In this document: positions 1 to 64,000 of the stretch, in pieces | Position numbering within the stretch: position 1 is the stretch's first letter | Layout: each line of letters begins with the position of its first letter | Notes under the pieces: model-generated | Databases searched by the model: none | Told to the model about the DNA's origin: nothing | The model's input: the letters and a program-made list of their open reading frames with translations, nothing else | Program-made: the position numbers and the translations under genes | NCBI GenBank assembly: GCA_035687245.1 | Contig: DASRYH010000028.1 | Coordinates: forward strand, 45,525-109,524 | Reading direction: 5' to 3' | Origin: Coriobacteriia bacterium | GTDB taxonomy: Bacteria; Actinomycetota; Coriobacteriia; Anaerosomatales; PHET01 | Length of the DNA stretch: 64,000 nucleotides

Positions 1-1888
<1,888 letters not shown>

Positions 1889-1934
1889 AAGGCTACTCAG
1901 ACCTCAGTCTCTCGGTAATCAGCGAACCGGCCGC

Positions 1935-2405
1935 TTACCAGCGGTAGTGCGAGAACGCACGGTTCGATTCGGCCATCTTGTACAGGTCCTCGCGCTTCTT
2001 CACAGAAGAGCCGGTGCCGTTAGCGGCATCGAGGATCTCGCCGGCAAGGCGCTCGGTCATGGTCTTCTCACGGCGCTTGCGGGAGAAGCCGACGATCCAG
2101 CGGATAGCAAGCGTGGTGGACCGGCGGGAGTTGACCTCGACCGGAACCTGGTAGGTGGCGCCACCGACACGCTTCGGGCGCACCTCGAGGGTCGGACGGA
2201 CGTTGTCCATCGCCTTCTTGAAGACGGACAGCGGATCCTGCTGGGTCTTCTGCTCGATCTGGTCGAACGCGCCGTACACGATGCGCTCGGCGGTCGACTT
2301 CTTGCCGTCCAGCAGCACCTTGTTGATCAGCTGCGTGACGAGACGGTTGTTGTAGACGCCGTCGGGCATAACCTCACGCCGAACAGCAGCAGCACGTCTG
2401 GGCAT
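1935..2405 (-). CDS. rpsG: 30S ribosomal protein S7
   Basis: 156-aa [49 protein letters not shown]...SHYRW. Typical S7 sequence, lying between S12 and EF-G. Confidence 0.97.
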
Positions 2406-2514
2406 TCCGTATCTCCTCTAATCCTCAGTCATTGGGGCGTTGCATCAGCTGCAGCGCGATGCGCTGTCTGCTGAATGCCACGCGCCGAAGCAAGCCAAGC
2501 GCGAAGCGCTTGTC

Positions 2515-2886
2515 TTACTTCGGCTTCTTGGCGCCGTAGCGCGAACGAGCCTGGGCACGATTGTTCACCGCAGCGGTGTCGAGCGTGCCGCGGATGATCT
2601 TGTAGCGCACACCGGGAAGGTCCTTAACACGGCCGCCACGCACGAGCACGATTGAGTGCTCCTGGAGGTTGTGGCCGATACCCGGGATGTAGGCCGTGAC
2701 CTCGATCTGGTTGGTCAGGCGAACACGGGCGACCTTACGCAGTGCGGAGTTCGGCTTCTTCGGCGTCGTGGTGTAGACGCGCGTGCAAACGCCACGCTTC
2801 TGGGGGTTTCCCTTCAGCGCCGGCGTCTTGCTCTTGTCAGCCGCCTGCTTGCGGCCCTTGCGGACCAGCTGGTTGATGGTAGGCAA
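2515..2886 (-). CDS. rpsL: 30S ribosomal protein S12
   Basis: The ORF contains [12 protein letters not shown]...[16 protein letters not shown] prefer the TTG start at 2886 (conserved S12 N-terminus, GAAGGAG upstream) over the longest-ORF start at 2904. Confidence 0.93.
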
Positions 2887-3061
2887 CCTAATACGCTCCT
2901 TCAATCGTTTCGAACTCTCTAAAACTCGGACGCGCGTGGACGCACGACTCCGAGCCTGAAGTCACAAAGTGGCACGATACCAAGCCCCACGAGGGCTGTC
3001 AAACGCCACGCACCCGGGCGTATCTATCCCCTGCCCGCCTCTTGGGGCCTCCGGGGAAGGA

Positions 3062-3094
3062 AACGCCCCGCCGTCATGTGCCCGGCGGGGCGTT
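3062..3094 (-). terminator. Hairpin downstream of rpoC (candidate intrinsic terminator)
   Basis: AACGCCCCGCCG / CGGCGGGGCGTT forms a 12-bp perfect stem with a 9-nt loop, 18 nt after the rpoC stop. It is followed on the minus strand by TTTCCTTCC. Confidence 0.6.
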
Positions 3095-3111
3095 CAACAC
3101 ACCTTGAGTTA

Positions 3112-7428
<4,317 letters not shown>

Positions 7429-7431
7429 GTG

Positions 7432-10944
<3,513 letters not shown>

Positions 10945-11053
10945 CAGGCGTTTCCTCCTTCAGGGATGGAGCGGCCGACAATAGTCGCAAAATAGTAGGC
11001 TAGTCAATACCCGCCTGGGCGTCAAGAGCCTGCTTCAAACAAATCACATGTGA

Positions 11054-11088
11054 GTGGGCCGGGCACCCGAATTGGGGTCCCGGCCCAC
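11054..11088 (-). terminator. Hairpin between rplL and rpoB (candidate attenuator/terminator)
   Basis: GTGGGCCGGG...CCCGGCCCAC forms a 10-bp outer stem, with an inner CCC/GGG stem. It is followed on the minus strand by ATTTGTTT. The position matches the classical rplL-rpoB attenuator. Confidence 0.5.
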
Positions 11089-11122
11089 TTCACGACACGA
11101 GCGAAACGCCCGTGTGGCGTAG

Positions 11123-11500
11123 CTACTTGACGGAGACGGCGGCGCCGGCGTCCTTGAGCTTGCCCTCGGCCTCTTCGGCCTTGTCCTTGGCAACGCCCTC
11201 GAGGACGGCCTTGGGAGCGGCCTCGACGAGGTCCTTGGCCTCCTTCAGGCCCAGACCGGTGAGCTCGCGAACGACCTTGATGACGGCGATCTTGTTGTCG
11301 CCGAAGCCCTCGAGGACGACGTCGAACGAGGTCTTCTCTTCCTCGGCGACAGCCTCAGCGGCGGCCGGGGCGGCACCCATCATCATGGGGGCGGCGGCGG
11401 AAACGCCGAAGACCTCTTCGAGCTCCTTGACGAGCTCGGAGAGCTCGAGAGCGGGCATCTGCTTAATAGCTTCGATGATCTCGTCCTTGCTGACAGCCAT
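11123..11500 (-). CDS. rplL: 50S ribosomal protein L7/L12
   Basis: 125-aa [41 protein letters not shown]...[19 protein letters not shown]. Confidence 0.97.
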
Positions 11501-11572
11501 TTCTGTCTTCTCCTTCTAGTCACGCGGCTAGGGCATCGTGCCTGCCGCACAGGGGTTCGTGCGGAAGTCGCT

Positions 11573-12094
11573 TTATGCGGCTTCCTTCTGCTTGGCGATG
11601 GCATCGAGCACCGTCGCGAACGCTCGGGCCGGACCCGCGAGAACGCGGACCGTACCGGTGAGCGGGTTCTGCATAGTACCGAGCAGCTTGGCGATGAGCT
11701 CGTCGCGCGAAGGGAGTGCGGCGATGGCCTTCACACCCTCGGCTCCAACGACCTGGTTCTGGACAAGGCCGCCCTTGAGCTCAAGTGCCGCGTGCTGCTT
11801 CTGGAACGTGGTCAGTGCCTTGGCGGGAGCAACCGGGTCCTCATCGATGAAGATGAAGGCGGTCGGGCCAGCAAGATACGCGTCCATGTTCGGCAGCGCG
11901 AGCTCGCGGATCGCGATCTCGGTCAGCGAGTTCTTGTAGATCTTGACCTCTCCACCCACACCGCGCAGAGCGGTGCGGAGCTGCTGCATCTCCTTGACGG
12001 TCAGGCCACGGTAGTCGGCCATGATAACCGCCTCGGAGGCGTTGAACCGGTCCTTGATCTCGGACACGAGTTCTTCCTTGCGAACAGTCGGCAT
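11573..12094 (-). CDS. rplJ: 50S ribosomal protein L10
   Basis: 173-aa ORF MPTVRKEELVSEIKDRFNASEAVIMADYRGLTVKEMQQLRTALR, immediately upstream of rplL. Confidence 0.95.
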   Translation of the reverse strand: MPTVRKEELVSEIKDRFNASEAVIMADYRGLTVKEMQQLRTALRGVGGEVKIYKNSLTEIAIRELALPNMDAYLAGPTAFIFIDEDPVAPAKALTTFQKQHAALELKGGLVQNQVVGAEGVKAIAALPSRDELIAKLLGTMQNPLTGTVRVLAGPARAFATVLDAIAKQKEAA

Positions 12095-12441
12095 GTACTT
12101 CCCTCCTTCCTTTTCACGCGCACGCCCGGCCTTGCTCTGTCGAGCGCTTAGGTCGGCCGTGCCAATTGCGAAGGGAGGATTCCCGTCGAAATGAACACGG
12201 CCCCCGTTGCCTAGTGAAGGCAGCGAGGGCCGCGATGCAAATTCTCATTTGCCGAACCCTTGCGGGTTCTTGCGACCACCTCGGCGGGCGGGATGAAGCG
12301 CATCCCATTACACCCGAGCACTCCTCGGGAACCGGCTGTCTTCGGCAGCGGATCGTACGCGTATTTGGTATGTCAACGCGGAGGCGTAGTCTGCACGCTC
12401 CGCCGGCGGCTGTCAAGCAGCCGTCACGCTAACCCGAGAGA
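12095..12441 (-). promoter_or_regulatory. rplJL promoter / possible ribosomal-protein L10 leader region
   Basis: 347-nt non-coding gap between rplA and rplJ; its ORFs look non-protein-like. This is where L10-leader autoregulatory RNAs lie in Firmicutes and Actinobacteria. I did not verify the structure. Confidence 0.3.
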
Positions 12442-13149
12442 CTAGCCCTCGAGAAGGTTGCGAGTGATGCCAGAGTCGACCTTGATGCCGGGGCCCATCG
12501 TAGAAGCCACCGTGATCGACTTGATGTACTTGCCCTTGGACGACGAAGGCTTGGCGCGCAGGATCTCGTCGAGCAGAGCTGCGTAGTTCTCCACCAGCTG
12601 CACCGGGGTGAACGAGACGCGTCCCACCGGCACATGGCAGATGCCGAACTTGTCGGCGCGGTACTCGACGCGGCCGGCCTTGAGCTCGCCGACGATGCGG
12701 GTGACGTCCATGGTGACGGTGCCGAGCTTGGGGTTCGGCATCAGACCACGCGGGCCGAGGAGCTTACCGACCTTGCCCACCTTCCCCATCTGGTCCGGCG
12801 TGGCAACGGCGGCGTCGAAGTCGAACCAGCCAGCCTGAATCTTGGCGACGAGGTCGTCACCACCGACGAAGTCGGCGCCAGCAGCCTCGGCCTCGCGGGC
12901 CTTGTCGCCCTCGGCGAAGACGGCAACACGGACGTCTTTGCCGGTACCATGCGGCAGCGACACGGAGCCACGGACCTGCTGGTCCGCCTGGCGGGTGTCG
13001 ATTCCGAGGCGGAAGTGGGCCTCGACGGTCTCGTCGAACTTCGCCGTCGCAGCGTCCTTGGTCAGGGTCATGGCCTCGAGCGGAGTGTAGAGGCGGTCAT
13101 GCTCGACCTTGCTCAGGGCCTCGATGCGGTGCTTTCCAGCCTTGCTCAT
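12442..13149 (-). CDS. rplA: 50S ribosomal protein L1
   Basis: [15 protein letters not shown]...; ATG at 13149 is preceded by AGGAGG. The longest-ORF start at 13197 adds 16 non-conserved residues. Confidence 0.94.
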
Positions 13150-13241
13150 TGCATTCCTCCTGTGGTCGTTAGCGGGCGGATCGAACCGCCCTCCCACTCG
13201 CAGCCGATTTCTTCGGCAGCGTTACTTCCAGTGCGGACTAG

Positions 13242-13667
13242 CTAGTCGACGACCTCGACACCCATGGAGCGGGCGGTGCCGGCGATGATCTTCTTCGCGG
13301 CCTCGATGTCGTTCGCGTTCAGGTCCGGCATCTTGGTCTCGGCGATCTGGCGGAGCTGCTCCTGCGTCACCTGCGCGACCTTGGTGCGGTTCGGGGCAGC
13401 GGAGCCGCTCTCGATGCCCAGCGTCTGCTTGAGCAGAACGGCCGCCGGCGGGGTCTTCATGATGAAGTCGAAGGAGCGGTCCTCATAGACCGAGATCTCG
13501 ACCGGGATGATGGTGCCGTTCTTATCAGCAGTCGCAGCGTTGAACGCCTGGCAGAACTGCATGATGTTGACCTGGTGCTGACCCAGGGCAGGACCGACCG
13601 GCGGAGCCGGGTTCGCCTGACCACCGGGGATCTGGAGCTTGATGAAGCCCACGACTTTCTTAGCCAT
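13242..13667 (-). CDS. rplK: 50S ribosomal protein L11
   Basis: 141-aa [47 protein letters not shown]. Confidence 0.97.
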
Positions 13668-13792
13668 TGTTCGTTCCTGTTCTCACTGCGGCTGCAAGGA
13701 TCTGCACCCGCGTCATTCGTCTCATCTATCCGTTACGGTCGCCGTGAGAAGCTCCCTCCACAAGGGGCACAGCGTACCGGCCGCTAGCACTC

Positions 13793-14323
13793 TTAGACGC
13801 GCGAAACCTGTCCGAACTCCAGCTCAACCGGAGTCTCGCGACCGAAGATCGTGACCATGACCTTGACGGTCGACTTGTCGAGATTGACCTCGGCGATCAC
13901 GCCGTCGAACTCCGCGAACGGACCGGACGTGACCTTCACGGTCTGGCCCTCGGAAAAGTCTGACGTGGTCTTCTGCTTCGCGCCGGCTTCGGTCCGCTTG
14001 GTGATGCGGTTGAACTCATCACGCGAGAGCGGGACCGGCTTGCCCTGGCTACCGACGAAGCCGGTGACACCAGGGGTGTTGCGCACGACGTACCAAGACT
14101 CGTCGTCGAGCTCCATCTGAACAAGGATATAGCCCGGGAAGACCTTCTTCTCAGAGGTGACCCTACGGCCGCCTTCCTTGATGTCGGTCACGGTCTCGGT
14201 GGGGATGCGCACGTCGAAGATCTTCTCCTGCATGCCCATCGACTCGATGCGGTGCAGGAGGTTCGTGCGAACCTTGTTCTCGTACCCGGAGTACGTATGA
14301 ATGACGTACCAGCGCTTGGCCAT
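13793..14323 (-). CDS. nusG: Transcription termination/antitermination factor NusG
   Basis: 176-aa ORF MAKRWYVIHTYSGYENKVRTNL... with a KOW region GQTVKVTSGPFAEFDGVIAEV. Order is secE-nusG-rplK. Confidence 0.96.
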   Translation of the reverse strand: MAKRWYVIHTYSGYENKVRTNLLHRIESMGMQEKIFDVRIPTETVTDIKEGGRRVTSEKKVFPGYILVQMELDDESWYVVRNTPGVTGFVGSQGKPVPLSRDEFNRITKRTEAGAKQKTTSDFSEGQTVKVTSGPFAEFDGVIAEVNLDKSTVKVMVTIFGRETPVELEFGQVSRV

Positions 14324-14325
14324 CG

Positions 14326-14589
14326 CTAGGCGCCGATCTGCCTGATGAGGTGAAGCATCTCAACGACACCCCAGTCGACGATCAGCGTGAACGCGACGAA
14401 GAAGAGCAGTGTCACGATGACGACAACACTGGAGTTCAGCACTTCCTGGCGGTTCGGCCAAACGACGCGGCGCATCTCTGAGCGCACGTCTTTGAAGTAC
14501 TGGCCGAGACGCGCGAAGACGTTCGGCTTGTTGGATGCGGGCTTTGCCTGCTTGGCAGGCTTGCTCACGCTATCGGCACTCGTTGCCAT
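14326..14589 (-). CDS. secE: Preprotein translocase subunit SecE
   Basis: 87-aa ORF with FKDVRSEMRRVVWPNRQEV followed by one TM helix. Its stop is 2 nt before the nusG start. Confidence 0.88.
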   Translation of the reverse strand: MATSADSVSKPAKQAKPASNKPNVFARLGQYFKDVRSEMRRVVWPNRQEVLNSSVVVIVTLLFFVAFTLIVDWGVVEMLHLIRQIGA

Positions 14590-14683
14590 GTCGTGTCATC
14601 CGTTTCGTTCCGGCGATACGTCGACTCGCGACGTCGCCCCTCGTGAAACATCGCGACGCAGCGCGCGCGATGGCTAGAGATTC

Positions 14684-14760
14684 TGGCAGGCCAGGAGGGA
14701 CTCGAACCCCCAACATCCGGTTTTGGAGACCGGCGCTCTACCAATTGGAGCTACTGGCCT
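14684..14760 (-). tRNA. tRNA-Trp (anticodon CCA)
   Basis: The reverse complement reads AGGCCAGTAGCTCCAATTGGTAGAGCGCCGGTCTCCAAAACCGGATGTTGGGGGTTCGAGTCCCTCCTGGCCTGCCA. It has a 7-bp acceptor stem, GTTCGAGTC T-loop, CT-CCA-AA anticodon loop and an encoded CCA. Confidence 0.9.
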
Positions 14761-14785
14761 GTTTCCTTGCCAAAGCCACTCGGTA

Positions 14786-14935
14786 CTAGCGGGTTTCCTT
14801 GTGCACCGTGTGGGTCTTGCACCACTTGCAGTACTTCTTGAACTCGATGCGCTCAGGGTTGTTCTGCTTGTTCTTGTTGGTGGTGTAGTTACGGCGTTTG
14901 CACTCTGTGCACGCCAGCGTCACCAGCGTTCGCAT
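14786..14935 (-). CDS. rpmG: 50S ribosomal protein L33 (Cys4 zinc-ribbon form)
   Basis: Not in the ORF track because it is under 60 aa. My translation: [49 protein letters not shown]. Its position upstream of tRNA-Trp-secE-nusG is classical. Confidence 0.9.
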
Positions 14936-15052
14936 GGGTCCTCCTCAAAGACCGCGCTTGATCCCAAAGGTGGCGTGGGCGCGGTAGGGTACTGTAGCAC
15001 CCTGTTTTCAGCACTGTCAAACCGCAGACCGCCTGCTTGGAGGCGGCGAAAC

Positions 15053-15078
15053 GGGGCCCGACGCAGTCGTCGGACCCC
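15053..15078 (-). terminator. Hairpin downstream of tuf
   Basis: On the minus strand GGGGTCCGACG-ACTG-CGTCGGGCCCC is followed by GTTTCG. It lies 28 nt after the tuf stop. Confidence 0.5.
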
Positions 15079-15105
15079 GCCTTTTCGCACTGTTTGGAAC
15101 TCGAA

Positions 15106-16290
<1,185 letters not shown>

Positions 16291-16432
16291 CAGTCTCCTC
16301 CTTCGGGGACCTCATCGACGATCAGTCGGCCTTTCACGCCGTCTTCCCGTCTCACACACCTGCATCTTATGAAGGTGTCATCTCTACAACTACTGTCCTC
16401 TTGCAGCGCCGCATGCGCGACGCGTAGTGCCG

Positions 16433-16509
16433 TGGTAGCGGTGGCTGGACTCGAACCAGCGACAACTCGGGTATGAACCGAGTGCTCTGACCAACTGAGC
16501 TACACCGCC
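16433..16509 (-). tRNA. tRNA-Met-type (anticodon CAT; elongator Met or lysidine-Ile, not initiator-like)
   Basis: The reverse complement reads GGCGGTGTAGCTCAGTTGGTCAGAGCACTCGGTTCATACCCGAGTTGTCGCTGGTTCGAGTCCAGCCACCGCTACCA. The anticodon stem lacks the three consecutive G:C pairs of initiator tRNAs. Confidence 0.88.
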
Positions 16510-16552
16510 TCGAGACATCCGGCCGCTTAGATCACGGATGTTCGTGAATAGG

Positions 16553-16628
<76 letters not shown>

Positions 16629-16666
16629 ATGATACAAGCACGCACGAGCGCGTGCCGGGTTCGCGA

Positions 16667-16751
16667 TGGTGGGGGCGCATGGATTCGAACCATGGTAGGC
16701 GTAGCCAACGGGTTTACAGCCCGTCCCCTTTAGCCACTCGGGCACACCCCC
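16667..16751 (-). tRNA. tRNA-Tyr (anticodon GTA, long variable arm)
   Basis: The reverse complement reads GGGGGTGTGCCCGAGTGGCTAAAGGGGACGGGCTGTAAACCCGTTGGCTACGCCTACCATGGTTCGAATCCATGCGCCCCCACCA (85 nt). Confidence 0.9.
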
Positions 16752-16923
16752 AGTTGCGAAAAACAAGAGCTACTGTGCGCTTTTCAAGTTGCACGCCGAA
16801 ACAAGCCGTCTCGGCAAAGCGAGGGGGATAGTACGACACCGTCTCCCTGCGTGTCAACGACTGCCACGGTGCCGGGCGTGCCCATACTTTCGTGGGTGAA
16901 CGCGGAAACGTTTCGGTACGGGA

Positions 16924-17337
16924 CTAGCGCCCCAAGCGCTCGTTCGCGACCCTCAGGCGGCGGCTCAGTACTTCGAGCAGCTTGATCGCGATCGACGGGT
17001 GCTTCTCCAGAAGCGACCGGAAGTCCCAGCTGGAGAGCATCAAGCACTGAGTGGCATCGATGGCTCGAATCGTAGCAGAGCGCGGAGCCTGGTCGAGCAG
17101 TGACATCTCGCCGAAGAAGTCCCCGGGGCCGAACGCACCGAGCGACTTGCTGTCGCGCAGAATCTCAACGCGCCCGTCGAGAATCATGTAGAACGCCTGT
17201 CCAGGCGTTCCCTGAGTCACGATTATCTGCCCCGGCTGGAAGAACGCGTCTTGGGCCGCGGTGGCGATCGCCGCGATCTCTTCCGGAGTGCAGCTCGAAA
17301 AGATCGGGACCTTCGTCAGAAACGCTTCATGGGCCAC
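16924..17337 (-). CDS. Stand-alone cyclic-nucleotide-binding (CAP-effector) domain protein
   Basis: 137-aa ORF with the phosphate-binding cassette FGEMSLLDQAPRSATIRA. No output domain follows it. Confidence 0.8.
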   Translation of the reverse strand: MAHEAFLTKVPIFSSCTPEEIAAIATAAQDAFFQPGQIIVTQGTPGQAFYMILDGRVEILRDSKSLGAFGPGDFFGEMSLLDQAPRSATIRAIDATQCLMLSSWDFRSLLEKHPSIAIKLLEVLSRRLRVANERLGR

Positions 17338-17457
17338 TTCCGGTCCTCCCTCATCACGTCGGCGACTGCTAGAGATGGTTGTTAGTCTAGCGCAGACACG
17401 GCGGGTGCCTATCCTTCACAATGAATCGCAGGCAGATGCCGACACAAGGAGAAGCGC

Positions 17458-19002
17458 GTGGCGATTAATCTGAGCCGCCGAAACGACAACCTGCTGCGCT
17501 GGCTTCGCGCTGCACTCATCGCGCTGGCCACCGACGTGGGCCTGGTGGGGCTGCACTTCGCGCCCGCCTGGGGCGCCGCCGCGCTCGCGCTCGTTGCTGG
17601 ACTACTCTCGCTCGCCTCTGTCGATGCCGGGGTGCTCGTGGCGGTCGGTGCGCTCGCGCTTCCGATGCTTGCCACCTCGCCGGTAGTCGGCGTCACCTTC
17701 ATCGTCCTCGCAATCGTCCTGCTCCGCTATGTGGGCTCTAACGGCGGCCAGCCGTTCTTCGTGATCGCGGTGGCGCTGGCCGGAGCCGCGTTCGGCCCCG
17801 TGTGGGCGGCCGCCGCACTTGCGGGCTACATCCTCGGCGCTGCCGAAGGCGCACTCGCTGCCGCACTCGCGGCAGCGATGGTCGAGCTCTTCGGCGTGGT
17901 CGCAGGCAGAGCAGCCATCGGCGCTACCGTCACCGGTGGCGTCGAAGACCTGCTACATCTGGCCAAGATGCCCGAGAGCCTGTTCGCAGGCGGGTGGATC
18001 TCTCAGACGTTCGGCAGCGTGTCATCGCAGACAGTCACCGGAGTGCTGACGAGCTTCGGCAAGACGGAGCACGTCGCACTGCTGATCGCGCAGCCGATAG
18101 TCTGGGCGTGCTGTGCAGTTCTGGCCGGCGTGATCGGGCATCGGCTTCGCTCGAGTAAGTCCGCGCTGGCCTTCCTCGCGCCCGCCGGTGCAGCGCTCCT
18201 GCCCGGAGCGGCCATCGTGGTGCTCGCTCCCCTGTTCGCAGCGCAGGTAGACATCAAGTCCGTAACCATGGCGGCCGTGACTTCGGCTGTGCTCGCGGCC
18301 GCCGTCGCGTGGGTATGGGACCGCGCCTTCCCCGTCGAGGTCCTTCAAGCGGCACCGCGCAAAGGAATGGCTGCCGAAGACGCCGACGTCGACGAACTGC
18401 TCAGCCTTATCGCCACGGCTGAGGAACGGCTCGCGAGCGAACACACTGTGACTGCTACCGTGATGATCACTGACATGAAGTCGTTCTCCCGAATGACCGA
18501 GGAGGACGGCTCGATGATCACCGCAAAGGCGATCCAGCGCCACCGAGACCTGCTCCTGCCAGTCATCGAGAAGCATGGCGGTCACGGCAAGTCGACTGGT
18601 GGCGACGGGCTGGTCGCCGCGTTCTCCAGCAACATCGCCGGTGTCGCCGCCGCCGCTGAGATGCAGCTCGTACTCGACGAGCACAACGTGACCCACGACG
18701 AGCGCGACCTGTCTGTACGCATCGGCCTGGCCGACGGAGAGGTCGTCCTCGACAAGAACGGCCGGCCCTTCATCGGGGCCGCCTTGAACCTCGCAGCTCG
18801 CGTGATGAACCTCGCCGACGGCGGACAGGTCTTTATGAGCGCGAGCGTGGCGAGGTCGTCGAAAGAGCAGTTCGAGCTGCACTCTCATGGCGACTTCGCG
18901 TTGAAGAACATCGCCGAGCCGGTCGAAGTCTTCGAGTTGCTCTGGGCCGAAGGCCAAGAGCCCGTCGATCCGCGAGGCGCGGCCGGCGACCAGCCTGAGT
19001 AG
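17458..19002 (+). CDS. Polytopic membrane protein with C-terminal class III adenylate/guanylate cyclase domain
   Basis: 514-aa ORF, GTG start after AAGGAGAAG. About 300 aa of Ala/Gly/Val-rich TM helices are followed by ATVMITDMKSFSRMTEEDG...GDGLVAAF...RIGLADGEVV...GAALNLAARV. Confidence 0.85.
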   Translation: MAINLSRRNDNLLRWLRAALIALATDVGLVGLHFAPAWGAAALALVAGLLSLASVDAGVLVAVGALALPMLATSPVVGVTFIVLAIVLLRYVGSNGGQPFFVIAVALAGAAFGPVWAAAALAGYILGAAEGALAAALAAAMVELFGVVAGRAAIGATVTGGVEDLLHLAKMPESLFAGGWISQTFGSVSSQTVTGVLTSFGKTEHVALLIAQPIVWACCAVLAGVIGHRLRSSKSALAFLAPAGAALLPGAAIVVLAPLFAAQVDIKSVTMAAVTSAVLAAAVAWVWDRAFPVEVLQAAPRKGMAAEDADVDELLSLIATAEERLASEHTVTATVMITDMKSFSRMTEEDGSMITAKAIQRHRDLLLPVIEKHGGHGKSTGGDGLVAAFSSNIAGVAAAAEMQLVLDEHNVTHDERDLSVRIGLADGEVVLDKNGRPFIGAALNLAARVMNLADGGQVFMSASVARSSKEQFELHSHGDFALKNIAEPVEVFELLWAEGQEPVDPRGAAGDQPE

Positions 19003-19038
19003 CGCCTGAGCCGCCGGCAGACGCCGCCCGAACACGAA

Positions 19039-19069
19039 GCAGGGCCCTCGCCTTTGACGGGGGCCCTGC
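19039..19069 (+). terminator. Intrinsic terminator of the cyclase gene
   Basis: GCAGGGCCC...GGGCCCTGC forms a 9-bp stem followed by TGCATTTTGTT, 37 nt after the stop. Confidence 0.75.
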
Positions 19070-19081
19070 TGCATTTTGTTG

Positions 19082-19157
19082 TGGAGCTGGCGGGGGGACT
19101 CGAACCCCCAACCTACTGATTACAAATCAGTTGCGCTGCCAATTGCGCCACGCCAGC
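19082..19157 (-). tRNA. tRNA-Thr (anticodon TGT)
   Basis: The reverse complement reads GCTGGCGTGGCGCAATTGGCAGCGCAACTGATTTGTAATCAGTAGGTTGGGGGTTCGAGTCCCCCGCCAGCTCCA. Confidence 0.9.
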
Positions 19158-19232
19158 GAGTACGTCCGGCGCCGAATCTCGGCCGAAAGCGTGCCTATGA
19201 TACCAGCACTCAAACCCACTCGTGGCAATCAA

Positions 19233-19288
19233 GAACGGCACGCGAACGGCGGGTTGAATCAACCCGTCCCCCCAATCGCGTGCCGTTC
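19233..19288 (-). terminator. Long hairpin downstream of sigH
   Basis: GAACGGCACGCGA / TCGCGTGCCGTTC forms a 13-bp perfect outer stem around an inner GGGTTG/CAACCC hairpin. It is followed on the minus strand by TTGATTG. Confidence 0.6.
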
Positions 19289-19303
19289 CTTTCAGGTGAG
19301 GCG

Positions 19304-19954
19304 CTAGTGCGCGCGACAGCGCTGAATCTGCGTCTCCATCTTGCGCTTCACGCGCTGCAGGGCGTTGTCGACGGCCTTGGTGTGGCGGCCCAGACGGTCG
19401 GCGATCTCCTGATAGGAGCGGCCGGCCGTGTAGAGACGCAGGACACCGGTCTCGAACGGTGACAACGCATCTACCACGTTGGTGCGGATGAAGTCCGTCT
19501 CCCATGCGCCGATGACGATCTCGGCAGGGTCGCAGACCTCGCGCGCCGCAAGGATGTCGGAGAGTAGTCTCTCGCCATCTTCGTCTGTGGTAGCCGAACG
19601 CGAAAGTGAAACGTATCCATTCAGCGGAGCGTGCTTGCGTCGCGTAGACGACTTCACTGCCGTGATGATCTGGCGAGTGACGCACAGTTCAGCAAAGGAA
19701 TGGAAGCTTGCCTGCCGAGTAGGGTCGTAGTCCCTGATGGCCTTGTACAGGCCGATCATGCCCTCTTGAATGATGTCGTCGCGATCAGCGCCGACCAGGT
19801 AGTACGAACGCGCCTTGCAGCGAATAAGGCTGCGATAGCGCTTGACCAACTCGCATGAAGCAAGCTGGTCCCCCTTTTGAGCGGCCATAACTAAGGCCAC
19901 ATCCCCGCCACGATCGCCCGGCATGCGATGCGTGGCGGGCATACGCTCGCCCAC
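19304..19954 (-). CDS. sigH: RNA polymerase sigma factor, Bacillus SigH-like
   Basis: 216-aa ORF, GTG start after AAGGGGGTG. The stretches RSYYLVGADRDDIIQEGMIGLYKAIRDYD...FAELCVTRQIITAVK...GRSYQEIADRLGRHTKAVDNALQRVKRKM are near-colinear with B. subtilis SigH as I recall it. Context is yacP-sigH-...-rpmG-secE-nusG. Confidence 0.85.
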   Translation of the reverse strand: MGERMPATHRMPGDRGGDVALVMAAQKGDQLASCELVKRYRSLIRCKARSYYLVGADRDDIIQEGMIGLYKAIRDYDPTRQASFHSFAELCVTRQIITAVKSSTRRKHAPLNGYVSLSRSATTDEDGERLLSDILAAREVCDPAEIVIGAWETDFIRTNVVDALSPFETGVLRLYTAGRSYQEIADRLGRHTKAVDNALQRVKRKMETQIQRCRAH

Positions 19955-20131
19955 TGCAACACCCCCTTGTACTGCAGCCTCGTTCTATGCGGCGCTCAGG
20001 GTTGCCGCGAACGAGAGTGAAGCGAAGCCCGCTTTGCGACCGTAGTCCTCTGTCGGTGAACGGTCAAGCGCAGATTTCCAGCAATTGGGTAGCGTAGTGC
20101 CGGCAACAAATGAGAGCTGCGCGACCCCTAT

Positions 20132-20638
20132 TCAGGACTCTCCGCGCGCCCACCGCTCAAGCACCGCGCGAGTATTCGGATCGATGCGGTCTTCTATGCG
20201 AGACGCGGAGCTTCCCGAGGGATTGCTCTCTCGCCAGTCCGCTTCGTCTATTCGCAGTTCGTGCGAGAACTCCTTCGCCGAACGGCGCGCCACGTTGTCG
20301 CCGAGCACCGTCCACTGGGTCTGCGCGTCGCTCGTGACGACGTCGGTTCGCACTCCTCGCTCGCGCGCCAAGCGCGCCAGCCCCTCGATCACGCTGTCTG
20401 CGGTGTGCCCATAGGGCGAGAAGCGGACCGTGATGCCCGCGATACGGTGAGGCAGCCCGTCTGAGTGGGGGTTGTTGCCCCCGTCGAAGACGACTGTGGC
20501 GTCCCACTCCCCTTGCGCAAACGCGGCGACGTCGTTAACGAGCGCCTCACGAGCCGACTCGAGGTCGTCTTCGGCGATGTGGCGGTAGGGCGGCGTGCAG
20601 CGGATGACGTTGTAGCCGTCGACGAGCAGGACCTTCAT
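20132..20638 (-). CDS. yacP: NYN-domain ribonuclease, YacP/Rae1-like
   Basis: MKVLLVDGYNVIRCTPPYRHI... The ATG at 20638 abuts the rlmB stop (20641); the longest ORF adds 41 unlikely residues. Synteny is rlmB-yacP-sigH. Confidence 0.75.
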   Translation of the reverse strand: MKVLLVDGYNVIRCTPPYRHIAEDDLESAREALVNDVAAFAQGEWDATVVFDGGNNPHSDGLPHRIAGITVRFSPYGHTADSVIEGLARLARERGVRTDVVTSDAQTQWTVLGDNVARRSAKEFSHELRIDEADWRESNPSGSSASRIEDRIDPNTRAVLERWARGES

Positions 20639-20640
20639 GG

Positions 20641-21381
20641 CTACTCGCTCGCCGCCGCTTTCGTGCGACGCAGCCACTCGTAGGCGATCGCCGTGGTGGC
20701 CTGCGCCACGTTGAGGGAGCCCACCCGACCCGCTTGCGGCAGGCTCACGAGGAAGTCGCACTTCTCACGGGTGAGCCGGGCGAGACCCTCGCCTTCTGAG
20801 CCCATCACCAGCACAATGCGGCCTTCGAGGGGCGCTTCCCACACGCTCTGGGTCGCGCGCTCTGAGGCCCCCGCGACCCAGAAACCGGCGTCCTTGAAGA
20901 TCTCGAGCGAACGAACGAGGTTGGCTTCACGCACGACAGGCACGTGCGCGAACGCGCCGGCCGCGGACTTCCATGCTGCGGGCGTGAGCGCCGCGCTTCG
21001 GCGAGCCGGCACGAGTAGCGCCGAGGCCCCGACCACTTCGGCGGTTCGGGCGATGGCGCCCAGATTGCCAGGGTCGGTCACGTGGTCGAGCGCGATGATG
21101 AGCGCGTCGGTCTTGCCCTCGGTGGCACGCACGATCTTCTCGATGGGCGAGAAGCCGAAGGGCTTGGCCTGCGCCACGACGCCCTGGTGCGCACCACGCT
21201 CGCTGACCTTGTCCAGCTCGCGCTTGGGTGCCGTGCTCACGGCGACGCCGGCCGCCTGCGCGAGGCGGCGCAGCTCGTCGATTGCCTTGTCGGGCGCCGC
21301 GCCTTCTTGGAGCAGGATGCTCTGGAGCGGCATGGCGGCGCGGAGCGCCTCAAGTACCGCGTGCTTTCCTTCGAGTTGCAT
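20641..21381 (-). CDS. rlmB: 23S rRNA (guanosine-2'-O)-methyltransferase RlmB (SpoU/TrmH family)
   Basis: MQLEGKHAVLEALRA...LDHVTDPGNLGAIARTAEVVGA...GSEGEGLARLTREKCD...SLNVAQA. Start chosen at ATG 21381, just after the cysS stop. Confidence 0.85.
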   Translation of the reverse strand: MQLEGKHAVLEALRAAMPLQSILLQEGAAPDKAIDELRRLAQAAGVAVSTAPKRELDKVSERGAHQGVVAQAKPFGFSPIEKIVRATEGKTDALIIALDHVTDPGNLGAIARTAEVVGASALLVPARRSAALTPAAWKSAAGAFAHVPVVREANLVRSLEIFKDAGFWVAGASERATQSVWEAPLEGRIVLVMGSEGEGLARLTREKCDFLVSLPQAGRVGSLNVAQATTAIAYEWLRRTKAAASE

Positions 21382-21385
21382 CGCG

Positions 21386-22870
21386 CTATCCGTCGTAGGC
21401 GACGCGCGCGCCCTGCGGGGTATCTTCGATGGTGAAGCCAAGGCCGGTGAGCCCATCGCGAACGGCGTCGGCGGCGGCCCAGTCCTTGGCGGCGCGAGCG
21501 TCCTTGCGCGCTTCGAGCAGCGCGTCCACGGCGGCGATCGGATCGTCACCGTCATAGCCGGCGATGCTGGCGGCCAGCGCCACGACCTCGACCGGGTAGT
21601 CGCAGCGCTCCTCCAGCGTCATCTCGATACCGAGCACACCCAGCAGCTCGACGACGGTGTCTTCGGCCTCGCAGAGCGCGACCTTGTCGTCTTCGCACAT
21701 GTCGACCTGGAAGTCGGAGAGAAAGACGTTGGCGGCCTTGGCGAGCTCGAAGACGGCGGCGAGTGCGCCGGCCGTGTTGAAGTCGTCGTCCATTTCGGCA
21801 GCGAACTTGGAGCGTGCGGTAATGACGTCGAGCTTGAGACCGCTGCACGCGTCGGCGGGAGCGCCCTCGCCCTTGGCGACGAGCGTGTGCGCCCAGCGCA
21901 GGTTCTTCACGAGGTTGGCAAGGCGCTCGTAGGCGCTCGTGGTCTCATCGAGGCGAGCGTCGGAGAAGTCGAGCGGGCTGCGGTAGTGCGTCTGCAGCAT
22001 GAGCAGGCGAATGACCGGCGCCGGGTAGCGCTCGAGCACGTCTTTGAGCAGCAGGAAGTTGCCCAGTGACTTGCTCATCTTCTCGGCGTTGACCTGCAAC
22101 ATGCCGCCGTGCAGCCAGTACTTCACGAACTGCTTGCCGGTGGCTGCCTCAGACTGCGCGAGCTCGTTCTCGTGGTGGGGGAAGCACAGGTCGGCACCGC
22201 CACCATGGATGTCGAAGGGCAGGCCGAGCTCCTCTTCCGACATCGCCGAACACTCGATGTGCCAGCCAGGACGTCCCTCGCCCCACGGGCTCGTCCAGTG
22301 CGGCTCACCGGGCTTGGCCGACTTCCACAGCGCGAAGTCGAGCGGGTCGCGCTTGCGGTCGTCGACCTCGACGCGTGCACCGGAGTGCATCTCGTCGATG
22401 TCGCGGCCAGATAGCTTGCCGTACTCGGGGAAGCTGCGAACCGCGAAATAGACGTCGCCGTCGACGACGTAGGCGTGCTCGCTGGAGATGAGGCGCTCGA
22501 TGAGCTCGATCATCTGCGGGATCTTCTCGGTCGCCTTCGGGCGCACCGTCGGATCGGCGACTCCGAGCGCACGCATGCCGGCGATGAATGCCTCGGTGTA
22601 GTCCGCGGCCACTTCGGCGGCCGGACGACCCTCTTCGTTGGCGCGGTTGATGATCTTGTCGTCGACGTCGGTGACGTTCTGGATGAAGGTGACGTCGAAG
22701 CCCTTCCACTCGAGATAGCGGCGGATGACGTCGAAGGAGAGGAAGGTGCGTGCGTTGCCGATGTGGATGTGGTTGTAGACCGTCGGTCCGCAGACGTAGA
22801 TCGAGACCTTGCCCTCTTCGCGCGGGACGAAGTCCTGCTTGCTACGGGTCTGGGTGTTGTAGACGCGCAT
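21386..22870 (-). CDS. cysS: Cysteinyl-tRNA synthetase
   Basis: 494-aa ORF with [16 protein letters not shown] (HIGH motif) and KMSKSLGN (KMSKS motif). Confidence 0.96.
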
Positions 22871-22908
22871 GCACTCTCCTCGTGCTTGAATCTACCGAAG
22901 GGTGGAGT

Positions 22909-23694
22909 CTATATCTCCCATATCCAGCCGTCGAACTCCACTTCGATCGGCCTTGGCTCCCCGTCGTCTGGCACGGGGCAGGCCGCCGAAGGGTCAGCCG
23001 TGGCATCGGCTTGCACCGCAGCTTCGGCAAAGGGCGCGTCCCCACGCTCTTCGGCAAGCGACTCGTCGCGAGAGAGCCGGCGCTCCATCTTGTCGATGCG
23101 GCGCGTGAGGCACCGAAACATCTCGACGACCGGGTCGGGCAGGTCCTCATGATGCAGGTCGATCGTGTCGACGCGCTCACCGGCTCGGACGACCACGCGG
23201 CCCGGGATGCCGACAACGGTGCTGTTCGGCGGCACGTCATCGATGACGACCGCGCCACCACCGACCCTGCTGCCATGACCGATTGTGATGCTACCCAGTA
23301 CGGCGGCGCCGACTCCGACCACGACGCAGTCCTCCAGCGTCGGGTGGCGTTTGCCGGTCTCCTTGCCGGTACCACCCAGCGTGACGCCCTGGTAGAGGGT
23401 CACGTCGTTGCCGATGATCGTCGTCTCGCCGATGACCACTCCCATGCCGTGGTCGATGAAGAAGCGGTCGCCGATAGTGGCGCCCGGGTGGATTTCGATG
23501 CCGGTGAACCAGCGCGTGGCCTGCGACAAGAAGCGCGAGAGGCCATGCCGGCCGTGCTGCCACAGCCAGTGGTTCACGCGATGCCACCACAGAGCATGCA
23601 GGCCCGGGTAGTTGAACAGGACACTCGCGGTCGAGGTCGCTGCCGGGTCGCGCTCTTTGACGGCGCGTATGTCATCGCGCATGCGGCTGAACAT
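22909..23694 (-). CDS. cysE: Serine O-acetyltransferase with long C-terminal tail
   Basis: [19 protein letters not shown]... with hexapeptide repeats [31 protein letters not shown]. Start at ATG 23694. The tail ends ...DGWIWEI. Confidence 0.9.
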
Positions 23695-23770
23695 CGGTGG
23701 CCTGACCTCGGAGACGGCGGATGCGGCGCGCCCGCAGGGGGCGCGACACGATTCTAGCAGGACAGAGGCG

Positions 23771-24247
23771 TCAGACCTGCCGAAGGAGCACGACGGCTTG
23801 GGCGGCGATGCCCTCCTCGCGCCCCTCGAAGCCAAGCCCCTCTGTAGTGGTCGCCTTCACGCCGACCGACTCGACGTCGACACCAAGTGCTTCGGCAAGC
23901 CGCGCACGCATCCGCTCACGGTGCGGTGAGATCTTCGGCCGCTCGCAGACGAGCACGCAGTCGGCGTCCACAAACTCGAAGCCGCGCTGGCGCGCGAGTT
24001 CGCCTACGCGGCTGAGCAGCTCCATGGAGTCCGCGCCCGCGTAGGCCGGATCTGTGTCGGGAAACAGCCGCCCGATGTCGCCCTCGCGCATCGCACCCAC
24101 GATCGCGTCCATCAGGGCGTGCGCGAGCACGTCCGCATCGGAGTGGCCAAGCAGCCCGCGCTCGTGTGGGATCTCAACGCCGCCCAGTACCAGCCGGCGG
24201 CCGTCGGCGAACGCGTGCACGTCGTAGCCGAGCCCGATCCTCATCAT
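23771..24247 (-). CDS. ispF: 2-C-methyl-D-erythritol 2,4-cyclodiphosphate synthase
   Basis: 158-aa [16 protein letters not shown]...[15 protein letters not shown]. It overlaps ispD by 4 nt. Confidence 0.95.
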
Positions 24248-24957
24248 CTCTCCTCTGAACGGCAGCGCAGCGCTGCCTCAACGTATGCGATGTCCTCGGC
24301 GACGGTGACTTTGATGTTCTCGCGCGGGGCGTCAAACATCACGACTCGTCCGCCCGCGTGCTCGACGATCGCCGAGTCATCGGTGCCCAGATAGCCATCA
24401 GCGGTCGCCTTCGCTAGCGCGCCTTCGAGCACGGTCCGCCGAAAGATCTGCGGCGTCTGTGCCTGCCAGAAGCGAGAACGGTCGGGCGTCTCGATCACGC
24501 GTGTCCCGTCGACCATCTTGAGCGTGTCATAGGACGGATGACCCACCACAACACCGTCCACGGCCTCGTCATCAAAGAGAGCGATGGCTCGCACAACGGT
24601 TTCGGGCGCGATCAGCGGTCGAGCACCGTCGTGGACGGCAACGATCGAAGTGCGCTCGGGCACTAGCTCGAGCCCCGATGCCATCGATGCTTGGCGCGTC
24701 GAGCCGGAGGTGGCGTAGGCGATTGGCGTCTTGAGGTCGAGTCCTTCGAGCGCCGCTTCGGCGTACTCGGTCTGCCGGTCGCCCGGACACACCAAGACGA
24801 TCGAGTCCACTGCCTCGCAACGGTCGAATGCTTCAAGCGTCCACGACAGAATCGGACGGCCAGACGCCACGGCGAGCTGCTTGCCGCCAGTGCGTCCGAA
24901 CCGCTCCCCGCTGCCGCCCGCAAGAATGATCGCGCAGACCTCGCCCGTCCGATGCAT
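24244..24957 (-). CDS. ispD: 2-C-methyl-D-erythritol 4-phosphate cytidylyltransferase
   Basis: 237-aa ORF ...[13 protein letters not shown]...[10 protein letters not shown]. Confidence 0.93.
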
Positions 24958-24969
24958 CGGACTCCTTCG

Positions 24970-26022
24970 TTAGTCCGGCGACGCCTCCAGCTTCGCGAAG
25001 ATCATGCGGCCGGCCGACGTCTGCAGCACCGAGGTCACCTCGACGCTGCTCTCCTCTCCGACGTGCTCGCGGCCATCGGCCACGACCACCATCGTACCGT
25101 CTTCGAGGTAGCCTACACCCTGTCCCTGCTCCTTGCCTTGGCGAGCGATCTTGAGGTGAATCGTGTCGCCCGGCAGGAAGTTGGGCCGCAGTGCTTCGGC
25201 GATCTCGTTGAGGTTGAGAACGTCGATGCCGCGCACGCGCGCCACCTTGGTGAGGTTGAAGTCGACGGTCGCGACCGTGGCACCCGTATCGACCGCCACG
25301 CGCATGAGTTTGTCGTCGACGCCCGCCAGTTCCGGGTAGTCGACCTCGAGCACTTCGATCGCGTCGTGGTCGGGCAGGGTGGCCAGCAGGTCGAGGCCAC
25401 GGCGACCGCGCGCCCTGCGCGTGTCATCTGCCGAATCGGAAAGGGTGTGCAACTCCGCGAGCACGAACCGTGGGACACGGAGCTTGCCGTGCAAGACGCC
25501 GAGCTTGCGCAGGTCGACGAAGCGGCCATCGATGATGGTGCTGGTGTCGAGCACGGTCAGCAGCTCTTCGGCGGGTCTGAGCTCGACGGGTGCCAGCGCC
25601 GGGAAGTGCGAGACGAACTCGCGCCGGCGCGTGAGAGCGGCGACCACGCCGAGATAGCCCGCTACGGCGAAGAGCAGGATCGAGACGCCCAGAGCTAGCG
25701 TCTGCGGCTGCAGCAGACGTAGAGGCTGAGAAGCCAAGAAGGCTATGAGCAGGCCGACGACGAGACCGACCGTGCCAAGAAGCAGGTCGGCTCCAGAGAG
25801 TTCGGCGGCCCATGTCTGTACTCGGGTGACCATGGCGGTGAGCTCGCGCCCGATGATTCCACCGGCGACATACCCGATCGCTGCTCCAAGAATGACGAAT
25901 AGAAAGATGACGTAGCTGGGAGCAAGACCGAGCTGTGACTGCCAGTCGACCAGTCGTGTTGCTAGCCACCCGCCCACGAGTCCCCCAAGAACGAGGACAA
26001 ACCGGGTGAGTGCGAGGATCAT
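24970..26022 (-). CDS. yacL: PIN/TRAM-domain membrane-associated protein (YacL-like)
   Basis: MILALTRFVLVLGGLVGG... has N-terminal TM helices, a PIN-like core (VLDTSTIIDGR) and a C-terminal TRAM-like part. Bacillus-like position between disA and ispD. Confidence 0.8.
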   Translation of the reverse strand: MILALTRFVLVLGGLVGGWLATRLVDWQSQLGLAPSYVIFLFVILGAAIGYVAGGIIGRELTAMVTRVQTWAAELSGADLLLGTVGLVVGLLIAFLASQPLRLLQPQTLALGVSILLFAVAGYLGVVAALTRRREFVSHFPALAPVELRPAEELLTVLDTSTIIDGRFVDLRKLGVLHGKLRVPRFVLAELHTLSDSADDTRRARGRRGLDLLATLPDHDAIEVLEVDYPELAGVDDKLMRVAVDTGATVATVDFNLTKVARVRGIDVLNLNEIAEALRPNFLPGDTIHLKIARQGKEQGQGVGYLEDGTMVVVADGREHVGEESSVEVTSVLQTSAGRMIFAKLEASPD

Positions 26023-26130
26023 GTCAACGGCACATGCGGTCAGTAGCTGACATCGACCGCGGCGGCCCCCACCTCCTTTCGCGCCCTTCGGGCGCCTCCA
26101 CAAGTCTATCGGCATTCGCCGATGTTGGCG

Positions 26131-27198
26131 TTAGACGGAAACGTGCGCTTTCACTCGCGCCAGGCCGGCGTGAATCGCCCGTGCCCGACGGTCGCCGACC
26201 CCGTCGACAGCGTCGAGCTCCTCCACCGTGGATCGCGAGATATCGCCAAGGTTGCCGAAGCGGTCGACGATGCGCGTGACCACGCTGCCGGGAAGCATCG
26301 GAATCTGCCCGAGGGCCCGGAAGCCACGCGCTCGCAGATGCTGTTCGGCATGCTCTGAGATGGTGAGCCCGAGCTCGTGAGAGATCGATTCGGGCTCGAG
26401 AAGCCGGTCGTGAGGAAGGTCGGCGAGCCGCTCGCGCACCACCGAGATGTGGCGCGGCGCGGGGTCATCAGCGTAGTCGCGCACTACGAGCGTGTACTGC
26501 TCGCTCACTCCGGCCGCGAGCTCGTCGGACTGCATGCGCACGAGGCGGCCCTCCGTGCCCAGCTGCATCGTGTAGAGCGATACCTCGCGCAGGACACGAC
26601 GCATCATCTCGAAGCGCCCGAGCACTTCGGCGACGTCGCCCAGCGTCACGAGGTCCTGGAACTCAAGCAGGGTGAGCCGCTCGAGCATCTCGTCGAGGCG
26701 CTGGCGGTAGTTCTGCAGCGTCTGGATCGCCTGGTTGGCCTTGGACAGCAGTACGACGATGTCGTCGAGGGTGATTCGGCGTCCTTGAAGGTAGAGGTTG
26801 ACCACGCTTCGGCGCTGCGAGATCGCGATCACCAGCGCATCGGTCTGGCGGGAGACGCGCTCAGCGGTGCGGTGGCGCATGCCCGTCTCGTCGCTGGGCA
26901 GATTCGAGTCGGGAACGAGGTGCACGTTCGCCTTGAGGATGTGATGGGCCTCTGCGTCGAGCACTATCGCGCCGTCCATCTTCGAGAGTTCGAAGAGGCG
27001 CTGCGCGGTGAAGGGCACTTCGAGCGTGAATCCGCCGTTGCACAGCGGGCCTACCTCGGCCAGATCGCCGACGATGATGAGCGCACCCGAACGCGCAGAC
27101 AGAATCATGTCGATCGCCTCGCGCAGGGATGTACCCGGCGCGACCTTGCGGAGTTCGGCCGACATGATCTCGTGGAGTGTCCGCTTTGCCTCTGTCAT
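26131..27198 (-). CDS. disA: DNA integrity scanning protein DisA (diadenylate cyclase)
   Basis: MTEAKRTLHEIM...GALIIVGD...DGAIVLD...GMRHRTAERVS, with a C-terminal HhH (VDGVGDRRARAI). Start at ATG 27198. Confidence 0.93.
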   Translation of the reverse strand: MTEAKRTLHEIMSAELRKVAPGTSLREAIDMILSARSGALIIVGDLAEVGPLCNGGFTLEVPFTAQRLFELSKMDGAIVLDAEAHHILKANVHLVPDSNLPSDETGMRHRTAERVSRQTDALVIAISQRRSVVNLYLQGRRITLDDIVVLLSKANQAIQTLQNYRQRLDEMLERLTLLEFQDLVTLGDVAEVLGRFEMMRRVLREVSLYTMQLGTEGRLVRMQSDELAAGVSEQYTLVVRDYADDPAPRHISVVRERLADLPHDRLLEPESISHELGLTISEHAEQHLRARGFRALGQIPMLPGSVVTRIVDRFGNLGDISRSTVEELDAVDGVGDRRARAIHAGLARVKAHVSV

Positions 27199-27242
27199 CT
27201 GCGTGTGTGCCCCTCGTTGGTTGTGTGCTGTGTCGATTCTAC

Positions 27243-28592
27243 CTAGAGTGCCCGCTCCACTGCCTCGGCAACCGTCGAGACGGGTTTGAACAGCGGCCCC
27301 GGATCCAACGAGCCGGAGGGCGTCGCCCCGAGAACGCACGACATCCCGAGCCGCTCGGCTTCCTTCATCCGTACCCCAATCTGCGGGACGGGACGCACAT
27401 GACCAGTCAGCCCGACCTCGCCGAAAGCGGCGGTGTCGAGGGCCATCGGACGCCCGGTGATCGCAGAGGCCAGCGCAAGCGCGAGCGGCAGGTCCGCCGC
27501 AGGCTCGCTGATGCGCAGCCCACCCGCCACTGAGACCAAGACGTCCTGGCCGGCAAACGATAGCCCGGCCCGGCGCTCGAGCACCGCAACCACCTGCAGG
27601 AGACGCGCGGTGTCCAGACCGGTGGAGAGCCTGCGCGGGCTGGGCAGGTAGCTCGGCGTGACAAGCGCCTGAATCTCCACGAGCAGCGGACGTGAGCCTT
27701 CCACTGCGACCATCACTGCCGAGCCGGCAACAGGCTCCGTCCTTTCGGCAAGCAAGGCCGCCGAAGGCGACTCGACAGGCGACAGACCGGCCTCGGTCAT
27801 CTCGAAGATACCGAGCTCAGAGGAGGAGCCGAAGCGGTTCTTCACGGAACGCACGATGCGGAAGGCGTGATCGCGGTCGCCCTCGAAGTACAGGACGGCA
27901 TCGACCATGTGCTCGAGCACGCGGGGGCCGGCGATCGCGCCTTCTTTGGTCACGTGTCCGACGATAAGCGTGATGACGTTGAGATCCTTGGCGATACGCA
28001 TCAGGCGCGCTGTGCACGCGCGCACCTGACCCACACTGCCGGGCGCGCCCTCGAGGTCTGAGTCGAACGCGGTCTGAATCGAGTCGAGGACGAGAATCGC
28101 GGGCTTCTCCTGCCGAACGGCCTGCTCGACCGCCCCTATGTTGAGCTCGGGCAGCAGCGAGACGCGGTCCGAGTTCACCCCCAGCCTGCGTGCCCGCAGG
28201 CCGATCTGGGAGGGCGACTCTTCGCCGCAGACGTAGAGCACGTCGAGGCCGGACGAGGCAAGGCTGTCGGCCGCCTGCAGCAGCAGGGTGGACTTGCCGA
28301 TGCCCGGCTCGCCACCGAGCAGCACAAGCGAGCCCGGAACGAGCCCGCCACCAAGAACGCGGTCCAGCTCGCCGATGCCTGTGGAGACGCGCGGCACATC
28401 CTCGGAGCCGACCTCGCTGAGCTTCACTGCGGTGGCCGAAAGGTGCGCAGCCCGTCCCCCACCGGGTCCGGGCTGCGTGATCTCTTCAACATAGGTGCCG
28501 AACTCACCGCATTCGCTGCAGCGACCCATCCAGCGCGGCGCGCTCGCCCCGCACTGCTGGCACCTCCATACGGTCCGTGACTTCGCCGCCAC
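27243..28592 (-). CDS. radA: DNA repair protein RadA/Sms
   Basis: 449-aa ORF with zinc finger CQQCGASAPRWMGRCSECG, Walker A GGEPGIGKST, the KNRFG motif and a Lon-like C-terminus. Confidence 0.95.
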   Translation of the reverse strand: MAAKSRTVWRCQQCGASAPRWMGRCSECGEFGTYVEEITQPGPGGGRAAHLSATAVKLSEVGSEDVPRVSTGIGELDRVLGGGLVPGSLVLLGGEPGIGKSTLLLQAADSLASSGLDVLYVCGEESPSQIGLRARRLGVNSDRVSLLPELNIGAVEQAVRQEKPAILVLDSIQTAFDSDLEGAPGSVGQVRACTARLMRIAKDLNVITLIVGHVTKEGAIAGPRVLEHMVDAVLYFEGDRDHAFRIVRSVKNRFGSSSELGIFEMTEAGLSPVESPSAALLAERTEPVAGSAVMVAVEGSRPLLVEIQALVTPSYLPSPRRLSTGLDTARLLQVVAVLERRAGLSFAGQDVLVSVAGGLRISEPAADLPLALALASAITGRPMALDTAAFGEVGLTGHVRPVPQIGVRMKEAERLGMSCVLGATPSGSLDPGPLFKPVSTVAEAVERAL

Positions 28593-28594
28593 CC

Positions 28595-31165
28595 CTAGGC
28601 GCCCGACGCTCCGCCGACGGTCTCGCCGCCGCTACCGCGAGAGCGCGACGTGCGGCGAGCGGGAGTCACAGGCGCCTCTACCTCAGGCGCAGGCTCATCG
28701 ACGCTGGTGGGTACCGCGACGACGCCCTCGCCTTTGCGGAACACGAAGGCGCCCGCGTCGTCCACATACGCTTCGATCACGTCGCCGGTCTTCCACAGCG
28801 CCGAAAGGATCTGCTCAGAGAGCGGATCTTCCACGAGGCGCTGGATCGCGCGGCGAAGCGGACGCGCGCCGAGTGTGGGATCGAAGCCCTCCTTGGCCAG
28901 CATCGTGCGCGCCTCCGGCGTGAGCTTGATCGACATGCCGTGCAGCATGAGCTGGTCACGGGTGCGCGCGATCATGAGATCGACGATCTGCTCGATCTCT
29001 TCGGCCGAAAGGTCGTGGAAGACGATGACCTCGTCGACGCGGTTGAGGAGCTCGGGGCGGAAGAGCGTCTTGAGCTCACCGGTCACGCGCGACTTCACGT
29101 CGTCGTAGGCCATCTTGCCATCCGACGACTTGGGCGCGAATCCAAGCGACGTCGTCTTGACGATGTCGCGAGCGCCTATGTTGCTCGTCATGATGATGAT
29201 TGCGTTCTTGAAGTCGACCTTGCGGCCCTGGGCGTCGGTCAGACGGCCCTCCTCAAGAATCTGCAGCAAGATGTTGAAGACGTCGGGGTGAGCCTTCTCG
29301 ATCTCGTCGAAGAGGATGACCGAGTACGGCTTGCGACGGACGAGCTCGGTGAGCTGGCCGCCTTCGTCGAAGCCTACGTAGCCCGGAGGCGAACCGATCA
29401 GGCGCGACACGGTGTGCTTCTCCATGTACTCACTCATGTCGAGCGAGATGAGCGACTCCTCAGTGCCGAAGAGGAACTCCGCAAGCGCCTTCGCAAGTTC
29501 GGTCTTACCCACGCCCGACGGGCCGAGGAAGATGAACGAGCCAGACGGGCGGCGGGGGTCCTTCAGGCCGGCACGCGCACGGCGGATGGCCTTGGATACC
29601 GACGTGACAGCCTCGTCCTGGCCGACGAGACGCTCGTGCAATACCGTCTCCATGCGCAGAAGCTTGGCGGTCTCTTCCTCGGTCAGCTCGGTGACCGGTA
29701 CGCCGGTCCACATCGAGACGACTTCGGCGATCTCCTTCTCCGTGACCTCGACGACCCTGCGGTTGTCGGGCTTCATCCACTCTTCTTCCATCGCGCGCTT
29801 CTCCGAGAGCACCTGCTTCTCGACGTCTCGCAGCGAGGCTGCCTTCTCGAACTCCTGGGCCTCGATGGATGCTTCTTTCTCGGCACGCACCTGGCGCAGG
29901 CGGTCTTCGACCTCTTTCACGCCCGGGGGCGCAGTCATCATGCGGATGCGCATCTTGGCGCCCGCCTCGTCGATGAGGTCGATCGCCTTATCCGGCAGGA
30001 AGCGGTCGGAGATGTAGCGGTCCGCGAGGTTGGCGGCAGCGTCGATCGCCGAATCGGTGATGCTCACGCGGTGATGCGCTTCGTAGCGGTCGCGTAGGCC
30101 CTTCAGGATCTGAATCGTCTCGGAGACGCTCGGCTCGCCGACCTGAATCGGCTGGAAGCGGCGCTCGAGCGCGGGGTCCTTCTCGACGTACTTGCGGTAC
30201 TCGTCGAGGGTGGTCGCGCCGATGGTCTGCAGCTCGCCGCGGGCGAGCGCCGGCTTGATGATGCTCGCGGCATCGATCGCGCCTTCTGCGGCACCCGCGC
30301 CAACCAGCGTGTGCATCTCGTCGACGAACAGGATGATGTCGCCGCGCTCGCGGATCTCCTTCATGACCTTCTTGAGGCGGTCCTCGAACTCGCCGCGGTA
30401 CTTGCTGCCCGCGACGAGTGCTGCGAGATCGAGCGTGTAGAGGTGCTTGTCCTTGATCGTCTCGGGAACCTCGTCGGCGGCGATGCGCTGCGCGAGTCCT
30501 TCGGCAACAGCGGTCTTGCCCACACCGGGCTCACCGATGAGAACCGGGTTGTTCTTGGTGCGGCGCGAGAGGATCTGCATCACGCGCTCGATCTCATTCT
30601 CGCGGCCGATGACCGGGTCGAGCTTGCCATCGCGCGCCTGGCGCGTCAGGTTGCGGCCGAACTCGTCGAGCATCGACTGCCCGCCACTGCCGCCGCGGCG
30701 CTCGTCCACGCCTTCGGCCTGCTTGCTGTAGTGGCCGGAGAGCAGCTGAATCACTGCCGAACGAACCTTCTCGAGGTCCGCGCCAAGGTTGAGCAGCACC
30801 TGGGCGGCAACGCCTTCGCCCTCGCGAATCAGGCCGAGCAGGATGTGCTCGGTGCCGATGTAGTTGTGGCCGAGCTGCAGCGCCTCGCGCAAAGACAGCT
30901 CCAGCACCTTCTTCGCACGCGGCGTGAACGGGATGTGGCCGGTGGGCACGAAGGTGCCGCGACCGATGAGGTCCTCGACCTGCCCGTGAACGTCCTCAAG
31001 CGAGATGTTGAGCGACTCTAGTGCCTTAGCGGCGATGCCGTCCTGCTCGCGGATGAGGCCGAGCAACAGGTGCTCGGTCCCGATGTAGTTCTGGTTGAGC
31101 ATGCGCGCTTCTTCTTGTGCGTAGACGACTACGCGACGCGCCTTCTCCGTGAATCGCTCGAACAT
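28595..31165 (-). CDS. clpC: ATP-dependent Clp protease ATP-binding subunit ClpC
   Basis: 856-aa ORF with a doubled Clp-N repeat and two AAA modules ([18 protein letters not shown]). Confidence 0.96.
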
Positions 31166-31431
31166 GAGCGCCTCCCTATGGCAAACGGCCGGACCACGAT
31201 ACCGACCGAGCTATCTCTCATTCGTATCGGAAGTATACCCGCGCAACGTGACACGCAGCGGCAAGTAGGTGTGGCAAAGCAAGGAAAGTGCCACACATCT
31301 AAGTCTGATGCGCTTAGATTTACGGCGATTCATCCCGACAGGCCAAGCAGCGGGTTCGCAAAGGCGAGTTGGCGTGGGTATGGCGAGGGCAATCGAAGGG
31401 CCGCGACCTGGGCGAAGACGCGGAGGTGCGC

Positions 31432-32931
31432 TTAGGCCTCAGGCCGCATGTGCGGGAAGAGCAGCACGTCGCGGATGGACGGCGAGTCGGTCAGCAGCAT
31501 CACCAGGCGGTCGATGCCGATTCCCAGACCGCCGGCGGGCGGCATGCCGTACTCCTGCGCGCGCAGGTAGTCTTCGTCGACCCACATCGCTTCGTCGTCG
31601 CCGGCATCCTTGGCTGCGGCCTGCTTTTCGAAGCGGCCGCGCTGGTCGACCGGGTCGACGAGCTCAGAGAAGGCGTTGGCGAACTCGCGACCTGTGATGA
31701 TGAGTTCGAAGCGGTCGGTGAGCTCGGAGTCCTCGTCATTTCGGCGAGCAAGCGGCGAAGTCTCCGCCGGATACATGGTCACGAAGGTCGGCTCGATGAG
31801 GGTGTGCTCCACGAGCTTCTCGAACAGCTCGGTAAGCAGCTTGCCCGCGCCCCACGACTTCTCGACCGGCACCTCGTGCTTGTCGCACAGCGCACGCAGC
31901 TCGTCGAGCGGAGTGTGGACGCTTACCTCGACGCCGGCGGCTTCGCTGGTGAGCTCAGCCATCGTGGCTCGGCGCCACGGCGACTCGAGCGAGACCTGCA
32001 TGCCCTGGTAGTCGAAGTCGAGCGTGCCGAGCACTTCGCGTGCGGCGTTCGTGATGATGCCTTCGGTCAGCTCCAGCATCGTCTGCATATTGCCGAAGGC
32101 CTGATAGGCCTCGAGCATCGTGAACTCGGGGTTGTGCCGCGGCGACATGCCCTCGTTGCGGAACGAGCGATTGATCTCGTAAACACGCTCGAAGCCGCCC
32201 ACAAGCAGGCGCTTCAGGTAGAGCTCGGGCGCGATACGCAGGTAGAGCGGCATATCGAGCGCGTTGTGGTGCGTCACGAACGGGCGCGCGGTCGCGCCAC
32301 CCGGGATCGGCTGGAGCATCGGCGTCTCGACCTCGAGGTAGCCCTGCGACTCCATGTAGCGCCGAATCGAGGCGATGATCTTGAAGCGCGTCTCGAAGAC
32401 GCCGCGCACCTCGGGGTTCGCGATCAGGTCCACGTAGCGGCGGCGATAGCGCGTCTCTTGGTCAGTGAGCCCGTGGAACTTCTCGGGCAGCGGAGATAGC
32501 GACTTCGAGAGCAGCGTCACCACGGTCGGCTGGACCGATAGCTCGCCGCGACGAGAGCGCAGGACGGTGCCGGTCGCGCCGACCCAGTCACCGAGGTCGA
32601 GGTCTTTGGCCGCCGAAAACGCCTCGTCGCCGAGGACGTTCACCCGGCAGAAGAGCTGTATCTCACCGGTGGCGTCGCGCAGAACGAGGAAGGCCATCTT
32701 GCCCTGATCGCGCTTGGCCACGAGACGGCCGGCGATGGTGACGACGTCGTCGGTCTCAGCACCTGCCTCGAGAGCGGCGTGACGCTCCAGCAGCTCAGCA
32801 GTGCGAGCGGTGATCTCGAAACCGTTGACGAAGGGTTCGACGCCAGCCGCGCGCAGTGCGTCGAGCTTCGCTCGCCGGACGACGAACGGGTCGTCCTCAG
32901 ACTCGAGGGGCTCGCGGACGTCGTCAGACAT
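31432..32931 (-). CDS. lysS: Lysyl-tRNA synthetase (class II)
   Basis: 499-aa ORF with an OB-fold N-terminus and class II motifs (FRNEG..., GGLGIGIDRLVMLL). Its ATG overlaps the greA TGA by 1 nt (TGATG). Confidence 0.96.
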   Translation of the reverse strand: MSDDVREPLESEDDPFVVRRAKLDALRAAGVEPFVNGFEITARTAELLERHAALEAGAETDDVVTIAGRLVAKRDQGKMAFLVLRDATGEIQLFCRVNVLGDEAFSAAKDLDLGDWVGATGTVLRSRRGELSVQPTVVTLLSKSLSPLPEKFHGLTDQETRYRRRYVDLIANPEVRGVFETRFKIIASIRRYMESQGYLEVETPMLQPIPGGATARPFVTHHNALDMPLYLRIAPELYLKRLLVGGFERVYEINRSFRNEGMSPRHNPEFTMLEAYQAFGNMQTMLELTEGIITNAAREVLGTLDFDYQGMQVSLESPWRRATMAELTSEAAGVEVSVHTPLDELRALCDKHEVPVEKSWGAGKLLTELFEKLVEHTLIEPTFVTMYPAETSPLARRNDEDSELTDRFELIITGREFANAFSELVDPVDQRGRFEKQAAAKDAGDDEAMWVDEDYLRAQEYGMPPAGGLGIGIDRLVMLLTDSPSIRDVLLFPHMRPEA

Positions 32932-33407
32932 CAGGAACGCGAGATCTTGACGATCTCGTACTCGATGACGGCGCCGCGCGGGGTGGTGACCTGAACGACC
33001 TCGCCCTTCTTGTGGCCCATGATGGACTGACCGACCGGCGACTCGTTGCTGATGCGGTCGTGCGCCGGGTCGGCCTCGGCGGAGCCGACGACCTGGTAGG
33101 CGTGAACATCACCGGTCTCGACGTCTTTGATCTCGACGTGAGCACCGAGCGTCACCTTGGTGGTGTTCTTGGGCGCGTCGATGATCGTCGCGTTAGCGAG
33201 AATCTGGTTGATCTCGATGATGCGGCTCTCGACCCATGCCTGCTCGTTCTTGGCGTCGTCGTACTCCGAGTTCTCGGAGATGTCGCCGAACTCCTTGGCT
33301 TCCTTGATGCGTTCGCCGACTTCGCGACGGCGAACCGTCTCGAGGTGGCGGAGTTCGTCTTCGAGCTTCGCCTGGCCTTCTGGCGTGAGCGCGATCTCTC
33401 TGTGCAT
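32931..33407 (-). CDS. greA: Transcription elongation factor GreA
   Basis: 158-aa ORF with ...EFGDISENSEYDDAKNEQ... followed by a C-terminal FKBP-like part. Confidence 0.95.
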   Translation of the reverse strand: MHREIALTPEGQAKLEDELRHLETVRRREVGERIKEAKEFGDISENSEYDDAKNEQAWVESRIIEINQILANATIIDAPKNTTKVTLGAHVEIKDVETGDVHAYQVVGSAEADPAHDRISNESPVGQSIMGHKKGEVVQVTTPRGAVIEYEIVKISRS

Positions 33408-33593
33408 CGATACTCCCTGTCGAGTTGCCCGCGTTAGACCCCCTGGCCGCAGGCATGGCCGCTAACGCACGGACCGCCCATTGAGGGCGGCCCGTCGAAA
33501 TGTCCACGAGATAATAAGCTGATACCAGCGCGAAGGCAACCGCGGGTCCGCTATGCGGAGCCCCTCTGGCGCCGTGCGCGAGTCGATATGAGG

Positions 33594-33833
33594 CTACTCG
33601 GACTTCGACTCAGACTTCGTCGGCTCGCTGCTGGCGACCGCATCGTTGTCGGAGAGAGCCTCTGTCTTCGCGGCCTTCTCTTCATCGTTGGCGGAGTCGA
33701 AGCCCTCGCGCACGTCCTTGACTGCCTTGCCGAACATGCGGCTGAGCTTCGGGATCTGCTTGGGCCCGAAGAGCAGAAGGATGATCACCAGGATGATGCC
33801 CAGTTCCATGGGGCCAAGTCCGAACAGGTTCAT
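33594..33833 (-). CDS. tatA: Twin-arginine translocase subunit TatA/E
   Basis: MNLFGLGPMELGIILVIILLLFGPKQIPKLSRMFGKAVKDVREGF. ATG 33833 with GGAGG upstream is preferred to the TTG at 33860. Confidence 0.82.
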   Translation of the reverse strand: MNLFGLGPMELGIILVIILLLFGPKQIPKLSRMFGKAVKDVREGFDSANDEEKAAKTEALSDNDAVASSEPTKSESKSE

Positions 33834-33919
33834 CTCGTTCCTTACCTCCGTGTCGATCAATTCGTGTCGGCCGATGCCGGGCGGCCGTGGAAACGCCGAG
33901 GGCTAGCGTAGCACCCAAG

Positions 33920-34576
33920 TCATACGCCTGCCACGGTCTCTGTCCGTGACAGGTAGTACAGCGTGTTCATCAGTTCACGCACCGGATCCGTGTTGTGAAG
34001 CACCACGTCATCGGAGACGGTCACGTACGTTGACGAGTAGTTCAAGATCACTTGCATCCCCGCCTTGCAGAGCCGGTCCGCTACGGCTTGCGCCGCCTCG
34101 GGAGGAACGGCAATCACGCCGAACCGGATGCTCTGCTCGCGCGCCACTCGCTCTAGCTCCGCGATATCGCGAACGATTAGGTCGCCGAAGCGCTGACCGA
34201 TCTTGCGGGGGTCGCTGTCAAAAAGGGCCGCAACCACGAAGCCTCGAGAACGCAGCCCGTCATACCTTGCGATAGCGGTGCCAAGGTTGCCTGCGCCCAC
34301 GATTGCGAGCCGGTGTGAGTGGTCTGAGCCAAGGATTCGCTGGAGCCTGTCGACCAACATGCTGATGTCGTAGCCCACTCCCCGCTTGCCGAACTGGCCG
34401 AAGTACGCGAGGTCACGACGAATCTGCGCGGCGTTGACTTCAGCGAGTTCGGAGAGCCGCGCCGAAGATGCGGTCTGGTCGCCTTCTCCGCGCAGGTGAA
34501 GTAGCGCATTGAGGTATGCGGGAAGCCGCTCGATGACGCCTTGCGGGATGCGGGAGTCTGTAGCTGGCAAGTGCAA
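33920..34576 (-). CDS. rex: Redox-sensing transcriptional repressor Rex
   Basis: 218-aa ORF with IPQGVIERLPAYLNALLHL (wHTH) and a Rossmann fold LAIVGAGNLGTAIA. Confidence 0.9.
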   Translation of the reverse strand: MHLPATDSRIPQGVIERLPAYLNALLHLRGEGDQTASSARLSELAEVNAAQIRRDLAYFGQFGKRGVGYDISMLVDRLQRILGSDHSHRLAIVGAGNLGTAIARYDGLRSRGFVVAALFDSDPRKIGQRFGDLIVRDIAELERVAREQSIRFGVIAVPPEAAQAVADRLCKAGMQVILNYSSTYVTVSDDVVLHNTDPVRELMNTLYYLSRTETVAGV

Positions 34577-34627
34577 AGGACGGCCCCTCGAATCGCTACC
34601 GGACGATTCGGATCAACAACCCAAACA

Positions 34628-34645
34628 TCGTAACAGTTGTTACAA
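34628..34645. promoter_or_regulatory. Candidate Rex operator upstream of rex
   Basis: TCGTAAC-AGTT-GTTACAA is an 18-bp inverted repeat 52-69 nt upstream of the rex start. It has the same half-sites as 62197..62214. It shares the TTGT...ACAA frame and 7-4-7 spacing of the recalled Rex consensus TTGTGAA-N4-TTCACAA. Confidence 0.5.
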
Positions 34646-34726
34646 ACATCAACAACGATTTCGGGGGCAGATGAGCATGCGGAACAGGCTCAGGGCACAC
34701 CATGGGTCTGCGGCGCAGCGTCGAGA

Positions 34727-35851
34727 CTAGCTCAGTGCCTCTTCCAGCCTCGAGATGACGTCCGAGCGCGTGATGACTCCCACGAGACGCCCTTGGTCCA
34801 CCACGAGCAGCGCGCCCGGCCGGTCCCCCGCAAGACGCCCAAGCACCGTGTCCACCGGCGTATCAGCCTTAACCACAAGAGCGTCGAGCCCGCGGTTGGT
34901 CACGTCGATGGTCTTGACGAAGGGCCACTCTGACATCTCGACCCTCTTCACGTCTGGCAGCGTGATGAGCCCGACGATCGCGCCGTCGTAGAAGACGGGA
35001 TACCTGGAGTGCCGGCGGCCGATGAAGTGCTCGTTGACGAGCACGTCGAGCGTCGACGAGCCTTCAACGTACTCAGGCTCCGACGACATGATGTCGCGCG
35101 CTGTCACGCCTTCCAGCGTCGACTTGACCACCTGCTGCTGAAGGGCCTGACTCGCGAGTGTGGCGATGAACCAGCCGACGAGTCCGAACCAGATGAGGTC
35201 TGCGCTGCCCTGCAGGACGCTGTAGACGGCCAGCACGACCATCGACCAGCCGATGAACTGGCCGGAGCGAACCGCCCAGCGCGTCGCCTTCATCGCATCG
35301 CCGGTGATGCCCCATAGAATCGACCTCAAGACCCGACCGCCATCGAGCGGGAATCCAGGGAGCAGGTTGAAGACGGCGACGAACATGTTGATCAGCGACA
35401 GGTACTGCAGAGGTGCCGAGACAAACCAAGGCGCGCCCTGTGCTGTCGCGACCGCGTAGGCGAGGAACAGAGCGGCTGCCAGCACCAGGCTCATCGCCGG
35501 GCCAGCGGCGGCCATCAAGAACTCTCGTCCCGGCGTCTTGGGCTCTTCGTCGATCTGCGCGACGCCGCCGAAGATGAAGAGCGTGATCCTCTCCACGTGA
35601 CCGCCTTCCGCGCGCGCCACAAGCGAGTGACACAACTCGTGAGCGAGTATCGAGGCGAAGAAGAGCAGCGAGGTGACAGCCCCCACCACGTAGTGCAGCA
35701 CGGCCGGGGCGCCAGTGGCGCCCGGGATGCGCGGGAAGTAGCTCGAACCGAGCGAGAAGGTCACCAACCCAAAGATCACGAGCCAGCTCAAGTCGACCTC
35801 GACGGGGATGCCGAAGATCTTTCCGAGCCGTATGGACGGAACGTCGAACAT
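34727..35851 (-). CDS. Site-2 (M50) zinc metalloprotease with C-terminal CBS pair
   Basis: 374-aa ORF with the HELCH zinc motif, multiple TM helices, and CBS-like repeats at the C-terminus. Confidence 0.85.
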   Translation of the reverse strand: MFDVPSIRLGKIFGIPVEVDLSWLVIFGLVTFSLGSSYFPRIPGATGAPAVLHYVVGAVTSLLFFASILAHELCHSLVARAEGGHVERITLFIFGGVAQIDEEPKTPGREFLMAAAGPAMSLVLAAALFLAYAVATAQGAPWFVSAPLQYLSLINMFVAVFNLLPGFPLDGGRVLRSILWGITGDAMKATRWAVRSGQFIGWSMVVLAVYSVLQGSADLIWFGLVGWFIATLASQALQQQVVKSTLEGVTARDIMSSEPEYVEGSSTLDVLVNEHFIGRRHSRYPVFYDGAIVGLITLPDVKRVEMSEWPFVKTIDVTNRGLDALVVKADTPVDTVLGRLAGDRPGALLVVDQGRLVGVITRSDVISRLEEALS

Positions 35852-35888
35852 CTCCGGCTACCCCCGTCGTGGGACGACTAATCCTGCG

Positions 35889-36707
35889 CTAGAAAGCAGC
35901 TCCGCTGAGAGCGGTGGCACACACGCAAGGGCGCTCGGCGGGCAGCGCCGGAATCATCCTGTAGATGAGGTCCTTGACCTTGCTGTTGTTCTCGTTGAAT
36001 ACACGGACGACCTCGTCGTTGGTTACCGGCGGGACGTCTTCCATGCCAGCGTCGTAATCGGTGATCAGCGAGATGTTGCAGTAGCACATCTCCAGCTCAC
36101 GGGCGAGGTAGCACTCGGGGTACTGGGTCATGTTGATGACCTCCCAACCCTGCGAGGCGAACCAGCGCGACTCCGCACGTGTCGAGAATCGCGGGCCCTG
36201 GATGACGACTACCGTACCGGTGGGGTGAGCGGTGACTCCAACCTGCGAGGCACACTCGATCGCAACCTTGCGCATGTCGGGGCAGTACGGATCCGCCGAC
36301 GACACGTGGGTCGTGATGGGACCGTCGTAGAACGTGTCCTTGCGGCCCCACGTCCGGTCTACGAACTGGTCGCAGATGACAAAGTGGCCCGGCTCGACGT
36401 GCTTCTGGAGCGAGCCGCATGCGTTGGGGCCGATGATGCGCTGGACCCCGAGCTCCTTCATCGCCCACAGGTTCGCACGGAAGTTGATCATGTGTGGCGG
36501 CAGGTTGTGCTCTTTGCCGTGCCGCGGAAGGAACGCCACGGTGCGCCCGCCGATCTCGCCGACCATGACCGGTGACGAGGGTGCACCGAAGGGCGTCGAG
36601 ACGCGGTGCTCCTTGGGGTTGTCGAGCAGTTCATAGAAGCCGCTGCCGCCGAAGACACCGATCTCGGCGGTCGGGAAGTCGCTCATCGAATCCTCCTTTG
36701 ACGCCAC
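35889..36707 (-). CDS. mtnP: S-methyl-5'-thioadenosine phosphorylase
   Basis: 272-aa ORF IGVFGGSGFY...FLPRHGKEH...PHMINFRANLWAMKELGV...MTQYPE, typical of the MTAP/PNP family. Confidence 0.88.
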   Translation of the reverse strand: MASKEDSMSDFPTAEIGVFGGSGFYELLDNPKEHRVSTPFGAPSSPVMVGEIGGRTVAFLPRHGKEHNLPPHMINFRANLWAMKELGVQRIIGPNACGSLQKHVEPGHFVICDQFVDRTWGRKDTFYDGPITTHVSSADPYCPDMRKVAIECASQVGVTAHPTGTVVVIQGPRFSTRAESRWFASQGWEVINMTQYPECYLARELEMCYCNISLITDYDAGMEDVPPVTNDEVVRVFNENNSKVKDLIYRMIPALPAERPCVCATALSGAAF

Positions 36708-36774
36708 GCTTACGCGGGCCTCACGCTGGTTGGGCGGGTGCCTGTAGATTCTAGTGCATCCCTACCCATTCGCC

Positions 36775-37773
36775 CTATGCGGAGAGCCGAAAGTGGGCAT
36801 CGTCCTCCGTCGGCCTGGTCGGACGGTCGTCGTCGACCGGCTTGGGCGCGTACAGCGGCCGCCGGAAGAGGTTCGCCGCGTCGGTCCAGTTCTCCTCGAT
36901 GATGGTCGCGCCACTCAACAGCGCCGCGAAACCGGCGGCCTTCGCGTCGAGGTTGTCGATGTGGTGCAAGAGCAACGCCTCGAAGGTCGAGGGCCGCTTC
37001 GGCGAGCCCCACTCGAGCTCGCCATGGTGAGAGATCACCGCATGTTCGAGACGCAGTAGCACGTCGGCATCGAGATCAACACGCGCAGAGGCGTCGCGAA
37101 GGCGCATAGCGCCGCTGACTACGTGCCCCATCAGCCGCCCTGAGTCCGAATAGGCGATCCCGGTGCTGAACGTGAGCTCGTCGACCTTGCCGATATCGTG
37201 CAGAAGCGCTGCCGCAACCAAGACATCGGCGTCGATGCCGTCGTAGCGATCCGCCGCATCCACGCACAGCGAAGCAACCGAGACCGTGTGCTCGAGCAGC
37301 CCGCCGATGTAGGCATGGTGATAGCCCTGCGACGCCGGGCACATGACGAACGACTCGAAGAATGCTTTGTCGCCGAAGACGGTGCGGAGCAGCCGCCGAA
37401 GTCCCGGATCCTTGACCTTGCGCACCAGCTGTCGCAGCTCGGCGACGAGCTCGTTTCTGTCCCGAACACCCGAGCCGACCAGATCCTCGACGCTCCACTC
37501 CGCCGTCGGCTCCAGATGCTCGACTGAGACTCGGCGAATACCGCGATACACGGTGACGGTGCCCCGTACACGGACCGCTCCGCCGGCTGGTACTCCGCCG
37601 GCATCGGCGCCGGGGCGAAACATGACACCCGGGATGGAGCCGGTGCGGTCACCCAACTCCAGCGAGAGGTAGGCGTCCCCGTTGCGGGCGGCGCGCATCT
37701 CACGACTCCTGAGCACGAAGGTCGAGTCGACGCGGCACCCTTCGGTGAGTTCGTTGATAAAGCGTGCCTTCAT
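36775..37773 (-). CDS. OB-fold + HD-domain protein (YhaM-like 3'-5' exoribonuclease family)
   Basis: MKARFINELTEGCRVDSTFVLRS... (OB fold), followed by an HD domain (LLEHTVSV...AALLHDIGK...ISHHGELEWGSP). Start at ATG 37773. Confidence 0.7.
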   Translation of the reverse strand: MKARFINELTEGCRVDSTFVLRSREMRAARNGDAYLSLELGDRTGSIPGVMFRPGADAGGVPAGGAVRVRGTVTVYRGIRRVSVEHLEPTAEWSVEDLVGSGVRDRNELVAELRQLVRKVKDPGLRRLLRTVFGDKAFFESFVMCPASQGYHHAYIGGLLEHTVSVASLCVDAADRYDGIDADVLVAAALLHDIGKVDELTFSTGIAYSDSGRLMGHVVSGAMRLRDASARVDLDADVLLRLEHAVISHHGELEWGSPKRPSTFEALLLHHIDNLDAKAAGFAALLSGATIIEENWTDAANLFRRPLYAPKPVDDDRPTRPTEDDAHFRLSA

Positions 37774-37828
37774 GTCGACCCTCTTCTCTCGGTGATGGCC
37801 CGAGTCTAGAAGGGGGGTCTGACATCGA

Positions 37829-38632
37829 TCAGGCGCGACGAACGCGCACCCTGGTGCCGGGCTCGACTCCGAAGCGATCGGCTGCATCGCCGAAGTTCAC
37901 CGCCAGCGTGAGCCAGCCCGACGAGTCAACGAGCGCAACTGCTTCTCCTTCAGAGACATCGGCGAAGGTCGTCGCGAGCGGCACCACAAGCGTGTTGTGG
38001 CCCAAGGTGACTTCAAGCCGCTCGCCCGCCAGCCCGAGTGATTCAAGGTCCTCCGCGGGTATGTTGAAGCGCAGCGAGCCGAATCTGTCGGCCTCGAGCA
38101 CCTCGCCAACGACGTAGTCGCCTTCGAGTTCGCATCGCCCGAAGGGCGCCGCCACCAGCTCGTTGGCGTCGACCTCAACCCCGAGCGCCAGCGGATTGAC
38201 GCCACAGGCGAGAGCCGCCGCGGCCGGCGCGAGGACGTCGCGAGCGTGAAACGTTGCGAGAGGGCCCCGAAAGTCGATCTTGCCCGGGTCGATGCGTATG
38301 GCCTGTCGAATCCCGCCACCACGCCACGCCGCCGGAAGTAGCACTCCGTTGTCGGGGCCTACAAGCCTCGTCCCCTGCTCGCAGATGATGCACAGGTCGG
38401 CACGCCCGCCACCCACGCCTGGGTCGACAACGACGAGGTGTATCGCATCCGGCAGCTGGTAGACACCGGCGGCCGCGGTCGCCGCTCCCTTGCGGATGTC
38501 GAACGGCGGTATCTGGTGCCCCAGGTCCACGACGTACGCCTGTGGACAGGCCCGATGAATCACCGCATGGCAGACGCCGACCCACGTGTCTTCAAGCCCG
38601 AAGTCAGAGACAAAGCTGATGATGGACTGCAC
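37829..38632 (-). CDS. SAM hydrolase / SAM hydroxide adenosyltransferase family protein (DUF62)
   Basis: 267-aa ORF IISFVSDFGLEDTWVGVCHAVI...LVVVDPGVG...GPDNGVL, the signature of the fluorinase/chlorinase-related family. Confidence 0.75.
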   Translation of the reverse strand: MQSIISFVSDFGLEDTWVGVCHAVIHRACPQAYVVDLGHQIPPFDIRKGAATAAAGVYQLPDAIHLVVVDPGVGGGRADLCIICEQGTRLVGPDNGVLLPAAWRGGGIRQAIRIDPGKIDFRGPLATFHARDVLAPAAAALACGVNPLALGVEVDANELVAAPFGRCELEGDYVVGEVLEADRFGSLRFNIPAEDLESLGLAGERLEVTLGHNTLVVPLATTFADVSEGEAVALVDSSGWLTLAVNFGDAADRFGVEPGTRVRVRRA

Positions 38633-38715
38633 GAAGCATTCCTCTCGAAGTGGTCACATCGGGGGCACACGCCATCGACTAGTATGGTAGTACCCGAGCG
38701 CGTGGAGGTTCTTGC

Positions 38716-39156
38716 GTGAAAAGGCAGTCCGTCTGGCTCGCTTCGCTTGTTGCGGTCGTTGCCCTCCTTCTCCTATCTGGCTGTGCCAACAACGCGCCGC
38801 GCTTCGTAGACGAAGGCAAGAGCTACTCGGCAGACGCCGCGCTCGAGCTTCCGATCGACATCAACGCCGGTGCAGTTGCGGGGCGTCCCGTGGGTGAGGC
38901 CGACAAGTTGCGGACCGACGCGCTGGCTGCCCTCAGGCGCCAGGGTGGCGACAAGGCCGACGTCGCGGCGGTCATCACCAAGAGCCTCCCGAACAACTCA
39001 CGCGGTGTGCCCTTCTACGTGGAACTTGCCGAAGTGGACAGCGTGCCCGCCATCATCGTCATCGAAGCGATCGGACCCAAGAAGGGCACGCTCGAGGACA
39101 AACGCGTATGGGTGCTGGACCGAAACGGCAAGATCCTGCTGATGGGCAACCGCTAG
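38716..39156 (+). CDS. Putative lipoprotein
   Basis: 146-aa ORF, GTG start after GGAGG. Signal peptide with lipobox LLLSGC. Confidence 0.6.
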   Translation: MKRQSVWLASLVAVVALLLLSGCANNAPRFVDEGKSYSADAALELPIDINAGAVAGRPVGEADKLRTDALAALRRQGGDKADVAAVITKSLPNNSRGVPFYVELAEVDSVPAIIVIEAIGPKKGTLEDKRVWVLDRNGKILLMGNR

Positions 39157-39177
39157 GACTAGAGCCCGGCGAGATTC

Positions 39178-39552
39178 TTATGCGCACAGCCGGTCGTGGA
39201 ACTCACGCGAGAGCTCTGGCGTCAGCAGGTGCGCCCAACCGCGCGAAACCTCGTCCCATGCATCAGTCGTGCTTCTCCCCGATCGAATGAGATCCTCGAC
39301 CACGCTGTCGACCACAAGGCGAGCGGCGTGCGTGCTGTCACCACCGCGGCGCACCAGCTTGCGACGGATCACACCGCGGTAGTAGGACTCCGCGCGCCTC
39401 TCCAGTCCGAGCGCAGGAGCCTCGCGCAGTGCGCAGCGTGTGGCGGCCACCGCACAACTCACCACGTCGGCCGGCACCTCGCCAGCCTCGAGGCTGCGCC
39501 TACGCAGCTGGGCAAGGGTTCTCTCAAGCGTGTTGCGGGTGTTGTTCTGCAC
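39178..39552 (-). CDS. Hypothetical protein
   Basis: 124-aa ORF with protein-like composition. I recognise no motif. Confidence 0.4.
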   Translation of the reverse strand: MQNNTRNTLERTLAQLRRRSLEAGEVPADVVSCAVAATRCALREAPALGLERRAESYYRGVIRRKLVRRGGDSTHAARLVVDSVVEDLIRSGRSTTDAWDEVSRGWAHLLTPELSREFHDRLCA

Positions 39553-39620
39553 AGTCGGCCTCCTTCACTGCCTGCTTCCACAGCGAAGGTAGGTGACGGC
39601 TCTGACATCTATTGCGGGCG

Positions 39621-40316
39621 TCAGCTCGCGAGCCGCCTCGCGAGCGCCTCGAGCATGAGCCGGACTCCACCCGCTGCCGCGATCTCAGCAAGTGCCATGG
39701 CCAACGCCACGAGCCCGGGCGCGATGAGGTCACGTGCGCGTTCGGCCTTCCGGTCGAACCAGGGCAGCATGCCGACCATCACGGCGTTGATGGCGGCTAA
39801 CGTGGCAAGCACCGACAGCGCGATCAGGACCGGGAATGCGGCGCCAAGCAAGGGGCCACCAAGCCCGACGAGCGCAATGCTCACCGGCACACCAGCCAGC
39901 CATACCCAGAATCGCCACGCAGTGTCCAGGACGCGAACCTGCGCGGCCCTCTTCCACATGACGTCGTTGAACATCGGGGTCACGGCAGCCGCCACAGCGA
40001 AGCCGACGCCCATTCCACTGGCAAGCCTCAGCCAGTTGGTGGTCTCTCTGAAGCCGCCATACGACGAGACGCCGTCCCAGCCCATGAATGCGACCAAGAG
40101 CCCCATCACCACCCACACGTGGGTACGCGGGAAGCCCCGGGGCTTGTCACGGTGAAAGAAAGCGATCAACACGAAGGCGAGTGTGAACCCGACGTAGATG
40201 CCGGTATCGCGTGCGCACACGGGCGCTTGAAGACCGCCGGCGACGTAGGAGCGCTCCGGAAGTTGGTGGCAAAGCCCGTAGCCGAGCCAGTGCAGCAGCG
40301 CCTGCAGCACACTCAC
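39621..40316 (-). CDS. Integral membrane protein (DUF2085-like)
   Basis: 231-aa ORF. The N-terminus LGYGLCHQLPERSY is typical of DUF2085, followed by 5-6 TM helices. Confidence 0.6.
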   Translation of the reverse strand: MSVLQALLHWLGYGLCHQLPERSYVAGGLQAPVCARDTGIYVGFTLAFVLIAFFHRDKPRGFPRTHVWVVMGLLVAFMGWDGVSSYGGFRETTNWLRLASGMGVGFAVAAAVTPMFNDVMWKRAAQVRVLDTAWRFWVWLAGVPVSIALVGLGGPLLGAAFPVLIALSVLATLAAINAVMVGMLPWFDRKAERARDLIAPGLVALAMALAEIAAAGGVRLMLEALARRLAS

Positions 40317-40370
40317 CCCTTGGACGAAGAACGGCGGGCCGCATTGAGCGACCCGCCGCTTTCAGCCGAA

Positions 40371-40447
<77 letters not shown>

Positions 40448-40533
40448 GCGAGGGGAAATGCTATCACGCCGAACAGCGGCACGCTACAACTTTGTTTTCG
40501 CATTACCCGAGCTGACGCGCCCAGAACAAATGA

Positions 40534-40565
40534 GGAGGCCCGACCGTGTTACCGGCCGGGCCTCC
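40534..40565 (-). terminator. Intrinsic terminator after the 24-haem cytochrome gene
   Basis: GGAGGCCCG...CGGGCCTCC forms a 9-bp stem with extra inner pairs. It is followed on the minus strand by TCATTTGTTCT, 27 nt after the stop. Confidence 0.65.
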
Positions 40566-40591
40566 ACTACGTCTTCCGCAGTCGGCTTCTG

Positions 40592-42787
40592 CTAGTTCAG
40601 CAGGCCCTTCTTGGCGAGGTTGACGTGGCAGTTCGCGCAGAAGGTCGGCTTGTGGCAGCCGAAGCAGCCATCGGTGCCGTTCTTCTTGACGACGTTCGGG
40701 TGGTAGCGGACCCACGGCTTGTCGGCCGGGGCGCCCTCGTGGTGGCACGAGTTACAGAACGCCGTCTTGTGGCAGTTCGAGCAAGTGGACTTGCTCAGCT
40801 TCTTGTCGGCAAAGCTCTTGGCGTGCGCCCCACCGTTGCCGGCGCCCTTGGCTCCGAAGCCATCGGGGTGCGGCATCTCGAGCTTGTGGCAGCTGCTGCA
40901 GAACTTGGCGTTCGGCAGTGCGGCAACTTCGCCCTTGTGGCAGTAGGTGCAGATCTCGCCATTGTCCTTGTAGAGCTGGACGTGCTTCGCGTCCTTGTTG
41001 CTGAAGTCCCTGATGAACTTGGACTGCTTGTGCGACGCCGGAACGACGTTGCGCTTGTTGTGGCACTTCACGCAGTCGTTCTTGGTGTGGCACTTCTCCA
41101 CACAGCCAGCAGCACCATTCTTGTTGACCGAGCCACCGTGGATGCTGATCCACGACTTGCTGGTCGACGAACCAATGTGGTGGCAGTTGCTGCAGACTTC
41201 CTTGAACTGGTGGCACTTCTTGCACTGGCTCGAGTTCTTCTTGCTGCTCACGTGGTTCGTCTTGAAGTCAGCCGGGTGCGGCATCTCAAGCTTGTGGCAG
41301 CTCTTGCAGAAGGCACCGTTGACGCCGCCAGCGTGGCAGACATCGCAGGCCTCGATCGACTTCTGAGCCTCGACGGCGTGCTTGCCGCTGACCTTCGCCG
41401 GCGTCTTGCCGTAGACGGTCATGGCGCCAGGAGCACCAGGCTTGATCCAGCCAGCCTGCTTGTGGGAGGCCGGGAAGACCTTCTTCGAGGTGTGGCAGTC
41501 GGAGCAGAACTTCGCTTCGTGGCACTCAGCAGTACAGGTCTTGATGCCCTTCTCGGCAACAGCCTTCGGGTGCTGCTTCGCGGTCCACGGCTCGGTCGCG
41601 ACGAACTTGTAGCCGCCGGCCTTGGTGCCGTGGTGGCAGTTGTCGCAGAAGTGCGACTCCTCGTTCTTGCCGTGACACATGATGCACTTCTTCGGGAACT
41701 GCTTCGACATTGCAGGGTGGCCCTGCGCCGGATCGGCAGTCGCAGTCGGCTCCTTGAAGGCGGCGGGGTGCGGCATCTCCATACCGTGGCAGCCGTCGCA
41801 GAACTGCTTCTCTACGTGGCATGTGCCGCAGTAGTAGATCGACTCGACCTTCGGCAGCTCGCCGCCGATAGAGTGCATCTCGTCGCCAGGGTTCTTCTTC
41901 TGCTCTTCGAGCAGCGCCTTGACCTCTTCGCGAGCAACGGGCTTCTCTTCTCCGCCACCGGAGGCATAGGCCTTCTCGGTACCCAGAAGGCTCTGCTCCT
42001 TCTCGGCTGCGCCTTCTTCACCCTCGGCGCTCGCCTCAAGAGCCTTGGCGGCCTCTTCCTTGGCCTCCTTCGCCATCTCGGCGTGGCCCTTGGGGTAGAA
42101 GTCCTTCTCGCGGTGATTCTCGGGCTTCAGTTCGAAGTTCGAGGGGTGGCACGCGCTACAGCGACCAGGAGCCGCTGCGCCGTCCTCAAGACCGTGGCAA
42201 CGGAAGCAAGCGGTCATCGAGGTGAAGACCAAGTGCTTCGTGTTGGGCTGCCCGGTCTTCGGATTCGTAAGCGTGAGCTTGAAGTCCTCGGTGTGGGCGA
42301 TACGGTTGTGGCAGACCGGACAGGCCGCGTTAACCTCCGCATGAACGGCGTGATCGATCTTCACGCCCTCAGTCGGGGTGACCTTGCGGGTCTCCATGCT
42401 GTGACACTGGGTGCACTTGTCGCCCGTCATCGTGAGCGCGACCTCGGACTCCCCGTTGAGCGGGAGGTCGTAGTCGTCACGAACGGTCAGGTACAGCTCA
42501 CCCAAGGCCTCAGCCTTGTGCAGGATGAAGATGACCGGGTTCGCGTTGACCGGCATGTGGCAAGCCATACAGCTTACTTTGGCGTGGGACGAGTGTTCAT
42601 AGGCAATGATCGTGTCGTCCTGAACCTTGTGGCAGGCCTCCGCGCAGAACCAACGAGTCGAAGTCACCCCCAATACGGGAACCATGACCCCGGCAATCAC
42701 CAGGACCGCTACTAGCGCCCAGATGATGTACCGTGGCCGCCGGACCGGATCCTTGAATCCGGCCAGGGAGATCTTCGCCATATTCAT
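40592..42787 (-). CDS. Membrane-anchored multihaem cytochrome c (22 CxxCH + 2 CxxxCH motifs); NapC/NirT-like N-terminal module
   Basis: 731-aa ORF with one N-terminal TM helix (YIIWALVAVLVIAGVMVPVLGV). Motifs counted by eye: CAEACH, CMACH, CTQCH, CPVCH, CFRCH, CSACH, an acidic/Lys linker, then 18 more in three modules. Confidence 0.85.
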   Translation of the reverse strand: MNMAKISLAGFKDPVRRPRYIIWALVAVLVIAGVMVPVLGVTSTRWFCAEACHKVQDDTIIAYEHSSHAKVSCMACHMPVNANPVIFILHKAEALGELYLTVRDDYDLPLNGESEVALTMTGDKCTQCHSMETRKVTPTEGVKIDHAVHAEVNAACPVCHNRIAHTEDFKLTLTNPKTGQPNTKHLVFTSMTACFRCHGLEDGAAAPGRCSACHPSNFELKPENHREKDFYPKGHAEMAKEAKEEAAKALEASAEGEEGAAEKEQSLLGTEKAYASGGGEEKPVAREEVKALLEEQKKNPGDEMHSIGGELPKVESIYYCGTCHVEKQFCDGCHGMEMPHPAAFKEPTATADPAQGHPAMSKQFPKKCIMCHGKNEESHFCDNCHHGTKAGGYKFVATEPWTAKQHPKAVAEKGIKTCTAECHEAKFCSDCHTSKKVFPASHKQAGWIKPGAPGAMTVYGKTPAKVSGKHAVEAQKSIEACDVCHAGGVNGAFCKSCHKLEMPHPADFKTNHVSSKKNSSQCKKCHQFKEVCSNCHHIGSSTSKSWISIHGGSVNKNGAAGCVEKCHTKNDCVKCHNKRNVVPASHKQSKFIRDFSNKDAKHVQLYKDNGEICTYCHKGEVAALPNAKFCSSCHKLEMPHPDGFGAKGAGNGGAHAKSFADKKLSKSTCSNCHKTAFCNSCHHEGAPADKPWVRYHPNVVKKNGTDGCFGCHKPTFCANCHVNLAKKGLLN
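40625..41836 (-). repeat. Three tandem intragenic hexahaem modules (about 110-130 aa each)
   Basis: Each module has the pattern CxxCH-x4-9-FCxxCH(K/G)(L/M)EMPHP ... CxxCH-x4-7-CxxCHH ... Cx2-3CH-x4-CxxCH. Modules 1 and 2 are each followed by V(F/V)PASHKQ. Approximate residues are 320-440, 481-588 and 613-721. Confidence 0.8.
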
Positions 42788-42858
42788 CTCTCCTTGCTCT
42801 GCTCGAATCGCCCAGGCATCGTCAAACGACGGTGTTCGCCCTGCACACCATCAGATGA

Positions 42859-42887
42859 AAGATATAAGAACCTGAACGGCGCTACAA
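42859..42887 (-). promoter_or_regulatory. Possible sigma-70-type promoter of the cytochrome gene
   Basis: The minus strand reads TTGTAG-N17-TATCTT in the only AT-rich patch of the 144-nt gap upstream of the cytochrome start. Confidence 0.3.
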
Positions 42888-42931
42888 CAGAAACGAACCT
42901 TCTCACTCCGAGAGTTCGACGAGCAGATGGA

Positions 42932-44074
42932 TCATCCTGCCACGTCTGAGAGCTCGAGTAAGGCCGTTTCCAAGCGCCCAGCAGCTGCCGAAGACGTGTC
43001 GGAGAGCGTGAGCAACTCGTCTGCGATACCCGACAGCTGCTCCACTTCCCCGGTCTGAAGTCGCGACAGATGCGCTGTTTCGGCGGCTGCCGTTGCGGCA
43101 GTCGAACAGGTGTCGGCGACTTCGGCGAGCTGAGATGCGGTGCGCATCACGATCTCGCGCGACTCATCAACCATGAGGCGCATGCGCTCGGTCGACCCCA
43201 CCAGCGCGACCGCGCCCGACTGGAGTTCGTGGACAACGCGGCTGATTTCGGAGGTCGACTCGGTCACCGACTCCGCGAGATTGCGGATCTCTTCAGCGAC
43301 AACGGCGAATCCGCGGCCCGCGTCGCCCGCGCGCACCGCCTCAATCGAGGCGTTCAGTGCAAGTATCTTCGTCTGCTCGGCGATATCGTCGATGATCTCG
43401 AGCACTCCGCCAATGCGCTGGCCGTCGTAGCCGAATCGCTCAACGCGGTCGGCGGCATCACTCGAGTGGCGACCGATGCTCGCAAGGGTCACCGACGCTT
43501 CATCGATGAGCTGAACGGCGCGGCGGGAGTCTTCTCCGGCCCGCTCCGACGCCTCAAAGGCCTGGCCGGCGTTCTCCAGCACGTTGACCGCATTGTGCGC
43601 GAGTATCTCGGTCTCACGCCTCAGCCGCTCGTTCGTGTTGGCCTGCCGCTTCGTAGCACCTGCGGACTCGTCGGCGGTATGGCACAGTTCAGAAGCCCGC
43701 GCTCGCAGCATGCCGGAGCGCGACTGTGATTCGTCGAGGGTCACGCGCGCGAGATCGAACATGCGGCCAGCGCGCTGGAGCGCACGTTCGTCTCCGGTGG
43801 CGGCCGGGGCGCGCATTCTAAGCCGGGTCTCGGCGTCCTCCAGGACGCTCGCGCAGGCGTCTTCGCCGATTCTGTCACCGAACCATGCGACGGCCAGACC
43901 AGCACCCGCACCCATGCCTACGAACAACGTCGCGAGGACGATCGAGGCAACGACACTGCGCGGCGTCGTCAGCAGGCTCGCAAAGACCCACATCGCGACG
44001 CCTGCGGCAACGCCGATGCCGACTGCGTTGAAACGCAGCCGACCGCGCTCTTGCCACCAGTTGCTTGCAGTCAC
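42932..44074 (-). CDS. Methyl-accepting chemotaxis-type signalling protein with two TM helices and almost no outside loop
   Basis: C-terminal MCP signalling domain ([36 protein letters not shown]). I place the start at GTG 44074 (GAAGGG upstream). The longest ORF (to 44620) would run through the divergent promoter and the opposite-strand genes. Confidence 0.72.
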
Positions 44075-44192
44075 GTACCGACCCTTCAGGACACGGTGCG
44101 ATCTCAGCTTCAGCCGCGCGCGGGCACCCTTCCGTACCGCGACCCTTGATAAGACACTACGGTAGGGGTATCGGCCAATTACTTGCACGTTA

Positions 44193-44210
44193 TATACCCC
44201 TTGGGGTATA
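44193..44210. promoter_or_regulatory. Perfect palindrome TATACCCC-TT-GGGGTATA (operator candidate)
   Basis: 8-bp perfect inverted arms, 42 nt upstream of ATG 44252, in the divergent MCP / ferredoxin-operon intergenic region. Confidence 0.55.
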
Positions 44211-44251
44211 GTCAGCGAGCTCGGTTCGTCAAAGGAAGGAACTCCCGCATC

Positions 44252-44455
44252 ATGTCTGTCGTCACTATCGACACCGCCCGCTGCGATCGCTCGCCCGGTT
44301 GCCCGTCTCGCCGAATCTGCCCGACAGGCGCTATTGTGCCGATCGACGGCGGTGCCTACCCCGGTGCGAACGGGTACACGGTCATCGAAGAGAAGTGCTC
44401 CGGTTGTGCTGTCTGCGTGCGTGTGTGCGCGGGTGGCGCGTGCCGGATCGGATAG
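44252..44455 (+). CDS. Small Cys-rich 4Fe-4S ferredoxin-like protein
   Basis: [29 protein letters not shown]...[25 protein letters not shown] after AAGGAAGG. The second cluster motif is CxxCxxCxxxC. Confidence 0.6.
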
Positions 44456-44467
44456 AAGGAGCAGTTG

Positions 44468-44812
44468 ATGCCTAAGCCCGTCATCGTCGAGGTCTTCGAC
44501 GTTCCCTCCGCCTCCGACTGCTTCTCGGGTGGATGAGGCCCGTCCTGGTCTCCGGAGGAGATCACGGCCATCGTCCGCACCGAGCTTGAGCGCCGCTATG
44601 GTGACGACGCCCAAGTCCACTACTACAACACGCAGGATGACTCGGTTCGGCAGCAGTACGCCGCGCTGATCACTGAGATCGACGAGCGCGGCCTGCTCTA
44701 CCCCGTCACCGTCGTCGACGGCGTGCCCGTCTACGACGGCGCCGTGAGCTACCCGGCCATCATGCGCGCGGTCAACAACAAGCTGCTTGAACAGGAACAG
44801 ACCGCCAAGTAG
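44468..44812 (+). CDS. Candidate selenoprotein: ArsD-like thioredoxin-fold protein with in-frame TGA (codon 23)
   Basis: Not in the ORF track. ATG 44468 lies 6 nt after GAAGGAG. My translation: [114 protein letters not shown]. The TGA is at 44534-44536, and the frame stays open for 91 further codons with protein-like sequence. Confidence 0.6.
44537..44569 (+). promoter_or_regulatory. Candidate bacterial SECIS hairpin
   Basis: Starts directly after the TGA. Lower stem GGCC/GGCC (44537-40 with 44566-69). Upper 8-bp stem TGGTCTCC/GGAGATCA (44546-53 with 44557-64). G-rich apical loop GGA about 17-20 nt after UGA. Confidence 0.5.
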
Positions 44813-44839
44813 TACGCCGTTTGGGCTACACTTCGCCCT

Positions 44840-45985
44840 ATGCCGAGAGTCTCGCTTTCACGCTGCGCCGACTACTCCCCCGCACTCGTTGCCTCTTCGC
44901 TTGCCGAAGTGCTCGAGCCGCTGGGCGGTATGTCGGCCTTCGTGTCTCCCGGGCAGCGCGTACTGCTCAAGGTGAACCTGCTGTCGCGCGCGCTGCCTGA
45001 AAGGGCGGTCACCACCCACCCGGAGGTCGTACGCGCCCTTATCCGCGAAGTGAGGGCCTGTGGGGGCATACCCACAGTGGGTGACAGTCCCGGCGGCCCG
45101 AACAGTGTCGGCATGGTGAAGCGGGTGTGGGCGGACAGCGGTATCGGCAGTGTCTGCGCCGAAGAGAACGTGGAGCTGGTGCTCTTCGACGATGACGTCC
45201 TGCGCGTGCCCGCTCCTGACGCAACCCTCTACGGCTCCTTCAGCTTGGGACGCGCCGTCGTCGAGACAGACGTGCTCATCTGCGTGCCGAAGTTCAAGAC
45301 GCACGGCTTCATGATGTTCACGGGCGCGGTGAAGAACCTCTTCGGCTGCATACCGGGCCTTGAGAAGGCGCAGTACCACATCAAGGTGCCGGAGCGTGAC
45401 GACTTCGCCGACATGCTTCTCGACCTCATGCTCGCCTGCAAACCAGCGCTTTCTGTAATGGATGCAGTCGTCGGCATGGAGGGTGAGGGTCCCGCCGGGG
45501 GCAAGCCGAAGGCCGTTGGCGCGCTCATCGCTTCGGCGGACGCATGTGCGCTGGACCTGGTCGCATCATCGATGGCCGGCCTGGCGCCAGACGAGGTCTA
45601 CACGGTGAAGATGGCCGCGAAGCGCGGTATGTGCACAGACGATGTCGATGCCGTTGAGATCGCCGGTGCCGACTGGCGCGATCTTGCGCCCGACAGCTTC
45701 GAACTCCCCGCGGTGGACCTGTCCCGCAAGATGCCGCCGTGGCTGGGGAACCGGCTGCGCTCTTGGCTGACCGCCAAGCCGGTGCTGGAGAACAAGCCCG
45801 GCTGCACTCGCTGCAAGACCTGCCAAGACGTGTGCCCGGTCGATGCGATCGTAGTGACTGAAGATGGCCCGCAGTTCGACCGCGCCAAGTGCATCCGCTG
45901 CTACTGCTGCCAGGAGCTGTGTCCGCCGCAGGTCATCGGGCTGTCGGTGCCGCTTGTGGCCCGCGCGCTCTCCAAGCGCCGCTAG
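44840..45985 (+). CDS. DUF362-domain protein with C-terminal 2x[4Fe-4S] ferredoxin domain
   Basis: 381-aa ORF. N-terminal DUF362-like part (VLLKVNLLS...HPEVVRALI...GDSPGG). C-terminus [12 protein letters not shown]...[12 protein letters not shown]. Confidence 0.75.
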
Positions 45986-46001
45986 CCGAACCAGGTCTTT
46001 C

Positions 46002-46304
46002 TCAGTCGAGTTCGCGCCACCAGTCGACGAACATCCCCACGAGTCCCCGGTCCATGAAGACCTCCCACGCTGACTCTCCCTCGTGTGCCTTCGGCAGCGT
46101 GGCGTCGTAGGCGCGCCGGCGTCCGGGGTCGGACAGCACCTCGTAGGCGGCGTTGATGCGCTGCATGTCGGCCGTCGCGCGCTGGTGATCCTCGGCCGGA
46201 CGACGGTCGGGATGGTACTTGCGCACGAGCGCCTTGTAGGCGCGCTCCACGACCTCGGGCTCGGCGTCGCGCGTGACCTGTAGTGTTCGGTAGTGGTCGG
46301 GCAT
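46002..46304 (-). CDS. J-domain-only protein
   Basis: 100-aa ORF DHYRTLQVTRDAEPEVVERAYKALVRKYHPDR...INAAYEVLSDPGRRRAYD, containing the HPD motif. Confidence 0.75.
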   Translation of the reverse strand: MPDHYRTLQVTRDAEPEVVERAYKALVRKYHPDRRPAEDHQRATADMQRINAAYEVLSDPGRRRAYDATLPKAHEGESAWEVFMDRGLVGMFVDWWRELD

Positions 46305-46313
46305 CGCAGTCCC

Positions 46314-47222
46314 CTAAGACGGCGCTGGCTGCTGTGCGAAGCGCTCACCGAGCTCGGCGGCGACCACGCCCGCAAAGACGAAGCCGGCTCCCACGAACTG
46401 CAGCGGAGTCAGACGCTCGCCAAGCAACCAAGCAGCAAGCGCGATCGTGAAGAGCGGCTCGAAGGTCGAGACGACGGCCGCCTGCGAAGGGCCAAGCTTC
46501 TGAATGCCCTCCAGGTACAGAGTAATGGCGGCAAAGGTCGGAATGAGCACGATGAGGATGAGCAGCCACCACGCCTTCACCGACCAGCCGGCCGGTGAGA
46601 GCGACGCGGGCCCGTCCAGCACGATCGTGCCGACTACCGGCAGGATGACCGCGATGCCGAAGGTGTAGGCCATCATCGCGAAACGCGAGCGGCCCTCCAT
46701 CCAGCGGCTCGAGAGCAGATTGAAGAGCGTGTAGCCGACCGCGGCACCCAGGCCGAGCGCAATGCCTTGCCATTTGGCGTGCATGTCGCCGCTCCCCAAC
46801 CCAACCACCAGTGCGCAGCCGATGAACGTCATGACGACGGCAAGGCCCTGTTGCCAGCGCGCCTTGTGCCCGAGAAACAGCCAGCCGGCGATCGTGACCA
46901 GCGCAGGGTACGCGTAGAGAAGCACCGCGACGACCGACGCATCGGCGAAGCGAAGTGCGAAGAAGAAGCAGACGGAAGCGGCACCGTAGCCGGTCAGCGC
47001 GAGGATCGCGAAGCGACCGATATCTTGCCGAGTCACGAGCAGCGCACGCCTGTCGCGGACGGTGGCGACCACCGCGAGAAGCGTCGCGGCGATCACGAAA
47101 CGCCACGCCAGCAAGGGTAGCGGGCTTGCACCCTCCTTGTAGGCGAGCGGCGTGAGTACCGCGAGCGTGCCGAAGCATGCAGCGGAGACGATGACGGAGA
47201 TCAGTGACCAGCGGCGTTGCAC
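46314..47222 (-). CDS. EamA/DMT-family transporter
   Basis: 10-TM profile with two EamA-like halves. I chose the GTG start at 47222 (VQRRWSLISVIV...); the longest ORF starts at 47270. Confidence 0.78.
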   Translation of the reverse strand: MQRRWSLISVIVSAACFGTLAVLTPLAYKEGASPLPLLAWRFVIAATLLAVVATVRDRRALLVTRQDIGRFAILALTGYGAASVCFFFALRFADASVVAVLLYAYPALVTIAGWLFLGHKARWQQGLAVVMTFIGCALVVGLGSGDMHAKWQGIALGLGAAVGYTLFNLLSSRWMEGRSRFAMMAYTFGIAVILPVVGTIVLDGPASLSPAGWSVKAWWLLILIVLIPTFAAITLYLEGIQKLGPSQAAVVSTFEPLFTIALAAWLLGERLTPLQFVGAGFVFAGVVAAELGERFAQQPAPS

Positions 47223-47322
47223 GTGCGAGCTCCCTTTGTCCAAGTCGGTTTCACAACGTCCCATTCGCAAAGGCGCACGTCAACCGTGCTAGACTCGCGC
47301 ATCGCACAGGAAGGAGCCGCGG

Positions 47323-47709
47323 ATGACTCGAGGGAAGTTGATCAGGTGGGGCGCTGTGGCCCTGTGGGCAGCCGCCATCTTCGGCGCGTCGTCGATCCAA
47401 GGCTCGAACCTACCCAGCGGATACTCCGTGCCGGCGCACTTCGCCGAGTACCTGATACTCGCGGTGCTCCTCTACACTGCCCTGCGCCCGGGGCGCTCAC
47501 GTGCGTCAGCCGCACTCCTCGCGCTGTCCATGGCTTCGCTCTACGGGATGAGTGACGAGCTCCACCAGTACTTCACGCCCGGGCGGGTGCCGGACCCGAT
47601 GGACTGGCTCACCGACACGCTCGGTGCGAGCGCCGGCGTGCTGGCGGCGTGCGTCGTAGAGCCCCTTCTTGCGAAGTGGCGCGCGAAGCGAAAGCGCGAG
47701 ACTCAGTAG
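47323..47709 (+). CDS. VanZ-like membrane protein
   Basis: 128-aa ORF with four TM segments and the motif SDELHQYFTPGR...DWLTDTLGA. Confidence 0.65.
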   Translation: MTRGKLIRWGAVALWAAAIFGASSIQGSNLPSGYSVPAHFAEYLILAVLLYTALRPGRSRASAALLALSMASLYGMSDELHQYFTPGRVPDPMDWLTDTLGASAGVLAACVVEPLLAKWRAKRKRETQ

Positions 47710-48806
47710 ACGCCGCTCTGGGCAGCAGTGCTCTCGTCGAGCGCCAGGTGGCGCACCTTGATCTTGAAGTCGTGCGCGTTGGCCGACATCGCGATCGCGT
47801 CGTCGAGAGTGATCTTGTGCGCCGCGTAGAGCTCCAGCAGCGACTGGTCGAAGGTCTGCATGCCGTAGTACTGGCCCTCTTCCATCGCGTCCCGGATCAG
47901 GTAGGTCTTCTCCGGGTCATTGATGTACTCGCGGATCGTACCGGTCACAACCAGCACCTCGACTGCGGGAACGAGTCCGCCCTGGATCGACGGGATCAGG
48001 CGCATCGAGATGATGCCCTTGAGCGTCGAGGCAAGCATGAGGCGAACCTGCTTCTGCTGGTGCGGCGGGTAGAAGTCGATGATGCGGTTGATCGTCTCAG
48101 TGGCGTCGATCGTGTGAAGCGTGGATAGAACGAGGTTGCCGATCTCGGCTGCGGTTATTGCCGCGGCGACCGTCTCGTAGTCGCGCATCTCGCCGATGAG
48201 AATGACATCGGGGTCCTGGCGGACGACATGGCGAAGCGCCTCGGGGTAGCTCTCGGTATCGATCCCGATCTCACGCTGGTTGATGATGCACTTCACGTCG
48301 TGGTGAAGGACTTCGATTGGGTCCTCGATCGTGATGATGTGGCCTTCGCGCGTGTTGTTGATGTGGTCGATCATCGCGGCAAGGGTCGTGGTCTTGCCGG
48401 AACCGGCGGTACCCGTGACGAGCACGAGTCCACGGGGTTCGTCGGCCAGCCCCCGGATGACCGCGGGCAGGCCGAGGTCGTCGAAGGAGCGAGTGCCGGC
48501 GACAACGTGGCGAATCGTCATGCCGACGCTGCCGCGCTGACGAAAGACGTTGAAGCGGAAGCGGCCCACGCCGGGAAGCGAGTACGCGAAGTCAGTCTCA
48601 CGCGTCGAGTCGAGATGCACCTTCTGCATGTCGTCCATGACGCCGCGGGCGAGTACGGCCGTCTGCTCACACGTAAGCGGTGCGATCTCTTTGAGCAGAA
48701 CCAGCTTGCCGTTGACGCGAATCGCAGGCGGGCTGCCGACCTTCAGGTGCAGGTCGGACGCGCTACGTTCGATCATCAACTTGAGCAGCCCATCGATCTG
48801 AGCCAC
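47703..48806 (-). CDS. pilT: Type IV pilus retraction ATPase PilT
   Basis: VAQIDGLLKLMIERSASDLHL...VTGTAGSGKTTTLAAMI...ILIGEMRD...TLHT. GTG start at 48806 after GGGGAGG. The convergent 7-nt overlap with the VanZ-like gene is seen in the coordinates. Confidence 0.9.
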   Translation of the reverse strand: MAQIDGLLKLMIERSASDLHLKVGSPPAIRVNGKLVLLKEIAPLTCEQTAVLARGVMDDMQKVHLDSTRETDFAYSLPGVGRFRFNVFRQRGSVGMTIRHVVAGTRSFDDLGLPAVIRGLADEPRGLVLVTGTAGSGKTTTLAAMIDHINNTREGHIITIEDPIEVLHHDVKCIINQREIGIDTESYPEALRHVVRQDPDVILIGEMRDYETVAAAITAAEIGNLVLSTLHTIDATETINRIIDFYPPHQQKQVRLMLASTLKGIISMRLIPSIQGGLVPAVEVLVVTGTIREYINDPEKTYLIRDAMEEGQYYGMQTFDQSLLELYAAHKITLDDAIAMSANAHDFKIKVRHLALDESTAAQSGVY

Positions 48807-48925
48807 AACGCCTCCCCAACAACGAGTCCTCGGTCTCTCACACGTCAAAGTCCGCACGCCGGAGCGTGTCTAAGAGGGATATCGACGTGTGGAGCCCAAG
48901 ACTGTAGCAACAGCCTCGTTCGTCC

Positions 48926-49978
48926 CTAGGGGCGGCAAGCTCCTGCGTAGTTGGAGTGCAGCGGGTCGATTCGGACCCGCGCGCCCGTGTGAGGTGCGTG
49001 AATCATCATTCCACCGCCGACATAGATGCCGACGTGGTGAATGGGTGAGCCGAAGAAGACGAGGTCGCCCGCGCGCAGGTTGGAGCGGCTGACCCGTTCG
49101 CCATAGTGAATCTGCGCTCGAGAGCTATGGGGCAACCTCACACCCACCTGGCGGTAGACGAACATGGTGAGACCCGAGCAGTCGAAGCGGTTCGGCCCTG
49201 CTGCTGCCCAGCGGTACGGCGCGCCAAGATAGCGACGCGCAACCGAGACCACGGCGGTGCGCGGAGCTCGAGTGGGCGGCGGGAAGGTGCGCTCGGAGCG
49301 CGCCGGTGTGCGCACTTCGCGGCGTGCGCGAGCCGCACGGGCCCGTCGCTCAGACGCCTCGATGGCCGCGATTTGGGACTCGATGCCCCGCAGCTTCGAC
49401 TGGCGCTTGGCGAGCTGAGAGCGGATCGAGTTGCGATTCTGCTTCATGACCGCGACCTGATGGGCTGCGGACTTCTCTTTGGCACTGATCTCGGCCGTGT
49501 CCTTCTTGGCCTGCGCCTTGAGGGTCCTTAGCTCTGATACCGCCTTGGCGTCGCTGTCGTTGAGGTCGCGCAGGATGTTCCACGTAGTGGCGAAGTCCTC
49601 GTAGGTCCTCGAACCGAGCAGGACCTGCACGAAGCCCATCTTGCCGTCCCGATACATGTCGCGCGCCCGGGTCCCCAAGTGCGTCTGCACGACGCCCATC
49701 CGCTTGGTGACCTTCTTCAGGTGCGACTTCGCCTTGCGCTGCTGCGCACGAACGCGGGCATGCTTCGACCGCGCCTCTGAATAGCGTTCGGAGGCGCGCT
49801 CAACACGCTCGTCGAGCTTGTCGATCTCTGCTTTGACACGGCGGGCCTGAGCGTACTTGCTGCTCGGCACGGCACCGGCCGGAGTTGATGAGACAGCTAT
49901 GGCGACGGTAAGAATCGCAGTCGCAACTGATCTCCGTAGGGTAGTCAGTTCGTTGCCTCCCTGGCACACCGACGGCAT
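48926..49978 (-). CDS. Secreted NlpC/P60 peptidoglycan endopeptidase with N-terminal coiled coil
   Basis: 350-aa ORF with a signal peptide, a long Lys/Arg/Ala-rich coiled coil, and a C-terminus FDCSGLTMFVYRQVGVRLPHSS...HVGIYVGGGMMIHAP. Confidence 0.85.
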   Translation of the reverse strand: MPSVCQGGNELTTLRRSVATAILTVAIAVSSTPAGAVPSSKYAQARRVKAEIDKLDERVERASERYSEARSKHARVRAQQRKAKSHLKKVTKRMGVVQTHLGTRARDMYRDGKMGFVQVLLGSRTYEDFATTWNILRDLNDSDAKAVSELRTLKAQAKKDTAEISAKEKSAAHQVAVMKQNRNSIRSQLAKRQSKLRGIESQIAAIEASERRARAARARREVRTPARSERTFPPPTRAPRTAVVSVARRYLGAPYRWAAAGPNRFDCSGLTMFVYRQVGVRLPHSSRAQIHYGERVSRSNLRAGDLVFFGSPIHHVGIYVGGGMMIHAPHTGARVRIDPLHSNYAGACRP

Positions 49979-50023
49979 GACACTCCGAGGAGTTTAACAT
50001 GCCCTTTCGGACGGTCTGGGCTT

Positions 50024-50911
50024 CTACTGGAAAACCACACAAACGGCGTCGAGCACCTCAATTGCGGCGCCTTGCTCGCCTCTTTCGTCGCCTGCACCAA
50101 GGCTGCCGAGTTCGACAACGACCTGGGCGCGGCCCTTGCCTGCAGACGAGATCGCAGTCATCAGCCGGGACGCGAACGCCTCGCCGGCCAGGGTGACGAC
50201 AGGCAGCCCTTGAAGCGCTGCGGCCGCGCCTTCGGCGGCCAATCGCAGCTCGAAGCCGTCGGAGGCAGACACCTCTTCGGCAGACTTCAGCGACACCCGA
50301 GCCTGGTCGCTGGTTGCCTGCGCGAGGTTCACAATGCGCTCTGCGACACGCTCCCCTGCGGCGTCCAAACCACCCACGGTGAACGGGACACGCGACAGCA
50401 CATCGGCCGCGCGTGCGAAACCGAGATGCGCCTCGGAGTGCGAACGCGGCTCCTTGCCCTCCCAGACGTGCCTGAGCGCTAGCAGTGCGCGCACGGTCTC
50501 AGCGCCTACGATGCCGTCGGCGGGCAGCCCCGCATTGCGCTGGAACTCGCGCACAGCTCGCTCCGTGAAGGCGCCGAATATGCCGTCCACGCGCCCACAT
50601 GCGAATCCGAGCACGTTGAGTGCTTGCTGCAGAAGGGTCGTGTCGCGTCCGTGGAAGTGCGGCACACGTAGATAGAGCATGCGGTCACCGATGGTGAACG
50701 TCGCATCGACCAGCGCCGCCCACGTCGGATCATCGACGATGCCGTCGGATGTCAGGCCGGCTTCCGCCTGAAAGGATCGGACCGCGTCGGTAGTCGCACC
50801 GAGGTATATGCCGTCGATGCCAGCTCGACCCAGCTCGTAGCCGAGCGAGCGCAGTCGCCGCTGTATGTCTTCAACAGCCGGGCCTCTGTCTCCCGGCCGC
50901 ACGGGCTTCAT
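50024..50911 (-). CDS. Peptidoglycan-binding (PG_binding_1 x2) domain protein
   Basis: 295-aa ORF with two copies of the G..V..(L/I)Q..L..LG......DG.(F/Y)G..T..AV..FQ pattern. Confidence 0.7.
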   Translation of the reverse strand: MKPVRPGDRGPAVEDIQRRLRSLGYELGRAGIDGIYLGATTDAVRSFQAEAGLTSDGIVDDPTWAALVDATFTIGDRMLYLRVPHFHGRDTTLLQQALNVLGFACGRVDGIFGAFTERAVREFQRNAGLPADGIVGAETVRALLALRHVWEGKEPRSHSEAHLGFARAADVLSRVPFTVGGLDAAGERVAERIVNLAQATSDQARVSLKSAEEVSASDGFELRLAAEGAAAALQGLPVVTLAGEAFASRLMTAISSAGKGRAQVVVELGSLGAGDERGEQGAAIEVLDAVCVVFQ

Positions 50912-50945
50912 CGAACGTGTCCTCTACTCGTCTTAGCGCGCGTGA

Positions 50946-51374
50946 CTAGCGGCCGTAGCTGCTTCTGAAGCGTTGCGTGCCATCGCGCAGGTTGCGGTCC
51001 GTCACCGAACTCGTTCGCAAGTACCGGTCGAGCTCGAGGCTCAGGATAGTCGTAGGCGTGTACGTGAACTCGGCTGGTCCCGAGCCGGTGGAGTCTATCA
51101 CGAAGCCTTGGGCGAAGGCCTGGAGCACGGTGTCCACGGTCTCTTGCGAGGAGCCGGTTACCCGGGAGATGCGATCAGGGTCGAGCGGTTCGTTGGGGTG
51201 GTGAGCGATGTAGCCCGCAATACCCCGAGCGGCCGAACGGATCGTTCGGTCGTCTGGTAGCGACTCCAGCGCCCCACGCAGGCTCACTGCCACCCCCAAA
51301 CCTGCAGCTGGGCGAACGGCGCAAGCACGCCGACTGGCTCCTTTGGCCTGCCCAGCACTATAATGATACGCCAA
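50946..51374 (-). CDS. Hypothetical protein (possible winged-helix); start uncertain
   Basis: 142-aa ORF. The first about 25 codons overlap a perfect TATAAT of the divergent gene, so the true start is probably further downstream. Confidence 0.35.
   Translation of the reverse strand: MAYHYSAGQAKGASRRACAVRPAAGLGVAVSLRGALESLPDDRTIRSAARGIAGYIAHHPNEPLDPDRISRVTGSSQETVDTVLQAFAQGFVIDSTGSGPAEFTYTPTTILSLELDRYLRTSSVTDRNLRDGTQRFRSSYGR
51359..51364 (+). promoter_or_regulatory. -10 box TATAAT for the L,D-transpeptidase gene
   Basis: Perfect TATAAT in GC-rich DNA, 48 nt upstream of ATG 51412. I found no convincing -35 element. Confidence 0.4.
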
Positions 51375-51411
51375 AGCTCCACTTCGGAGTTACTCAGAAA
51401 GGCCCCACCGC

Positions 51412-52467
51412 ATGCAAGCACCCTCCACGATGCAGCGTACGCTCACGGTGATCCTCGCTGTCTGCCTTCTCACACTGTCTGGCGGCATGGCTTGGGCTGC
51501 GGTCAACGACTACGCCGCCCGCACGGTCGTGCCCTCCGGTGTCACCCTGCTGGGCCGCGACATCAGCGGCATGTCAGCCGACGAGGTGCGAAGCGCAATC
51601 TCCAGCGACGTCTCTGATCGCCTGAAGCAGCCGTATACCGTCGTCGCTGACGGCCATGAGTTCACTCTCGACCCATCCAACGCCGTGCAGGTGGACGTCG
51701 ACGCGATGGTCGATGCAGCATTCCAGCCCCGCAAGACCGCGTCGTTCGTCACGCGCCTCGAACACGACGTCATGCAGACGCCGCTCACCGCCGAAGTGGA
51801 GCCGGTCTACACCGTCGACCAGGCCACACTCGACACGTGGATCGCTGACGTGGCCCAGGATGTGGACCGCAAGGCAGTCAACGCGAAGGTGCTGCTCAAG
51901 GGCTACAAGATCGAGATTCGCAAGTCGGAAACGGGCCGCAAGGTCGACGTGGCACGTTCCGCCGAAGTACTTCAGCAGACACTCACCAGCGAGGCGGCCG
52001 TCAGCGAGTCCGCGCGGCGCATCTCGATTCCCGTCGAGACTATCGAGCCGAAGAAGACCGAGGACGACCTCGGGCGCACGATCGTCGTGAGTCTGAGCCA
52101 GCGTCGCGTGCGCCTCTTCGACGGCGGGAAGCTCGTCAAGACCTACCGTTGTGCGATCGGCACACCCGCGCACCCCACCCCCCCGGGTGAGTGGAAGATC
52201 GTGCAGAAGCGCTACATGCCGACGTGGAGAAACCCCGGCAGCGCGTGGGCGGCAAGCATGCCTCGCAGCATTCCGCCCGGACCAAGCAACCCGCTTGGCA
52301 CTCGTGCGATCAACCTGAGCGCTCCCGGCATTCGCTTCCACGGGACCAGGAACATCGCGTCGGTGGGCACCGCCGCAAGCCATGGCTGCATGCGCATGTA
52401 TCGCCAGGACGTCGAGGATCTCTACGACCGCGTGAAGGTCGGCGACAAGGTCTTCATCGTCCGCTAG
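51412..52467 (+). CDS. L,D-transpeptidase (YkuD domain)
   Basis: 351-aa ORF with an N-terminal signal/anchor and catalytic motif FHGTRNIASVGTAASHGCMRM. Confidence 0.88.
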   Translation: MQAPSTMQRTLTVILAVCLLTLSGGMAWAAVNDYAARTVVPSGVTLLGRDISGMSADEVRSAISSDVSDRLKQPYTVVADGHEFTLDPSNAVQVDVDAMVDAAFQPRKTASFVTRLEHDVMQTPLTAEVEPVYTVDQATLDTWIADVAQDVDRKAVNAKVLLKGYKIEIRKSETGRKVDVARSAEVLQQTLTSEAAVSESARRISIPVETIEPKKTEDDLGRTIVVSLSQRRVRLFDGGKLVKTYRCAIGTPAHPTPPGEWKIVQKRYMPTWRNPGSAWAASMPRSIPPGPSNPLGTRAINLSAPGIRFHGTRNIASVGTAASHGCMRMYRQDVEDLYDRVKVGDKVFIVR

Positions 52468-52492
52468 ATGCCTGGCTGGTTCTCTGGCGGTG

Positions 52493-54763
52493 CTACTTCA
52501 CCTTCACGTAGTCGTACTTGGTCGACCACGTATCTGCATGCCTTGAATCGGCGACGGCACGCGCTCGAAGTCTCCAACTGCCCTTGCTCGTGAGGCGCAT
52601 CTTCACGGAGTACTTGCTCGTGGTCATGGTCGAACGAGTCAGCTTGGCATTCACGTAACCGTACGACTTCCACTTGCCGCTGACCTTCTTGTACTTGTAG
52701 ATGCGCACGTAGTAGCCACTTGCGGTGTGAAGCGGCTTGAGCGTGCCGTAGACCACGTAGTACTTCGACTTCTTCATGCTCGAAGGTGCCACTGGAGTCG
52801 AGACTGAGGTCTTCGGCACCACAACGATCACGTTGGATGTGCCCTTGTACGGGACGCCCGTCGACGCCAAGTAGTAGGTCTTGCCGTTCGGCAGAACTGA
52901 GAACGAGAAGGTGCCCGCGGTGGACGGGAACGTGGATGCCGAGATCGGCCTCCAGTTCACGCCGTCAGTGGAATCCTGCAGGTAGACCCTCTGAGTCGTT
53001 GGCAGGGGCGTCGAGCCGACGAATGCTGTGCCGGTGAGCGTCACATTCGAGGCGTATCCCGCCACCGACGGTCCGCTCAGGACGAGTGTCCCGGCGCCTT
53101 GGACGCTGAAGTTCACGGTCTTCGAGGACGCATGCCCGAGACTGTCGACTGCCGATACGACTAGCGAGCGCGACCCAGGATTGTTGATCGGCGTGCCCGA
53201 GACATAGGCTGCTCCATCGAGCTTGGCCGTGAGGGACGCAACGCCGTCGTCATCCGTGGCGGTGTAGATCGCGCCGGTTCCCAGTGGATGGGTGCCGCCG
53301 GCGGTGACTCCCGTAATCGTGATCGTCGGCCCAGGGTTGTCTATTGTGAAGTGCACCGTCTTGCTTGCTCGGTTGTGGGAAGCGTCCTCCGCAACGACGT
53401 TCAGGGTGTGGGGCCCAAGGGCGCTCACAAGTCGGCCGGTCGCCGGGTAGTCCACGCCGTCCAACTTCGCGTAGACGATCGATCCGTCGGACAAGCTGAT
53501 AGTCGGCGTCGCCTTCTGCAGGGTCTGCCCCTCCGTGACGCCCGAGACGGTGATCGTAGGCGGCACGTTGTCGATCGTGAACGTCACGGACTTGGTGTCC
53601 GAGTGTCCCGCCGCGTCCTGCGCGGTCACCTGCAGCGTGTGAACGCCGGCGTCCGTAACCACGGCGCCGTTTTGAATCGCCGTGCCATCGAGTGTCGCAA
53701 CCAGCGAGGTGACGCCCACGTTGTCAGTTGCAGTGAAGTTGATCTCGGCGTAGCTGTAGCTCTGGCCGTTGGTGGGCGACACAATCGTCACAACCGGGTT
53801 CTGGCTGTCGAGGTTCGTCTGATATGCGACCTCAGCGACAACCGGTTTCCCCCAGTCAGGGCCAGTGCCTGTGTCCCACGCCTGGACCGCGAACTCGTAG
53901 ATGTTGCCGGCGACCATGCCGGTGGTGTCGTTCCACGAGAGCGCGGCGGTCCGCGTTGAGGTCAGCTCGGTCCACACGCCGCCCTTGATGCGTTTGTAGA
54001 CGCGGTACGCGACCGCGCGCTCATCGTCGGCGGCGTTGAGCGGGCCCTTCTTCGGCTTGGTCCACGACAGCGCCACGTTCGTCCCGCTCGGAACGGCCTG
54101 AAGGTTGCCGACAGGTCCGTACTTGAAGCCAGAGACGACGAGGTCGTCGATCGAGGGTCCGATAGGGTCGCCAGCGCCGGTTCCCCCCGCTTCCGCCTGG
54201 TCGGTGAAGACGAACTGGAGCGTCAGCGGCTCGCGGGAGATGACGACACTGCCCGCCGTGTCGAAGGAAACGAGATCCCACTTCGAAGTCTGAGGGAGAG
54301 TCCAGTAGTGATCCTGTGGCGTGGGCGCGAAGAGGTGAATCTGCGTGCTTTCGGTGTCGGCGCCGCCGACTGCCTCGCAGGTATAGCGGAACGACACGTG
54401 CCCCGAGTACATATCCTGGAACCCAGTGACCGTTCTAGTCGCAGTGCCCTTGGTCCCATCCGGGTAGCGGTTGAGCCACGACGGATTGCCGGCGGCGTCG
54501 GTGCCTGCCGCCCACAGCGCGTAGTTGCCCGAGTACGACGACGTCGGCTCGATGGAAGGGCCCCAGTACGCGGTGAAAGGTGGATCGCCGCCCGGCTTGC
54601 CAGCAAGCGTGAGCTGCGTCGTGCCCGAGTCGAAGTTGTCGCGGAACAGCTCCTTCTCGCTCATCGCCGGTCCCTCTGCGAAGGCGGATCCAGCCACGAG
54701 CATGCTAGCCACGGCACACGCGACTGCTGCCGCCACGATCATCCTGCGATACGTGAATCCCAT
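52493..54763 (-). CDS. Secreted surface protein: N-terminal beta-sandwich, FN3-like domain, three Ig-like repeats, basic C-terminal domains
   Basis: 756-aa ORF with signal peptide ...LVAGSAFA-EG. FN3-like region NLQAVPSGTNVALSWTKP...YRVYKR...YEFAVQAW. Confidence 0.7.
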   Translation of the reverse strand: MGFTYRRMIVAAAVACAVASMLVAGSAFAEGPAMSEKELFRDNFDSGTTQLTLAGKPGGDPPFTAYWGPSIEPTSSYSGNYALWAAGTDAAGNPSWLNRYPDGTKGTATRTVTGFQDMYSGHVSFRYTCEAVGGADTESTQIHLFAPTPQDHYWTLPQTSKWDLVSFDTAGSVVISREPLTLQFVFTDQAEAGGTGAGDPIGPSIDDLVVSGFKYGPVGNLQAVPSGTNVALSWTKPKKGPLNAADDERAVAYRVYKRIKGGVWTELTSTRTAALSWNDTTGMVAGNIYEFAVQAWDTGTGPDWGKPVVAEVAYQTNLDSQNPVVTIVSPTNGQSYSYAEINFTATDNVGVTSLVATLDGTAIQNGAVVTDAGVHTLQVTAQDAAGHSDTKSVTFTIDNVPPTITVSGVTEGQTLQKATPTISLSDGSIVYAKLDGVDYPATGRLVSALGPHTLNVVAEDASHNRASKTVHFTIDNPGPTITITGVTAGGTHPLGTGAIYTATDDDGVASLTAKLDGAAYVSGTPINNPGSRSLVVSAVDSLGHASSKTVNFSVQGAGTLVLSGPSVAGYASNVTLTGTAFVGSTPLPTTQRVYLQDSTDGVNWRPISASTFPSTAGTFSFSVLPNGKTYYLASTGVPYKGTSNVIVVVPKTSVSTPVAPSSMKKSKYYVVYGTLKPLHTASGYYVRIYKYKKVSGKWKSYGYVNAKLTRSTMTTSKYSVKMRLTSKGSWRLRARAVADSRHADTWSTKYDYVKVK
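53102..53800 (-). repeat. Three tandem Ig-like repeats (about 78 aa each) inside the surface-protein gene
   Basis: Residues 322-398, 399-476 and 477-554 repeat the pattern P.(V/I)TI..(V/P)T.G......I..TA(T/S)D..GV.SL.A.LDG........G.H.L.V.A.D..GH...K.V.FTID. Confidence 0.7.
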
Positions 54764-54779
54764 GCTCTAGTCGCGCTCC

Positions 54780-55625
54780 CTATTTAGCGCTGTCGGCGAA
54801 TGCCTTCGCAGCGCTGGTTGCCAGACCGAGTTGCTGAGACGGGTCGCCCTCGACCGAGATCAGTACCTCGAACACGTAGATGCCTCGAACATAGGTTGAG
54901 GTAGCATACCGCGTGCCGTCGGTGCCCAAGTACGCAGACGCCTCGTCAACGGTCGTGGTCGAGCCGTTCTCTGCGTACAGTGCCTTGCTCGTCTTGCTGA
55001 TGAAGTCTTCGGCCGAGGCCTTGGACTTCATCTCATGAACAGTCCAGATGATCTGCTGCGCTGGCACCTTCGCCGAGACGGCGGTCGCAGAAACCTGCGC
55101 CTCGCCCTCGGTCTTCATGGCCGTGCCGAACGAGTAGCCCTCGAAGGTCGTCGGCAACAGAGTGAGCGCGTCGCCGACAGGCTCATCGAAGTCGCTCTCG
55201 TCCACAGTGGCAGTCCCACCGCTGCCTGGCGTAGTACTACCGCCGGAGCCGGGGTTCGTGGAGCCGCCTGAACCCTTCGAGCCCGTCGACCCTGGCTTCG
55301 AGCCACTGGTGCCCGAACCCGTCGCCTTCTTCTGCGCATCGGTCGCCTTCTTGGCGACGGCTAGGGCGCTGGCACTCGTCGGATCGAGCTCCTGCGCCTT
55401 CTTGGCGAGCTCGGCGGCCTTGGTGGCGTCACCTGAGGCCAGCGCGTCGTTCGCCTGCGCGACGTAGCGAGTAGCCTCGGACTTGGCCGTGTTGCTCGGC
55501 CCGCTCCTTGCACCCCCAAGCGCGCTGATGAGAAAGACGACAGCGGCCAAGACCAAGACAGTCACGACGCCCGACATGATCGCCATAGGGCGAGTGAAGA
55601 CGAACCTCTTCGGCTGGTCGCTCAC
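54780..55625 (-). CDS. Membrane-anchored protein with Gly/Ser/Thr-rich linker
   Basis: 281-aa ORF with a single N-terminal TM helix, a helical Ala/Lys segment, the linker GSGTSGSKPGSTGSKGSGGSTNPGSGGSTTPGSGG, and a C-terminal globular part. Confidence 0.5.
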   Translation of the reverse strand: MSDQPKRFVFTRPMAIMSGVVTVLVLAAVVFLISALGGARSGPSNTAKSEATRYVAQANDALASGDATKAAELAKKAQELDPTSASALAVAKKATDAQKKATGSGTSGSKPGSTGSKGSGGSTNPGSGGSTTPGSGGTATVDESDFDEPVGDALTLLPTTFEGYSFGTAMKTEGEAQVSATAVSAKVPAQQIIWTVHEMKSKASAEDFISKTSKALYAENGSTTTVDEASAYLGTDGTRYATSTYVRGIYVFEVLISVEGDPSQQLGLATSAAKAFADSAK

Positions 55626-55634
55626 GATGTTCTC

Positions 55635-56981
55635 CTAGCCGTTAAGCGCCGCGTCCACTGCGGCGTCATCTACCTCGGAGACGCCGCGGTCAGCAGCGTC
55701 GTCAATCGCGGCGTTGGCAAGCGCGATGAAGCGCGGGAGGTCGTCTTCGGCGGCGTCGGCGAGCCGAACCATCCCGGGCGACTCCATCGACATCGCAGTC
55801 GCTCCAGGAAGCGCGGCCGAGTCGAACCACCCGTCAACGATCTCAGGCTGGAGCTTGGTGGGGGCATCCTGAAGGAGCTGGATGTTTGCAAACGACCACT
55901 CGACCCGCGAGCCCTCGGGCACGCGCTCCTCCATCTCGGGCACCTCGCCCGGCGAGAACGCGTAGACCATCACGACCGGGCCCGCGAGCTTCTGACGCAG
56001 CCTCAGCATCGAGTCGGCCACATCGCGACGCAGGTCCTCGGGGACCTCCATCCAGCTGCGAAACTCGTCGTAGATGAACGCCGCCTTCGTAAAGCGTACG
56101 GAGGACAACTCGACCAGATTGGTAAGCGTCTTGCGCGGGGCCTTGGTGATCTTGAGCTCTTCCATGAGTGCGGCCATTCCGCGCTCTCGATAGAGGCGCA
56201 GCCCTCGCGCCAGAACGGGCGTCAAGTGCGCCCGGGTGTAGTCGATGAAGTAGTCGAGCAGCATTCGAGAGTCATCATCAGACATCTCGATCTGCGCGAG
56301 GATGGTGGAGGTGCCCGGCGCGTCGCCGAGCGTCGCGTCGACTTCCTCGGTTGTGTCGGTCTCGTCGCCATCCTCTTCGAGATTGGTGCGGCGCATGTCG
56401 GCAACCTCGATGAGCTCTTCGTGGCGCTCGAGCTCGGGCTCGCCGAAGACGCGCCGAACTGCGGTCAGTGCATCGGCACCGAACTCCTCGGCGAACGCGG
56501 CAAGAGCGTCGGGACCCAGCACCGCGTAGGAGGCAAGCGTGTCGTCGGGCGACGCGAGAACCTTCTTGACGTAGGGAACCAGAGTGAGCTCGAAGTCGCG
56601 GAACGCAAGGCGCTCAGCGAACACCCCGAGGGTTCCCCTCACGACACCGATCTTGAACATGAAGAGCTGAACATAGGCGTAGATGACGTTGAAGTCATCG
56701 TCGGTGGCGAGCACGCGCTCGGCGTGAGCCATGGCCGCCAGAGGGTAGCTCGGCGGAATGTCGGCGTCCTTGTCGACCCAGATGGGAAGCGGCGCGTCTT
56801 CGTCGCGCGCCTGGAGAATCGCCTTCAGCAGGCGATTCGAAGCCGCCCTAGTCTCGCACTCGACTCCGGGCTCGCCCGGGTTGTCGGCGCCGCCGGCAAA
56901 CGGGTTGGCGTGCAGCCCGAGGGATGCGTAGCGAGAGATGCCCTGTGGCGCTTCTTCTGCTTCGGTCGGGGTCGTCGGCAA
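55635..56981 (-). CDS. Hypothetical cytoplasmic protein (N-terminus resembles ExeA/AAA-like LGLxxNPF lead-in but has no Walker A)
   Basis: 448-aa ORF, TTG start after AGGTGA. Acidic, with no signal peptide and no GxxxxGK(T/S) motif. Confidence 0.5.
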   Translation of the reverse strand: MPTTPTEAEEAPQGISRYASLGLHANPFAGGADNPGEPGVECETRAASNRLLKAILQARDEDAPLPIWVDKDADIPPSYPLAAMAHAERVLATDDDFNVIYAYVQLFMFKIGVVRGTLGVFAERLAFRDFELTLVPYVKKVLASPDDTLASYAVLGPDALAAFAEEFGADALTAVRRVFGEPELERHEELIEVADMRRTNLEEDGDETDTTEEVDATLGDAPGTSTILAQIEMSDDDSRMLLDYFIDYTRAHLTPVLARGLRLYRERGMAALMEELKITKAPRKTLTNLVELSSVRFTKAAFIYDEFRSWMEVPEDLRRDVADSMLRLRQKLAGPVVMVYAFSPGEVPEMEERVPEGSRVEWSFANIQLLQDAPTKLQPEIVDGWFDSAALPGATAMSMESPGMVRLADAAEDDLPRFIALANAAIDDAADRGVSEVDDAAVDAALNG

Positions 56982-57051
56982 GGACGTTCACCTGCTCTCT
57001 TATCTAGCTGGCCGGACATCAAGCGTACAACGTCGGCCGCGCGAATGGGGC

Positions 57052-57093
57052 TTCGAAAAGCGGGGGCCCCGGGCTCGTTGCCCGGGACCCCCC
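57052..57093 (-). terminator. Intrinsic terminator closing the hydrogenase-cytochrome operon
   Basis: The minus strand reads GGGGGGTCCCGGGC-AACGA-GCCCGGGGCCCCC followed by GCTTTTCGAA, 44 nt after the cytochrome stop. Confidence 0.7.
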
Positions 57094-57136
57094 TTGTGCT
57101 GCAATCGTGCGTTGCCGCTAAGCGGAGTCGAAACCC

Positions 57137-58447
57137 CTACTTGTCGTGGCAGCGCTCGCACACGCCGCGGTTGTCGGCACGGAGCAGAGCACTGGTGCCC
57201 TGGAGGCCGGCGGTTGCGGGATCGTCGTCCTTGTCAGGATCCACGCCAGCGATACCGTCACGCACGGGAACCCAAGTTCCTTCGGCGTTCTGGGTAAGGG
57301 AGGCAGCGGCCCAACCGTTCATGACGGCGGCAGAACCGTGAGCGTAGTGGCAGGTGAGGCAGCCAACCTGATTCTGGCGATTCGAGGCAGCGCCAGGAGT
57401 GACCTCCAGCGGCACGTGCTGGTCGAGGTTGCCATCAGCCTGAGCTGCAACCTGCAGGACGTCATCGCCCTGAACGAGCGTGATGTCGACCGGGTGACGG
57501 TGGCGAGGCTGCGAGCCGACAAGGCCAGCGCCCTCGTTCGTACCGTAGTCGTAGTTGCCGGTCTGGTTGTCGTACTGCTCGTGGCACGCAGCACACCAGG
57601 TCGACAGGGAGCCGACGCCGCCAACATAGGGGTTATCCATGCTGGAACGGATCTGCGAGCTACCCGAGGTGTAGTTCGGGACGTAGGCCTGCATCTGAGC
57701 CTGGCCGTCAGCGTGCTTCAGCCAACCGTTGTCCGAGTACGGGTAGTTGGTCTCAGTCGAGTAGACCATACCGTTCGGGGTGCCGTCGGGGTTGTAGCCA
57801 CCGACTGCGGTGTTGTTGACCGAGTCCTTCAGGAGGCGGTAGTTCGAGCTGCCGTGAGGATCGTGGCAGCTGGTGCAGGTCAGGTACAGCGAGTTGCCGG
57901 TCGTGGTGTTGCCAGCGCCCCACAGGATGCCCGTCTTCTCCATGGAGTGCGTGGAGGTGACGCCTGTGAGTGCCGGAGCCGCGTCGACTTCCCACTCGCC
58001 CAGCGTGCCCTTGTACATCGTCGAGAAACCGCCGCCGTTCAGCGGAGCGCCGAACGTGGAGCTCGTGACGTACGCGGTCGTGACGCCATCGTTGGTCGGG
58101 CCAACCTGGCCAGCGTAGCTGGAGGGGCCGCCATCGAAGATGCCCTCGACAACGTTCGTGGATGCGCCAGGAGCGTTGTCGCCGTGGCAAGCGTCACAGA
58201 ACTCCTGCATGGTGGCGGCGTCGCCGACCAGCAGGGCAGACGGGTTGTCTGCAGGGTCCCAGCCCGGAGGAGTGATCCTCGGGGTGAACGTCACGGACGA
58301 GAACGAGCTGTGAGCGCGGTGACAACCGGCGCAGGAGTCCGTGTCATCGATGTATCCGCCGTGCGGACCGAAGTTCGCGTACGCGGAGCCAACGACGGCG
58401 AGGGACAGCGCCAATACGAGCGTAAGTACTAGAACGAAACGCTTCAA
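57137..58447 (-). CDS. Secreted hexahaem cytochrome c, OmcS-like motif pattern
   Basis: TTG start at 58447 (RBS GGAGGTG, 17 nt after the large-subunit stop) gives signal peptide MKRFVLVLTLVLALSLAVVGSAYA-N. Six CxxCH motifs: CAGCHRAH, CDACH, CTSCHDPHG, WCAACH, CLTCHYAHGS, CERCHDK*. Confidence 0.85.
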   Translation of the reverse strand: MKRFVLVLTLVLALSLAVVGSAYANFGPHGGYIDDTDSCAGCHRAHSSFSSVTFTPRITPPGWDPADNPSALLVGDAATMQEFCDACHGDNAPGASTNVVEGIFDGGPSSYAGQVGPTNDGVTTAYVTSSTFGAPLNGGGFSTMYKGTLGEWEVDAAPALTGVTSTHSMEKTGILWGAGNTTTGNSLYLTCTSCHDPHGSSNYRLLKDSVNNTAVGGYNPDGTPNGMVYSTETNYPYSDNGWLKHADGQAQMQAYVPNYTSGSSQIRSSMDNPYVGGVGSLSTWCAACHEQYDNQTGNYDYGTNEGAGLVGSQPRHRHPVDITLVQGDDVLQVAAQADGNLDQHVPLEVTPGAASNRQNQVGCLTCHYAHGSAAVMNGWAAASLTQNAEGTWVPVRDGIAGVDPDKDDDPATAGLQGTSALLRADNRGVCERCHDK

Positions 58448-58464
58448 ATCTCTCACCTCCGTCG

Positions 58465-60537
58465 TTAGTGGATCGCGCAAGCGATGCAGGGGTCAAAGGA
58501 CTGGGCGATACGAGCGACCTCGACGCCACCGACGGTGGGGATGGACGCGCCACCCTGACCGGTGATGGTCTTGGTGTAAGTCGCACCCGTCGCGAACGGG
58601 GCACCGATGCATGCCTTCTCGATTGCACCATTCTGGCCAAGAACGTCCTTCGGCGAACCGTTCCACGTGGTGGGAACGATGCACTGATAGGCGGTGATCT
58701 TGCCGTTGTTGATGGTGATCTGGTGCATCAGGGAGCCACGCGGAGCCTGGCCTGCGCCCCAACCCTTCTTGATGCCGGTCGGGATCGACTTGTTGGCCCA
58801 GGTGGAACCAACGGTGTCGTTGGCGTTGACGCCAGCACCCGTGTAGGACTTGAGCTGGTTGATCCAGCTGCTGCTACCGAAGGACAGCGTGCCCAGAGGA
58901 GTCACGCTACCGTCGGACTTGCTGATCTTGCCAATCATGCGCTGGACGAGCACGAAGGACTGCAGGGCGCGAGCGCGCAGGCGGTCCATCGTGGACAGGC
59001 CGGCCTGGATGCCGAGGACCCAAGTCTGGATCGCGGCGACAAGACCCATGCCGTCGGCGCCGAACGGATACGCAACCGGGTCGACTCCGAAGAGGAACTT
59101 GCCCGAGTTCACGATGCCGTTGACGATCGTCGGAGCGATGATGTCGAGGTCGAGACCGCCAGCCTTGACGTAGAGGTCATAGCCCGAGACGGTAGCCGAC
59201 GTCGGGATGCTGGTGGCGAGATCGACGCCATCCTGGAAGTAGCCGTTGACGAACATGTCAGCCATGGGACCGACCTCGCAGGGCTTGCCAGCCCAGCGCG
59301 GGGCCTTCATGTAGCTGTAGCCGTCGTCACGAGCCGGCTTGGTGCGAGTGATGTCACCAGGATAGGTGGCCTCGGCACCAGCGAACGGACGAGATGCGGT
59401 CGTCGCATAGACGGCAGCGTCGTCGACGTACGGCACGTAGCGCGAGTTGGAGATGTCCTCAGTGAGGTTCGTCGGGACAGAGAGCGCGCCCGACAGGAAC
59501 TTGCTGATGACTTCGCCCTTATTCGCGACCGTGAAGTTGTACACGCCTGCAGGAGCACCAAGCTCGAGCACGCCGCCCTTGATGGCGAGATCGTCGTTGA
59601 GCTCAGGGAACTGACCCCAGACGAGGAAGCGGCCAAGACCAGCGCCGAAGCCGACGGGATCGCCGGGGGTGTAGAAGAAGCTGCGGGTCTTGTTGTGATC
59701 GTTGTCGAAGCCCGGATACAGGAAGCCGAGGACCAGAGCGATCGGCACGTACTCGTTGACGATGAACTTGCCGACTTCCTGGATGATCTCCTCGTACTTG
59801 TTGCAACGCTGAGTCAGGTTCTCCGTGCCATCGTTGGTGACGCCGCCACCGACGAAGCAGGAGGTCATCGGCATACGACCGGCGAACAGCGCGCCAGCCT
59901 CGAAGGTGAGGCGGCGAATGCGCAGTGCGCGAACGTAGCTGATGATGACCGCGTCCCAGATCTGCATGGTAGCCGTGTTGGCAACCGGCACAACGCCAGC
60001 GGTAGCGCTGACGGTGTCAGCCGAGAACGAGCTGCGCAGAACGGGGTTGTAGAAGGCTTCCGCGAAATACGGAGTCCAAGGCGGCATGTTCGGGCCCTGA
60101 ACGTAGCTCGGGGCAGCCAGGTGATAGAAGTGCGTGATGCTCGACATCAGGAACTCGGCCGAAAGGACGAGGTTACGGATGAGCAGAGCCTTCGGCGGAA
60201 TGCCGTAGGGGCTGCCAACCGCTTCGTTCAGAGTCGAGAACGTGATGTGAGAGCGGCTGTAGCCGAGAACAGAGTCGACCGCGTACGTCGAGGTCAGACC
60301 GTGCGGGACCGGGCAGACACCGCAGATGCGCTGCACGAAAGTGATCGCATCGTTGGCGCCACGGCCAAGCAGGAAGTTCTCGAAACCACGCCACAGGTTA
60401 CCGTGGGCGTTGGCGTCCTTGATGAAACCGTCAGAGCCAACTCGGACCTTGACTCCCAGGTGACCCTCGATACGAGAGACCGGGTCGACCTCGCGGTCCG
60501 TCGAGCCAGCGACGGTGTTGAGATTCCATACACTCAT
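58465..60537 (-). CDS. [NiFe]-hydrogenase large subunit
   Basis: 690-aa ORF with N-terminal motif RICGVCPVPH. The C-terminal DPCIACAIH is followed directly by the stop. Confidence 0.95.
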   Translation of the reverse strand: MSVWNLNTVAGSTDREVDPVSRIEGHLGVKVRVGSDGFIKDANAHGNLWRGFENFLLGRGANDAITFVQRICGVCPVPHGLTSTYAVDSVLGYSRSHITFSTLNEAVGSPYGIPPKALLIRNLVLSAEFLMSSITHFYHLAAPSYVQGPNMPPWTPYFAEAFYNPVLRSSFSADTVSATAGVVPVANTATMQIWDAVIISYVRALRIRRLTFEAGALFAGRMPMTSCFVGGGVTNDGTENLTQRCNKYEEIIQEVGKFIVNEYVPIALVLGFLYPGFDNDHNKTRSFFYTPGDPVGFGAGLGRFLVWGQFPELNDDLAIKGGVLELGAPAGVYNFTVANKGEVISKFLSGALSVPTNLTEDISNSRYVPYVDDAAVYATTASRPFAGAEATYPGDITRTKPARDDGYSYMKAPRWAGKPCEVGPMADMFVNGYFQDGVDLATSIPTSATVSGYDLYVKAGGLDLDIIAPTIVNGIVNSGKFLFGVDPVAYPFGADGMGLVAAIQTWVLGIQAGLSTMDRLRARALQSFVLVQRMIGKISKSDGSVTPLGTLSFGSSSWINQLKSYTGAGVNANDTVGSTWANKSIPTGIKKGWGAGQAPRGSLMHQITINNGKITAYQCIVPTTWNGSPKDVLGQNGAIEKACIGAPFATGATYTKTITGQGGASIPTVGGVEVARIAQSFDPCIACAIH

Positions 60538-60561
60538 GTGGTTTTGCCTCCTCTCTTCTTC

Positions 60562-61857
60562 TTAGCGCTTCACGAAGGGCACGAACGCGTCCGGATAGCC
60601 CTTCTCGGTGCATGCCATGCAGGGGTAGCCAGCGACGGTGCAGTGACCGCCGACGCCGTTCTTGTTCAGACCGGACAGCGTACCCGCGTTCTCCGGCTGC
60701 TGGTTGTTCCAACCATGCTTGCCGCAGAGAGAGCTAGCCGTGATGCCCTTGCAGCCGATCTTCTGCAGGCAGCCCGGATCGCCCGGCTTGAGGGCGTAGA
60801 TGCCCTTGGTGTAGCTCGGGTAGCGCGGACAGAAAGCTCCGTGAACCGTACCCGGGTAGACGCGCTTGACGCGACGACCGGCGTCGAGCTCGATGAGGTC
60901 GGTGCCGGCGAGCTTCAGCATGACCATGACGGTGGTGAGAACGAACCACCACGGGTTGGTCGGGCAGCCCGGGACATTGATGACCTTGGCAGCTGCGGCG
61001 TTGACGTCCGCAACAAAGGCGGCCTTCAGCGGATCAGCGTCAGCGTACTGCGACAGGAAGTCGTAAGCACCCTGGGCGCCGGTCTGCGACAGAGCGGGAT
61101 CGAAGCCCCCGAGGCCCTTCTTTGCGGTCGTGGCGCTGATCTGGGGCTTGCAGCCCGGATAGCCACCGTAGCAAGCGCACTGGCCGATCGGGAGGATCGC
61201 AGCGCACTCAGGCATGGCGGCGAGGTCGGCGACGACCTCCGGCATGTCCTGCTCGTGCGAACCGTCGTCGAAGACGCCGATGGAGCACCACGGCGTCGTG
61301 CCGGTGTTGCCCCACGCGCCACCCTGACGGGCATCCTGCATGGCACCCTCGATGACGAGCACGAACGGATCGTTGCTGCCGGTCGAGTAGGTGTCACGGA
61401 AGTCCTGGAGCCACTTGGCGGCGAGGTCGCCCGCCGGGCCCATGACGGTCTCGTGATACTGAAGGTCGATGACGTCGATGACGACGTCAGCGATGTTGAC
61501 CAGAGCACCGTCGGCACGAAGACCGCCGGTGAGGGTCGGGAAAGCGCCGCCAAGGGCGTTGGTTACGCCGGCAAGCCCGAGGGCGGTACCGGTGTCGATC
61601 CCAGCGACGGTAGCGTTGCTGTCATAGCGGAACGGCTTGCCACTGGCATCCTCGAGGATACCCAGCAGAGACGTGGAGCAGCCCGTGCACTCCGCGCCGT
61701 GAATCCATACGACCTTGGGCTTGCCGAAGGTTCCGCCGTAAGCGTTCGAATTGCCCGCAAACGCATCGGCGATCTTAGTTACCTCGACCTGGCTAAAGCC
61801 AACGGCGGTAGCCAGCGCTCCCAAGCGCGTTACGAACTGACGCCTGGTAATGGCCAT
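60562..61857 (-). CDS. [NiFe]-hydrogenase small subunit with twin-arginine signal
   Basis: 431-aa ORF with MAITRRQFVTRLGALATAVGFS..., WIHGAECTGCS (proximal cluster) and the C-terminal GYPCMACTEKGYPD. There is no C-terminal TM helix. Confidence 0.95.
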   Translation of the reverse strand: MAITRRQFVTRLGALATAVGFSQVEVTKIADAFAGNSNAYGGTFGKPKVVWIHGAECTGCSTSLLGILEDASGKPFRYDSNATVAGIDTGTALGLAGVTNALGGAFPTLTGGLRADGALVNIADVVIDVIDLQYHETVMGPAGDLAAKWLQDFRDTYSTGSNDPFVLVIEGAMQDARQGGAWGNTGTTPWCSIGVFDDGSHEQDMPEVVADLAAMPECAAILPIGQCACYGGYPGCKPQISATTAKKGLGGFDPALSQTGAQGAYDFLSQYADADPLKAAFVADVNAAAAKVINVPGCPTNPWWFVLTTVMVMLKLAGTDLIELDAGRRVKRVYPGTVHGAFCPRYPSYTKGIYALKPGDPGCLQKIGCKGITASSLCGKHGWNNQQPENAGTLSGLNKNGVGGHCTVAGYPCMACTEKGYPDAFVPFVKR

Positions 61858-62196
61858 ACTCTCTCCTCCTTCACGTGCATCGATGAACCTACTTACTAGC
61901 TGGACTTACAAAACTACACTCACGGAACTCCACGCACTTTCAGGCGAAAAAACGGAAAACGCCACCTCCTCTCGGCCCGCGTGAGCGGAGAACCGGAATG
62001 GAGGCGGCGCACAAATTCGAGAATGCTGGCAGGGACCCGGTACGCAGGAAGTGGTACGAAACAGGCTGCGAATTGCTTGAATGGGGGTCATCCGACCAAG
62101 CGGGTCTTCGTGCCGGCTCCAACCCGGAAGGTCTACTGTTTCGGTACCCCTCCTTCATTGGGTACTTCAAGCGCTGTAGAAGCGCACATGACAGTT

Positions 62197-62214
62197 TTGT
62201 AACAGGAGTTACAA
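62197..62214. promoter_or_regulatory. Candidate Rex operator in the hydrogenase leader
   Basis: TTGTAAC-AGGA-GTTACAA is a perfect 7-bp inverted repeat with a 4-nt spacer, 340 nt upstream of the small-subunit start. It shares half-sites with 34628..34645. Confidence 0.45.
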
Positions 62215-62261
62215 ATGGGACTGTAAGCCCTGTGAAGGTGCTCGTCAAGCACAATTGGCGT

Positions 62262-62298
62262 GGTTGGTGCCACCCGATCAACTCGGGTGGCACCAACC
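62262..62298 (-). terminator. 16-bp perfect hairpin after the NHL-repeat gene
   Basis: GGTTGGTGCCACCCGA-TCAAC-TCGGGTGGCACCAACC, 26 nt after the stop at 62324. It has no clear U-tract. Confidence 0.6.
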
Positions 62299-62323
62299 AG
62301 GTGCTGCCAACGTTGCACGGCAC

Positions 62324-63835
62324 TTACTCGCCGTCACCAGCCGTGCTGGATGACCGCTTGGTGAAGCGCTCGATGAACTCGATGCGGTTCACGGTGTCAA
62401 TCTCATTGAGCTTGGCCAGGCGCCTCATCTCAAGGTCCTCGGCGCACAGTACGCGCGCCCGCTGACCGAGCGAGAGAACGATTGCGACCGGCTTCGTGAT
62501 CTCGAGCTTGTCCATGAGGGCGCGGACGTCGGAGTCGGAGTACTCCGAGGCCTCGAGCAGCTCGGACAGCTTGATTCCAGCCTGCTCCACGTCCTTGAAC
62601 TTCTCGTAGTCTTCCTCGCTCACAATCCAACGGCGGCGGCGTGCCGGCATCAGATCGATCTCGCCCGCCTCGAGCATCGTTTCGATGAAGTCGCGGCTTG
62701 CCACAAAGCGCTGGCGGCGGAAGAAGAGCATCAGCGGGAAGAGCAGGAGCGGCGTGAAGCACCAGCCCCAGTTGCGAGGAACACGCGGCACGGGAACGAT
62801 CGAAACCTGCTCGGGCCAGCCCCAGACCTGCACGCGGCCGTTGGCTGAGTCGGTGATGAAGATGCGGTTGCGGGATCCGACGGAAACCGAGTTCGGGTAG
62901 TTGAACTGCCCGTCGAGCAGGCCCTGCTGGCCGAAGCTCACGATCTTCTCGCCCTTGTCGGCCCAGATCGTGGCGTCGTGAGCCAGAGTGTCGACGATGA
63001 CGAAGCGGCCCGGGGTCTTTGCCGTATCGGACGGGAACTTGTTCAGGAACGCGATACCGCGAGGAAGACCCTCTGTGACGATGATGGCGCGGGACTCACC
63101 CTTGAGGTCGAGCACCTGCACGCGACGGTTGTTGCTGTCGGCGACGTAGACGAACTTGCCGTGAACAGCGATGCCGTTCGGGAACTGGAAGACCCCTGGG
63201 GCCTTCTTCGCGTCCTGAACGATTCCGACGTTGCCCACAGAGCGCTTGAACTTGCCGTCGGGGCCGAAGATGAGTACGCGGTGACCCTTGAGTATCTCCG
63301 TGGCGTACAGGGTGCCGTCTGGGGCAAATGACAGAGCCACGGGCGCCCATTGGACTCCCTTGGTATCGAAGTCCGGGAGCTGGCTCTTCGGCAGCTTGGG
63401 GTTGAACTCCCTCAGATACTTGCCGGCACGCGTGAAGATGTGGACGGAACGAGTACGCCGGTCACTCACGTAGAGGTTGCCGTCTTTGGGGTTCTTGGCG
63501 ATGTAGAGCGGCACGACCGTCTGCGATGCGCCGAAGCTGCGCAGGAACTTGCCGTCTTGGTTGTAGACGCTGATGAGCGGGCGGGCGGAGTCGACGACGA
63601 AGACCTCGTTGCCGTCGGCGAGGACGCCTACTGGTCGCTGCATGCGCGTCTTGCCTTGCGTGTTGAATGAGAAGAGGAACTGAGGGGGCTGCACCACGGC
63701 GGAGTTCTCCACGGGCGCTGTATCGAACGTCAGCTTGTGGGTCGACCGGTAGTACAGGTAGTACCAGCCCAGCAGCAACAGCAGCAGGGCCAAGATGATG
63801 ATGATGAAGAGGCGTCTCTTCTGCGACCTGGTCAA
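62324..63835 (-). CDS. NHL-repeat beta-propeller protein flanked by two TM helices, with a cytoplasmic C-terminal domain
   Basis: 503-aa ORF, TTG start after GGAGGA. TM1 is LFIIIILALLLLLLGWYYLYY. Repeated units of the form P.G(I/V)A......(Y/F)V(A/V)DS.N.R(I/V)QV(F/Y). TM2 is WGWCFTPLLLFPLMLFF, followed by a tail of about 140 aa. Confidence 0.8.
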   Translation of the reverse strand: MTRSQKRRLFIIIILALLLLLLGWYYLYYRSTHKLTFDTAPVENSAVVQPPQFLFSFNTQGKTRMQRPVGVLADGNEVFVVDSARPLISVYNQDGKFLRSFGASQTVVPLYIAKNPKDGNLYVSDRRTRSVHIFTRAGKYLREFNPKLPKSQLPDFDTKGVQWAPVALSFAPDGTLYATEILKGHRVLIFGPDGKFKRSVGNVGIVQDAKKAPGVFQFPNGIAVHGKFVYVADSNNRRVQVLDLKGESRAIIVTEGLPRGIAFLNKFPSDTAKTPGRFVIVDTLAHDATIWADKGEKIVSFGQQGLLDGQFNYPNSVSVGSRNRIFITDSANGRVQVWGWPEQVSIVPVPRVPRNWGWCFTPLLLFPLMLFFRRQRFVASRDFIETMLEAGEIDLMPARRRRWIVSEEDYEKFKDVEQAGIKLSELLEASEYSDSDVRALMDKLEITKPVAIVLSLGQRARVLCAEDLEMRRLAKLNEIDTVNRIEFIERFTKRSSSTAGDGE

Positions 63836-63880
63836 GGGAATCCTCCGGACTTAGCCGTCGTGTCTGACGGAAGTTGACTA

Positions 63881-64000
63881 CTTCGTTTTCGCCGTGAGCT
63901 GCTCGACCTTGGCCTTCAGATCGGCATCCTGGGGTTTGGCTTTCAGCCGCGCCTTATAGCCAGTGAGTGCGTCTGCGGGATGCTCGGTCTCGAGCTTCGT
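63881..64000 (-). CDS. 3' end of an unidentified gene (partial)
   Basis: The open minus-strand frame ends ...TKLETEHPADALTGYKARLKAKPQDADLKAKVEQLTAKTK* at 63881. Only 39 codons are visible. Confidence 0.35.

What the first reader, a model, noticed from the sequence alone, without database searches (positions are those of the whole stretch)
40592..42787. Single polypeptide with 24 haem-binding motifs: membrane-anchored NapC/NirT-like quinol-dehydrogenase head fused to an 18-haem tail
Seen in sequence: one N-terminal TM helix is followed by four CxxCH motifs with NapC/NirT-like spacing (FCAEACH...SCMACH...CTQCH...CPVCHNRIAH) and two more (CFRCH, CSACH). Next comes a Glu/Lys/Ala-rich linker of about 85 aa, then 18 further motifs (16 CxxCH, 2 CxxxCH). 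The gene has its own terminator and a possible promoter. From established knowledge, NapC/NirT/CymA-type tetrahaem proteins oxidise menaquinol, and very large multihaem proteins are proposed to span Gram-positive walls in Thermincola- and Carboxydothermus-type metal reducers. Inference: this is a quinol-to-cell-surface wire made of one protein, complementary to the H2-fed OmcS-like route 15 kb away.
Basis: partly seen in the sequence, partly recalled or inferred. Interest (0 to 1): 0.8.

Follow-up and report, generated by a model that had tools for sequence, protein, structure and literature searches.

The report
Membrane-anchored 24-haem cytochrome wire
One gene of an uncultured Gram-positive actinobacterium (class Coriobacteriia) encodes a membrane-anchored protein carrying 24 haem groups, most likely a molecular wire between the respiratory membrane and electron sources or sinks outside the cell; the matching gene in a related bacterium is switched on about 17-fold when that bacterium lives on an electrode that feeds it current.

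Summary
ORF 40592..42787 (-) encodes 731 aa (likely 729, starting at M3) with one N-terminal TM helix and 24 haem-c motifs (21 CxxCH + 3 CxxxCH). All 48 Cys are in motifs; shuffles give about 0.2 motifs.

The layout is a six-haem head, an acidic variable linker, and three tandem copies (34-37% identical) of a basic hexahaem module. The first four head haems are NapC/NirT/NrfH-like.

The protein is conserved full-length in over 100 uncultured Coriobacteriia/Anaerosomatales genomes at a fixed slot (MCP > MHC24 > DUF2085). All motifs are invariant, as are 24 further His, enough for bis-His ligation of every haem.

12- and 18-haem versions exist. The 12-haem paralogue sits in a multi-cytochrome/ResB/MenG cluster.

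The orthologue in biocathode bacterium EMTCatB1 is gene 1d0898: about 2350 TPM on the working cathode versus about 130 at open circuit.

The 'outward-facing electron conduit anchored by a NapC/NirT-type head' reading is supported. Quinol coupling is homology-based only, and quinones were not detected in two cultured relatives. Spanning the wall alone is untested, and the only expression data point to electron uptake. The link to an 'OmcS-like' route is unsupported.

Verdict: a new variant of a known kind, of moderately high interest.

The parts
40592..42787 (-). Coding sequence of the 24-haem cytochrome (731 aa from the first ATG; the likely true start is the ATG at 42781, giving 729 aa, 79 kDa apo and about 94 kDa with 24 haems)
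   Evidence: (GC3 0.85, typical of genes in this window); 332 homologues, the top 120 all full-length
42790..42795 (-). Ribosome-binding site AAGGAG, 8 nt upstream of the M3 ATG (42781)
   Evidence: sequence read; M3 is invariant in A1/A2
42731..42781 (-). Conserved cytoplasmic N-terminal segment (aa 3-19; M3, S7, G10, P14, R17 and R19 invariant), basic and ahead of the TM helix
   Evidence: function unknown
42662..42730 (-). Single N-terminal transmembrane anchor helix (aa about 20-42)
   Evidence: hydropathy maximum 2.87 for the 19-aa window starting at aa 21; AF2 helix 17-42
42293..42661 (-). NapC/NirT/NrfH-like tetrahaem part of the head (haems 1-4: CAEACH 48, CMACH 73, CTQCH 125, CPVCH 156)
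   Evidence: NrfH 2j7a_C E 5.6e-5; TIGR03153 39 bits; PF03264 in 37/45 orthologues
42074..42292 (-). Two additional head haems (CFRCH 194, CSACH 210) plus invariant His185, His225 and His235; Pfam Cytochrome_C7 match aa 142-214
41852..42073 (-). Acidic Glu/Ala/Lys/Gly-rich linker (aa 239-312, pI 4.6); the core at about aa 250-300 is not conserved in sequence or length
   Evidence: conservation near 0; inter-motif gap 67-141 aa across the family; pLDDT below 60 at 260-280
41408..41851 (-). Hexahaem module 1 (haems 7-12)
40988..41407 (-). Hexahaem module 2 (haems 13-18)
40595..40987 (-). Hexahaem module 3 (haems 19-24), free C-terminus, no LPXTG
40534..40565 (-). Intrinsic-terminator-like hairpin (13 bp, 11 GC pairs) after the stop codon
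40371..40447 (-). tRNA-Pro (CGG), separating the cytochrome gene from the downstream DUF2085 gene
42932..44620 (-). Upstream MCP-type chemoreceptor gene with two adjacent TM helices and no large outer domain (the true start is probably internal to this ORF). It is a conserved neighbour in about 48 genomes; functional linkage is unproven
39621..40316 (-). Downstream DUF2085 membrane protein, a conserved neighbour in about 50 genomes; functional linkage is unproven

Best explanation
The gene encodes an outward-facing c-type multihaem cytochrome held in the cytoplasmic membrane by one uncleaved N-terminal helix.

Its first four haems form a NapC/NirT/NrfH-type module at the membrane surface. This module most likely exchanges electrons with the membrane quinone pool. 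That step is inferred from homology.

Two further head haems, a flexible acidic linker and three tandem basic hexahaem modules extend the chain to 24 haems. All of them are probably bis-His low-spin electron-transfer centres. The extension carries electrons between the membrane and redox partners in or beyond the Gram-positive wall, such as other cytochromes, minerals, electrodes or syntrophic partners.

The chain can in principle run either way. The only expression data, from an orthologue, indicate use during electron uptake from a cathode.

Shown: motif content, conservation, modular architecture, synteny, and induction of the orthologue. Inferred: haem attachment, topology, quinone coupling, physiological direction, and how far the tail reaches.
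For: - Motifs: 24 haem motifs with all 48 Cys in motifs, far above chance.
- Conservation: all motifs and 24 additional non-motif His are invariant or nearly so in 121 sequences. That gives one distal ligand per haem and no obvious open catalytic site.
- Head position: a single TM helix with haem 1 only 5 residues after it, as in NrfH.
- Head homology: NrfH 2j7a_C at E 5.6e-5. PF03264 NapC/NirT in 37/45 orthologues, best E 3e-16. Invariant K91 and E97 lie in the stretch that aligns to the NrfH helix carrying Lys82/Asp89. The alignment is; the role of those NrfH residues is from my own knowledge of the NrfH structures.
- Model: the AF2 model is confident (pLDDT 84.7) except in the linker.
- Tail: three modules at 23 residues per haem.
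- Length series: a natural 12/18/24-haem series shares the same head.
- Paralogue context: the 12-haem paralogue sits next to a 15-haem cytochrome, ResB and a MenG/UbiE methyltransferase that passes curated cut-offs.
- Distribution: the orthologue is at a fixed locus in over 50 genomes of Coriobacteriia, including Anaerosomatales. That order contains an obligate Fe(III) reducer (PMC9686372).
- Expression: the EMTCatB1 orthologue is 1d0898, identified by gene order dnaJ-MCP-cytochrome-membrane protein. It reads 2347 TPM on the working biocathode versus 137 at open circuit and 130 with BrES, and the authors propose it for direct electron uptake (PMC7943316).
Against: - The window protein itself does not reach PF03264 at E<=1, and it scores far below the NrfH equivalog cut-off (39 vs 134 bits).
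- Haem 1 uses CxxxCH-K instead of the canonical CxxCH(E/x)M, so the quinol site may differ.
- Respiratory quinones were not detected in either cultured Anaerosomatales.
- No structural match was obtained: Foldseek against the PDB gave 0 hits.
- No haem-attachment, localisation or activity data exist for any member.
- The gene is monocistronic among housekeeping genes, so context gives no partner.
Confidence: 0.65

Rival explanations
1. Stand-alone wall-spanning wire. One molecule bridges menaquinol in the membrane to the outer face of the wall and reduces extracellular acceptors directly, with no other cytochrome.
For: - The gene is monocistronic with its own terminator.
- It is elongated by two extra modules relative to the 12-haem paralogue that sits among partner cytochromes.
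- The tail is basic (pI 9.0) and could sit in an anionic wall, and the linker is flexible.
- By analogy, a 24-haem chain could reach roughly 15-24 nm. This uses my own knowledge: MtrA has 10 haems over about 8 nm, and GSU1996 has 12 haems over about 12 nm.
Against: - Length could not be measured, because no coordinates are exposed.
- pTM is 0.59, so the relative arrangement of the modules is uncertain.
- There is no wall-anchoring or surface-exposure signal.
- The cultured relative has a 'thick bilayered' wall.
- Relatives encode 17-18 other multihaem cytochromes and form pili-like appendages on ferrihydrite.
- The orthologue's expression fits uptake rather than discharge.
Confidence: 0.25
2. 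Electron-collecting hub or capacitor working inward. The tail gathers electrons from extracytoplasmic donors and delivers them to the quinone pool, analogous in role to Hmc/Qrc-type complexes of sulfate reducers. The donors would be cathode-contacting cytochromes, the cytochrome-c-linked [NiFe] hydrogenase, or formate dehydrogenase. The many haems would also buffer charge.
For: - 1d0898 is induced together with a NiFe hydrogenase, a formate dehydrogenase and the V-ATPase on a current-consuming cathode.
- The window encodes an extracytoplasmic-type [NiFe(Se)]-like hydrogenase with an adjacent hexahaem cytochrome c instead of a cytochrome b.
- NapC/NirT proteins such as CymA are reversible (own knowledge).
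Against: - There is no direct evidence of direction.
- The hydrogenase cluster is 15 kb away and is not syntenic with the cytochrome in the other genomes examined.
- Anaerosomatales relatives are Fe(III) or sulfur reducers that need outward flow.
Confidence: 0.3
3. Quinone-independent anchor. The N-terminal helix only tethers the cytochrome, and electrons enter from a membrane protein complex rather than from quinol. The NapC-like similarity would be just shared haem packing.
For: - Quinones were not detected in A. tenue and P. hydrogeniphila.
- The haem-1 motif is non-canonical.
- The window protein fails PF03264 on its own.
- A strongly conserved cytoplasmic N-terminal peptide (aa 3-19) hints at a protein partner.
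Against: - The relatives encode Nuo complexes and a cytochrome-b-linked group 1i hydrogenase, both of which need a quinone.
- A MenG/UbiE methyltransferase lies beside the 12-haem paralogue in 11-12 loci.
- 37/45 orthologues match the NapC/NirT model.
- A Lys and a carboxylate are conserved in the NrfH-aligned helix.
Confidence: 0.15
4. Catalytic multihaem enzyme, for example a nitrite, sulfite or hydroxylamine-type reductase, rather than a wire.
For: - The module profile gives weak, non-significant hits to NrfA (E 0.78-10).
- EMTCatB1 is said to encode nitrite respiration.
Against: - There are exactly 24 conserved non-motif His for 24 haems, no CxxCK or other special motif, and no conserved Tyr/Lys active-site signature.
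- No Pfam or NCBIfam enzyme family is matched.
- The repetitive module architecture is typical of wires.
Confidence: 0.04

Closest known systems
NrfH / NapC / NirT / CymA family of membrane-anchored tetrahaem quinol dehydrogenases (Pfam PF03264; NrfH structure 2j7a/2vr0)
   Same: - A single N-terminal TM anchor with haem 1 immediately after the helix.
- Four haem motifs with similar spacing: 25/52/31 residues here versus about 24/49/21 in the NrfH alignment.
- NrfH is the only PDB sequence relative.
- Most orthologues match PF03264.
   Different: - 24 haems instead of 4.
- Haem 1 uses CxxxCH-KVQDD instead of CxxCHxM / CxxCHEM.
- The window protein scores below family thresholds.
- No partner reductase gene is adjacent.
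- Quinol activity is untested.
ImcH of Geobacter sulfurreducens (heptahaem inner-membrane cytochrome with a NapC/NirT-like region) and the 'putative quinol-oxidising multihaems' of Carboxydothermus ferrireducens (20 haems, Ga0395992_02_135863_137242; PMC7829351) and of Anaerosomatales (PMC9686372)
   Same: The concept is the same: a NapC/NirT-type or quinol-interacting membrane head extended by extra haems and feeding an extracellular electron-transfer chain. Gram-positive examples are proposed from genomics and proteomics.
   Different: - Per the papers, the C. ferrireducens assignment rests on CISM-anchor-like domains.
- None of these is described as a head plus three tandem hexahaem modules.
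Thermincola potens / T. ferriacetica Gram-positive EET chain (ImdcA, PdcA, CwcA, OcwA; Carlson 2012, Costa 2019, PMC7911101)
   Same: The problem solved is the same: moving electrons from the membrane across a thick wall with multihaem cytochromes. The EMTCatB1 authors invoke this model for 1d0898.
   Different: Thermincola uses several separate 6-10-haem proteins in relay. Here a single polypeptide carries 24 haems, starting with the membrane head. No sequence relationship was established.
GSU1996-type 'nanowire' dodecahaem cytochromes (tandem c7-like trihaem domains) and the 16-haem HmcA
   Same: Long haem chains built by tandem duplication of a small multihaem module.
   Different: - The repeat unit differs: a roughly 140-aa hexahaem module made of three paired CxxCH(H) motifs with a CH(K/G)(L/M)EMPHP signature.
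- The Cytochrome_C7 Pfam match lies in the head, not the tail.
- The module has no significant PDB sequence relative.
- This protein is membrane-anchored.
MtrC/MtrF/OmcA outer-membrane decahaem cytochromes (Pfam PF22113 domain II/IV)
   Same: A Pfam hit of 36 bits (cut-off 30) over aa 50-201, i.e. similar pentahaem motif spacing.
   Different: - No flanking beta-barrel domains; AF2 shows almost no strands.
- No lipoprotein signal.
- The hit overlaps the NapC-like head, so it is best read as haem-packing similarity, not membership.

Membership tests
NapC/NirT/NrfH quinol dehydrogenase family (PF03264 / TIGR03153) | Single N-terminal transmembrane anchor, with the first haem motif directly after the helix on the outer side | tested here: met
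   TM at aa about 20-42 and haem 1 Cys at aa 48. A basic segment (RRPR) precedes the helix, which fits N-in topology.
NapC/NirT/NrfH quinol dehydrogenase family (PF03264 / TIGR03153) | Four c-haem motifs with family-typical spacing | tested here: met
   Motifs at aa 48, 73, 125 and 156 align to the four NrfH motifs. Haem 1 is CxxxCH rather than CxxCH.
NapC/NirT/NrfH quinol dehydrogenase family (PF03264 / TIGR03153) | Significant match to the curated family model | tested here: inconclusive
   The window protein has no PF03264 hit at E<=1 and scores 39 bits on TIGR03153 against a cut-off of 134. However, 37 of 45 orthologues (47-68% identical) match PF03264 at E<=1e-3, best 3e-16, and PDB NrfH matches at E 5.6e-5.
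NapC/NirT/NrfH quinol dehydrogenase family (PF03264 / TIGR03153) | Quinol-site residues near haem 1 (Lys and Asp of the NrfH helix; CxxCHxM in NrfH) | tested here: inconclusive
   Invariant K91 and E97 lie in the aligned helix; E97 aligns with the Asp of 'RD' in NrfH, and K91 is 2 positions from the aligned Lys. The CxxCHxM Met is replaced by CxxxCHKV. The roles of the NrfH residues are recalled from the literature, not tested.
NapC/NirT/NrfH quinol dehydrogenase family (PF03264 / TIGR03153) | Fold similarity to NrfH/CymA | tested here: inconclusive
NapC/NirT/NrfH quinol dehydrogenase family (PF03264 / TIGR03153) | Menaquinol dehydrogenase activity | not testable with these tools
   Needs biochemistry. 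Caveat: quinones were not detected in two cultured Anaerosomatales.
MtrC/MtrF/OmcA decahaem outer-surface cytochromes (PF22113) | Pentahaem domains alternating with beta-barrel domains; lipoprotein signal | tested here: not met
   There is a Pfam domain hit of 36 bits over aa 50-201. But the AF2 secondary structure has essentially no beta strands, the N-terminus is a TM anchor without a lipobox, and the hit overlaps the NapC-like head.
OmcS-type filament-forming hexahaem cytochromes | Sequence or fold relationship to OmcS; inter-subunit His ligation, leaving one haem short of an intramolecular ligand | tested here: not met
   The module profile against OmcS 6ef8_A gives E 0.12, which is not significant. 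The family has 24 conserved non-motif His for 24 haems, so no ligand deficit.
c7-type tandem-repeat 'nanowire' cytochromes (GSU1996-like) | Tandem trihaem c7 domains | tested here: not met
   The Cytochrome_C7 Pfam match is confined to aa 142-214 in the head. The tail repeats are roughly 140-aa hexahaem units with only sub-threshold c3/paired-CXXCH hits.
Generic multihaem cytochrome c (covalent haem via CxxCH, Sec-exported, matured outside the cytoplasm) | Conserved CxxCH-type motifs with distal ligands and an export/anchor signal | tested here: met
   24 invariant motifs plus 24 conserved His plus an N-terminal anchor. Actual haem attachment is not testable here. ResB-type maturation genes are present in relatives' genomes but not within this window.

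The most novel reading that the evidence does not exclude
The family is a length-tunable, single-polypeptide membrane-to-exterior conduit. A specialised NapC/NirT head (CxxxCH haem 1) is coupled to 1, 2 or 3 hexahaem modules, giving 12, 18 or 24 haems. The 24-haem form alone bridges the Gram-positive envelope, and it lets subsurface Coriobacteriia take up electrons directly from cathodes, minerals or syntrophic partners as well as discharge them. The conserved adjacent sensor-less MCP may couple this to redox sensing. This would be a Gram-positive solution to trans-envelope electron transfer, distinct from the multi-protein relay proposed for Thermincola.
Probability: 0.25. Interest if true: 0.8.

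Novelty: new variant of a known kind. Interest (0 to 1): 0.6.

Why it matters
How monoderm (Gram-positive) bacteria move respiratory electrons across a thick, non-conductive wall is still largely unresolved. The current model, from Thermincola, is a relay of several cytochromes.

This family has several useful properties:
- **Simple target.** It is a one-gene candidate found in over 100 species-level genomes of subsurface, peat, sediment and bioelectrode Coriobacteriia.
- **Natural length series.** 12/18/24-haem forms make the question 'does chain length set reach?' directly testable.
- **Independent evidence.** An orthologue is switched on during cathodic electron uptake that supports electromethanogenesis.
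- **Gap in the catalogue.** A 2018 survey found 0 CymA and 1 ImcH homologue in Actinobacteria (PMC6295460). This family would add a fused type of membrane quinone-pool/EET cytochrome.
- **Unsolved structure.** The hexahaem module has no solved-structure relative by sequence, yet it occurs in at least 870 protein clusters with up to 49 haems.

Tried and rejected
- **Chance ORF or pseudogene:** rejected. GC3 is 0.85, there are 332 homologues, motifs are invariant and the ORF is intact.
- **PDB profile searches:** the family profile found only NrfH, weakly (E 0.0046). The module profile found nothing significant.
- **MtrC/MtrF membership:** rejected despite a Pfam domain hit (see the membership test).
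- **Second cathode-induced cytochrome of EMTCatB1 (1c0642):** I tested whether it is the 12-haem paralogue. It is not; its neighbours are kinase, FHA and phosphatase genes.
- **Single origin of the 24-haem form:** I tried to test this with a head-only NJ tree. It was unresolved. The 12-haem forms split into at least two groups, and some '12-haem' calls at the syntenic slot are probably truncated ORFs.
- **Haem-count table for the cultured Anaerosomatales:** none is held in the supplement, so I could not establish whether A. tenue or P. hydrogeniphila carry the 24-haem orthologue.
- **Promoter:** the sigma-70 scan found none.
- **Sortase or LPXTG wall anchor:** none.
- **Taxonomy of distant module-bearing proteins:** mostly unnamed; only Actinomycetota names were recovered.
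- **Recent peat-MHC preprint:** it does not mention this lineage.
Full report
**1. Observation**

The ORF listing returns an ORF at exactly 40592..42787 on the minus strand, 731 aa. A script counted 24 haem-c motifs: 21 CxxCH and 3 CxxxCH, the latter at aa 48, 418 and 562. All 48 cysteines of the protein lie in these motifs. 2000 shuffles of the sequence give a mean of 0.23 CxxCH and a maximum of 2. The codon-position GC pattern (GC3 0.85) matches the other genes of the window.

The strongest hydropathy window starts at aa 21, and AlphaFold2 predicts a helix at 17-42. The first-stage description is therefore correct. Four amendments apply:

- The first 'NapC-like' motif is CxxxCH.
- The 18-haem tail consists of three tandem hexahaem modules that are 34-37% identical to one another. 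Each module has the pattern CxxCH-x5-9-CxxCH(K/G)(L/M)EMPHP ... CxxCH-x4-8-CxxCHH ... Cxx(x)CH-x4-CxxCH.
- The probable start is the second ATG (M3, 42781). It lies 8 nt downstream of AAGGAG, is invariant in homologues, and gives the 729 aa of the 97%-identical metagenomic protein P0001.
- The sigma-70 scan finds no promoter.

A 13-bp GC-rich hairpin terminator (40565..40534) and a tRNA-Pro follow the gene.

**2. Family and conservation**

The word-indexed search found 332 homologues. The best 120 are all full-length (677-778 aa, 47-97% identity), and the names that exist read 'NapC/NirT family cytochrome c' or 'hypothetical' from Coriobacteriia/Actinobacteria MAGs.

In alignments of 45 and 121 sequences, all 48 Cys and the 24 motif His are invariant apart from His214 (conserved in about 99% of sequences). 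A further 24 non-motif His are invariant or nearly so: 8 in the head and 16 in the tail. That is exactly one potential distal ligand per haem. It argues for bis-His electron-transfer haems and against a catalytic open site.

The linker core (about aa 250-300) is unconserved in sequence and length; the inter-motif gap ranges from 67 to 141 aa. It is acidic (pI 4.6), whereas the tail is basic (pI 9.0, 59 K/R versus 33 D/E). The cytoplasmic N-terminal peptide (aa 3-19) is among the most conserved parts of the protein, and this is unexplained.

**3. The head**

- Against the PDB, the only sequence relative is the quinol dehydrogenase NrfH (2j7a_C, E 5.6e-5, aa 22-151). With the family profile it is again the only one, at E 0.0046.
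- NCBIfam NrfH scores 39 bits, far below the equivalog cut-off of 134.
- Pfam PF03264 (NapC/NirT) is not reached by the window protein. It is matched by 37 of 45 orthologues, best E 3e-16.
- The Pfam hits the window protein does get are MtrC/MtrF domain II/IV (36 bits, aa 50-201) and Cytochrome_C7 (aa 142-214). Both lie in the head.
- The haem-1 motif FCxExCHKVQDD (CxxxCH) is present in all 120 orthologues and all 17 12-haem paralogues. More distant head-bearing relatives keep the canonical FCxxCHEM.

I therefore treat the head as a derived NapC/NirT-type module. Membership is supported at family level, and quinol activity is untested.

**4. Structure**

**5. Genomic context**

In the window the gene is monocistronic. 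An MCP-type chemoreceptor gene lies upstream on the same strand. Downstream are the terminator, tRNA-Pro and a DUF2085 membrane protein. Everything else within about 10 kb is housekeeping (Rex, M50 protease, PNP, HD, SAM hydroxide adenosyltransferase, DUF362 Fe-S protein, DnaJ, EamA, pilus-type ATPase, wall hydrolases). The left half of the window is the rpoB/C - EF-Tu - ClpC - RadA - DisA - IspD - CysS core region.

A scan of 185,579 species-representative genomes found 163 relatives, all in uncultured Coriobacteriia/Actinomycetota. They include an Anaerosomatales MAG, HGW-Actinobacteria-7 and 'Coriobacteriaceae bacterium EMTCatB1'. The best is 66% identical.

I clustered my own ORF calls in the 80 fetched loci. 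The order (DnaJ/DUF362) > MCP > [RidA-like] > 24-haem gene > DUF2085 > ... > SAM-HAT > HD > PNP recurs in about 55 genomes. The gene is therefore a vertically inherited core gene of this lineage, not an island.

**6. A length series**

The same genomes often carry a 12-haem paralogue of about 400 aa. It is collinear with residues 3-434 of the window protein (head + linker + one module) at about 50% identity. 18-haem forms occur at the syntenic slot (L057) or in tandem with the 24-haem gene (L047).

The 12-haem paralogue lies in a genuine respiratory cluster with these genes:

- a 15-haem paired-CXXCH cytochrome
- ResB
- a 7-haem cytochrome
- an NHL-repeat protein
- Rex
- a B12/radical-SAM protein (TIGR04190)
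- an amidohydrolase
- a MenG/UbiE methyltransferase that passes curated cut-offs (TIGR01934, 246 vs 158 bits)

A profile of the three modules, searched against 1.84 billion representative proteins, hits 870 clusters at E<=1e-3 and 264 at E<=1e-10. The matched proteins have 1-11 matched stretches and 10-49 haems. Of the top 150, 64 also carry the NapC-like head, including 20-, 23-, 26- and 28-haem versions. The few named members are Actinomycetota. The module has no significant PDB sequence relative.

**7. Experimental evidence from a relative**

Kobayashi et al. 2021 (PMC7943316) sequenced transcriptomes of a thermophilic electromethanogenic biocathode dominated by Methanothermobacter and Coriobacteriaceae sp. 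EMTCatB1. [quoted passage not shown]

Their supplement lists 1d0896 = dnaJ, 1d0897 = tar/frzCD (an MCP), 1d0898 = multihaem cytochrome, and 1d0899 = predicted membrane protein. This is the gene order I find around the 24-haem orthologue (707 aa, 48% identical) on the plus strand of BDLO01000001.1 (locus L033). 1d0898 is therefore the orthologue.

Its TPM is 2347 under closed circuit, 137 at open circuit and 130 with BrES. 1c0642 is a different cytochrome, set among kinase and FHA genes.

Cultured Anaerosomatales include an obligate Fe(III) reducer and encode 17-18 multihaem cytochromes, some called 'putative quinol-oxidising' (PMC9686372). A 20-haem 'putative Q-oxidase' is constitutively produced in Carboxydothermus ferrireducens (PMC7829351).

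**8. Mechanism**

*Shown:* an intact, conserved, haem-dense ORF with an N-terminal anchor, a NapC/NirT-related head, a variable linker and triplicated modules. Also shown is induction of the orthologue on a cathode.

*Inferred:*

- The protein is Sec-inserted N-in/C-out and matured by a ResB/CcsA-type system.
- Haem 1 at the membrane surface exchanges electrons with (mena)quinone.
- The other 23 bis-His haems form a continuous chain carrying electrons to or from partners in or beyond the wall.
- The physiological direction is open. NapC/NirT proteins are reversible (own knowledge), and the only expression data favour uptake.
- By analogy with MtrA (10 haems, about 8 nm) and GSU1996 (12 haems, about 12 nm), both from my own knowledge, a fully extended 24-haem chain could reach 15-24 nm. 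That is of the order of a Gram-positive wall. However, pTM 0.59 does not fix the arrangement of the modules, and no surface-exposure signal exists.

**9. Caveats**

- Respiratory quinones were 'not detected' in both cultured Anaerosomatales. Those genomes nevertheless encode Nuo complexes and a cytochrome-b-linked hydrogenase, and a MenG gene lies next to the paralogue in MAGs.
- The window protein alone fails the curated NapC/NirT thresholds.
- The 'OmcS-like, H2-fed complementary route' is not supported. The hexahaem protein beside the [NiFe] hydrogenase (57137-58480) has no OmcS match at E<=1 and only a paired-CXXCH domain. That cluster is also not syntenic with the cytochrome elsewhere.

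**10. Verdict**

This is a real, conserved, uncharacterised architecture: a NapC/NirT-type membrane head fused to three hexahaem modules. It most likely serves as a quinone-pool-coupled extracytoplasmic electron conduit in subsurface Coriobacteriia. It is a new variant of a known kind. One orthologue has been flagged in a transcriptome and others are auto-annotated, but the architecture has not been dissected. Interest is moderately high, because it offers a single-gene, length-graded handle on trans-wall electron transfer in Gram-positive bacteria.

Noticed in passing
window 55635-63835 (-): A cluster of an NHL-repeat protein (62324-63835), a long [NiFe]/[NiFeSe]-like hydrogenase small subunit (431 aa) and large subunit (690 aa), and a Gly/Thr/Ser-rich hexahaem cytochrome c (57137-58480). 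Two proteins with no family match follow (448 aa and 281 aa), then a 756-aa Ig-domain protein. The hydrogenase is paired with a cytochrome c rather than a cytochrome b. The hexahaem protein has no PDB match to OmcS at E<=1. It does start with a 'GPHGGY...CxxCH' motif, which is also seen in the 7-haem proteins (c40) of the relatives' cytochrome clusters.
   Followed up: partly
window 42932-44620 (-); loci L001-L059: An MCP-type chemoreceptor with two adjacent TM helices and no sizeable extracytoplasmic domain lies immediately upstream of the 24-haem gene in about 48 genomes. The cultured relatives are non-motile. In EMTCatB1 the orthologous MCP (1d0897) is also about 3-fold higher on the working cathode (143 vs 40/51 TPM). 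This could be a redox or energy sensor linked to the cytochrome, or it could be plain synteny.
   Followed up: partly
window 42731-42781 (-), aa 3-19 of the cytochrome: The short cytoplasmic N-terminal peptide (MAKISLAGFKDPVRRPRY) is one of the most conserved parts of the protein, with M3, S7, G10, P14, R17 and R19 invariant in 121 sequences. NrfH shows no such conservation at this position. It suggests an unknown cytoplasmic or membrane-surface interaction.
   Followed up: no
window 39621-40316 (-): A DUF2085 membrane protein with conserved Cys/His near its N-terminus is the conserved downstream neighbour of the cytochrome in about 50 genomes. In the window the two are separated by tRNA-Pro. 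Its EMTCatB1 orthologue 1d0899 and the next two hypothetical genes (1d0900, 1d0901) are also higher on the working cathode.
   Followed up: no
loci L060-L079 (e.g. L060 10001-11194 and flanks): The 12-haem paralogue lies in a conserved cluster: 15-haem paired-CXXCH cytochrome > 12-haem NapC-like cytochrome > TIGR04190 B12/radical-SAM protein > MenG/UbiE methyltransferase > amidohydrolase (aminofutalosine-deaminase-like, below cut-off). ResB, a Wzy/O-antigen-ligase-like TPR membrane protein, an NHL-repeat protein, 7-haem cytochromes and Rex are nearby. This looks like a combined EET and quinone-modification locus.
   Followed up: partly
L047 8633-10396 and 10665-12818; L057 9965-11764: 18-haem versions (head + two modules) occur at the syntenic slot. 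In L047 one lies in tandem with a 24-haem copy, to which it is the closest relative. This suggests recent duplication with module loss or gain.
   Followed up: partly
window 16924-19002: A cyclic-nucleotide-binding protein (16924-17337, -) sits next to an adenylate/guanylate cyclase-domain protein (17458-19002, +), embedded between tRNA genes in the ribosomal/EF-Tu region.
   Followed up: no
window 44840-45985 (+) and 44183-44455 (+): A DUF362 protein with a C-terminal 2x[4Fe-4S] ferredoxin domain is divergently oriented upstream of the MCP/cytochrome pair. In relatives, a small 4Fe-4S ORF (c46) and a DUF1462 thioredoxin-like ORF (c17) occupy this position in many loci. The window has a similar small Fe-S ORF overlapping the long MCP ORF call.
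   Followed up: no

Follow-up and report, generated by a model that had tools for sequence, protein, structure and literature searches.

The window (the whole 64-kb stretch of DNA analysed here) contains a unit of three plus-strand genes, and the genes around it are mostly on the minus strand. The features of the locus are as follows.

40592-42787, flank: 21-haem cytochrome gene
42932 to about 44100, flank: MCP gene
44194-44209, no strand assigned: palindromic operator ATACCCCTTGGGGTAT with the appearance of CsoR-family type 2 (TAC, G/C tract, GTA), from a sequence match
44207-44212, plus strand: -10-like hexamer TATAGT, which overlaps the operator's right half, read from the sequence
44252-44455, plus strand: ferredoxin gene, 67 aa, 8 Cys
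44456-44461, plus strand: Shine-Dalgarno AAGGAG, 6 nt 5' of the selenoprotein ATG, read from the sequence
44468-44812, plus strand: selenoprotein gene, 114 codons, in-frame TGA at codon 23
44534-44536, plus strand: in-frame UGA, very probably selenocysteine (Sec, residue 23), from the conserved TGA and Cys homologues
44546-44564, plus strand: bSECIS-like hairpin UGGUCUCC-GGA-GGAGAUCA, from folding, synonymous-site conservation and covariation
44840-45985, plus strand: DUF362 gene, 381 aa, C-terminal 2x[4Fe-4S] domain
46002-46304, flank: DnaJ-domain gene
46314-47270, flank: EamA gene

The ferredoxin and selenoprotein genes are separated by 12 nt, and the selenoprotein and DUF362 genes by 27 nt. 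These gaps, the gene coordinates and the plus-strand unit amid mostly minus-strand flanks had all been given correctly in the initial annotation. Pfam and motif analysis agree with its description of the products as a 67-aa ferredoxin, a UGA-containing gene and a DUF362 protein of 381 aa ending in a 2x[4Fe-4S] domain. It had also reported that arsA and arsB are absent. Consistent with the absence of arsA, tblastn with ArsR, ArsD and ArsA of a genuine ars operon (L085) found no homologues of these three proteins in the 64-kb window (best E 0.17). The SECIS hairpin, the conserved CsoR-family-type operator and the seven invariant cysteines of the ferredoxin are absent from that annotation.

The locus was compared with 80 related loci in species-level genomes, all Coriobacteriia-like MAGs, and with metagenome homologues of other lineages. 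The computations cover gene structure and UGA conservation, the SECIS-like hairpin, the selenoprotein fold and its superfamily placement, together with operator conservation and the statistics of the gene neighbourhood. The gene arrangement is far beyond chance. A ferredoxin gene lies immediately 5' of the UGA gene in 72 of the 80 loci (tblastn count), with a median gap near 10 nt (48 loci). DUF362 is found immediately 3' of the Sec gene in 36 loci and is missing in 44. Only 32 loci have the full three-gene arrangement, so DUF362 is a facultative partner. A ferredoxin and/or Fe-S DUF362 gene adjoins the Sec gene in 76/80 loci. The ferredoxin and selenoprotein genes form the conserved core, and the three-gene unit proposed earlier is narrowed to this pair.

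Several observations bear on whether these genes are coupled. In 7 loci a candidate start (GTG/ATG) of the longest DUF362 ORF falls 4 nt before the Sec-gene stop codon ends. A single operator/-10-like element is located 5' of the unit, and in loci that lack the ferredoxin it keeps its place in front of whichever gene comes first. A 51%-identical Cys-form homologue is likewise paired with the ferredoxin, and DUF362 is also found 3' of the Cys-form homologue P0121. It is very unlikely that the three genes are just syntenic within one bacterial class, with no functional coupling. All 80 loci do come from Coriobacteriia-like MAGs, the wider neighbourhood (cytochrome, VanZ, PilT) is likewise conserved among them, and the absence of DUF362 from 44 would also fit such an explanation. 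However, synteny within a class does not account for the pairing with the 51%-identical Cys form, or for the same ferredoxin type being fused to thioredoxin beside a Sec homologue of another lineage. The gaps of about 10 nt, the candidate DUF362 start overlapping the Sec-gene end in some loci and the single operator also argue for coupling. All-against-all clustering of neighbourhood ORFs returned general synteny only, as spurious high-GC ORFs swamped the signal.

The UGA at 44534-44536 is very probably read as Sec, judging from comparative sequence evidence. TGA is present at the aligned codon in 80/80 genome loci and in 29 metagenome homologues (25 metagenome loci and L086, L087, L091 and L092). 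Among the 80 loci it is preceded by a conserved C-[FWY]-[SG]-G-G and followed by a conserved G-P-S-W-S-P-E-E-I; the motif at this locus is C18-F-S-G-G-U23-G-P-S-W-S-P-E-E-I. The codons 5' of the UGA are under protein-level selection in frame, with free third positions (GGN GGN) and an invariant Cys. Homologues P0121, P0127, P0136, P0140, P0142, P0149 and P0150 have Cys at the Sec position. Other genes in the window use TGA as an ordinary stop codon, and a window-wide screen for further in-frame TGA genes gave noise apart from 44534. We infer that Sec is inserted at residue 23.

The UGA could instead be a true stop, with the product being the 83-aa DUF1462 fragment of GenBank or the gene being in decay. 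Annotation follows this reading. The NCBI model P0002 ('DUF1462 family protein', 83 aa) begins at a non-canonical ATC codon, and 119/120 database homologues among the matches listed are 66-86 aa long and start 3' of the UGA. In addition, neither the 64-kb window nor the loci show selA, selB, selC or selD, tRNA-Sec is absent from the window, and Rfam at gathering thresholds found only tRNAs there. Nevertheless, a true stop is extremely unlikely. There is no canonical start codon 3' of the UGA, whereas the ATG at 44468 has a Shine-Dalgarno sequence. The 22 codons between that ATG and the UGA evolve as coding sequence, including the invariant Cys, and a fragment starting after them would not contain strand β1 and the active-site loop of the fold. 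The TGA is kept in 80/80 species, and the hairpin that follows it is conserved at the nucleotide level.

The hairpin has an 8-bp stem and a GGA loop, with an MFE of -9.3 kcal/mol (z -3.1), and the loop is spaced 17 nt from the UGA. [quoted passage not shown] The hairpin agrees with the model in every one of these constraints. In codons +5 to +9 the entropy at third positions is 0-0.3 bit, whereas invariant codons on either side have 1.0-1.75 bit. Among 17 diverse sequences, 97.5% of the cells are paired, versus 42-62% when the hairpin is slid, and two compensatory pairs are contributed by distant lineages. The fold of the window also shows the hairpin extended at its lower end, but relatives do not conserve this extension and it was dropped.

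The selenoprotein belongs to the ArsD/DUF1462 (YuzD) superfamily and carries a C-x4-U-G-P motif. It passes the Pfam cut-off for DUF1462 (PF07315; 29.5 bits, cut-off 25) and fails that for ArsD (PF06953; 18.0 bits, cut-off 27); NCBIfam has no match to it. The earlier label 'ArsD-like' is right as to homology, since hhalign against genuine ArsD gives a probability of 97.2% and places Sec on ArsD Cys18 and Cys18 on ArsD Cys13, but the Pfam family is DUF1462/YuzD and not ArsD. The fold was modeled with AlphaFold2 for P0001, which is 72% identical and has W at the Sec site (pLDDT 87). Its best PDB fold is 1xg8 (Foldseek, E 6.8e-5, TM 0.68), which is also the best PDB match by sequence profile (E 7.5e-8). 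The ArsD chains 3ktb and 3kgk match the model at E 4-7e-3 (Foldseek), and thioredoxins are among its top structural matches. The invariant Pro of Y-P-V-T corresponds to the thioredoxin cis-Pro. Cys-x4-Sec lies in a Gly-rich, flexible, low-pLDDT loop before helix α1. This spacing and loop look nearer to the metalloid loop of ArsD than to a rigid CxxC, which speaks against a carrier.

Both known branches of the superfamily share features with the selenoprotein. The DUF1462/YuzD protein SA0798 from S. aureus (1xg8) has the same size and thioredoxin-like topology. SA0798 contains C-x2-C and the selenoprotein C-x4-U. The one position in common is the second Cys of SA0798, which Sec matches in the alignment; the SA0798-type CxxC is not present in the selenoprotein. 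In ArsD, the Cys13-x4-Cys18 spacing matches the C-x4-C/U-G-P of the selenoprotein, and a C-terminal LP...DG...G.YP is common to both. Unlike ArsD, the selenoprotein contains no equivalent of Cys12 and no C-terminal Cys pairs, Sec replaces Cys18, and the gene has Fe-S proteins as partners in place of ArsA or an ars operon. The Cys12-Cys13-Cys18 triad for As(III) is incomplete, with C18 and U23 only, and the residue preceding C18 is never Cys in 81 sequences. An arsRDA context was found only for the distant homologue P0142.

Catalogued thioredoxin-fold selenoproteins (Trx UxxC, Grx UxxC, SelW-like CxxU, Thioredoxin_3 Sec.1/Sec.2) have Sec in the redox motif and share with this protein a small size, a bSECIS in the coding region and Cys homologues; they differ from it in superfamily (here ArsD/DUF1462) and in spacing (here C-x3-4-U-G-P) (PMC13188914). 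None of the 119 prokaryotic selenoprotein families/subfamilies in the 2026 catalogue matches it, and the catalogue contains no Sec form of DUF1462 (PMC13188914). Literature searches on DUF1462 and selenoprotein, ArsD and selenocysteine, YuzD, and selenoprotein and Coriobacteriia gave nothing relevant. The family would be an addition to the prokaryotic selenoproteome, with members in 80 or more species-level genomes and in several other lineages. ArsD-type and YuzD-type proteins appear as one continuum, in which the key Cys is replaceable by Sec.

The likeness to ArsD raises the possibility, which we regard as somewhat doubtful, that the selenoprotein is a chaperone or buffer for soft metals or metalloids. 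Cys-x4-Sec would bind Cu(I), or As(III), Sb(III) or Hg(II), and the metal would be handed on or sequestered. The ferredoxin and DUF362 would only keep the site reduced, or would be copper-tolerant substitutes for Fe-S proteins that have been damaged. The placement of Cys and Sec on ArsD Cys13 and Cys18 suggests such a role, as do the Gly-rich loop with its low model confidence, the position of the Cys-form P0142 directly after arsR-arsD-arsA, and the CC-x3-CC of the Cys form P0121, which is like the ArsD motif. Several catalogued selenoproteins handle metals. However, the site offers only two chalcogen ligands, and the equivalent of ArsD Cys12 is never Cys in 80/80 Sec forms. The neighbourhood encodes no acceptor such as ArsA or a P-type ATPase, and the Pfam ArsD score is under the cut-off.

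The two partner proteins both carry Fe-S motifs. The ferredoxin scores 22.2 bits against Pfam Fer4 (cut-off 21.1). Its cysteines are arranged as C11-x5-C17-x5-C23-P and then C49-x2-C52-x2-C55-x3-C59. In an alignment of 48 orthologues these seven cysteines are 100% invariant, unlike the eighth, C64. Clostridial-type 2x[4Fe-4S] ferredoxins have two CxxCxxCxxxCP motifs and eight ligands, whereas the first motif here is C-x5-C-x5-C-P. With only seven invariant cysteines, one cluster of the ferredoxin would have just three Cys ligands. The DUF362 protein matches Pfam DUF362 (PF04015) over residues 41-242 (198 bits, cut-off 24, E 2e-58), and its C-terminal domain (residues ~312-366) contains two CxxCxxCxxxCP motifs (Pfam Fer4). 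The best PDB folds for its AlphaFold2 model (pLDDT 77.5) are LarA lactate racemases, at E 4e-5 and a TM of only ~0.35. DUF362 and the LarA superfamily (DUF2088) are in the same Pfam clan, CL0471 (PMC11770544); unlike LarA, the DUF362 protein carries a 2x[4Fe-4S] domain.

A conserved palindromic operator precedes the unit. ATACCCCTTGGGGTAT is its sole match in the window, where 0.02 are expected. The palindrome ATACCCC-NN-GGGGTAT (≤2 mismatches) occurs in 80/81 sequences at a fixed distance 5' of the ferredoxin gene or, in loci without the ferredoxin, directly 5' of the Sec gene. Allowing ≤1 mismatch gives 80 matches in 894 kb, 79 of them at the operator position. It is also located 5' of the distant homologues L081, L087, L091 and L092, and is absent from the 25 metagenome Sec forms. 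Related loci have TATAAT, TATACT or TATATT in the place of the -10-like box. A scan of 43800-46400 for sigma-70 consensus promoters and terminators found no site, so the promoter is assigned tentatively from this conserved box.

The operator resembles the type 2 operators of CsoR, CstR and RicR, which are G/C-tract pseudopalindromes with TAC/GTA flanks that overlap the promoter. Examples are the Streptomyces CsoR operator ATATACCCCTNAGGGGTATAT (PMC3902906) and the S. mitis CstR operator ATATACCCTTATGGGGTATAT (PMC8643695). The spacing differs: it is TAC-X8-GTA in Coriobacteriia and X9 in characterised sites. The genes controlled also differ, and are not copZ/copA or cst as in the CsoR/CstR/RicR regulons. 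A CsoR-family-type operator placed over a -10-like box predicts induction by copper or persulfide, with which the guess of copper or persulfide in the initial annotation is compatible. The putative repressor, of the CsoR/CstR type, would be encoded elsewhere in the genome; no CsoR-family gene turned up in the window or in any of the 80 loci. Repression would last until Cu(I) or persulfide/reactive sulfur inactivates it. In L112 and L118 a CsoR-like gene follows the Sec gene after 26 nt, and in L086 after ~115 nt; the L086 product has a C-H-C copper fingerprint. The CsoR-type operator and the copper fingerprint are both in keeping with a metal chaperone.

Homologues in other lineages have different neighbours. 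The Cys-form P0140 is located between trx and trxB, P0149 is followed by a TrxB-like gene, and the Sec forms L101, L102, L106, L115 and L119 adjoin TrxB-like genes. The TrxB genes beside homologues are of the NADPH type, with the HRRD motif present. L106 and L102 encode a fusion of the same ferredoxin type to thioredoxin, and the N-terminal module of the L106 fusion shares 45-54% identity with the ferredoxin. A ThiI-like sulfurtransferase gene, not a reductase, is found beside 12 of the 25 metagenome Sec forms. Eleven of them have a same-strand ThiI/tRNA_Me_trans-like PP-loop gene at an upstream distance of 43-98 nt, and for L116, the twelfth, the distance to the end of the match is 268 nt. 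P0127 adjoins an MnmA-like gene, and L112 and L118 have a CoADR-like gene, the Sec gene and the CsoR-family gene. In the window and the 80 loci, tblastn for TrxB, ThiI-like, CsoR, ArsR, ArsD and ArsA proteins was negative. The contigs of P0126, P0131, P0133, P0137, P0145 and P0149 are short and give little neighbourhood context.

A thiol/selenol redox carrier is the role favored by these neighbors, because TrxB or a ferredoxin-thioredoxin fusion adjoins homologues elsewhere. The recurrence of TrxB-type reductases also argues against the metal chaperone. Thioredoxin systems (Trx/TrxB, FTR, FFTR) share with the selenoprotein a thioredoxin-like fold, a redox-type pair where helix α1 begins and the cis-Pro equivalent. 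Unlike them, the selenoprotein contains no CxxC, and the Coriobacteriia unit encodes neither FTR nor a flavoprotein and has the ferredoxin in the reductase's place; electrons from the ferredoxin would therefore pass directly or through DUF362. We know of no precedent for a plain ferredoxin reducing a thioredoxin-like protein directly, without an enzyme of the FTR/FFTR type.

An alternative that we consider unlikely is a relay of sulfur or selenium, in which the Cys-Sec pair would carry or reduce persulfide/perselenide under a CstR-type persulfide sensor. Its clients would be thiolation or cofactor-maturation enzymes, namely the LarA-fold DUF362 here and ThiI-like tRNA thiolases elsewhere. The PP-loop genes near 12/25 metagenome Sec forms and the MnmA-like neighbor of P0127 are consistent with such clients, and the layout of L112/L118 resembles published cst operons with CoA persulfide reductase. 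The palindrome is nearly the same as the CstR operator of S. mitis, and LarA, whose fold DUF362 shares, has a sulfur-containing cofactor. The likeness of DUF362 to LarA is weak, however (TM 0.35), and sulfurtransferase, rhodanese and cysteine desulfurase genes are absent from the window unit and the 80 loci. In addition, the CsoR-like neighbor in L086 retains the His that CstR proteins lack (PMC8643695).

Our preferred model, held with moderate confidence, is a single operator-controlled unit with a core of ferredoxin and a Sec-containing thiol/selenol carrier, and with DUF362 as a facultative third partner. The three genes would be one transcription unit, its -10-like promoter box overlapped by the CsoR-family-type operator. 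The hairpin at 44546-44564 would help to decode the UGA as Sec, yielding the Cys18-x4-Sec23 pair. Like the active site of a thioredoxin-like carrier, this pair may cycle between a selenenylsulfide and a reduced form. Electrons would flow from the co-transcribed 7-Cys ferredoxin to the selenoprotein and on to its target; elsewhere, a TrxB-type flavoprotein encoded beside the homologue would be the reductant instead of ferredoxin. The DUF362/2x[4Fe-4S] protein may be the target enzyme or an alternative Fe-S entry point for electrons. The redox relay proposed in the initial annotation is partly supported, by the TrxB and ferredoxin-thioredoxin neighbors and the Fe-S link in 76/80 loci; DUF362, adjacent in 36/80, enters it only as a facultative member. 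Points against the model are that DUF362 adjoins the Sec gene in no more than 36/80 loci, that 12 metagenome forms have ThiI-like neighbors, that the operator has X8 spacing and is absent from the 25 metagenome Sec forms, and that the window and the 80 loci yielded neither Sec machinery nor a CsoR-family gene. The analysis provides DUF1462/YuzD, and possibly DUF362, with testable partners (the ferredoxin, TrxB-type reductases and the CsoR-family operator), and suggests copper and persulfide as testable inducers.

In a more specific proposal, which we think distinctly improbable, DUF362 would be a non-orthologous replacement for thioredoxin reductase, and the unit a new type of disulfide/selenosulfide reductase system driven by ferredoxin, a selenium-dependent defence induced by copper or persulfide through a CsoR-family repressor. 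In most lineages the Sec thioredoxin-like protein would be reduced by a TrxB encoded immediately 3' of it, and in Coriobacteriia the LarA-fold DUF362/2x[4Fe-4S] protein would take that position, with the 7-Cys ferredoxin on the 5' side. If true, this would be the first function for DUF362.

The three genes lie on the plus strand where the initial annotation had placed them, and the gaps of 12 and 27 nt between them were confirmed from the window sequence. AAGGAG is located 6 nt ahead of the ATG of the middle gene. The unit contains the following features.

44194-44209: palindrome ATACCCCTTGGGGTAT, overlapping the -10-like TATAGT
44252-44455, plus strand: ferredoxin gene, 67 aa, Cys-rich (Pfam Fer4)
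44468-44812, plus strand: middle gene, 114 codons, in-frame TGA at 44534-44536
44546-44564, plus strand: bSECIS-like hairpin UGGUCUCC-GGA-GGAGAUCA, MFE -9.3 kcal/mol, z -3.1
44840-45985, plus strand: DUF362 gene, 381 aa (Pfam DUF362, 198 bits, and a 4Fe-4S dicluster domain)

The flanking genes are mostly on the minus strand and encode a 21-haem cytochrome, an MCP, a DnaJ-domain protein, an EamA transporter, VanZ and PilT, none of them with an evident functional tie to it. Of the ars genes, arsR, arsD and arsA have no homologue in the 64-kb window. A Coriobacteriia MAG in the databases encodes the identical ferredoxin and, for the middle protein, a fragment with 99% identity. The window contains two multihaem cytochromes, both on the minus strand, at 40592-42787 (21 CxxCH) and 57137-58480 (6 CxxCH), and neither could be linked functionally to the unit. 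An MtrC/MtrF-like domain is present in the first, whose gene is kept in synteny upstream of the unit across most of the related loci.

Sequence comparisons indicate that the UGA of the middle gene (44534-44536) very probably encodes selenocysteine. Scanning a single genome for each species yielded 80 loci, labeled nearly all as Coriobacteriia or Actinomycetota MAGs, with some records mislabeled. The aligned codon is TGA in 80/80, preceded by C-[FWY]-[SG]-G-G and followed by G-P-S-W-S-P-E-E-I. The third positions of the upstream Gly codons vary freely, which argues that the 22 codons upstream of the UGA are translated in the same frame. TGA terminates ordinary genes in the window such as pilT and the MCP gene, so the organism uses the standard code. 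Among long ORFs with high GC3, TAG is the commonest stop codon (31 TAG, 18 TGA, 10 TAA); the sequence is 64% GC, at which TGA is expected to dominate.

A plain stop at this UGA is very unlikely. Existing gene models begin after it. The GenBank model (P0002) spans 44561-44812, encodes 83 aa and has a non-canonical ATC start just past the hairpin loop. All but one of the 120 database homologues listed are 66-86 aa long and begin downstream of the UGA, and in the sole exception the UGA is called as Trp. The post-UGA start is an artefact of the unrecognized Sec codon, recurring in all but one of these 120. Only 32 clusters emerged when 1.84 billion representatives were searched exhaustively. They include full-length homologues with Cys at the Sec site, with the motifs CCSSGCCGP (P0121), C-x4-C-G-P (P0127, P0136 and P0142) and C-x3-C (P0140, P0149 and P0150), as well as further UGA forms. 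An additional 25 Sec forms, retrieved from metagenomes by a pattern of TGA plus hairpin, fall into at least 6 subfamilies with the motif C-x(3,4)-U-G-P..S.EEIT.

The hairpin agrees with all constraints of the published bSECIS model (PMC13188914), with a 3-nt loop beginning GG, an 8-bp stem and the UGA 17 nt away. In the 81 aligned sequences, third-position entropy is 0-0.3 bit for codons +5 to +9, compared to 1.0-1.75 bit for invariant Gly, Pro, Ser and Thr codons flanking this stretch. The Ser codon within it is TCT in 80/81. Pairing is kept in 97.5% of cells, compared to 42-62% in slid controls, and two compensatory pairs were observed with 0.3 expected. In distant low-GC homologues, double changes (G-C to A-U and C-G to U-A) preserve the stem.

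Scored with C in place of U, the middle protein is above the Pfam cut-off for DUF1462 (29.5 bits, cut-off 25) and below that for ArsD (18 bits, cut-off 27), and no NCBIfam model covers it. The AlphaFold2 model of P0001, a 72% identical homologue with Trp at the Sec site, has a thioredoxin fold (pLDDT 87). Its top PDB match is 1xg8, the DUF1462 protein SA0798 of S. aureus (E 6.8e-5, TM 0.68), followed by thioredoxins and the ArsD structures 3ktb and 3kgk (E 1e-3 to 7e-3). The family profile likewise matches 1xg8 (E 7.5e-8) ahead of 3ktb (E 0.05). Alignment by hhalign with a genuine ArsD from an arsR-arsD-arsA operon gave a probability of 97.2%, placing Sec23 at ArsD Cys18 and Cys18 at ArsD Cys13. 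None of the Sec forms has Cys at the position equivalent to ArsD Cys12. The earlier description as ArsD-like is thus apt for motif spacing and profile similarity, but the protein is not an ArsD and qualifies for DUF1462 by the Pfam threshold. With DUF1462 membership and ArsD-like motif spacing, it bridges ArsD and YuzD.

The Cys and Sec positions are located in a Gly-rich, lower-confidence loop ahead of helix α1 of the P0001 model. A flexible loop with two ligands and the homology to ArsD favor the main rival reading, in which the middle protein is an ArsD-like soft-metal chaperone. One Cys homologue, P0142, comes after arsR-arsD-arsA, also in line with such a chaperone.

Thioredoxin-fold selenoproteins are a known kind, of which this family is a variant. 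No DUF1462, ArsD or C-x4-U entry is among the 119 prokaryotic families and subfamilies of selenoproteins catalogued in 2026 (PMC13188914), and targeted literature searches for such a selenoprotein found nothing. Within the ArsD/DUF1462 superfamily, the middle protein appears to represent an uncatalogued selenoprotein family whose ferredoxin partner and CsoR-family-type operator are both conserved.

The palindrome occurs once in the window (0.02 expected). With up to two mismatches it is present in 80/81 sequences, about 55 nt ahead of the ferredoxin start, or directly ahead of the Sec gene in loci without ferredoxin. Allowing one mismatch, 79 of 80 matches in 894 kb are at the operator position. 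It is also found upstream of a Cys form (L081) and three low-GC Sec forms (L087, L091 and L092), with the canonical TAC-X9-GTA spacing and inside or just past clear -35/-10 boxes. The palindrome matches both the Streptomyces CsoR consensus ATATACCCCTNAGGGGTATAT (PMC3902906) and the S. mitis CstR operator ATATACCCTTATGGGGTATAT (PMC8643695), so a copper and a persulfide sensor are not separable by sequence alone. An operator of CsoR type is a further point for a soft-metal chaperone. No CsoR-family gene is present in the window or the 80 loci. The CsoR-like protein of metagenome locus L086 contains Cys33, His58 and Cys62, the spacing of the Cu(I) site; CstR is missing the His of this site (PMC8643695).

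Homologues outside the Coriobacteriia clade revealed recurrent thioredoxin-related neighbors. The Cys form P0140 is located between trx and trxB, P0149 is ahead of a TrxB-like gene, and TrxB-like genes adjoin the Sec gene in L101, L115 and L119. The gene order is [ferredoxin-thioredoxin fusion]-DUF302-Sec gene-TrxB in L106 and fusion..Sec gene-TrxB-Trx_3 in L102. The 214-aa fusion (L106 4110-4754, in its own re-oriented coordinates, and L102) joins a C-x5-C-x5-C-P ferredoxin module to a canonical WCAPC thioredoxin. The L106 module and the Coriobacteriia ferredoxin share 45-54% identity, a Rosetta-stone link that ties ferredoxins of this type to proteins with a thioredoxin fold.

A third possibility is that the middle protein functions in a sulfur or selenium relay, for which two contexts speak. 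In 12 loci of one Sec subfamily (motif IPVFGSR.LDSC.GGUGPSWSLEEIT), a ThiI/tRNA_Me_trans-like PP-loop gene with an NFACT-R_2 domain is upstream on the same strand, 43-98 nt away in 11/12 and 268 nt in L116. These are metagenome loci and include L096, L099, L100, L104, L107, L108, L111, L113, L114, L116 and L120. This neighbor is a hint of some connection with tRNA thiolation or with sulfur relay. In L112 and L118, a divergent gene similar to CoA-disulfide reductase (CoADR) is upstream of the Sec gene. A CsoR-like gene (C-x24-H-x3-C) is 26 nt downstream in both, and about 115 nt downstream in L086. The L112/L118 layout is similar to published cst-type persulfide operons.

The best-supported reading is that the unit would be a stress-inducible operon with a core of ferredoxin and a thioredoxin-like Cys/Sec redox carrier, and DUF362 a facultative third component. 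We favor a redox role because of the fold, the recurrent TrxB neighbors and the ferredoxin-thioredoxin fusion. The same evidence supports the redox part of the relay proposed in the initial annotation, but DUF362 is directly downstream of the Sec gene in only 36/80 loci. Conservation of the three-gene arrangement, suggested there as a check, is partial: ferredoxin is directly upstream in 72/80, but both genes adjoin in only 32/80. Ferredoxin alone is found in 40, DUF362 alone in 4 and neither in 4. The order ferredoxin, X, DUF362 is the same for the Cys form P0121 (51% identical).

The median gap between ferredoxin and Sec genes is about 10 nt. The ferredoxin contains only 7 invariant Cys, in C-x5-C-x5-C-P and C-x2-C-x2-C-x3-C, so that one cluster has just three Cys ligands. 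A degraded ferredoxin-gene remnant (…EERCTGCGRYATVCAP) upstream of the Sec gene in L032 (1151-1444) shows that some lineages have recently lost the ferredoxin.

In 7 loci, the candidate start of the longest DUF362 ORF is 4 nt upstream of the end of the Sec-gene stop codon. In L004, L011 and L051 the DUF362 match is broken into two adjacent pieces in different frames, owing to a frameshift (pseudogene) or to an error in assembly. By sequence, the DUF362 domain has no match among solved structures. Its AlphaFold2 model (pLDDT 77.5) has low confidence in the most conserved loops, residues 161-184 and 214-220 (EGEGPAG), which may be where a cofactor or substrate is bound. The model shows a weak likeness to LarA racemases (E 4e-5, TM about 0.35), in agreement with the Pfam clan common to both.

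Follow-up and report, generated by a model that had tools for sequence, protein, structure and literature searches.

A conserved in-frame UGA codon followed by a SECIS-like hairpin marks a candidate thioredoxin-fold selenoprotein of the DUF1462/YuzD-ArsD superfamily in Coriobacteriia

Results

Organization of the locus

The 64,000-nucleotide stretch of DNA from a Coriobacteriia bacterium that was analysed here (the window) contains one complete 114-codon gene on the plus strand (44468..44812; 113 residues plus stop), the sole internal stop of which is a TGA at codon 23 (44534..44536, plus strand). The gene runs from an ATG at 44468 to a terminal TAG (44810-44812, plus strand), defined by translation of the frame. 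On direct reading, a Shine-Dalgarno-like GAAGGAG (44455..44461, plus strand) lies 6 nt 5' of this ATG, which itself follows the TAG of the upstream gene (44453-44455) by 12 nt. That upstream gene (44252..44455, plus strand) encodes a 4Fe-4S ferredoxin-like protein of 67 aa with matches to the Pfam Fer4 families, and a third gene, beginning 27 nt downstream of the TGA-containing frame (44840..45985, plus strand), encodes a DUF362 protein (Pfam DUF362, 198 bits) with a C-terminal 2x[4Fe-4S] domain matching Fer4 families. The codon for Cys18 (44519..44521, plus strand), a proposed resolving or partner cysteine, is located four residues before the TGA, which is the proposed selenocysteine (Sec) codon for residue 23. 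Re-reading of the sequence returned the same ATG, GAAGGAG, stop spacing, codon-23 TGA and TAG at 44810 as an earlier, preliminary description of this DNA, which had also held that no other ATG or ribosome-binding site follows the TGA; in the window frame the next ATG occurs only near the C-terminus, and neither a start nor a Shine-Dalgarno sequence is conserved past the TGA.

TGA is otherwise an ordinary stop codon in the window, as had been stated from the example of greA: it terminates 11 of the 52 confidently called genes, greA included. A non-standard code (genetic code 4 or 25) was rejected because TGA ends these 11 genes as well as 32 of 81 orthologues of the candidate selenoprotein gene itself. 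A window-wide scan for in-frame TGA codons with coding signal on both sides gave a strong signal at codon 23 alone, the four other matches being weaker and antisense to real genes. The [NiFe] hydrogenase encoded in the window has a cysteine in its DPCIACAIH motif and was rejected as a second selenoprotein.

The UGA codon is invariant and both of its flanks are under purifying selection

Among 5.8 billion predicted proteins, 352 relatives were identified; of the matches listed, nearly all have a length of 73-86 residues and start past the TGA position. The start of one such NCBI call (P0002, 83 aa, 99% identical) falls on an ATC codon of the window (Ile33). Only one call, P0001, is full-length, and it reads Trp where the TGA lies; the DNA behind four other Trp-containing calls proved to hold an in-frame TGA. 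Scanning GTDB at one genome per species yielded 93 matching stretches, from which 80 loci were kept, all of them from metagenome-assembled genomes (MAGs) labelled Coriobacteriia, Anaerosomatales or 'Actinomycetota'. Each of the 80 species genomes has TGA at the aligned position, and none a Cys codon, within the context C-[FWY]-[SG]-G-G-TGA-G-P-[ST]-W-[ST]-P-E-E. Altogether, the internal TGA was found in 81 of 81 orthologues and in 40 distant homologues (the four called with Trp and 36 of 36 matches to a metagenome pattern described below). The internal stop of the orthologues was never TAA or TAG, while their terminal stops vary (TAG 45, TGA 32, TAA 4), and conservation of TGA in this column is thus far beyond chance.

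Purifying selection acts on the protein on both sides of the TGA, with a dN/dS of 0.25 (at a dS of about 1.2) for the 14 codons before it and of 0.21 for the stretch after it. A start codon is present 18-28 codons upstream of the TGA in 81/81 orthologues (ATG 70, GTG 10, TTG 1), and in 76 of these a Shine-Dalgarno-like core lies 4-18 nt from the inferred start. No conserved internal start was found among the orthologues; a Met at codon +17 occurs in just 31 of 81. Cys18 is a cysteine in all 81 orthologues and the C-x4-U spacing is kept in 80. Since selection, start codons and the invariant TGA agree, a strain-specific nonsense mutation, a read error and a layout of two separate genes, all of which the preliminary description had left open, are excluded. 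The locus thus holds one real gene that is translated through the UGA.

A SECIS-like hairpin follows the UGA codon

The RNAalifold consensus is a single 8-bp hairpin, UGGUCUCC-GGA-GGAGAUCA (44546..44564, plus strand; stem 44546-44553 / 44557-64), which starts 9 nt past the UGA and reaches its apical loop after 17 nt. Its assignment as a SECIS-like element draws on this consensus, on frozen synonymous sites and on compensatory changes. In a set of 85 sequences, 99.3% of the cells of the stem were paired, compared to 37-73% when the partner columns were slid, and two stem pairs showed compensatory changes. The preliminary description had drawn a two-part hairpin (44537-44569), the apical part of which coincides with the conserved stem; in its lower GGCC/GGCC stem, pairing drops to 57.9% of cells, and this stem was rejected as part of the element because it is not conserved. 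The energy of the single-sequence fold of the window is unremarkable (z = -1.4), and the case for the hairpin is a comparative one that does not draw on fold energy.

Apart from the Pro codon, synonymous variation is zero across codons +4 to +9 (TGG TCT CCG GAG GAG ATC), and in most pairwise comparisons dS equals 0 over this stretch. Ser +5 is encoded by TCT in 80 of 80 loci, the adjacent Ser +3 by six different codons, and the invariant Ser of the YDGAVSYP motif by TCT in 2 of 80. Covariation is nil within the Coriobacteriia because the stem is so strongly conserved there, and comes from distant homologues alone. Distant TGA-containing homologues from organisms with 41-61% GC kept the hairpin at the same distance from the UGA, with pairing-preserving changes from C-G to U-A in one locus (L083) and from G-C to A-U in another (L084). 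A metagenome scan for which the DNA pattern kept just the stem core constant returned 36 stretches, which form part of the covariation set and all of which (36/36) proved to be homologous genes with an in-frame TGA. Among the 29 distinct metagenome sequences, 10 carry a change from UGG to CAA (Trp to Gln), which is without exception accompanied by a synonymous change from AUC to AUU, so that G-C/G-U pairs become A-U/A-U at stem positions that the pattern had left free. This pairing of a Trp-to-Gln substitution with a stem-restoring synonymous Ile change is a clean case of an RNA element constraining a protein. The apical loop reads GGA, GGC or AGGAA, 17 nt past the UGA.

The canonical bacterial SECIS printed for BSepDB in PMC13326102 is GGUCC-GGC-GGACC, with a loop starting 17 nt after the UGA. 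The hairpin described here has in common with that example an apical loop that begins with GG 17 nt past the UGA and a G/C-rich upper stem. It differs from the canonical element in having no conserved lower stem and in varying unusually little over more than 100 sequences, where it appears to dictate the protein sequence W/Q-S-x-E-E-I-T. A search with Rfam at gathering and at permissive thresholds gave no SECIS match, the Rfam models covering the diversity of bacterial SECIS elements poorly. Taken together, the gene is conserved along with its UGA and RNA hairpin in over 100 environmental bacteria. The preliminary description had asked for an RNA-fold analysis and for conservation or covariation of the hairpin, and its proposal of a structure directly after the UGA is borne out by the consensus fold and by the changes in distant homologues.

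Cysteine homologues

Among 1.84 billion cluster representatives, a search for full-length relatives recovered seven proteins with Cys at the U column (P0121, P0127, P0136, P0140, P0142, P0149 and P0150) in addition to four with W at the TGA position. P0127 and P0136 are C-x4-C forms, and P0121 is an orthologue with the motif CCSSGCCGP. Homologues with Cys and homologues with TGA plus hairpin at the same column, both of which the preliminary description had suggested looking for, thus exist, and the former have a Cys equivalent where its C-x4-U motif places the U. The distant Cys homologues P0127 and P0136 are without the hairpin, and in the close Cys orthologue P0121 the hairpin has decayed and lost its GG loop; this behaviour of the Cys forms is what a SECIS predicts. 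When 23 diverse members are aligned, only the Sec/Cys column is invariant, with near-invariance at the Cys upstream of it, at the Gly that comes next and at the proline of YPVT/LPxV. Nearly all Coriobacteriia have the Sec form (80/80 loci), with one Cys orthologue found.

Family assignment and predicted fold

With U replaced by C, the window protein scored 29.5 bits against the Pfam model DUF1462/YuzD (PF07315; cut-off 25) and 18 bits against Pfam ArsD (PF06953; cut-off 27). Nineteen of 23 diverse members match DUF1462 at E <= 0.01, and this is the only family of which a curated HMM threshold is passed. The match spans residues 26-102 only, so that the active site lies outside it. No NCBIfam model matches the window protein, and its relatives reach no more than 21.4 bits with NCBIfam ArsD (NF033727), the cut-off of which is 90.

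The AlphaFold model of P0001 (pLDDT 77), a sequence with W in place of Sec, consists of strands and helices E19-25, H43-61, E62-68, E94-97, E100-104 and H109-125 in a thioredoxin-like topology, with the active-site loop as its low-confidence part (pLDDT below 50 at residues 35-37). A Foldseek search of the PDB placed the YuzD-like structure 1xg8 (S. aureus SA0798; E = 5e-4) first, followed by the ArsD structures 3ktb, 3kgk and 3mwh and many thioredoxins; the top 50 matches comprise YuzD, ArsD and thioredoxins, with ArsD at ranks 2, 4, 8, 9, 19, 36 and 44. A profile of the 23 members likewise matched 1xg8 best (E = 2e-6), with U aligned to the second Cys of CASC, and its alignment to 3ktb puts the upstream Cys and Sec on the second Cys of the CC pair and the next Cys in MCCpTGLCG. 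As this alignment agrees with it, the ArsD alignment that the preliminary description had given, with equivalents of Cys13 and Cys18 in its numbering, is right. The nearly invariant Pro79 (YPVT / LPxV) matches in position the cis-proline of the thioredoxin fold in the predicted structure. The protein is therefore modelled as having a thioredoxin-like fold, as had been proposed, with a C-x4-U-G-P motif, and the family, aligning by profile with both 1xg8 and 3ktb, sits between DUF1462/YuzD and ArsD.

With YuzD the family shares its size, the thioredoxin-like fold and a proline before strand 3, whereas the two cysteines of YuzD, located after strand 1 in 1xg8, form a C-x2-C motif and the C-x4-U motif described here contains a two-residue insertion. 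With ArsD it shares the fold, the C-x4-C-G spacing in a flexible loop after strand 1 and an LP...DG motif, and the Cys orthologue P0121 carries the full ArsD-type motif CCxxGxCGP. In contrast to ArsD, the scores remain under the curated cut-offs of both Pfam and NCBIfam, Sec replaces Cys18, and neither an ars operon nor an ArsA partner is found near the gene. Of the ArsD triad Cys12-Cys13-Cys18, the window protein has counterparts of Cys13 and Cys18 (the latter as Sec) but lacks Cys12 (D-C-F), which is usually missing across members, its equivalent being present in P0121. The earlier label 'ArsD-like' consequently holds for the fold and for the alignment of the motif, and does not hold for the HMM class or for the gene context.

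The family also resembles the known thioredoxin-fold selenoproteins (thioredoxin, glutaredoxin, SelW-like and Prx-like proteins and NF047660) in being small, in having a Cys/Sec pair and Cys homologues, and in the position of the SECIS directly after the UGA. Those with CxxU or UxxC motifs appear in the family table of PMC5029168 and differ from the present family, which is a separate one by sequence, in the spacing of the motif, which here is C-x4-U-G-P. The sole match to NF047660 ('HUIPC motif thioredoxin-like (seleno)protein') was obtained with one metagenomic subfamily representative and reached 17 bits against a cut-off of 105.

Gene neighbourhood

A ferredoxin homologue lies directly upstream in 73 of the 80 related loci. 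The same upstream ferredoxin is present at the Cys orthologue P0121, and a Fer4 protein is encoded upstream of the Cys homologue P0136. The ferredoxin gene is predicted to be nearly always co-transcribed with the candidate selenoprotein gene. The DUF362 gene is found downstream in 35 of the 80 loci and is probably the third gene of the operon. Besides these two, the neighbours in the window include a chemoreceptor, a multihaem cytochrome, a RidA-like protein and an EamA protein, and the wider synteny, comprising multihaem cytochrome, RidA-like, EamA and DUF2085 genes, appears to reflect vertical descent; no arsenic- or selenium-related genes were found in it. Several other subfamilies have thioredoxin-reductase-like flavoproteins as neighbours (L093, L099, L103, L105) or glutaredoxin/PDO-like proteins (L099, L114), and in L105 a ferredoxin-type domain is fused to a WCAPCK thioredoxin and found together with DUF302. 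Furthermore, a ThiI/MnmA-like PP-loop ATPase is encoded directly upstream on seven contigs, and a CsoR/RcnR-type metal or persulfide sensor/repressor adjoins the gene in one distant member (L081). Judged by these gene arrangements, the neighbours suggest a thiol/selenol redox context.

Genes for selenocysteine insertion

No tRNA-Sec was detected by ARAGORN in the window, the 80 loci or the metagenome loci, and a tblastn search of the same sequences, 748 kb in all, with E. coli SelA, SelB and SelD queries matched EF-Tu only. The next 10 kb to the right of the window hold only cytochromes and no Sec machinery. In the PMC5029168 supplement, Eggerthella lenta, Slackia heliotrinireducens and other cultured Coriobacteriia are scored with three pluses and 3-7 selenoproteins; the three pluses may stand for SelD, SelA and SelB.

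Discussion

The invariant UGA, the selected flanks, a hairpin with SECIS geometry and the Cys at the U column all point in the direction of the hidden selenoprotein that the preliminary description had proposed, and we consider that the gene very probably encodes a selenoprotein. The residue inserted at codon 23 is, with comparably high probability, Sec. According to the mechanism that we propose, the UGA of codon 23 would be read as selenocysteine during translation, with UGGUCUCC-GGA-GGAGAUCA, embedded in the W-S-P-E-E-I-T codons, acting as a bacterial SECIS that would tether SelB with Sec-tRNA(Sec) at the ribosome. In the modelled structure Cys18 and Sec23 sit in a flexible loop that leads from strand 1 to helix 1. 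This pair would cycle between a selenol/thiol and a selenenylsulfide form, which would make the protein a small redox carrier. Its partner in electron exchange may be the 4Fe-4S ferredoxin whose gene ends 12 bases upstream and, in the lineage of the window, possibly also the downstream DUF362 iron-sulfur protein. For redox chemistry with ferredoxin as the electron partner, the gene arrangement tips the balance slightly in favour. Taken as a whole, we regard it as likely that the gene encodes a Sec-decoded thioredoxin-fold protein of the DUF1462(YuzD)/ArsD type that serves as a ferredoxin-linked Cys/Sec redox carrier.

The alternative that fares best accepts the selenoprotein and assigns it an ArsD-like role, in which the Cys/Sec loop binds As(III), Sb(III), Hg, Cu(I) or persulfide/selenide and hands it over to a partner. 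The spacing of the motif equals that of ArsD (Cys13-x4-Cys18-Gly), and CCSSGCCGP in P0121 resembles CCSTGVCGP, which we take to be the ArsD motif, with Cys13 and Cys18 presumably the metalloid-binding residues. The proposed ligand residues lie in a flexible loop, and in ArsD they do so too. Ten of 23 members have sub-threshold to weak matches to the ArsD Pfam model (best E = 1.5e-5), the NCBIfam ArsD model is the best, though weak, match for five of eight subfamily representatives, and both the metal or persulfide sensor beside L081 and the PP-loop sulfur-transfer ATPase upstream in one subfamily would suit such a function. However, neither arsA, arsB, arsR nor any metal-efflux gene is a direct neighbour in the window, in any of the 80 loci or on the metagenome contigs, the ArsD HMM scores are under the curated cut-offs everywhere, and most members are without the first Cys of the ArsD triad. 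Moreover, a binding role would involve no electron shuttling, yet the recurrent neighbours are ferredoxin, thioredoxin-reductase-like, glutaredoxin-like and thioredoxin proteins. A role of the ArsD kind is thus unlikely, and we infer that a ferredoxin-linked Cys/Sec redox protein is a better reading of the gene than an arsenic chaperone.

Much less probable is that the UGA is read through without Sec, the hairpin slowing the ribosome or blocking release factor 2 while a near-cognate tRNA (Trp, Cys, Arg) inserts its residue. Stop-codon read-through can indeed be stimulated by a downstream RNA structure, and the 748 kb in which no Sec machinery was seen would be in line with this explanation. 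The recoded column, however, is the catalytic position and is occupied by Cys in all Cys homologues, and both the spacing and the GG-containing apical loop fit a canonical SelB-binding SECIS. A sense codon would serve such a protein better, yet none of the 121 TGA-form genes of the Coriobacteriia set has switched to one, and relatives of the same class are scored for Sec machinery in the PMC5029168 supplement. That the TGA is a genuine stop, as the public gene calls of 73-86 aa starting past it (among the matches listed) would have it, whether in a pseudogene, through an assembly error or between a 22-residue peptide and an independently initiated C-terminal domain, has a negligible probability given that the same TGA recurs across 80 species assemblies that are independent of one another and across 40 metagenome contigs and is never replaced by TAA or TAG, that purifying selection acts in frame on the 14 codons upstream, that the public calls begin at different, non-homologous positions, including the ATC, with no conserved start or Shine-Dalgarno sequence, and that the shortened product would, according to the model, miss strand 1 and the entire active-site loop.

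Returning to the Sec-containing redox carrier, it would probably represent a new family of a well-known kind, the thioredoxin-fold selenoproteins. In NCBIfam release 20 there are other models for thioredoxin-like selenoproteins or ArsD-related proteins (NF047660, NF047871), none of which reaches its cut-off. A text search of the accessible literature returned nothing that links DUF1462, YuzD, ArsD or DUF362 to selenoproteins, and the family list of PMC5029168 holds no such entry, though vague names occur in it ('Distant Trx-like', 'New Trx-like protein'). It is fairly likely that the family is undescribed, a description under one of the vague names of PMC5029168 being possible. A more far-reaching and clearly tentative proposal, to which we give a rather low probability, is that an undescribed, almost obligately Sec-dependent branch of the ArsD/YuzD proteins and a dedicated small ferredoxin, which some lineages have fused to thioredoxin or beside TrxR-like enzymes, form a new ferredoxin-driven selenol/thiol reductase module of anaerobic Coriobacteriia and other sediment bacteria, in which the SECIS has imposed S-x-E-E-I-T family-wide. 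If the gene does encode a selenoprotein, it would point to the use of selenocysteine in environmental Coriobacteriia (Anaerosomatales/OPB41 and relatives), for which a statement on selenium metabolism was not found in the paper on their first isolates, and the YuzD family and its link to ArsD would gain an assignment of the catalytic residue and a candidate electron donor.

The public names of the relatives, among the matches listed, are 'DUF1462 family protein' (used by NCBI), 'disulfide oxidoreductase YuzD' (used by JGI) and 'hypothetical protein'. More than 100 public genomes and metagenomes annotate a truncated fragment that is without the active site, and a corrected annotation would add one family to the bacterial selenoproteome. 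In gene calls from short contigs, the UGA is translated as a false Trp.

Compensatory changes in the hairpin

In the metagenome loci (L089–L124), the SECIS-like hairpin that follows the UGA (window 44546–44564, plus strand) has a Gln codon, CAA, in place of the Trp codon UGG at the positions equivalent to window 44547–44548 in 10 of the 29 distinct variants, and all 10 also carry the Ile codon AUU instead of AUC at the positions equivalent to 44562–44563. Together the two substitutions preserve two stem pairs; as UGG to CAA is always accompanied by AUC to AUU, the amino-acid change is compensated by a synonymous one. The S-x-E-E-I-T motif common to the family appears to be dictated by the RNA. 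In the locus of the Cys orthologue P0121 (L082 505–870, motif CCSSGCCGPAWSSEEIT), the hairpin is retained in a weakened form lacking the GG loop, and the neighbourhood is the same (ferredoxin, DUF2085 and SAM_HAT; L082 and a JGI contig). This gene looks like a recent replacement of Sec by Cys.

Annotation of the probable selenoprotein gene

Public gene calls for this probable selenoprotein family are systematically wrong (window 44564–44812; homologous proteins P0001, P0002, P0126, P0131, P0133 and P0137). The 83-aa "DUF1462 family protein" of NCBI has its called start at an ATC codon in the window, and in family calls from short JGI/ENA contigs the UGA position is rendered as Trp; for four of these calls, checked at the DNA level, the DNA reads an in-frame TGA. 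On the minus strand, a 562-codon ORF (window 42932–44620) overlaps the selenoprotein and ferredoxin genes in antisense. Only its C-terminal part, going by a sequence motif inspected by eye, resembles a methyl-accepting chemotaxis signalling domain, and the N-terminal extension across 44150–44620 appears to be a high-GC artefact.

Redox and possible sulfur-transfer neighbours

A gene for a PP-loop ATPase that carries ThiI/MnmA-like and NFACT-R_2 domains precedes, on the same strand, every member of the FGSRxLDSCSGG-U-GPSWSLEEIT subfamily (L095, L097, L106, L115, L116, L117 and L124), ending about 180–235 nt upstream of the TGA; this constant association suggests a tie of the subfamily to a sulfur-transfer step, either tRNA thiolation or one resembling it. 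In L105, the TGA-containing family member shares a single cluster (oriented coordinates 4110–6490) with a ferredoxin-domain/thioredoxin fusion (WCAPCK in its thioredoxin part), a DUF302 protein and a thioredoxin-reductase-like flavoprotein. The family member in L104 likewise has DUF302 as a neighbour. In L081 (771–1046 and 1–183), a distant TGA-form member lies between a CsoR/RcnR-type repressor (metal- or persulfide-sensing) and a CxxC zinc-ribbon protein judged by eye to be FmdB-like, a context unlike that of all other family members.

Wider genomic context

Upstream, a 731-residue multihaem c-type cytochrome (window 40592–42787, minus strand) is syntenic in 70 of the 80 related loci. A second multihaem cytochrome is encoded with a [NiFe] hydrogenase at 57137–61857 (minus strand), and additional multihaem cytochromes follow directly past the right end of the window (L125). 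The hydrogenase large subunit, considered as a further Sec protein, was rejected, as it has Cys (DPCIACAIH). Positions 1–19157, which include six tRNA genes, look like a conserved rpoB/rpoC, ribosomal-protein and tuf region, its proteins being assigned by visual inspection of ORF sizes and N-termini; the block is ordinary and shows that the window belongs to a chromosome.

Follow-up and report, generated by a model that had tools for sequence, protein, structure and literature searches.

Exported hydrogenases are so far known to hand their electrons to b-type membrane anchors, to Isp/Hmc-type partners or to small c3 cytochromes. In Dehalococcoides, a cell without an outer membrane, the Hup-OmeAB-RdhAB complex carries an exported [NiFe] hydrogenase at the outer face and delivers electrons to an extracytoplasmic partner without quinones; it uses the HupX iron-sulfur protein and a molybdoenzyme-like scaffold, has no cytochromes, and its acceptor is an organohalide reductase. 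OmcS of Geobacter sulfurreducens is charged via periplasmic and outer-membrane cytochromes in a diderm cell, and to our knowledge omcS shares no operon with a dehydrogenase gene. The Desulfovibrio formate dehydrogenase FdhABC3, with its dedicated c3 subunit, is a close functional precedent for the locus described here (PMC10920352). Hydrogenase group 1i was split off from group 1a as a respiratory uptake enzyme (PMC5037454). For the monoderm envelopes of Thermincola potens and Carboxydothermus ferrireducens, two papers mention secreted multihaem cytochromes that cross the envelope (PMC9686372, PMC7943316). Hydrogenases and multihaem cytochromes have been reported to co-occur at the genome level (PMC5520028), and an OmcS homologue in a Coriobacteriales MAG has received a one-line mention (PMC7399161). 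We found no paper on a hydrogenase-OmcS operon in a literature search that covered few subscription journals, and an earlier description is possible.

Results

The window, that is, the whole 64-kb stretch of DNA analysed here, carries on its minus strand three tightly packed genes for a [NiFe]-hydrogenase small subunit (SSU, 431 aa, 60562..61857), a large subunit (LSU, 690 aa, 58465..60537) and a multihaem cytochrome c (436 aa, TTG start, 57137..58447). The intergenic gaps are exactly 24 nt and 17 nt, and the ribosome-binding sites of the three genes are AAGGAGGAG, GAGGAGG and GGAGGTGA. At the end of the unit stands a GC-rich terminator hairpin on the same strand (57052..57093) with a strong fold (97 nt, -53.5 kcal/mol, z = -4.7). 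A consensus promoter/terminator scan, which performed at chance level, missed this real hairpin because it has only four U residues. Coordinates, ribosome-binding sites and fold confirm what the original prediction had said of this unit, namely three packed genes, each with its own ribosome-binding site, closed by a terminator.

The cytochrome has a Sec signal peptide (cleaved between AYA and NF), which is its only TM-like segment in the hydropathy scan, and six CxxCH motifs that hold all 12 of its Cys residues, in agreement with the earlier claim that it is secreted and hexahaem. Its Pfam match is Paired_CXXCH_1. A single-sequence phmmer search against the PDB gave no OmcS match and a family profile was needed; the sole significant match of this profile was OmcS (6EF8/6NEF, E = 9e-13 and 1.8e-14), with an alignment spanning residues 9-406 of the 407 of 6EF8. 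Direct comparison of cytochrome and OmcS by hhalign gave 99.1% (E = 2e-18). The six haem sites are collinear in the two proteins, and 11 of the 12 putative axial His residues of OmcS (those of the six CxxCH motifs plus H2, H16, H110, H147 and H335) align to invariant His; the twelfth, H257, is matched only through a common RHP motif, all these roles being read from the alignment rather than from coordinates. OmcS His16, which we take to be the residue ligating a haem of the neighbouring subunit, corresponds to H46 of the window protein in the alignment. Intersubunit haem ligation as such has been stated for OmcS (PMC9473688). We conclude, by sequence comparison, that the cytochrome is a member of the OmcS family and not a generic hexahaem protein. 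The NCBI name, "cytochrome c3 family", was rejected, as 436 aa and six haem sites contrast with the ~110-130 aa and four haems of that family; PF02085 left the cytochrome unmatched, and other cytochrome families gave short motif-level matches only. An AlphaFold model built from 28 sequences reached a pLDDT of 42.8 and was discarded.

The SSU begins MAITRRQFV, with the Tat signal TRRQFV, and matches Oxidored_q6 and NiFe_hyd_SSU_C in Pfam (PF01058 and PF14720, both above their cut-offs); ligands for three Fe-S clusters were assigned by eye among its 15 Cys residues. The LSU (Pfam NiFeSe_Hases; PF00374, 236 bits versus a cut-off of 25.8) has the motifs of a group 1 [NiFe]-hydrogenase, RIEGH, RICGVCPVPH and a terminal DPCIACAIH, and its NiFe ligands C72/C75 and C684/C687 are Cys rather than Sec. 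The first Cys codon of DPCxxCxxH is TGC, not TGA, and a [NiFeSe] hydrogenase (Hys) was therefore rejected. No TM-like segment was detected in either subunit by the hydropathy scan; together with the Tat signal this upholds the proposed exported SSU without a C-terminal membrane helix. We conclude that the enzyme is a predicted Tat-exported, anchor-less [NiFe] heterodimer. Its best solved matches (4KL8/1CC1, E = 8e-59) are periplasmic [NiFeSe]/[NiFe] enzymes of Desulfovibrionales, which use periplasmic cytochrome c. It scores below all NCBIfam cut-offs (NF033181, 286 bits versus 600; NF045518, 263 versus 780). The cleavable C-terminal LSU extension, an endopeptidase substrate and one of the criteria for group 1, was not found. 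In the window the stop codon comes straight after the final His of DPCxxCxxH, and the extension is likewise lacking in 36/38 related loci, where the final residue is His (Gln in L006). Lack of this extension is atypical for group 1, and its clade-wide loss is relevant to maturation of the [NiFe] site.

Pfam detected no genes for a b-type cytochrome, an Isp-type partner, Hyp proteins or a maturation protease among the 37 called genes scanned between 15 and 64 kb, all but a few smaller ORFs, in line with the earlier claim that such genes are absent nearby. Similarly, the scanned window genes included no HyaC/HybB-type or NrfD-like membrane partner. Since the analysis covered 64 kb of the genome, other regions may encode a quinone-reducing partner, Hyp proteins and the cytochrome c maturation machinery. 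The proteins HET6351428/29 come from a Coriobacteriia MAG, and the host is a monoderm-type member of the Actinomycetota (class Coriobacteriia, kingdom Bacillati). The window contains cell-wall genes, and Pfam scans of it detected no outer-membrane genes; these observations and the taxonomic assignment agree with the monoderm host of the original prediction.

Among orthologous cytochrome loci of other MAGs, an LSU gene lies directly upstream in 31/34, and 29 of these 31 also have the SSU. The gaps are 17-30 nt in nearly all conserved loci, at a protein identity of only 40-65%. A divergent version with the same gene order (hydrogenase 30%, cytochrome 37% identical) occurs in L053 and L057. Chance adjacency was rejected on the synteny counts. 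The order could also be inherited with no functional link, the cytochrome serving another pathway, as might be read from three orthologous cytochromes that stand without a hydrogenase (L012, L029, L030) and from a TPR-NHL-cytochrome trio without any enzyme in Thermoleophilia (L058, L067, L072). We find this hardly credible, given the close spacing kept at such low identity, the second, much more divergent pair in the same order, and a parallel formate dehydrogenase (FDH)-cytochrome operon (see below). Because the operon is kept in so many loci at this level of divergence, the cytochrome looks like a dedicated partner of the hydrogenase, and the proposed wiring of the enzyme to a cytochrome c is well supported by gene order.

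The conserved unit reaches past the terminator to three further conserved genes downstream, and upstream it includes an NHL propeller gene; all four are on the minus strand. The NHL-repeat protein (62324..63835; Pfam NHL, E = 1e-19) has a TM helix at its N-terminus and a six-bladed propeller, followed by a further hydrophobic stretch, and ends in a tail of ~130 aa. Its gene is upstream in 27/30 hydrogenase-type loci and in 29/29 paralogous loci; in Desulfovibrio ferrophilus, NHL propellers accompany extracellular cytochromes (PMC9769857). The first downstream gene (DN448, 55635..56981; downstream in 30/33 orthologous loci) encodes a conserved acidic protein without signal peptide or TM segment, which had no match in Pfam, NCBIfam or a PDB profile search and no similarity to X501, a polytopic membrane protein at the equivalent position of the FDH module. 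The second (DN281, 54780..55625) encodes a membrane-anchored protein with a helical region, a Gly/Ser-rich linker and a C-terminal domain; this architecture matches that of the lipoprotein-like X273 of the FDH module, and the BLASTP comparison of the two was not significant. The product of the third (52493..54763) is secreted, comprises 756 aa with fn3 and Ig-like domains, and is related to the Ig-like portion of a cell-wall-binding surface protein of the sister module. None of these conserved neighbours has redox motifs; they are envelope or scaffold proteins.

In the sister module, represented by about 30 loci, paralogous cytochromes follow a selenocysteine FDH in the order TPR-NHL-FdhA(Sec)-FdhB-OmcS-like. 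Both modules have the same gene frame of TPR protein, NHL propeller, enzyme, cytochrome and surface proteins. Since hydrogenase and Sec-FDH each have an OmcS-like paralogue within this frame, we infer that the cytochromes supply a common electron path in the envelope. In Coriobacteriaceae EMTCatB1, the genes for this FDH and its cytochrome rank with the most strongly expressed ones on a working biocathode (PMC7943316).

Periplasmic enzymes of the [NiFeSe] type produce H2 well, which counts for a system that runs in reverse, in which the OmcS-like cytochrome would pass electrons from a cathode, Fe(0), reduced minerals or a partner cell on to hydrogenase or FDH, with H2 or formate released outside. 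Relatives dominate electromethanogenic biocathodes beside a hydrogenotrophic methanogen, with high closed-circuit expression of their FDH, the cytochrome that goes with it and a NiFe hydrogenase (PMC7943316). By 16S, the nearest relatives of the Coriobacteriales genome with an OmcS homologue come from iron-reducing sediments and a biocathode (PMC7399161). However, the OmcS-like copy that we found in EMTCatB1 belongs to the FDH module, the hydrogenase genes of that organism may be of another type than the one described here, a cultured relative consumes H2 with Fe(III) (PMC9686372), and the energy gain of the cell would be hard to see. We regard such reverse running as rather improbable.

The leader of the hydrogenase unit is conserved as well. 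Directly after the NHL stop codon lies a perfect 17-nt inverted repeat (62261..62299, minus strand), probably a terminator for the NHL gene; the hydrogenase unit would then have a start of its own. A promoter-like site follows on this strand (TTGACG-17-TACAGT, 62220..62248); one such site was found versus 1.4 expected by chance, and we treat it as a weak lead only. Further along, a hairpin with a covarying outer stem (block 1, 62094..62133, minus strand) presents the invariant loop GAGCCGGCA, a motif found once per hydrogenase-type locus (23 loci), once in the window and always 173-262 nt upstream of the SSU start. A terminator-like stem (block 3, 61946..62010, minus strand), GCCRYCUCC...GGAGGUGGC plus a U-rich tail, gave folds of -23 to -40 kcal/mol in each of 25 sequences, and its covarying pairs include columns 190/242 (CG 8, AU 6, GC 6). 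Block 3 is a candidate attenuator, and the conserved leader RNA with its terminator appears to gate expression of the operon. Rfam gave no match over 52-64 kb (E <= 1), and the Rex operator TGTGAAN4TTCACA, allowing <=3 mismatches, had 7 matches versus 11.9 expected, none of them in the leader. The leader RNA may be a new regulatory element of hydrogen metabolism.

Discussion

We propose that the locus encodes a three-subunit extracytoplasmic hydrogenase with the OmcS-family cytochrome as its electron partner, which passes electrons on to other multihaem proteins; to this explanation as a whole we assign a probability of about 0.6. The cytochrome would be the direct electron acceptor or donor of the distal SSU cluster and, by analogy, would play in the Gram-positive wall space the role that tetrahaem c3 has for Desulfovibrio Hyn, Hys and FdhABC3. 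From there electrons would go to other multihaem proteins, and then either outwards (Fe(III), electrodes, partner cells) or into an energy-conserving membrane complex. The reaction may run in either direction.

The original prediction went further, to H2-driven extracellular electron transfer that "bypasses quinones", and this is unsupported as stated. From chemiosmotic principles, a wholly extracellular path from H2 to Fe(III) separates no charge: if H2 is oxidised and the acceptor reduced on the outside, no charge moves across the membrane, and that route by itself would conserve no energy. A membrane complex encoded elsewhere is therefore likely to be needed, and a membrane-anchored protein with 21 CxxCH motifs at 40592-42787, 15 kb away, is one candidate. 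Related Anaerosomatales isolates grow on H2 with Fe(III) (PMC9686372), in keeping with our proposal. The cultured Anaerosoma and Parvivirga are reported to pair a group 1i hydrogenase with a cytochrome b subunit and to have a maturation protease with it (PMC9686372), so that the class does possess a conventional route.

The same need for charge separation would favour a narrower role, in which the cytochrome is no more than a shuttle between the exported hydrogenase (and FDH) and a membrane complex encoded elsewhere that reduces menaquinone or passes electrons to the cytoplasm, comparable to Desulfovibrio Hys/Hyn - TpIc3 - Qrc/Tmc, extracellular acceptors being optional. The nearest solved hydrogenases operate in this way, the close packing of the operon suggests that the cytochrome is a stoichiometric subunit, like that of FdhABC3, the 21-haem protein lies nearby, and Anaerosomatales genomes are reported to have putative quinol-interacting multihaem proteins (PMC9686372). 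However, no Qrc-, Tmc-, NrfD- or cytochrome b-type gene was found in the window or in those loci that were looked at closely (for the flanks of related loci, the comparison was a tblastn search with window and L069 proteins), and the conserved neighbours point to the envelope rather than to redox partners. We consider this restricted shuttle unlikely, if still a serious contender.

A more ambitious version of our proposal is that the OmcS-type subunit polymerises, with the hydrogenase (Sec-FDH in the sister loci) at the cell-proximal end of a wall-crossing nanowire and TPR and NHL proteins assembling or anchoring it. We hold this to be rather improbable. If true, the nanowire would be a self-contained device by which H2 or formate exchange electrons with minerals, electrodes or partner cells, and could account for the H2 and formate that Coriobacteriia produce on biocathodes.

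Returning to the hydrogenase with an OmcS-family electron partner, the operon suggests a previously undescribed link from hydrogen metabolism to electron transport outside the cell. A conserved hydrogenase/OmcS-family operon in Gram-positives would add a new partner class and would join hydrogenase bioenergetics and cytochrome nanowires in a single transcription unit. It offers a molecular candidate for the coupling of H2 and formate to iron minerals by subsurface Actinomycetota, for electron exchange by Coriobacteriia on biocathodes or corroding steel that supplies H2 or formate to methanogens, and for the passage of electrons across a thick cell wall.

Among known systems, Hys/Hyn with c3 and FdhABC3 of Desulfovibrionales likewise couple a Tat-exported, anchor-less heterodimer to a soluble multihaem cytochrome c. 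In FdhABC3 (DVU2809-2812) the gene for the cytochrome subunit lies in the cluster of the enzyme, as here, and Desulfovibrionales have parallel hydrogenase and FDH versions, as does the window lineage. In contrast to these systems, the host here is Gram-positive and lacks an outer membrane, an OmcS-family hexahaem protein of 436 aa takes the place of a ~13-16 kDa c3, and the LSU, about 190 aa longer than theirs, lacks a C-terminal extension; with respect to [NiFeSe] Hys, the active-site residue is Cys instead of Sec. HydDB group 1i ("Coriobacteria-type") comes from the same bacterial class as the window enzyme, but the latter has no cytochrome b or protease among the genes scanned (15-64 kb). 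The chains of Thermincola and Carboxydothermus, with OcwA at the surface, likewise rely on secreted multihaem cytochromes without obvious anchors in a monoderm; they start from quinol-oxidising cytochromes and are not known to include an operon-encoded hydrogenase or an OmcS-family member. OmcS of G. sulfurreducens (6EF8/6NEF), the hexahaem subunit of conductive filaments, resembles the window cytochrome in sequence, with a similar size, six collinear CxxCH motifs and matching His residues including CxxCHxxH. Both processed N-termini contain a His (FHSGG in OmcS, NFGPHGG here), and CHDPHG, RHP and a C-terminal CxxCHxK are common to the two proteins. The locus has known kinds behind it, Desulfovibrio Hyn/Fdh-c3 and Geobacter OmcS, and it is their pairing that appears to be new.

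Organization of the hydrogenase-cytochrome unit

The unit consists of three minus-strand genes, for the small subunit (60562-61857, 431 aa), the large subunit (58465-60537, 690 aa) and the cytochrome, separated by gaps of exactly 24 and 17 nt and each preceded by a strong Shine-Dalgarno sequence. The longest form of the cytochrome ORF starts at 58480 (minus); reading of the sequence placed the start at a TTG at 58447, with a GGAGGTGA ribosome-binding site seven bases ahead, and the resulting 436-aa protein (57137-58447) is the NCBI-annotated product (HET6351428.1, 100% match). Pfam assigned Oxidored_q6 and NiFe_hyd_SSU_C to the small subunit, NiFeSe_Hases (236 bits) to the large subunit and Paired_CXXCH_1 to the cytochrome. 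The small subunit begins with MAITRRQFV and ends 15 residues past its last CxxC. Neither hydrogenase subunit showed a TM-like segment in a hydropathy scan, and in the cytochrome, whose six CxxCH motifs account for all twelve cysteines, the signal peptide was the sole such segment. A terminator hairpin with a 13-bp GC stem lies at 57052-57093 (minus); the 97-nt stretch containing it folds at -53.5 kcal/mol (z = -4.7), and the consensus terminator scan missed it because only four U residues follow the stem. The ORFs, gaps, Shine-Dalgarno sites, Tat motif and hairpin of the original prediction were thus all found, and the hydropathy scan bears out its small subunit without a C-terminal membrane helix. 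The 37 window genes scanned with Pfam (of 52 called) included none for a cytochrome b, an Isp or hyp protein or an endopeptidase, and no outer-membrane gene.

A Coriobacteriia host would be monoderm by taxonomy, and our monoderm premise rests on this together with the window's gene context, namely peptidoglycan enzymes (YkuD L,D-transpeptidase, PG-binding proteins and NlpC/P60 by Pfam) and no outer-membrane gene seen. The taxonomy database places the class within Actinomycetota, kingdom Bacillati. Beside housekeeping genes, the Pfam scan found TatA (33594-33860, minus) and a Rex-like regulator (33920-34576, minus); a search of the hydrogenase leader turned up no Rex operator. A second multihaem cytochrome (40592-42787, minus, 731 aa), anchored by an N-terminal TM helix, has 21 CxxCH and 3 CX3-4CH motifs and an MtrC/MtrF-like domain, and is a candidate for the site where electrons of the unit enter or leave the membrane.

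The hydrogenase

The closest solved relative is the periplasmic [NiFeSe] enzyme of Desulfomicrobium baculatum (E = 7.6e-59 for the large and 1.2e-25 for the small subunit); that of Desulfovibrio vulgaris is also among the closest, and standard periplasmic [NiFe] enzymes come next (E ~1e-40). The window large subunit is ~190 aa longer than that of Desulfomicrobium, through insertions, and all NCBIfam scores of the hydrogenase were far under the family cut-offs. With TGC as its active-site codon, the hydrogenase is a Cys enzyme. The large-subunit clade comprises at least 120 sequence clusters (45-62% identity), all metagenomic, whose named sources are Coriobacteriia, Coriobacteriales or Actinobacteria MAGs. 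Group 1 [NiFe] enzymes normally lose a C-terminal extension of the large subunit to an endopeptidase during maturation. The window large subunit terminates exactly at the His of DPCxxCxxH (58465-58494), as do those of 36 of 38 related loci in other genomes (L002-L078); Gln replaces this His at locus L006, and only in the divergent variant at loci L053 and L057 does the protein continue past it. The clade therefore lacks this cleavable extension, in keeping with no protease gene having been seen. In the small subunit, the spacing C406-x6-C413-x2-C416 was read by eye; its extra Cys, at a position occupied by Cys in [NiFeSe] enzymes and by Pro in standard enzymes, is a lead that would indicate an all-[4Fe-4S] relay.

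The cytochrome as an OmcS-family protein

The cytochrome has more than 1000 homologues in metagenomes. Its single sequence retrieved nothing relevant from the PDB. With a profile of 28 sequences, in which the haem motifs and extra histidines alike are invariant, the sole significant PDB target was Geobacter OmcS (6EF8/6NEF, E = 9.2e-13, residues 9-406 of 407), found at E = 1.8e-14 with a 113-sequence profile; haems 5 and 6 of OmcS were aligned in both searches. The 28-sequence profile was also aligned with hhalign to an OmcS sequence whose residues 9-406 were taken from the profile alignment, residues 1-8 and the final one being filled in separately; the probability was 99.1% (E = 1.7e-18), and haems 1-4 were in register. 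When OmcS was aligned by MAFFT with 28 hydrogenase-type and 7 formate dehydrogenase (FDH)-type cytochromes, H2, H13, H16, H51, H110, H144, H147, H243, H332, H335 and H404 of OmcS fell on invariant histidines, which in the window protein are H29, H43, H46, H88, H167, H195, H198, H289, H367, H370 and H434, respectively; for the remaining candidate, OmcS H257 (NLRHPAG), the counterpart is RHRH318PVD by motif only. These comparisons place the window cytochrome in the OmcS family. The second His of CxxCHxxH, at the position of OmcS His16, which we take to be the intersubunit ligand, is invariant in the aligned cytochromes. In OmcS a histidine of the neighbouring subunit ligates one haem (PMC9473688). 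AlphaFold confidence was pLDDT 42.8 when 28 sequences were supplied and increased to 76.5 (pTM 0.74) with 113 (model m54a6b89b1041), where the sole low-confidence stretch of at least three residues was the mature N-terminus (residues 27-48), including haem site 1 and His46, the counterpart of OmcS His16. Foldseek of the model against the PDB gave no match.

Conservation of the pairing

When one genome per species was scanned, 78 loci were obtained, with which the window proteins were compared by tblastn; informative labels were Coriobacteriia, Actinomycetota, Actinomycetes or Thermoleophilia MAGs, and the others generic ("Eubacteriales" or metagenome). Neighbours were counted for cytochromes at least 40% identical, at loci with enough flanking sequence. 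The large subunit lies directly upstream of the cytochrome at 31 of 34 loci, typically by 17-30 nt, with a small subunit in 29/31, an NHL protein upstream in 27/30 (62324-63835, minus, in the window) and the 448-aa protein downstream in 30/33. The three exceptions are extra cytochrome copies, alone at L012 and L029 and at L030 (4155-11281) directly behind a 1935-aa protein with ten CxxCH motifs, which takes the place of a hydrogenase. Gene order is the same at L053 and L057 despite ~30% hydrogenase and 37% cytochrome identity to the window. Chance adjacency is ruled out by this level of conservation, which argues for a dedicated hydrogenase-cytochrome partnership.

The three conserved downstream genes (55635-56981, 54780-55625 and 52493-54763, all minus) encode proteins with no redox motifs and no known homologues. 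The first is acidic, 448 aa, without signal peptide or TM segment; it carries invariant residues as well as a YxxLGLxxNPF motif at the N-terminus, and gave no match in Pfam, NCBIfam or a PDB profile search.

A formate dehydrogenase sister module

Cytochromes 33-39% identical to the window protein occur in a second conserved frame at about 30 loci (L041-L079). First in order come genes for a TPR protein and an NHL propeller, followed by a Tat-signal molybdopterin subunit whose ORF is split by a TGA in frame, and a four-cluster Fe-S subunit (FdhB) with a C-terminal TM helix. The OmcS-like cytochrome is next; after it come a polytopic membrane protein, one that is lipoprotein-like, another NHL protein and finally a large surface protein bearing CWB2 cell-wall-binding repeats. 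One of these loci is that of Coriobacteriaceae EMTCatB1 (L069:5632-11110). The TGA, in ARI-U-HS (L069:6313), is the classical formate dehydrogenase selenocysteine site. The second downstream protein of the window resembles the lipoprotein-like protein in architecture, and the third has its match in the Ig-like part of the large surface protein. The EMTCatB1 FDH genes and adjoining multihaem cytochrome (1c0408-0406) were among the top transcripts of a methane-producing biocathode (PMC7943316).

In about ten genomes the FDH module is directly upstream of the hydrogenase module. In Thermoleophilia MAGs (L058:7342-11092, L067:1728-5633 and L072:4720-9941, the last with two tandem cytochrome copies), TPR, NHL and OmcS-like cytochrome genes occur with no enzyme between. 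Given this enzyme-free arrangement and the FDH and hydrogenase versions, the three look like a core, which the comparison suggests is ancestral, into which different dehydrogenases were inserted; for the window's module, the TPR gene would fall past coordinate 64000. In Desulfovibrio ferrophilus, NHL propellers accompany extracellular cytochromes (PMC9769857).

A conserved leader RNA

The 466-nt spacer between the NHL and small-subunit genes (61858-62323, minus) holds three elements, given here in minus-strand order. Behind the NHL stop codon comes a 17-nt inverted repeat without mismatch (62261-62299), then a hairpin with invariant loop GAGCCGGCA (62094-62133), and last a strong terminator-like stem, GCCRYCUCC...GGAGGUGGC, which has a U-rich tail (61946-62010). 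Exactly one copy of the loop motif per locus was found in 23 hydrogenase-type loci, one in the window, always 173-262 nt upstream of the start codon and never before FDH modules. The stems covary among related loci, and there was no Rfam match. This looks like an attenuator, riboswitch-like leader or small RNA specific to the hydrogenase operon, and would be a candidate new element of one of these kinds.

Discussion

HydDB defined a putative Coriobacteria-type group 1i (PMC5037454), reported with cytochrome b and protease in the Anaerosoma and Parvivirga isolates of Khomyakova et al. (PMC9686372). Hernsdorf et al. noted that Horonobe Actinobacteria genomes, from which loci L020 and L047 come, have both hydrogenases and large multihaem cytochromes, with operon linkage unmentioned (PMC5520028), and Arbour et al. 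reported a single OmcS homologue, at 28% identity, in a Coriobacteriales MAG from a bioanode (PMC7399161). Our literature search, of incomplete coverage, returned no description of a hydrogenase or FDH operon with an OmcS-family cytochrome.

As read from sequence, the set is an exported, anchor-less hydrogenase with a co-encoded, exported OmcS-family cytochrome, a pairing conserved across a class, with a parallel FDH version and envelope proteins as constant companions. The original interpretation is partly supported: the partner being OmcS-type and the architecture modular, the finding is more specific than proposed; its bioenergetics are less settled. The tight operon favours the cytochrome as a stoichiometric subunit of the hydrogenase, and a filament is possible in view of the intersubunit histidine, which is conserved, and of the extra copies that stand alone.

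A quinone-free extracellular route, as originally proposed, is possible. By the chemiosmotic principle, however, H2 oxidation and Fe(III) reduction both outside would move no charge across the membrane and yield no proton-motive force, so a membrane complex elsewhere would be expected. Such a complex might resemble Qrc, which is electrogenic in Desulfovibrio, or include the 21-haem membrane protein encoded at a distance of 15 kb. A reversed or non-energy-conserving role, in which cathodic electrons produce H2 or formate, would fit the biocathode ecology. In either direction, the OmcS-type cytochrome would dock at the distal cluster and act as the hydrogenase's acceptor or donor. The closest solved relatives, the Desulfomicrobium and Desulfovibrio periplasmic hydrogenases, reduce periplasmic cytochrome c3, and in the Desulfovibrio enzymes Hyn, Hys and FdhABC3 it is c3 that has the role proposed here for the window cytochrome (PMC10920352).
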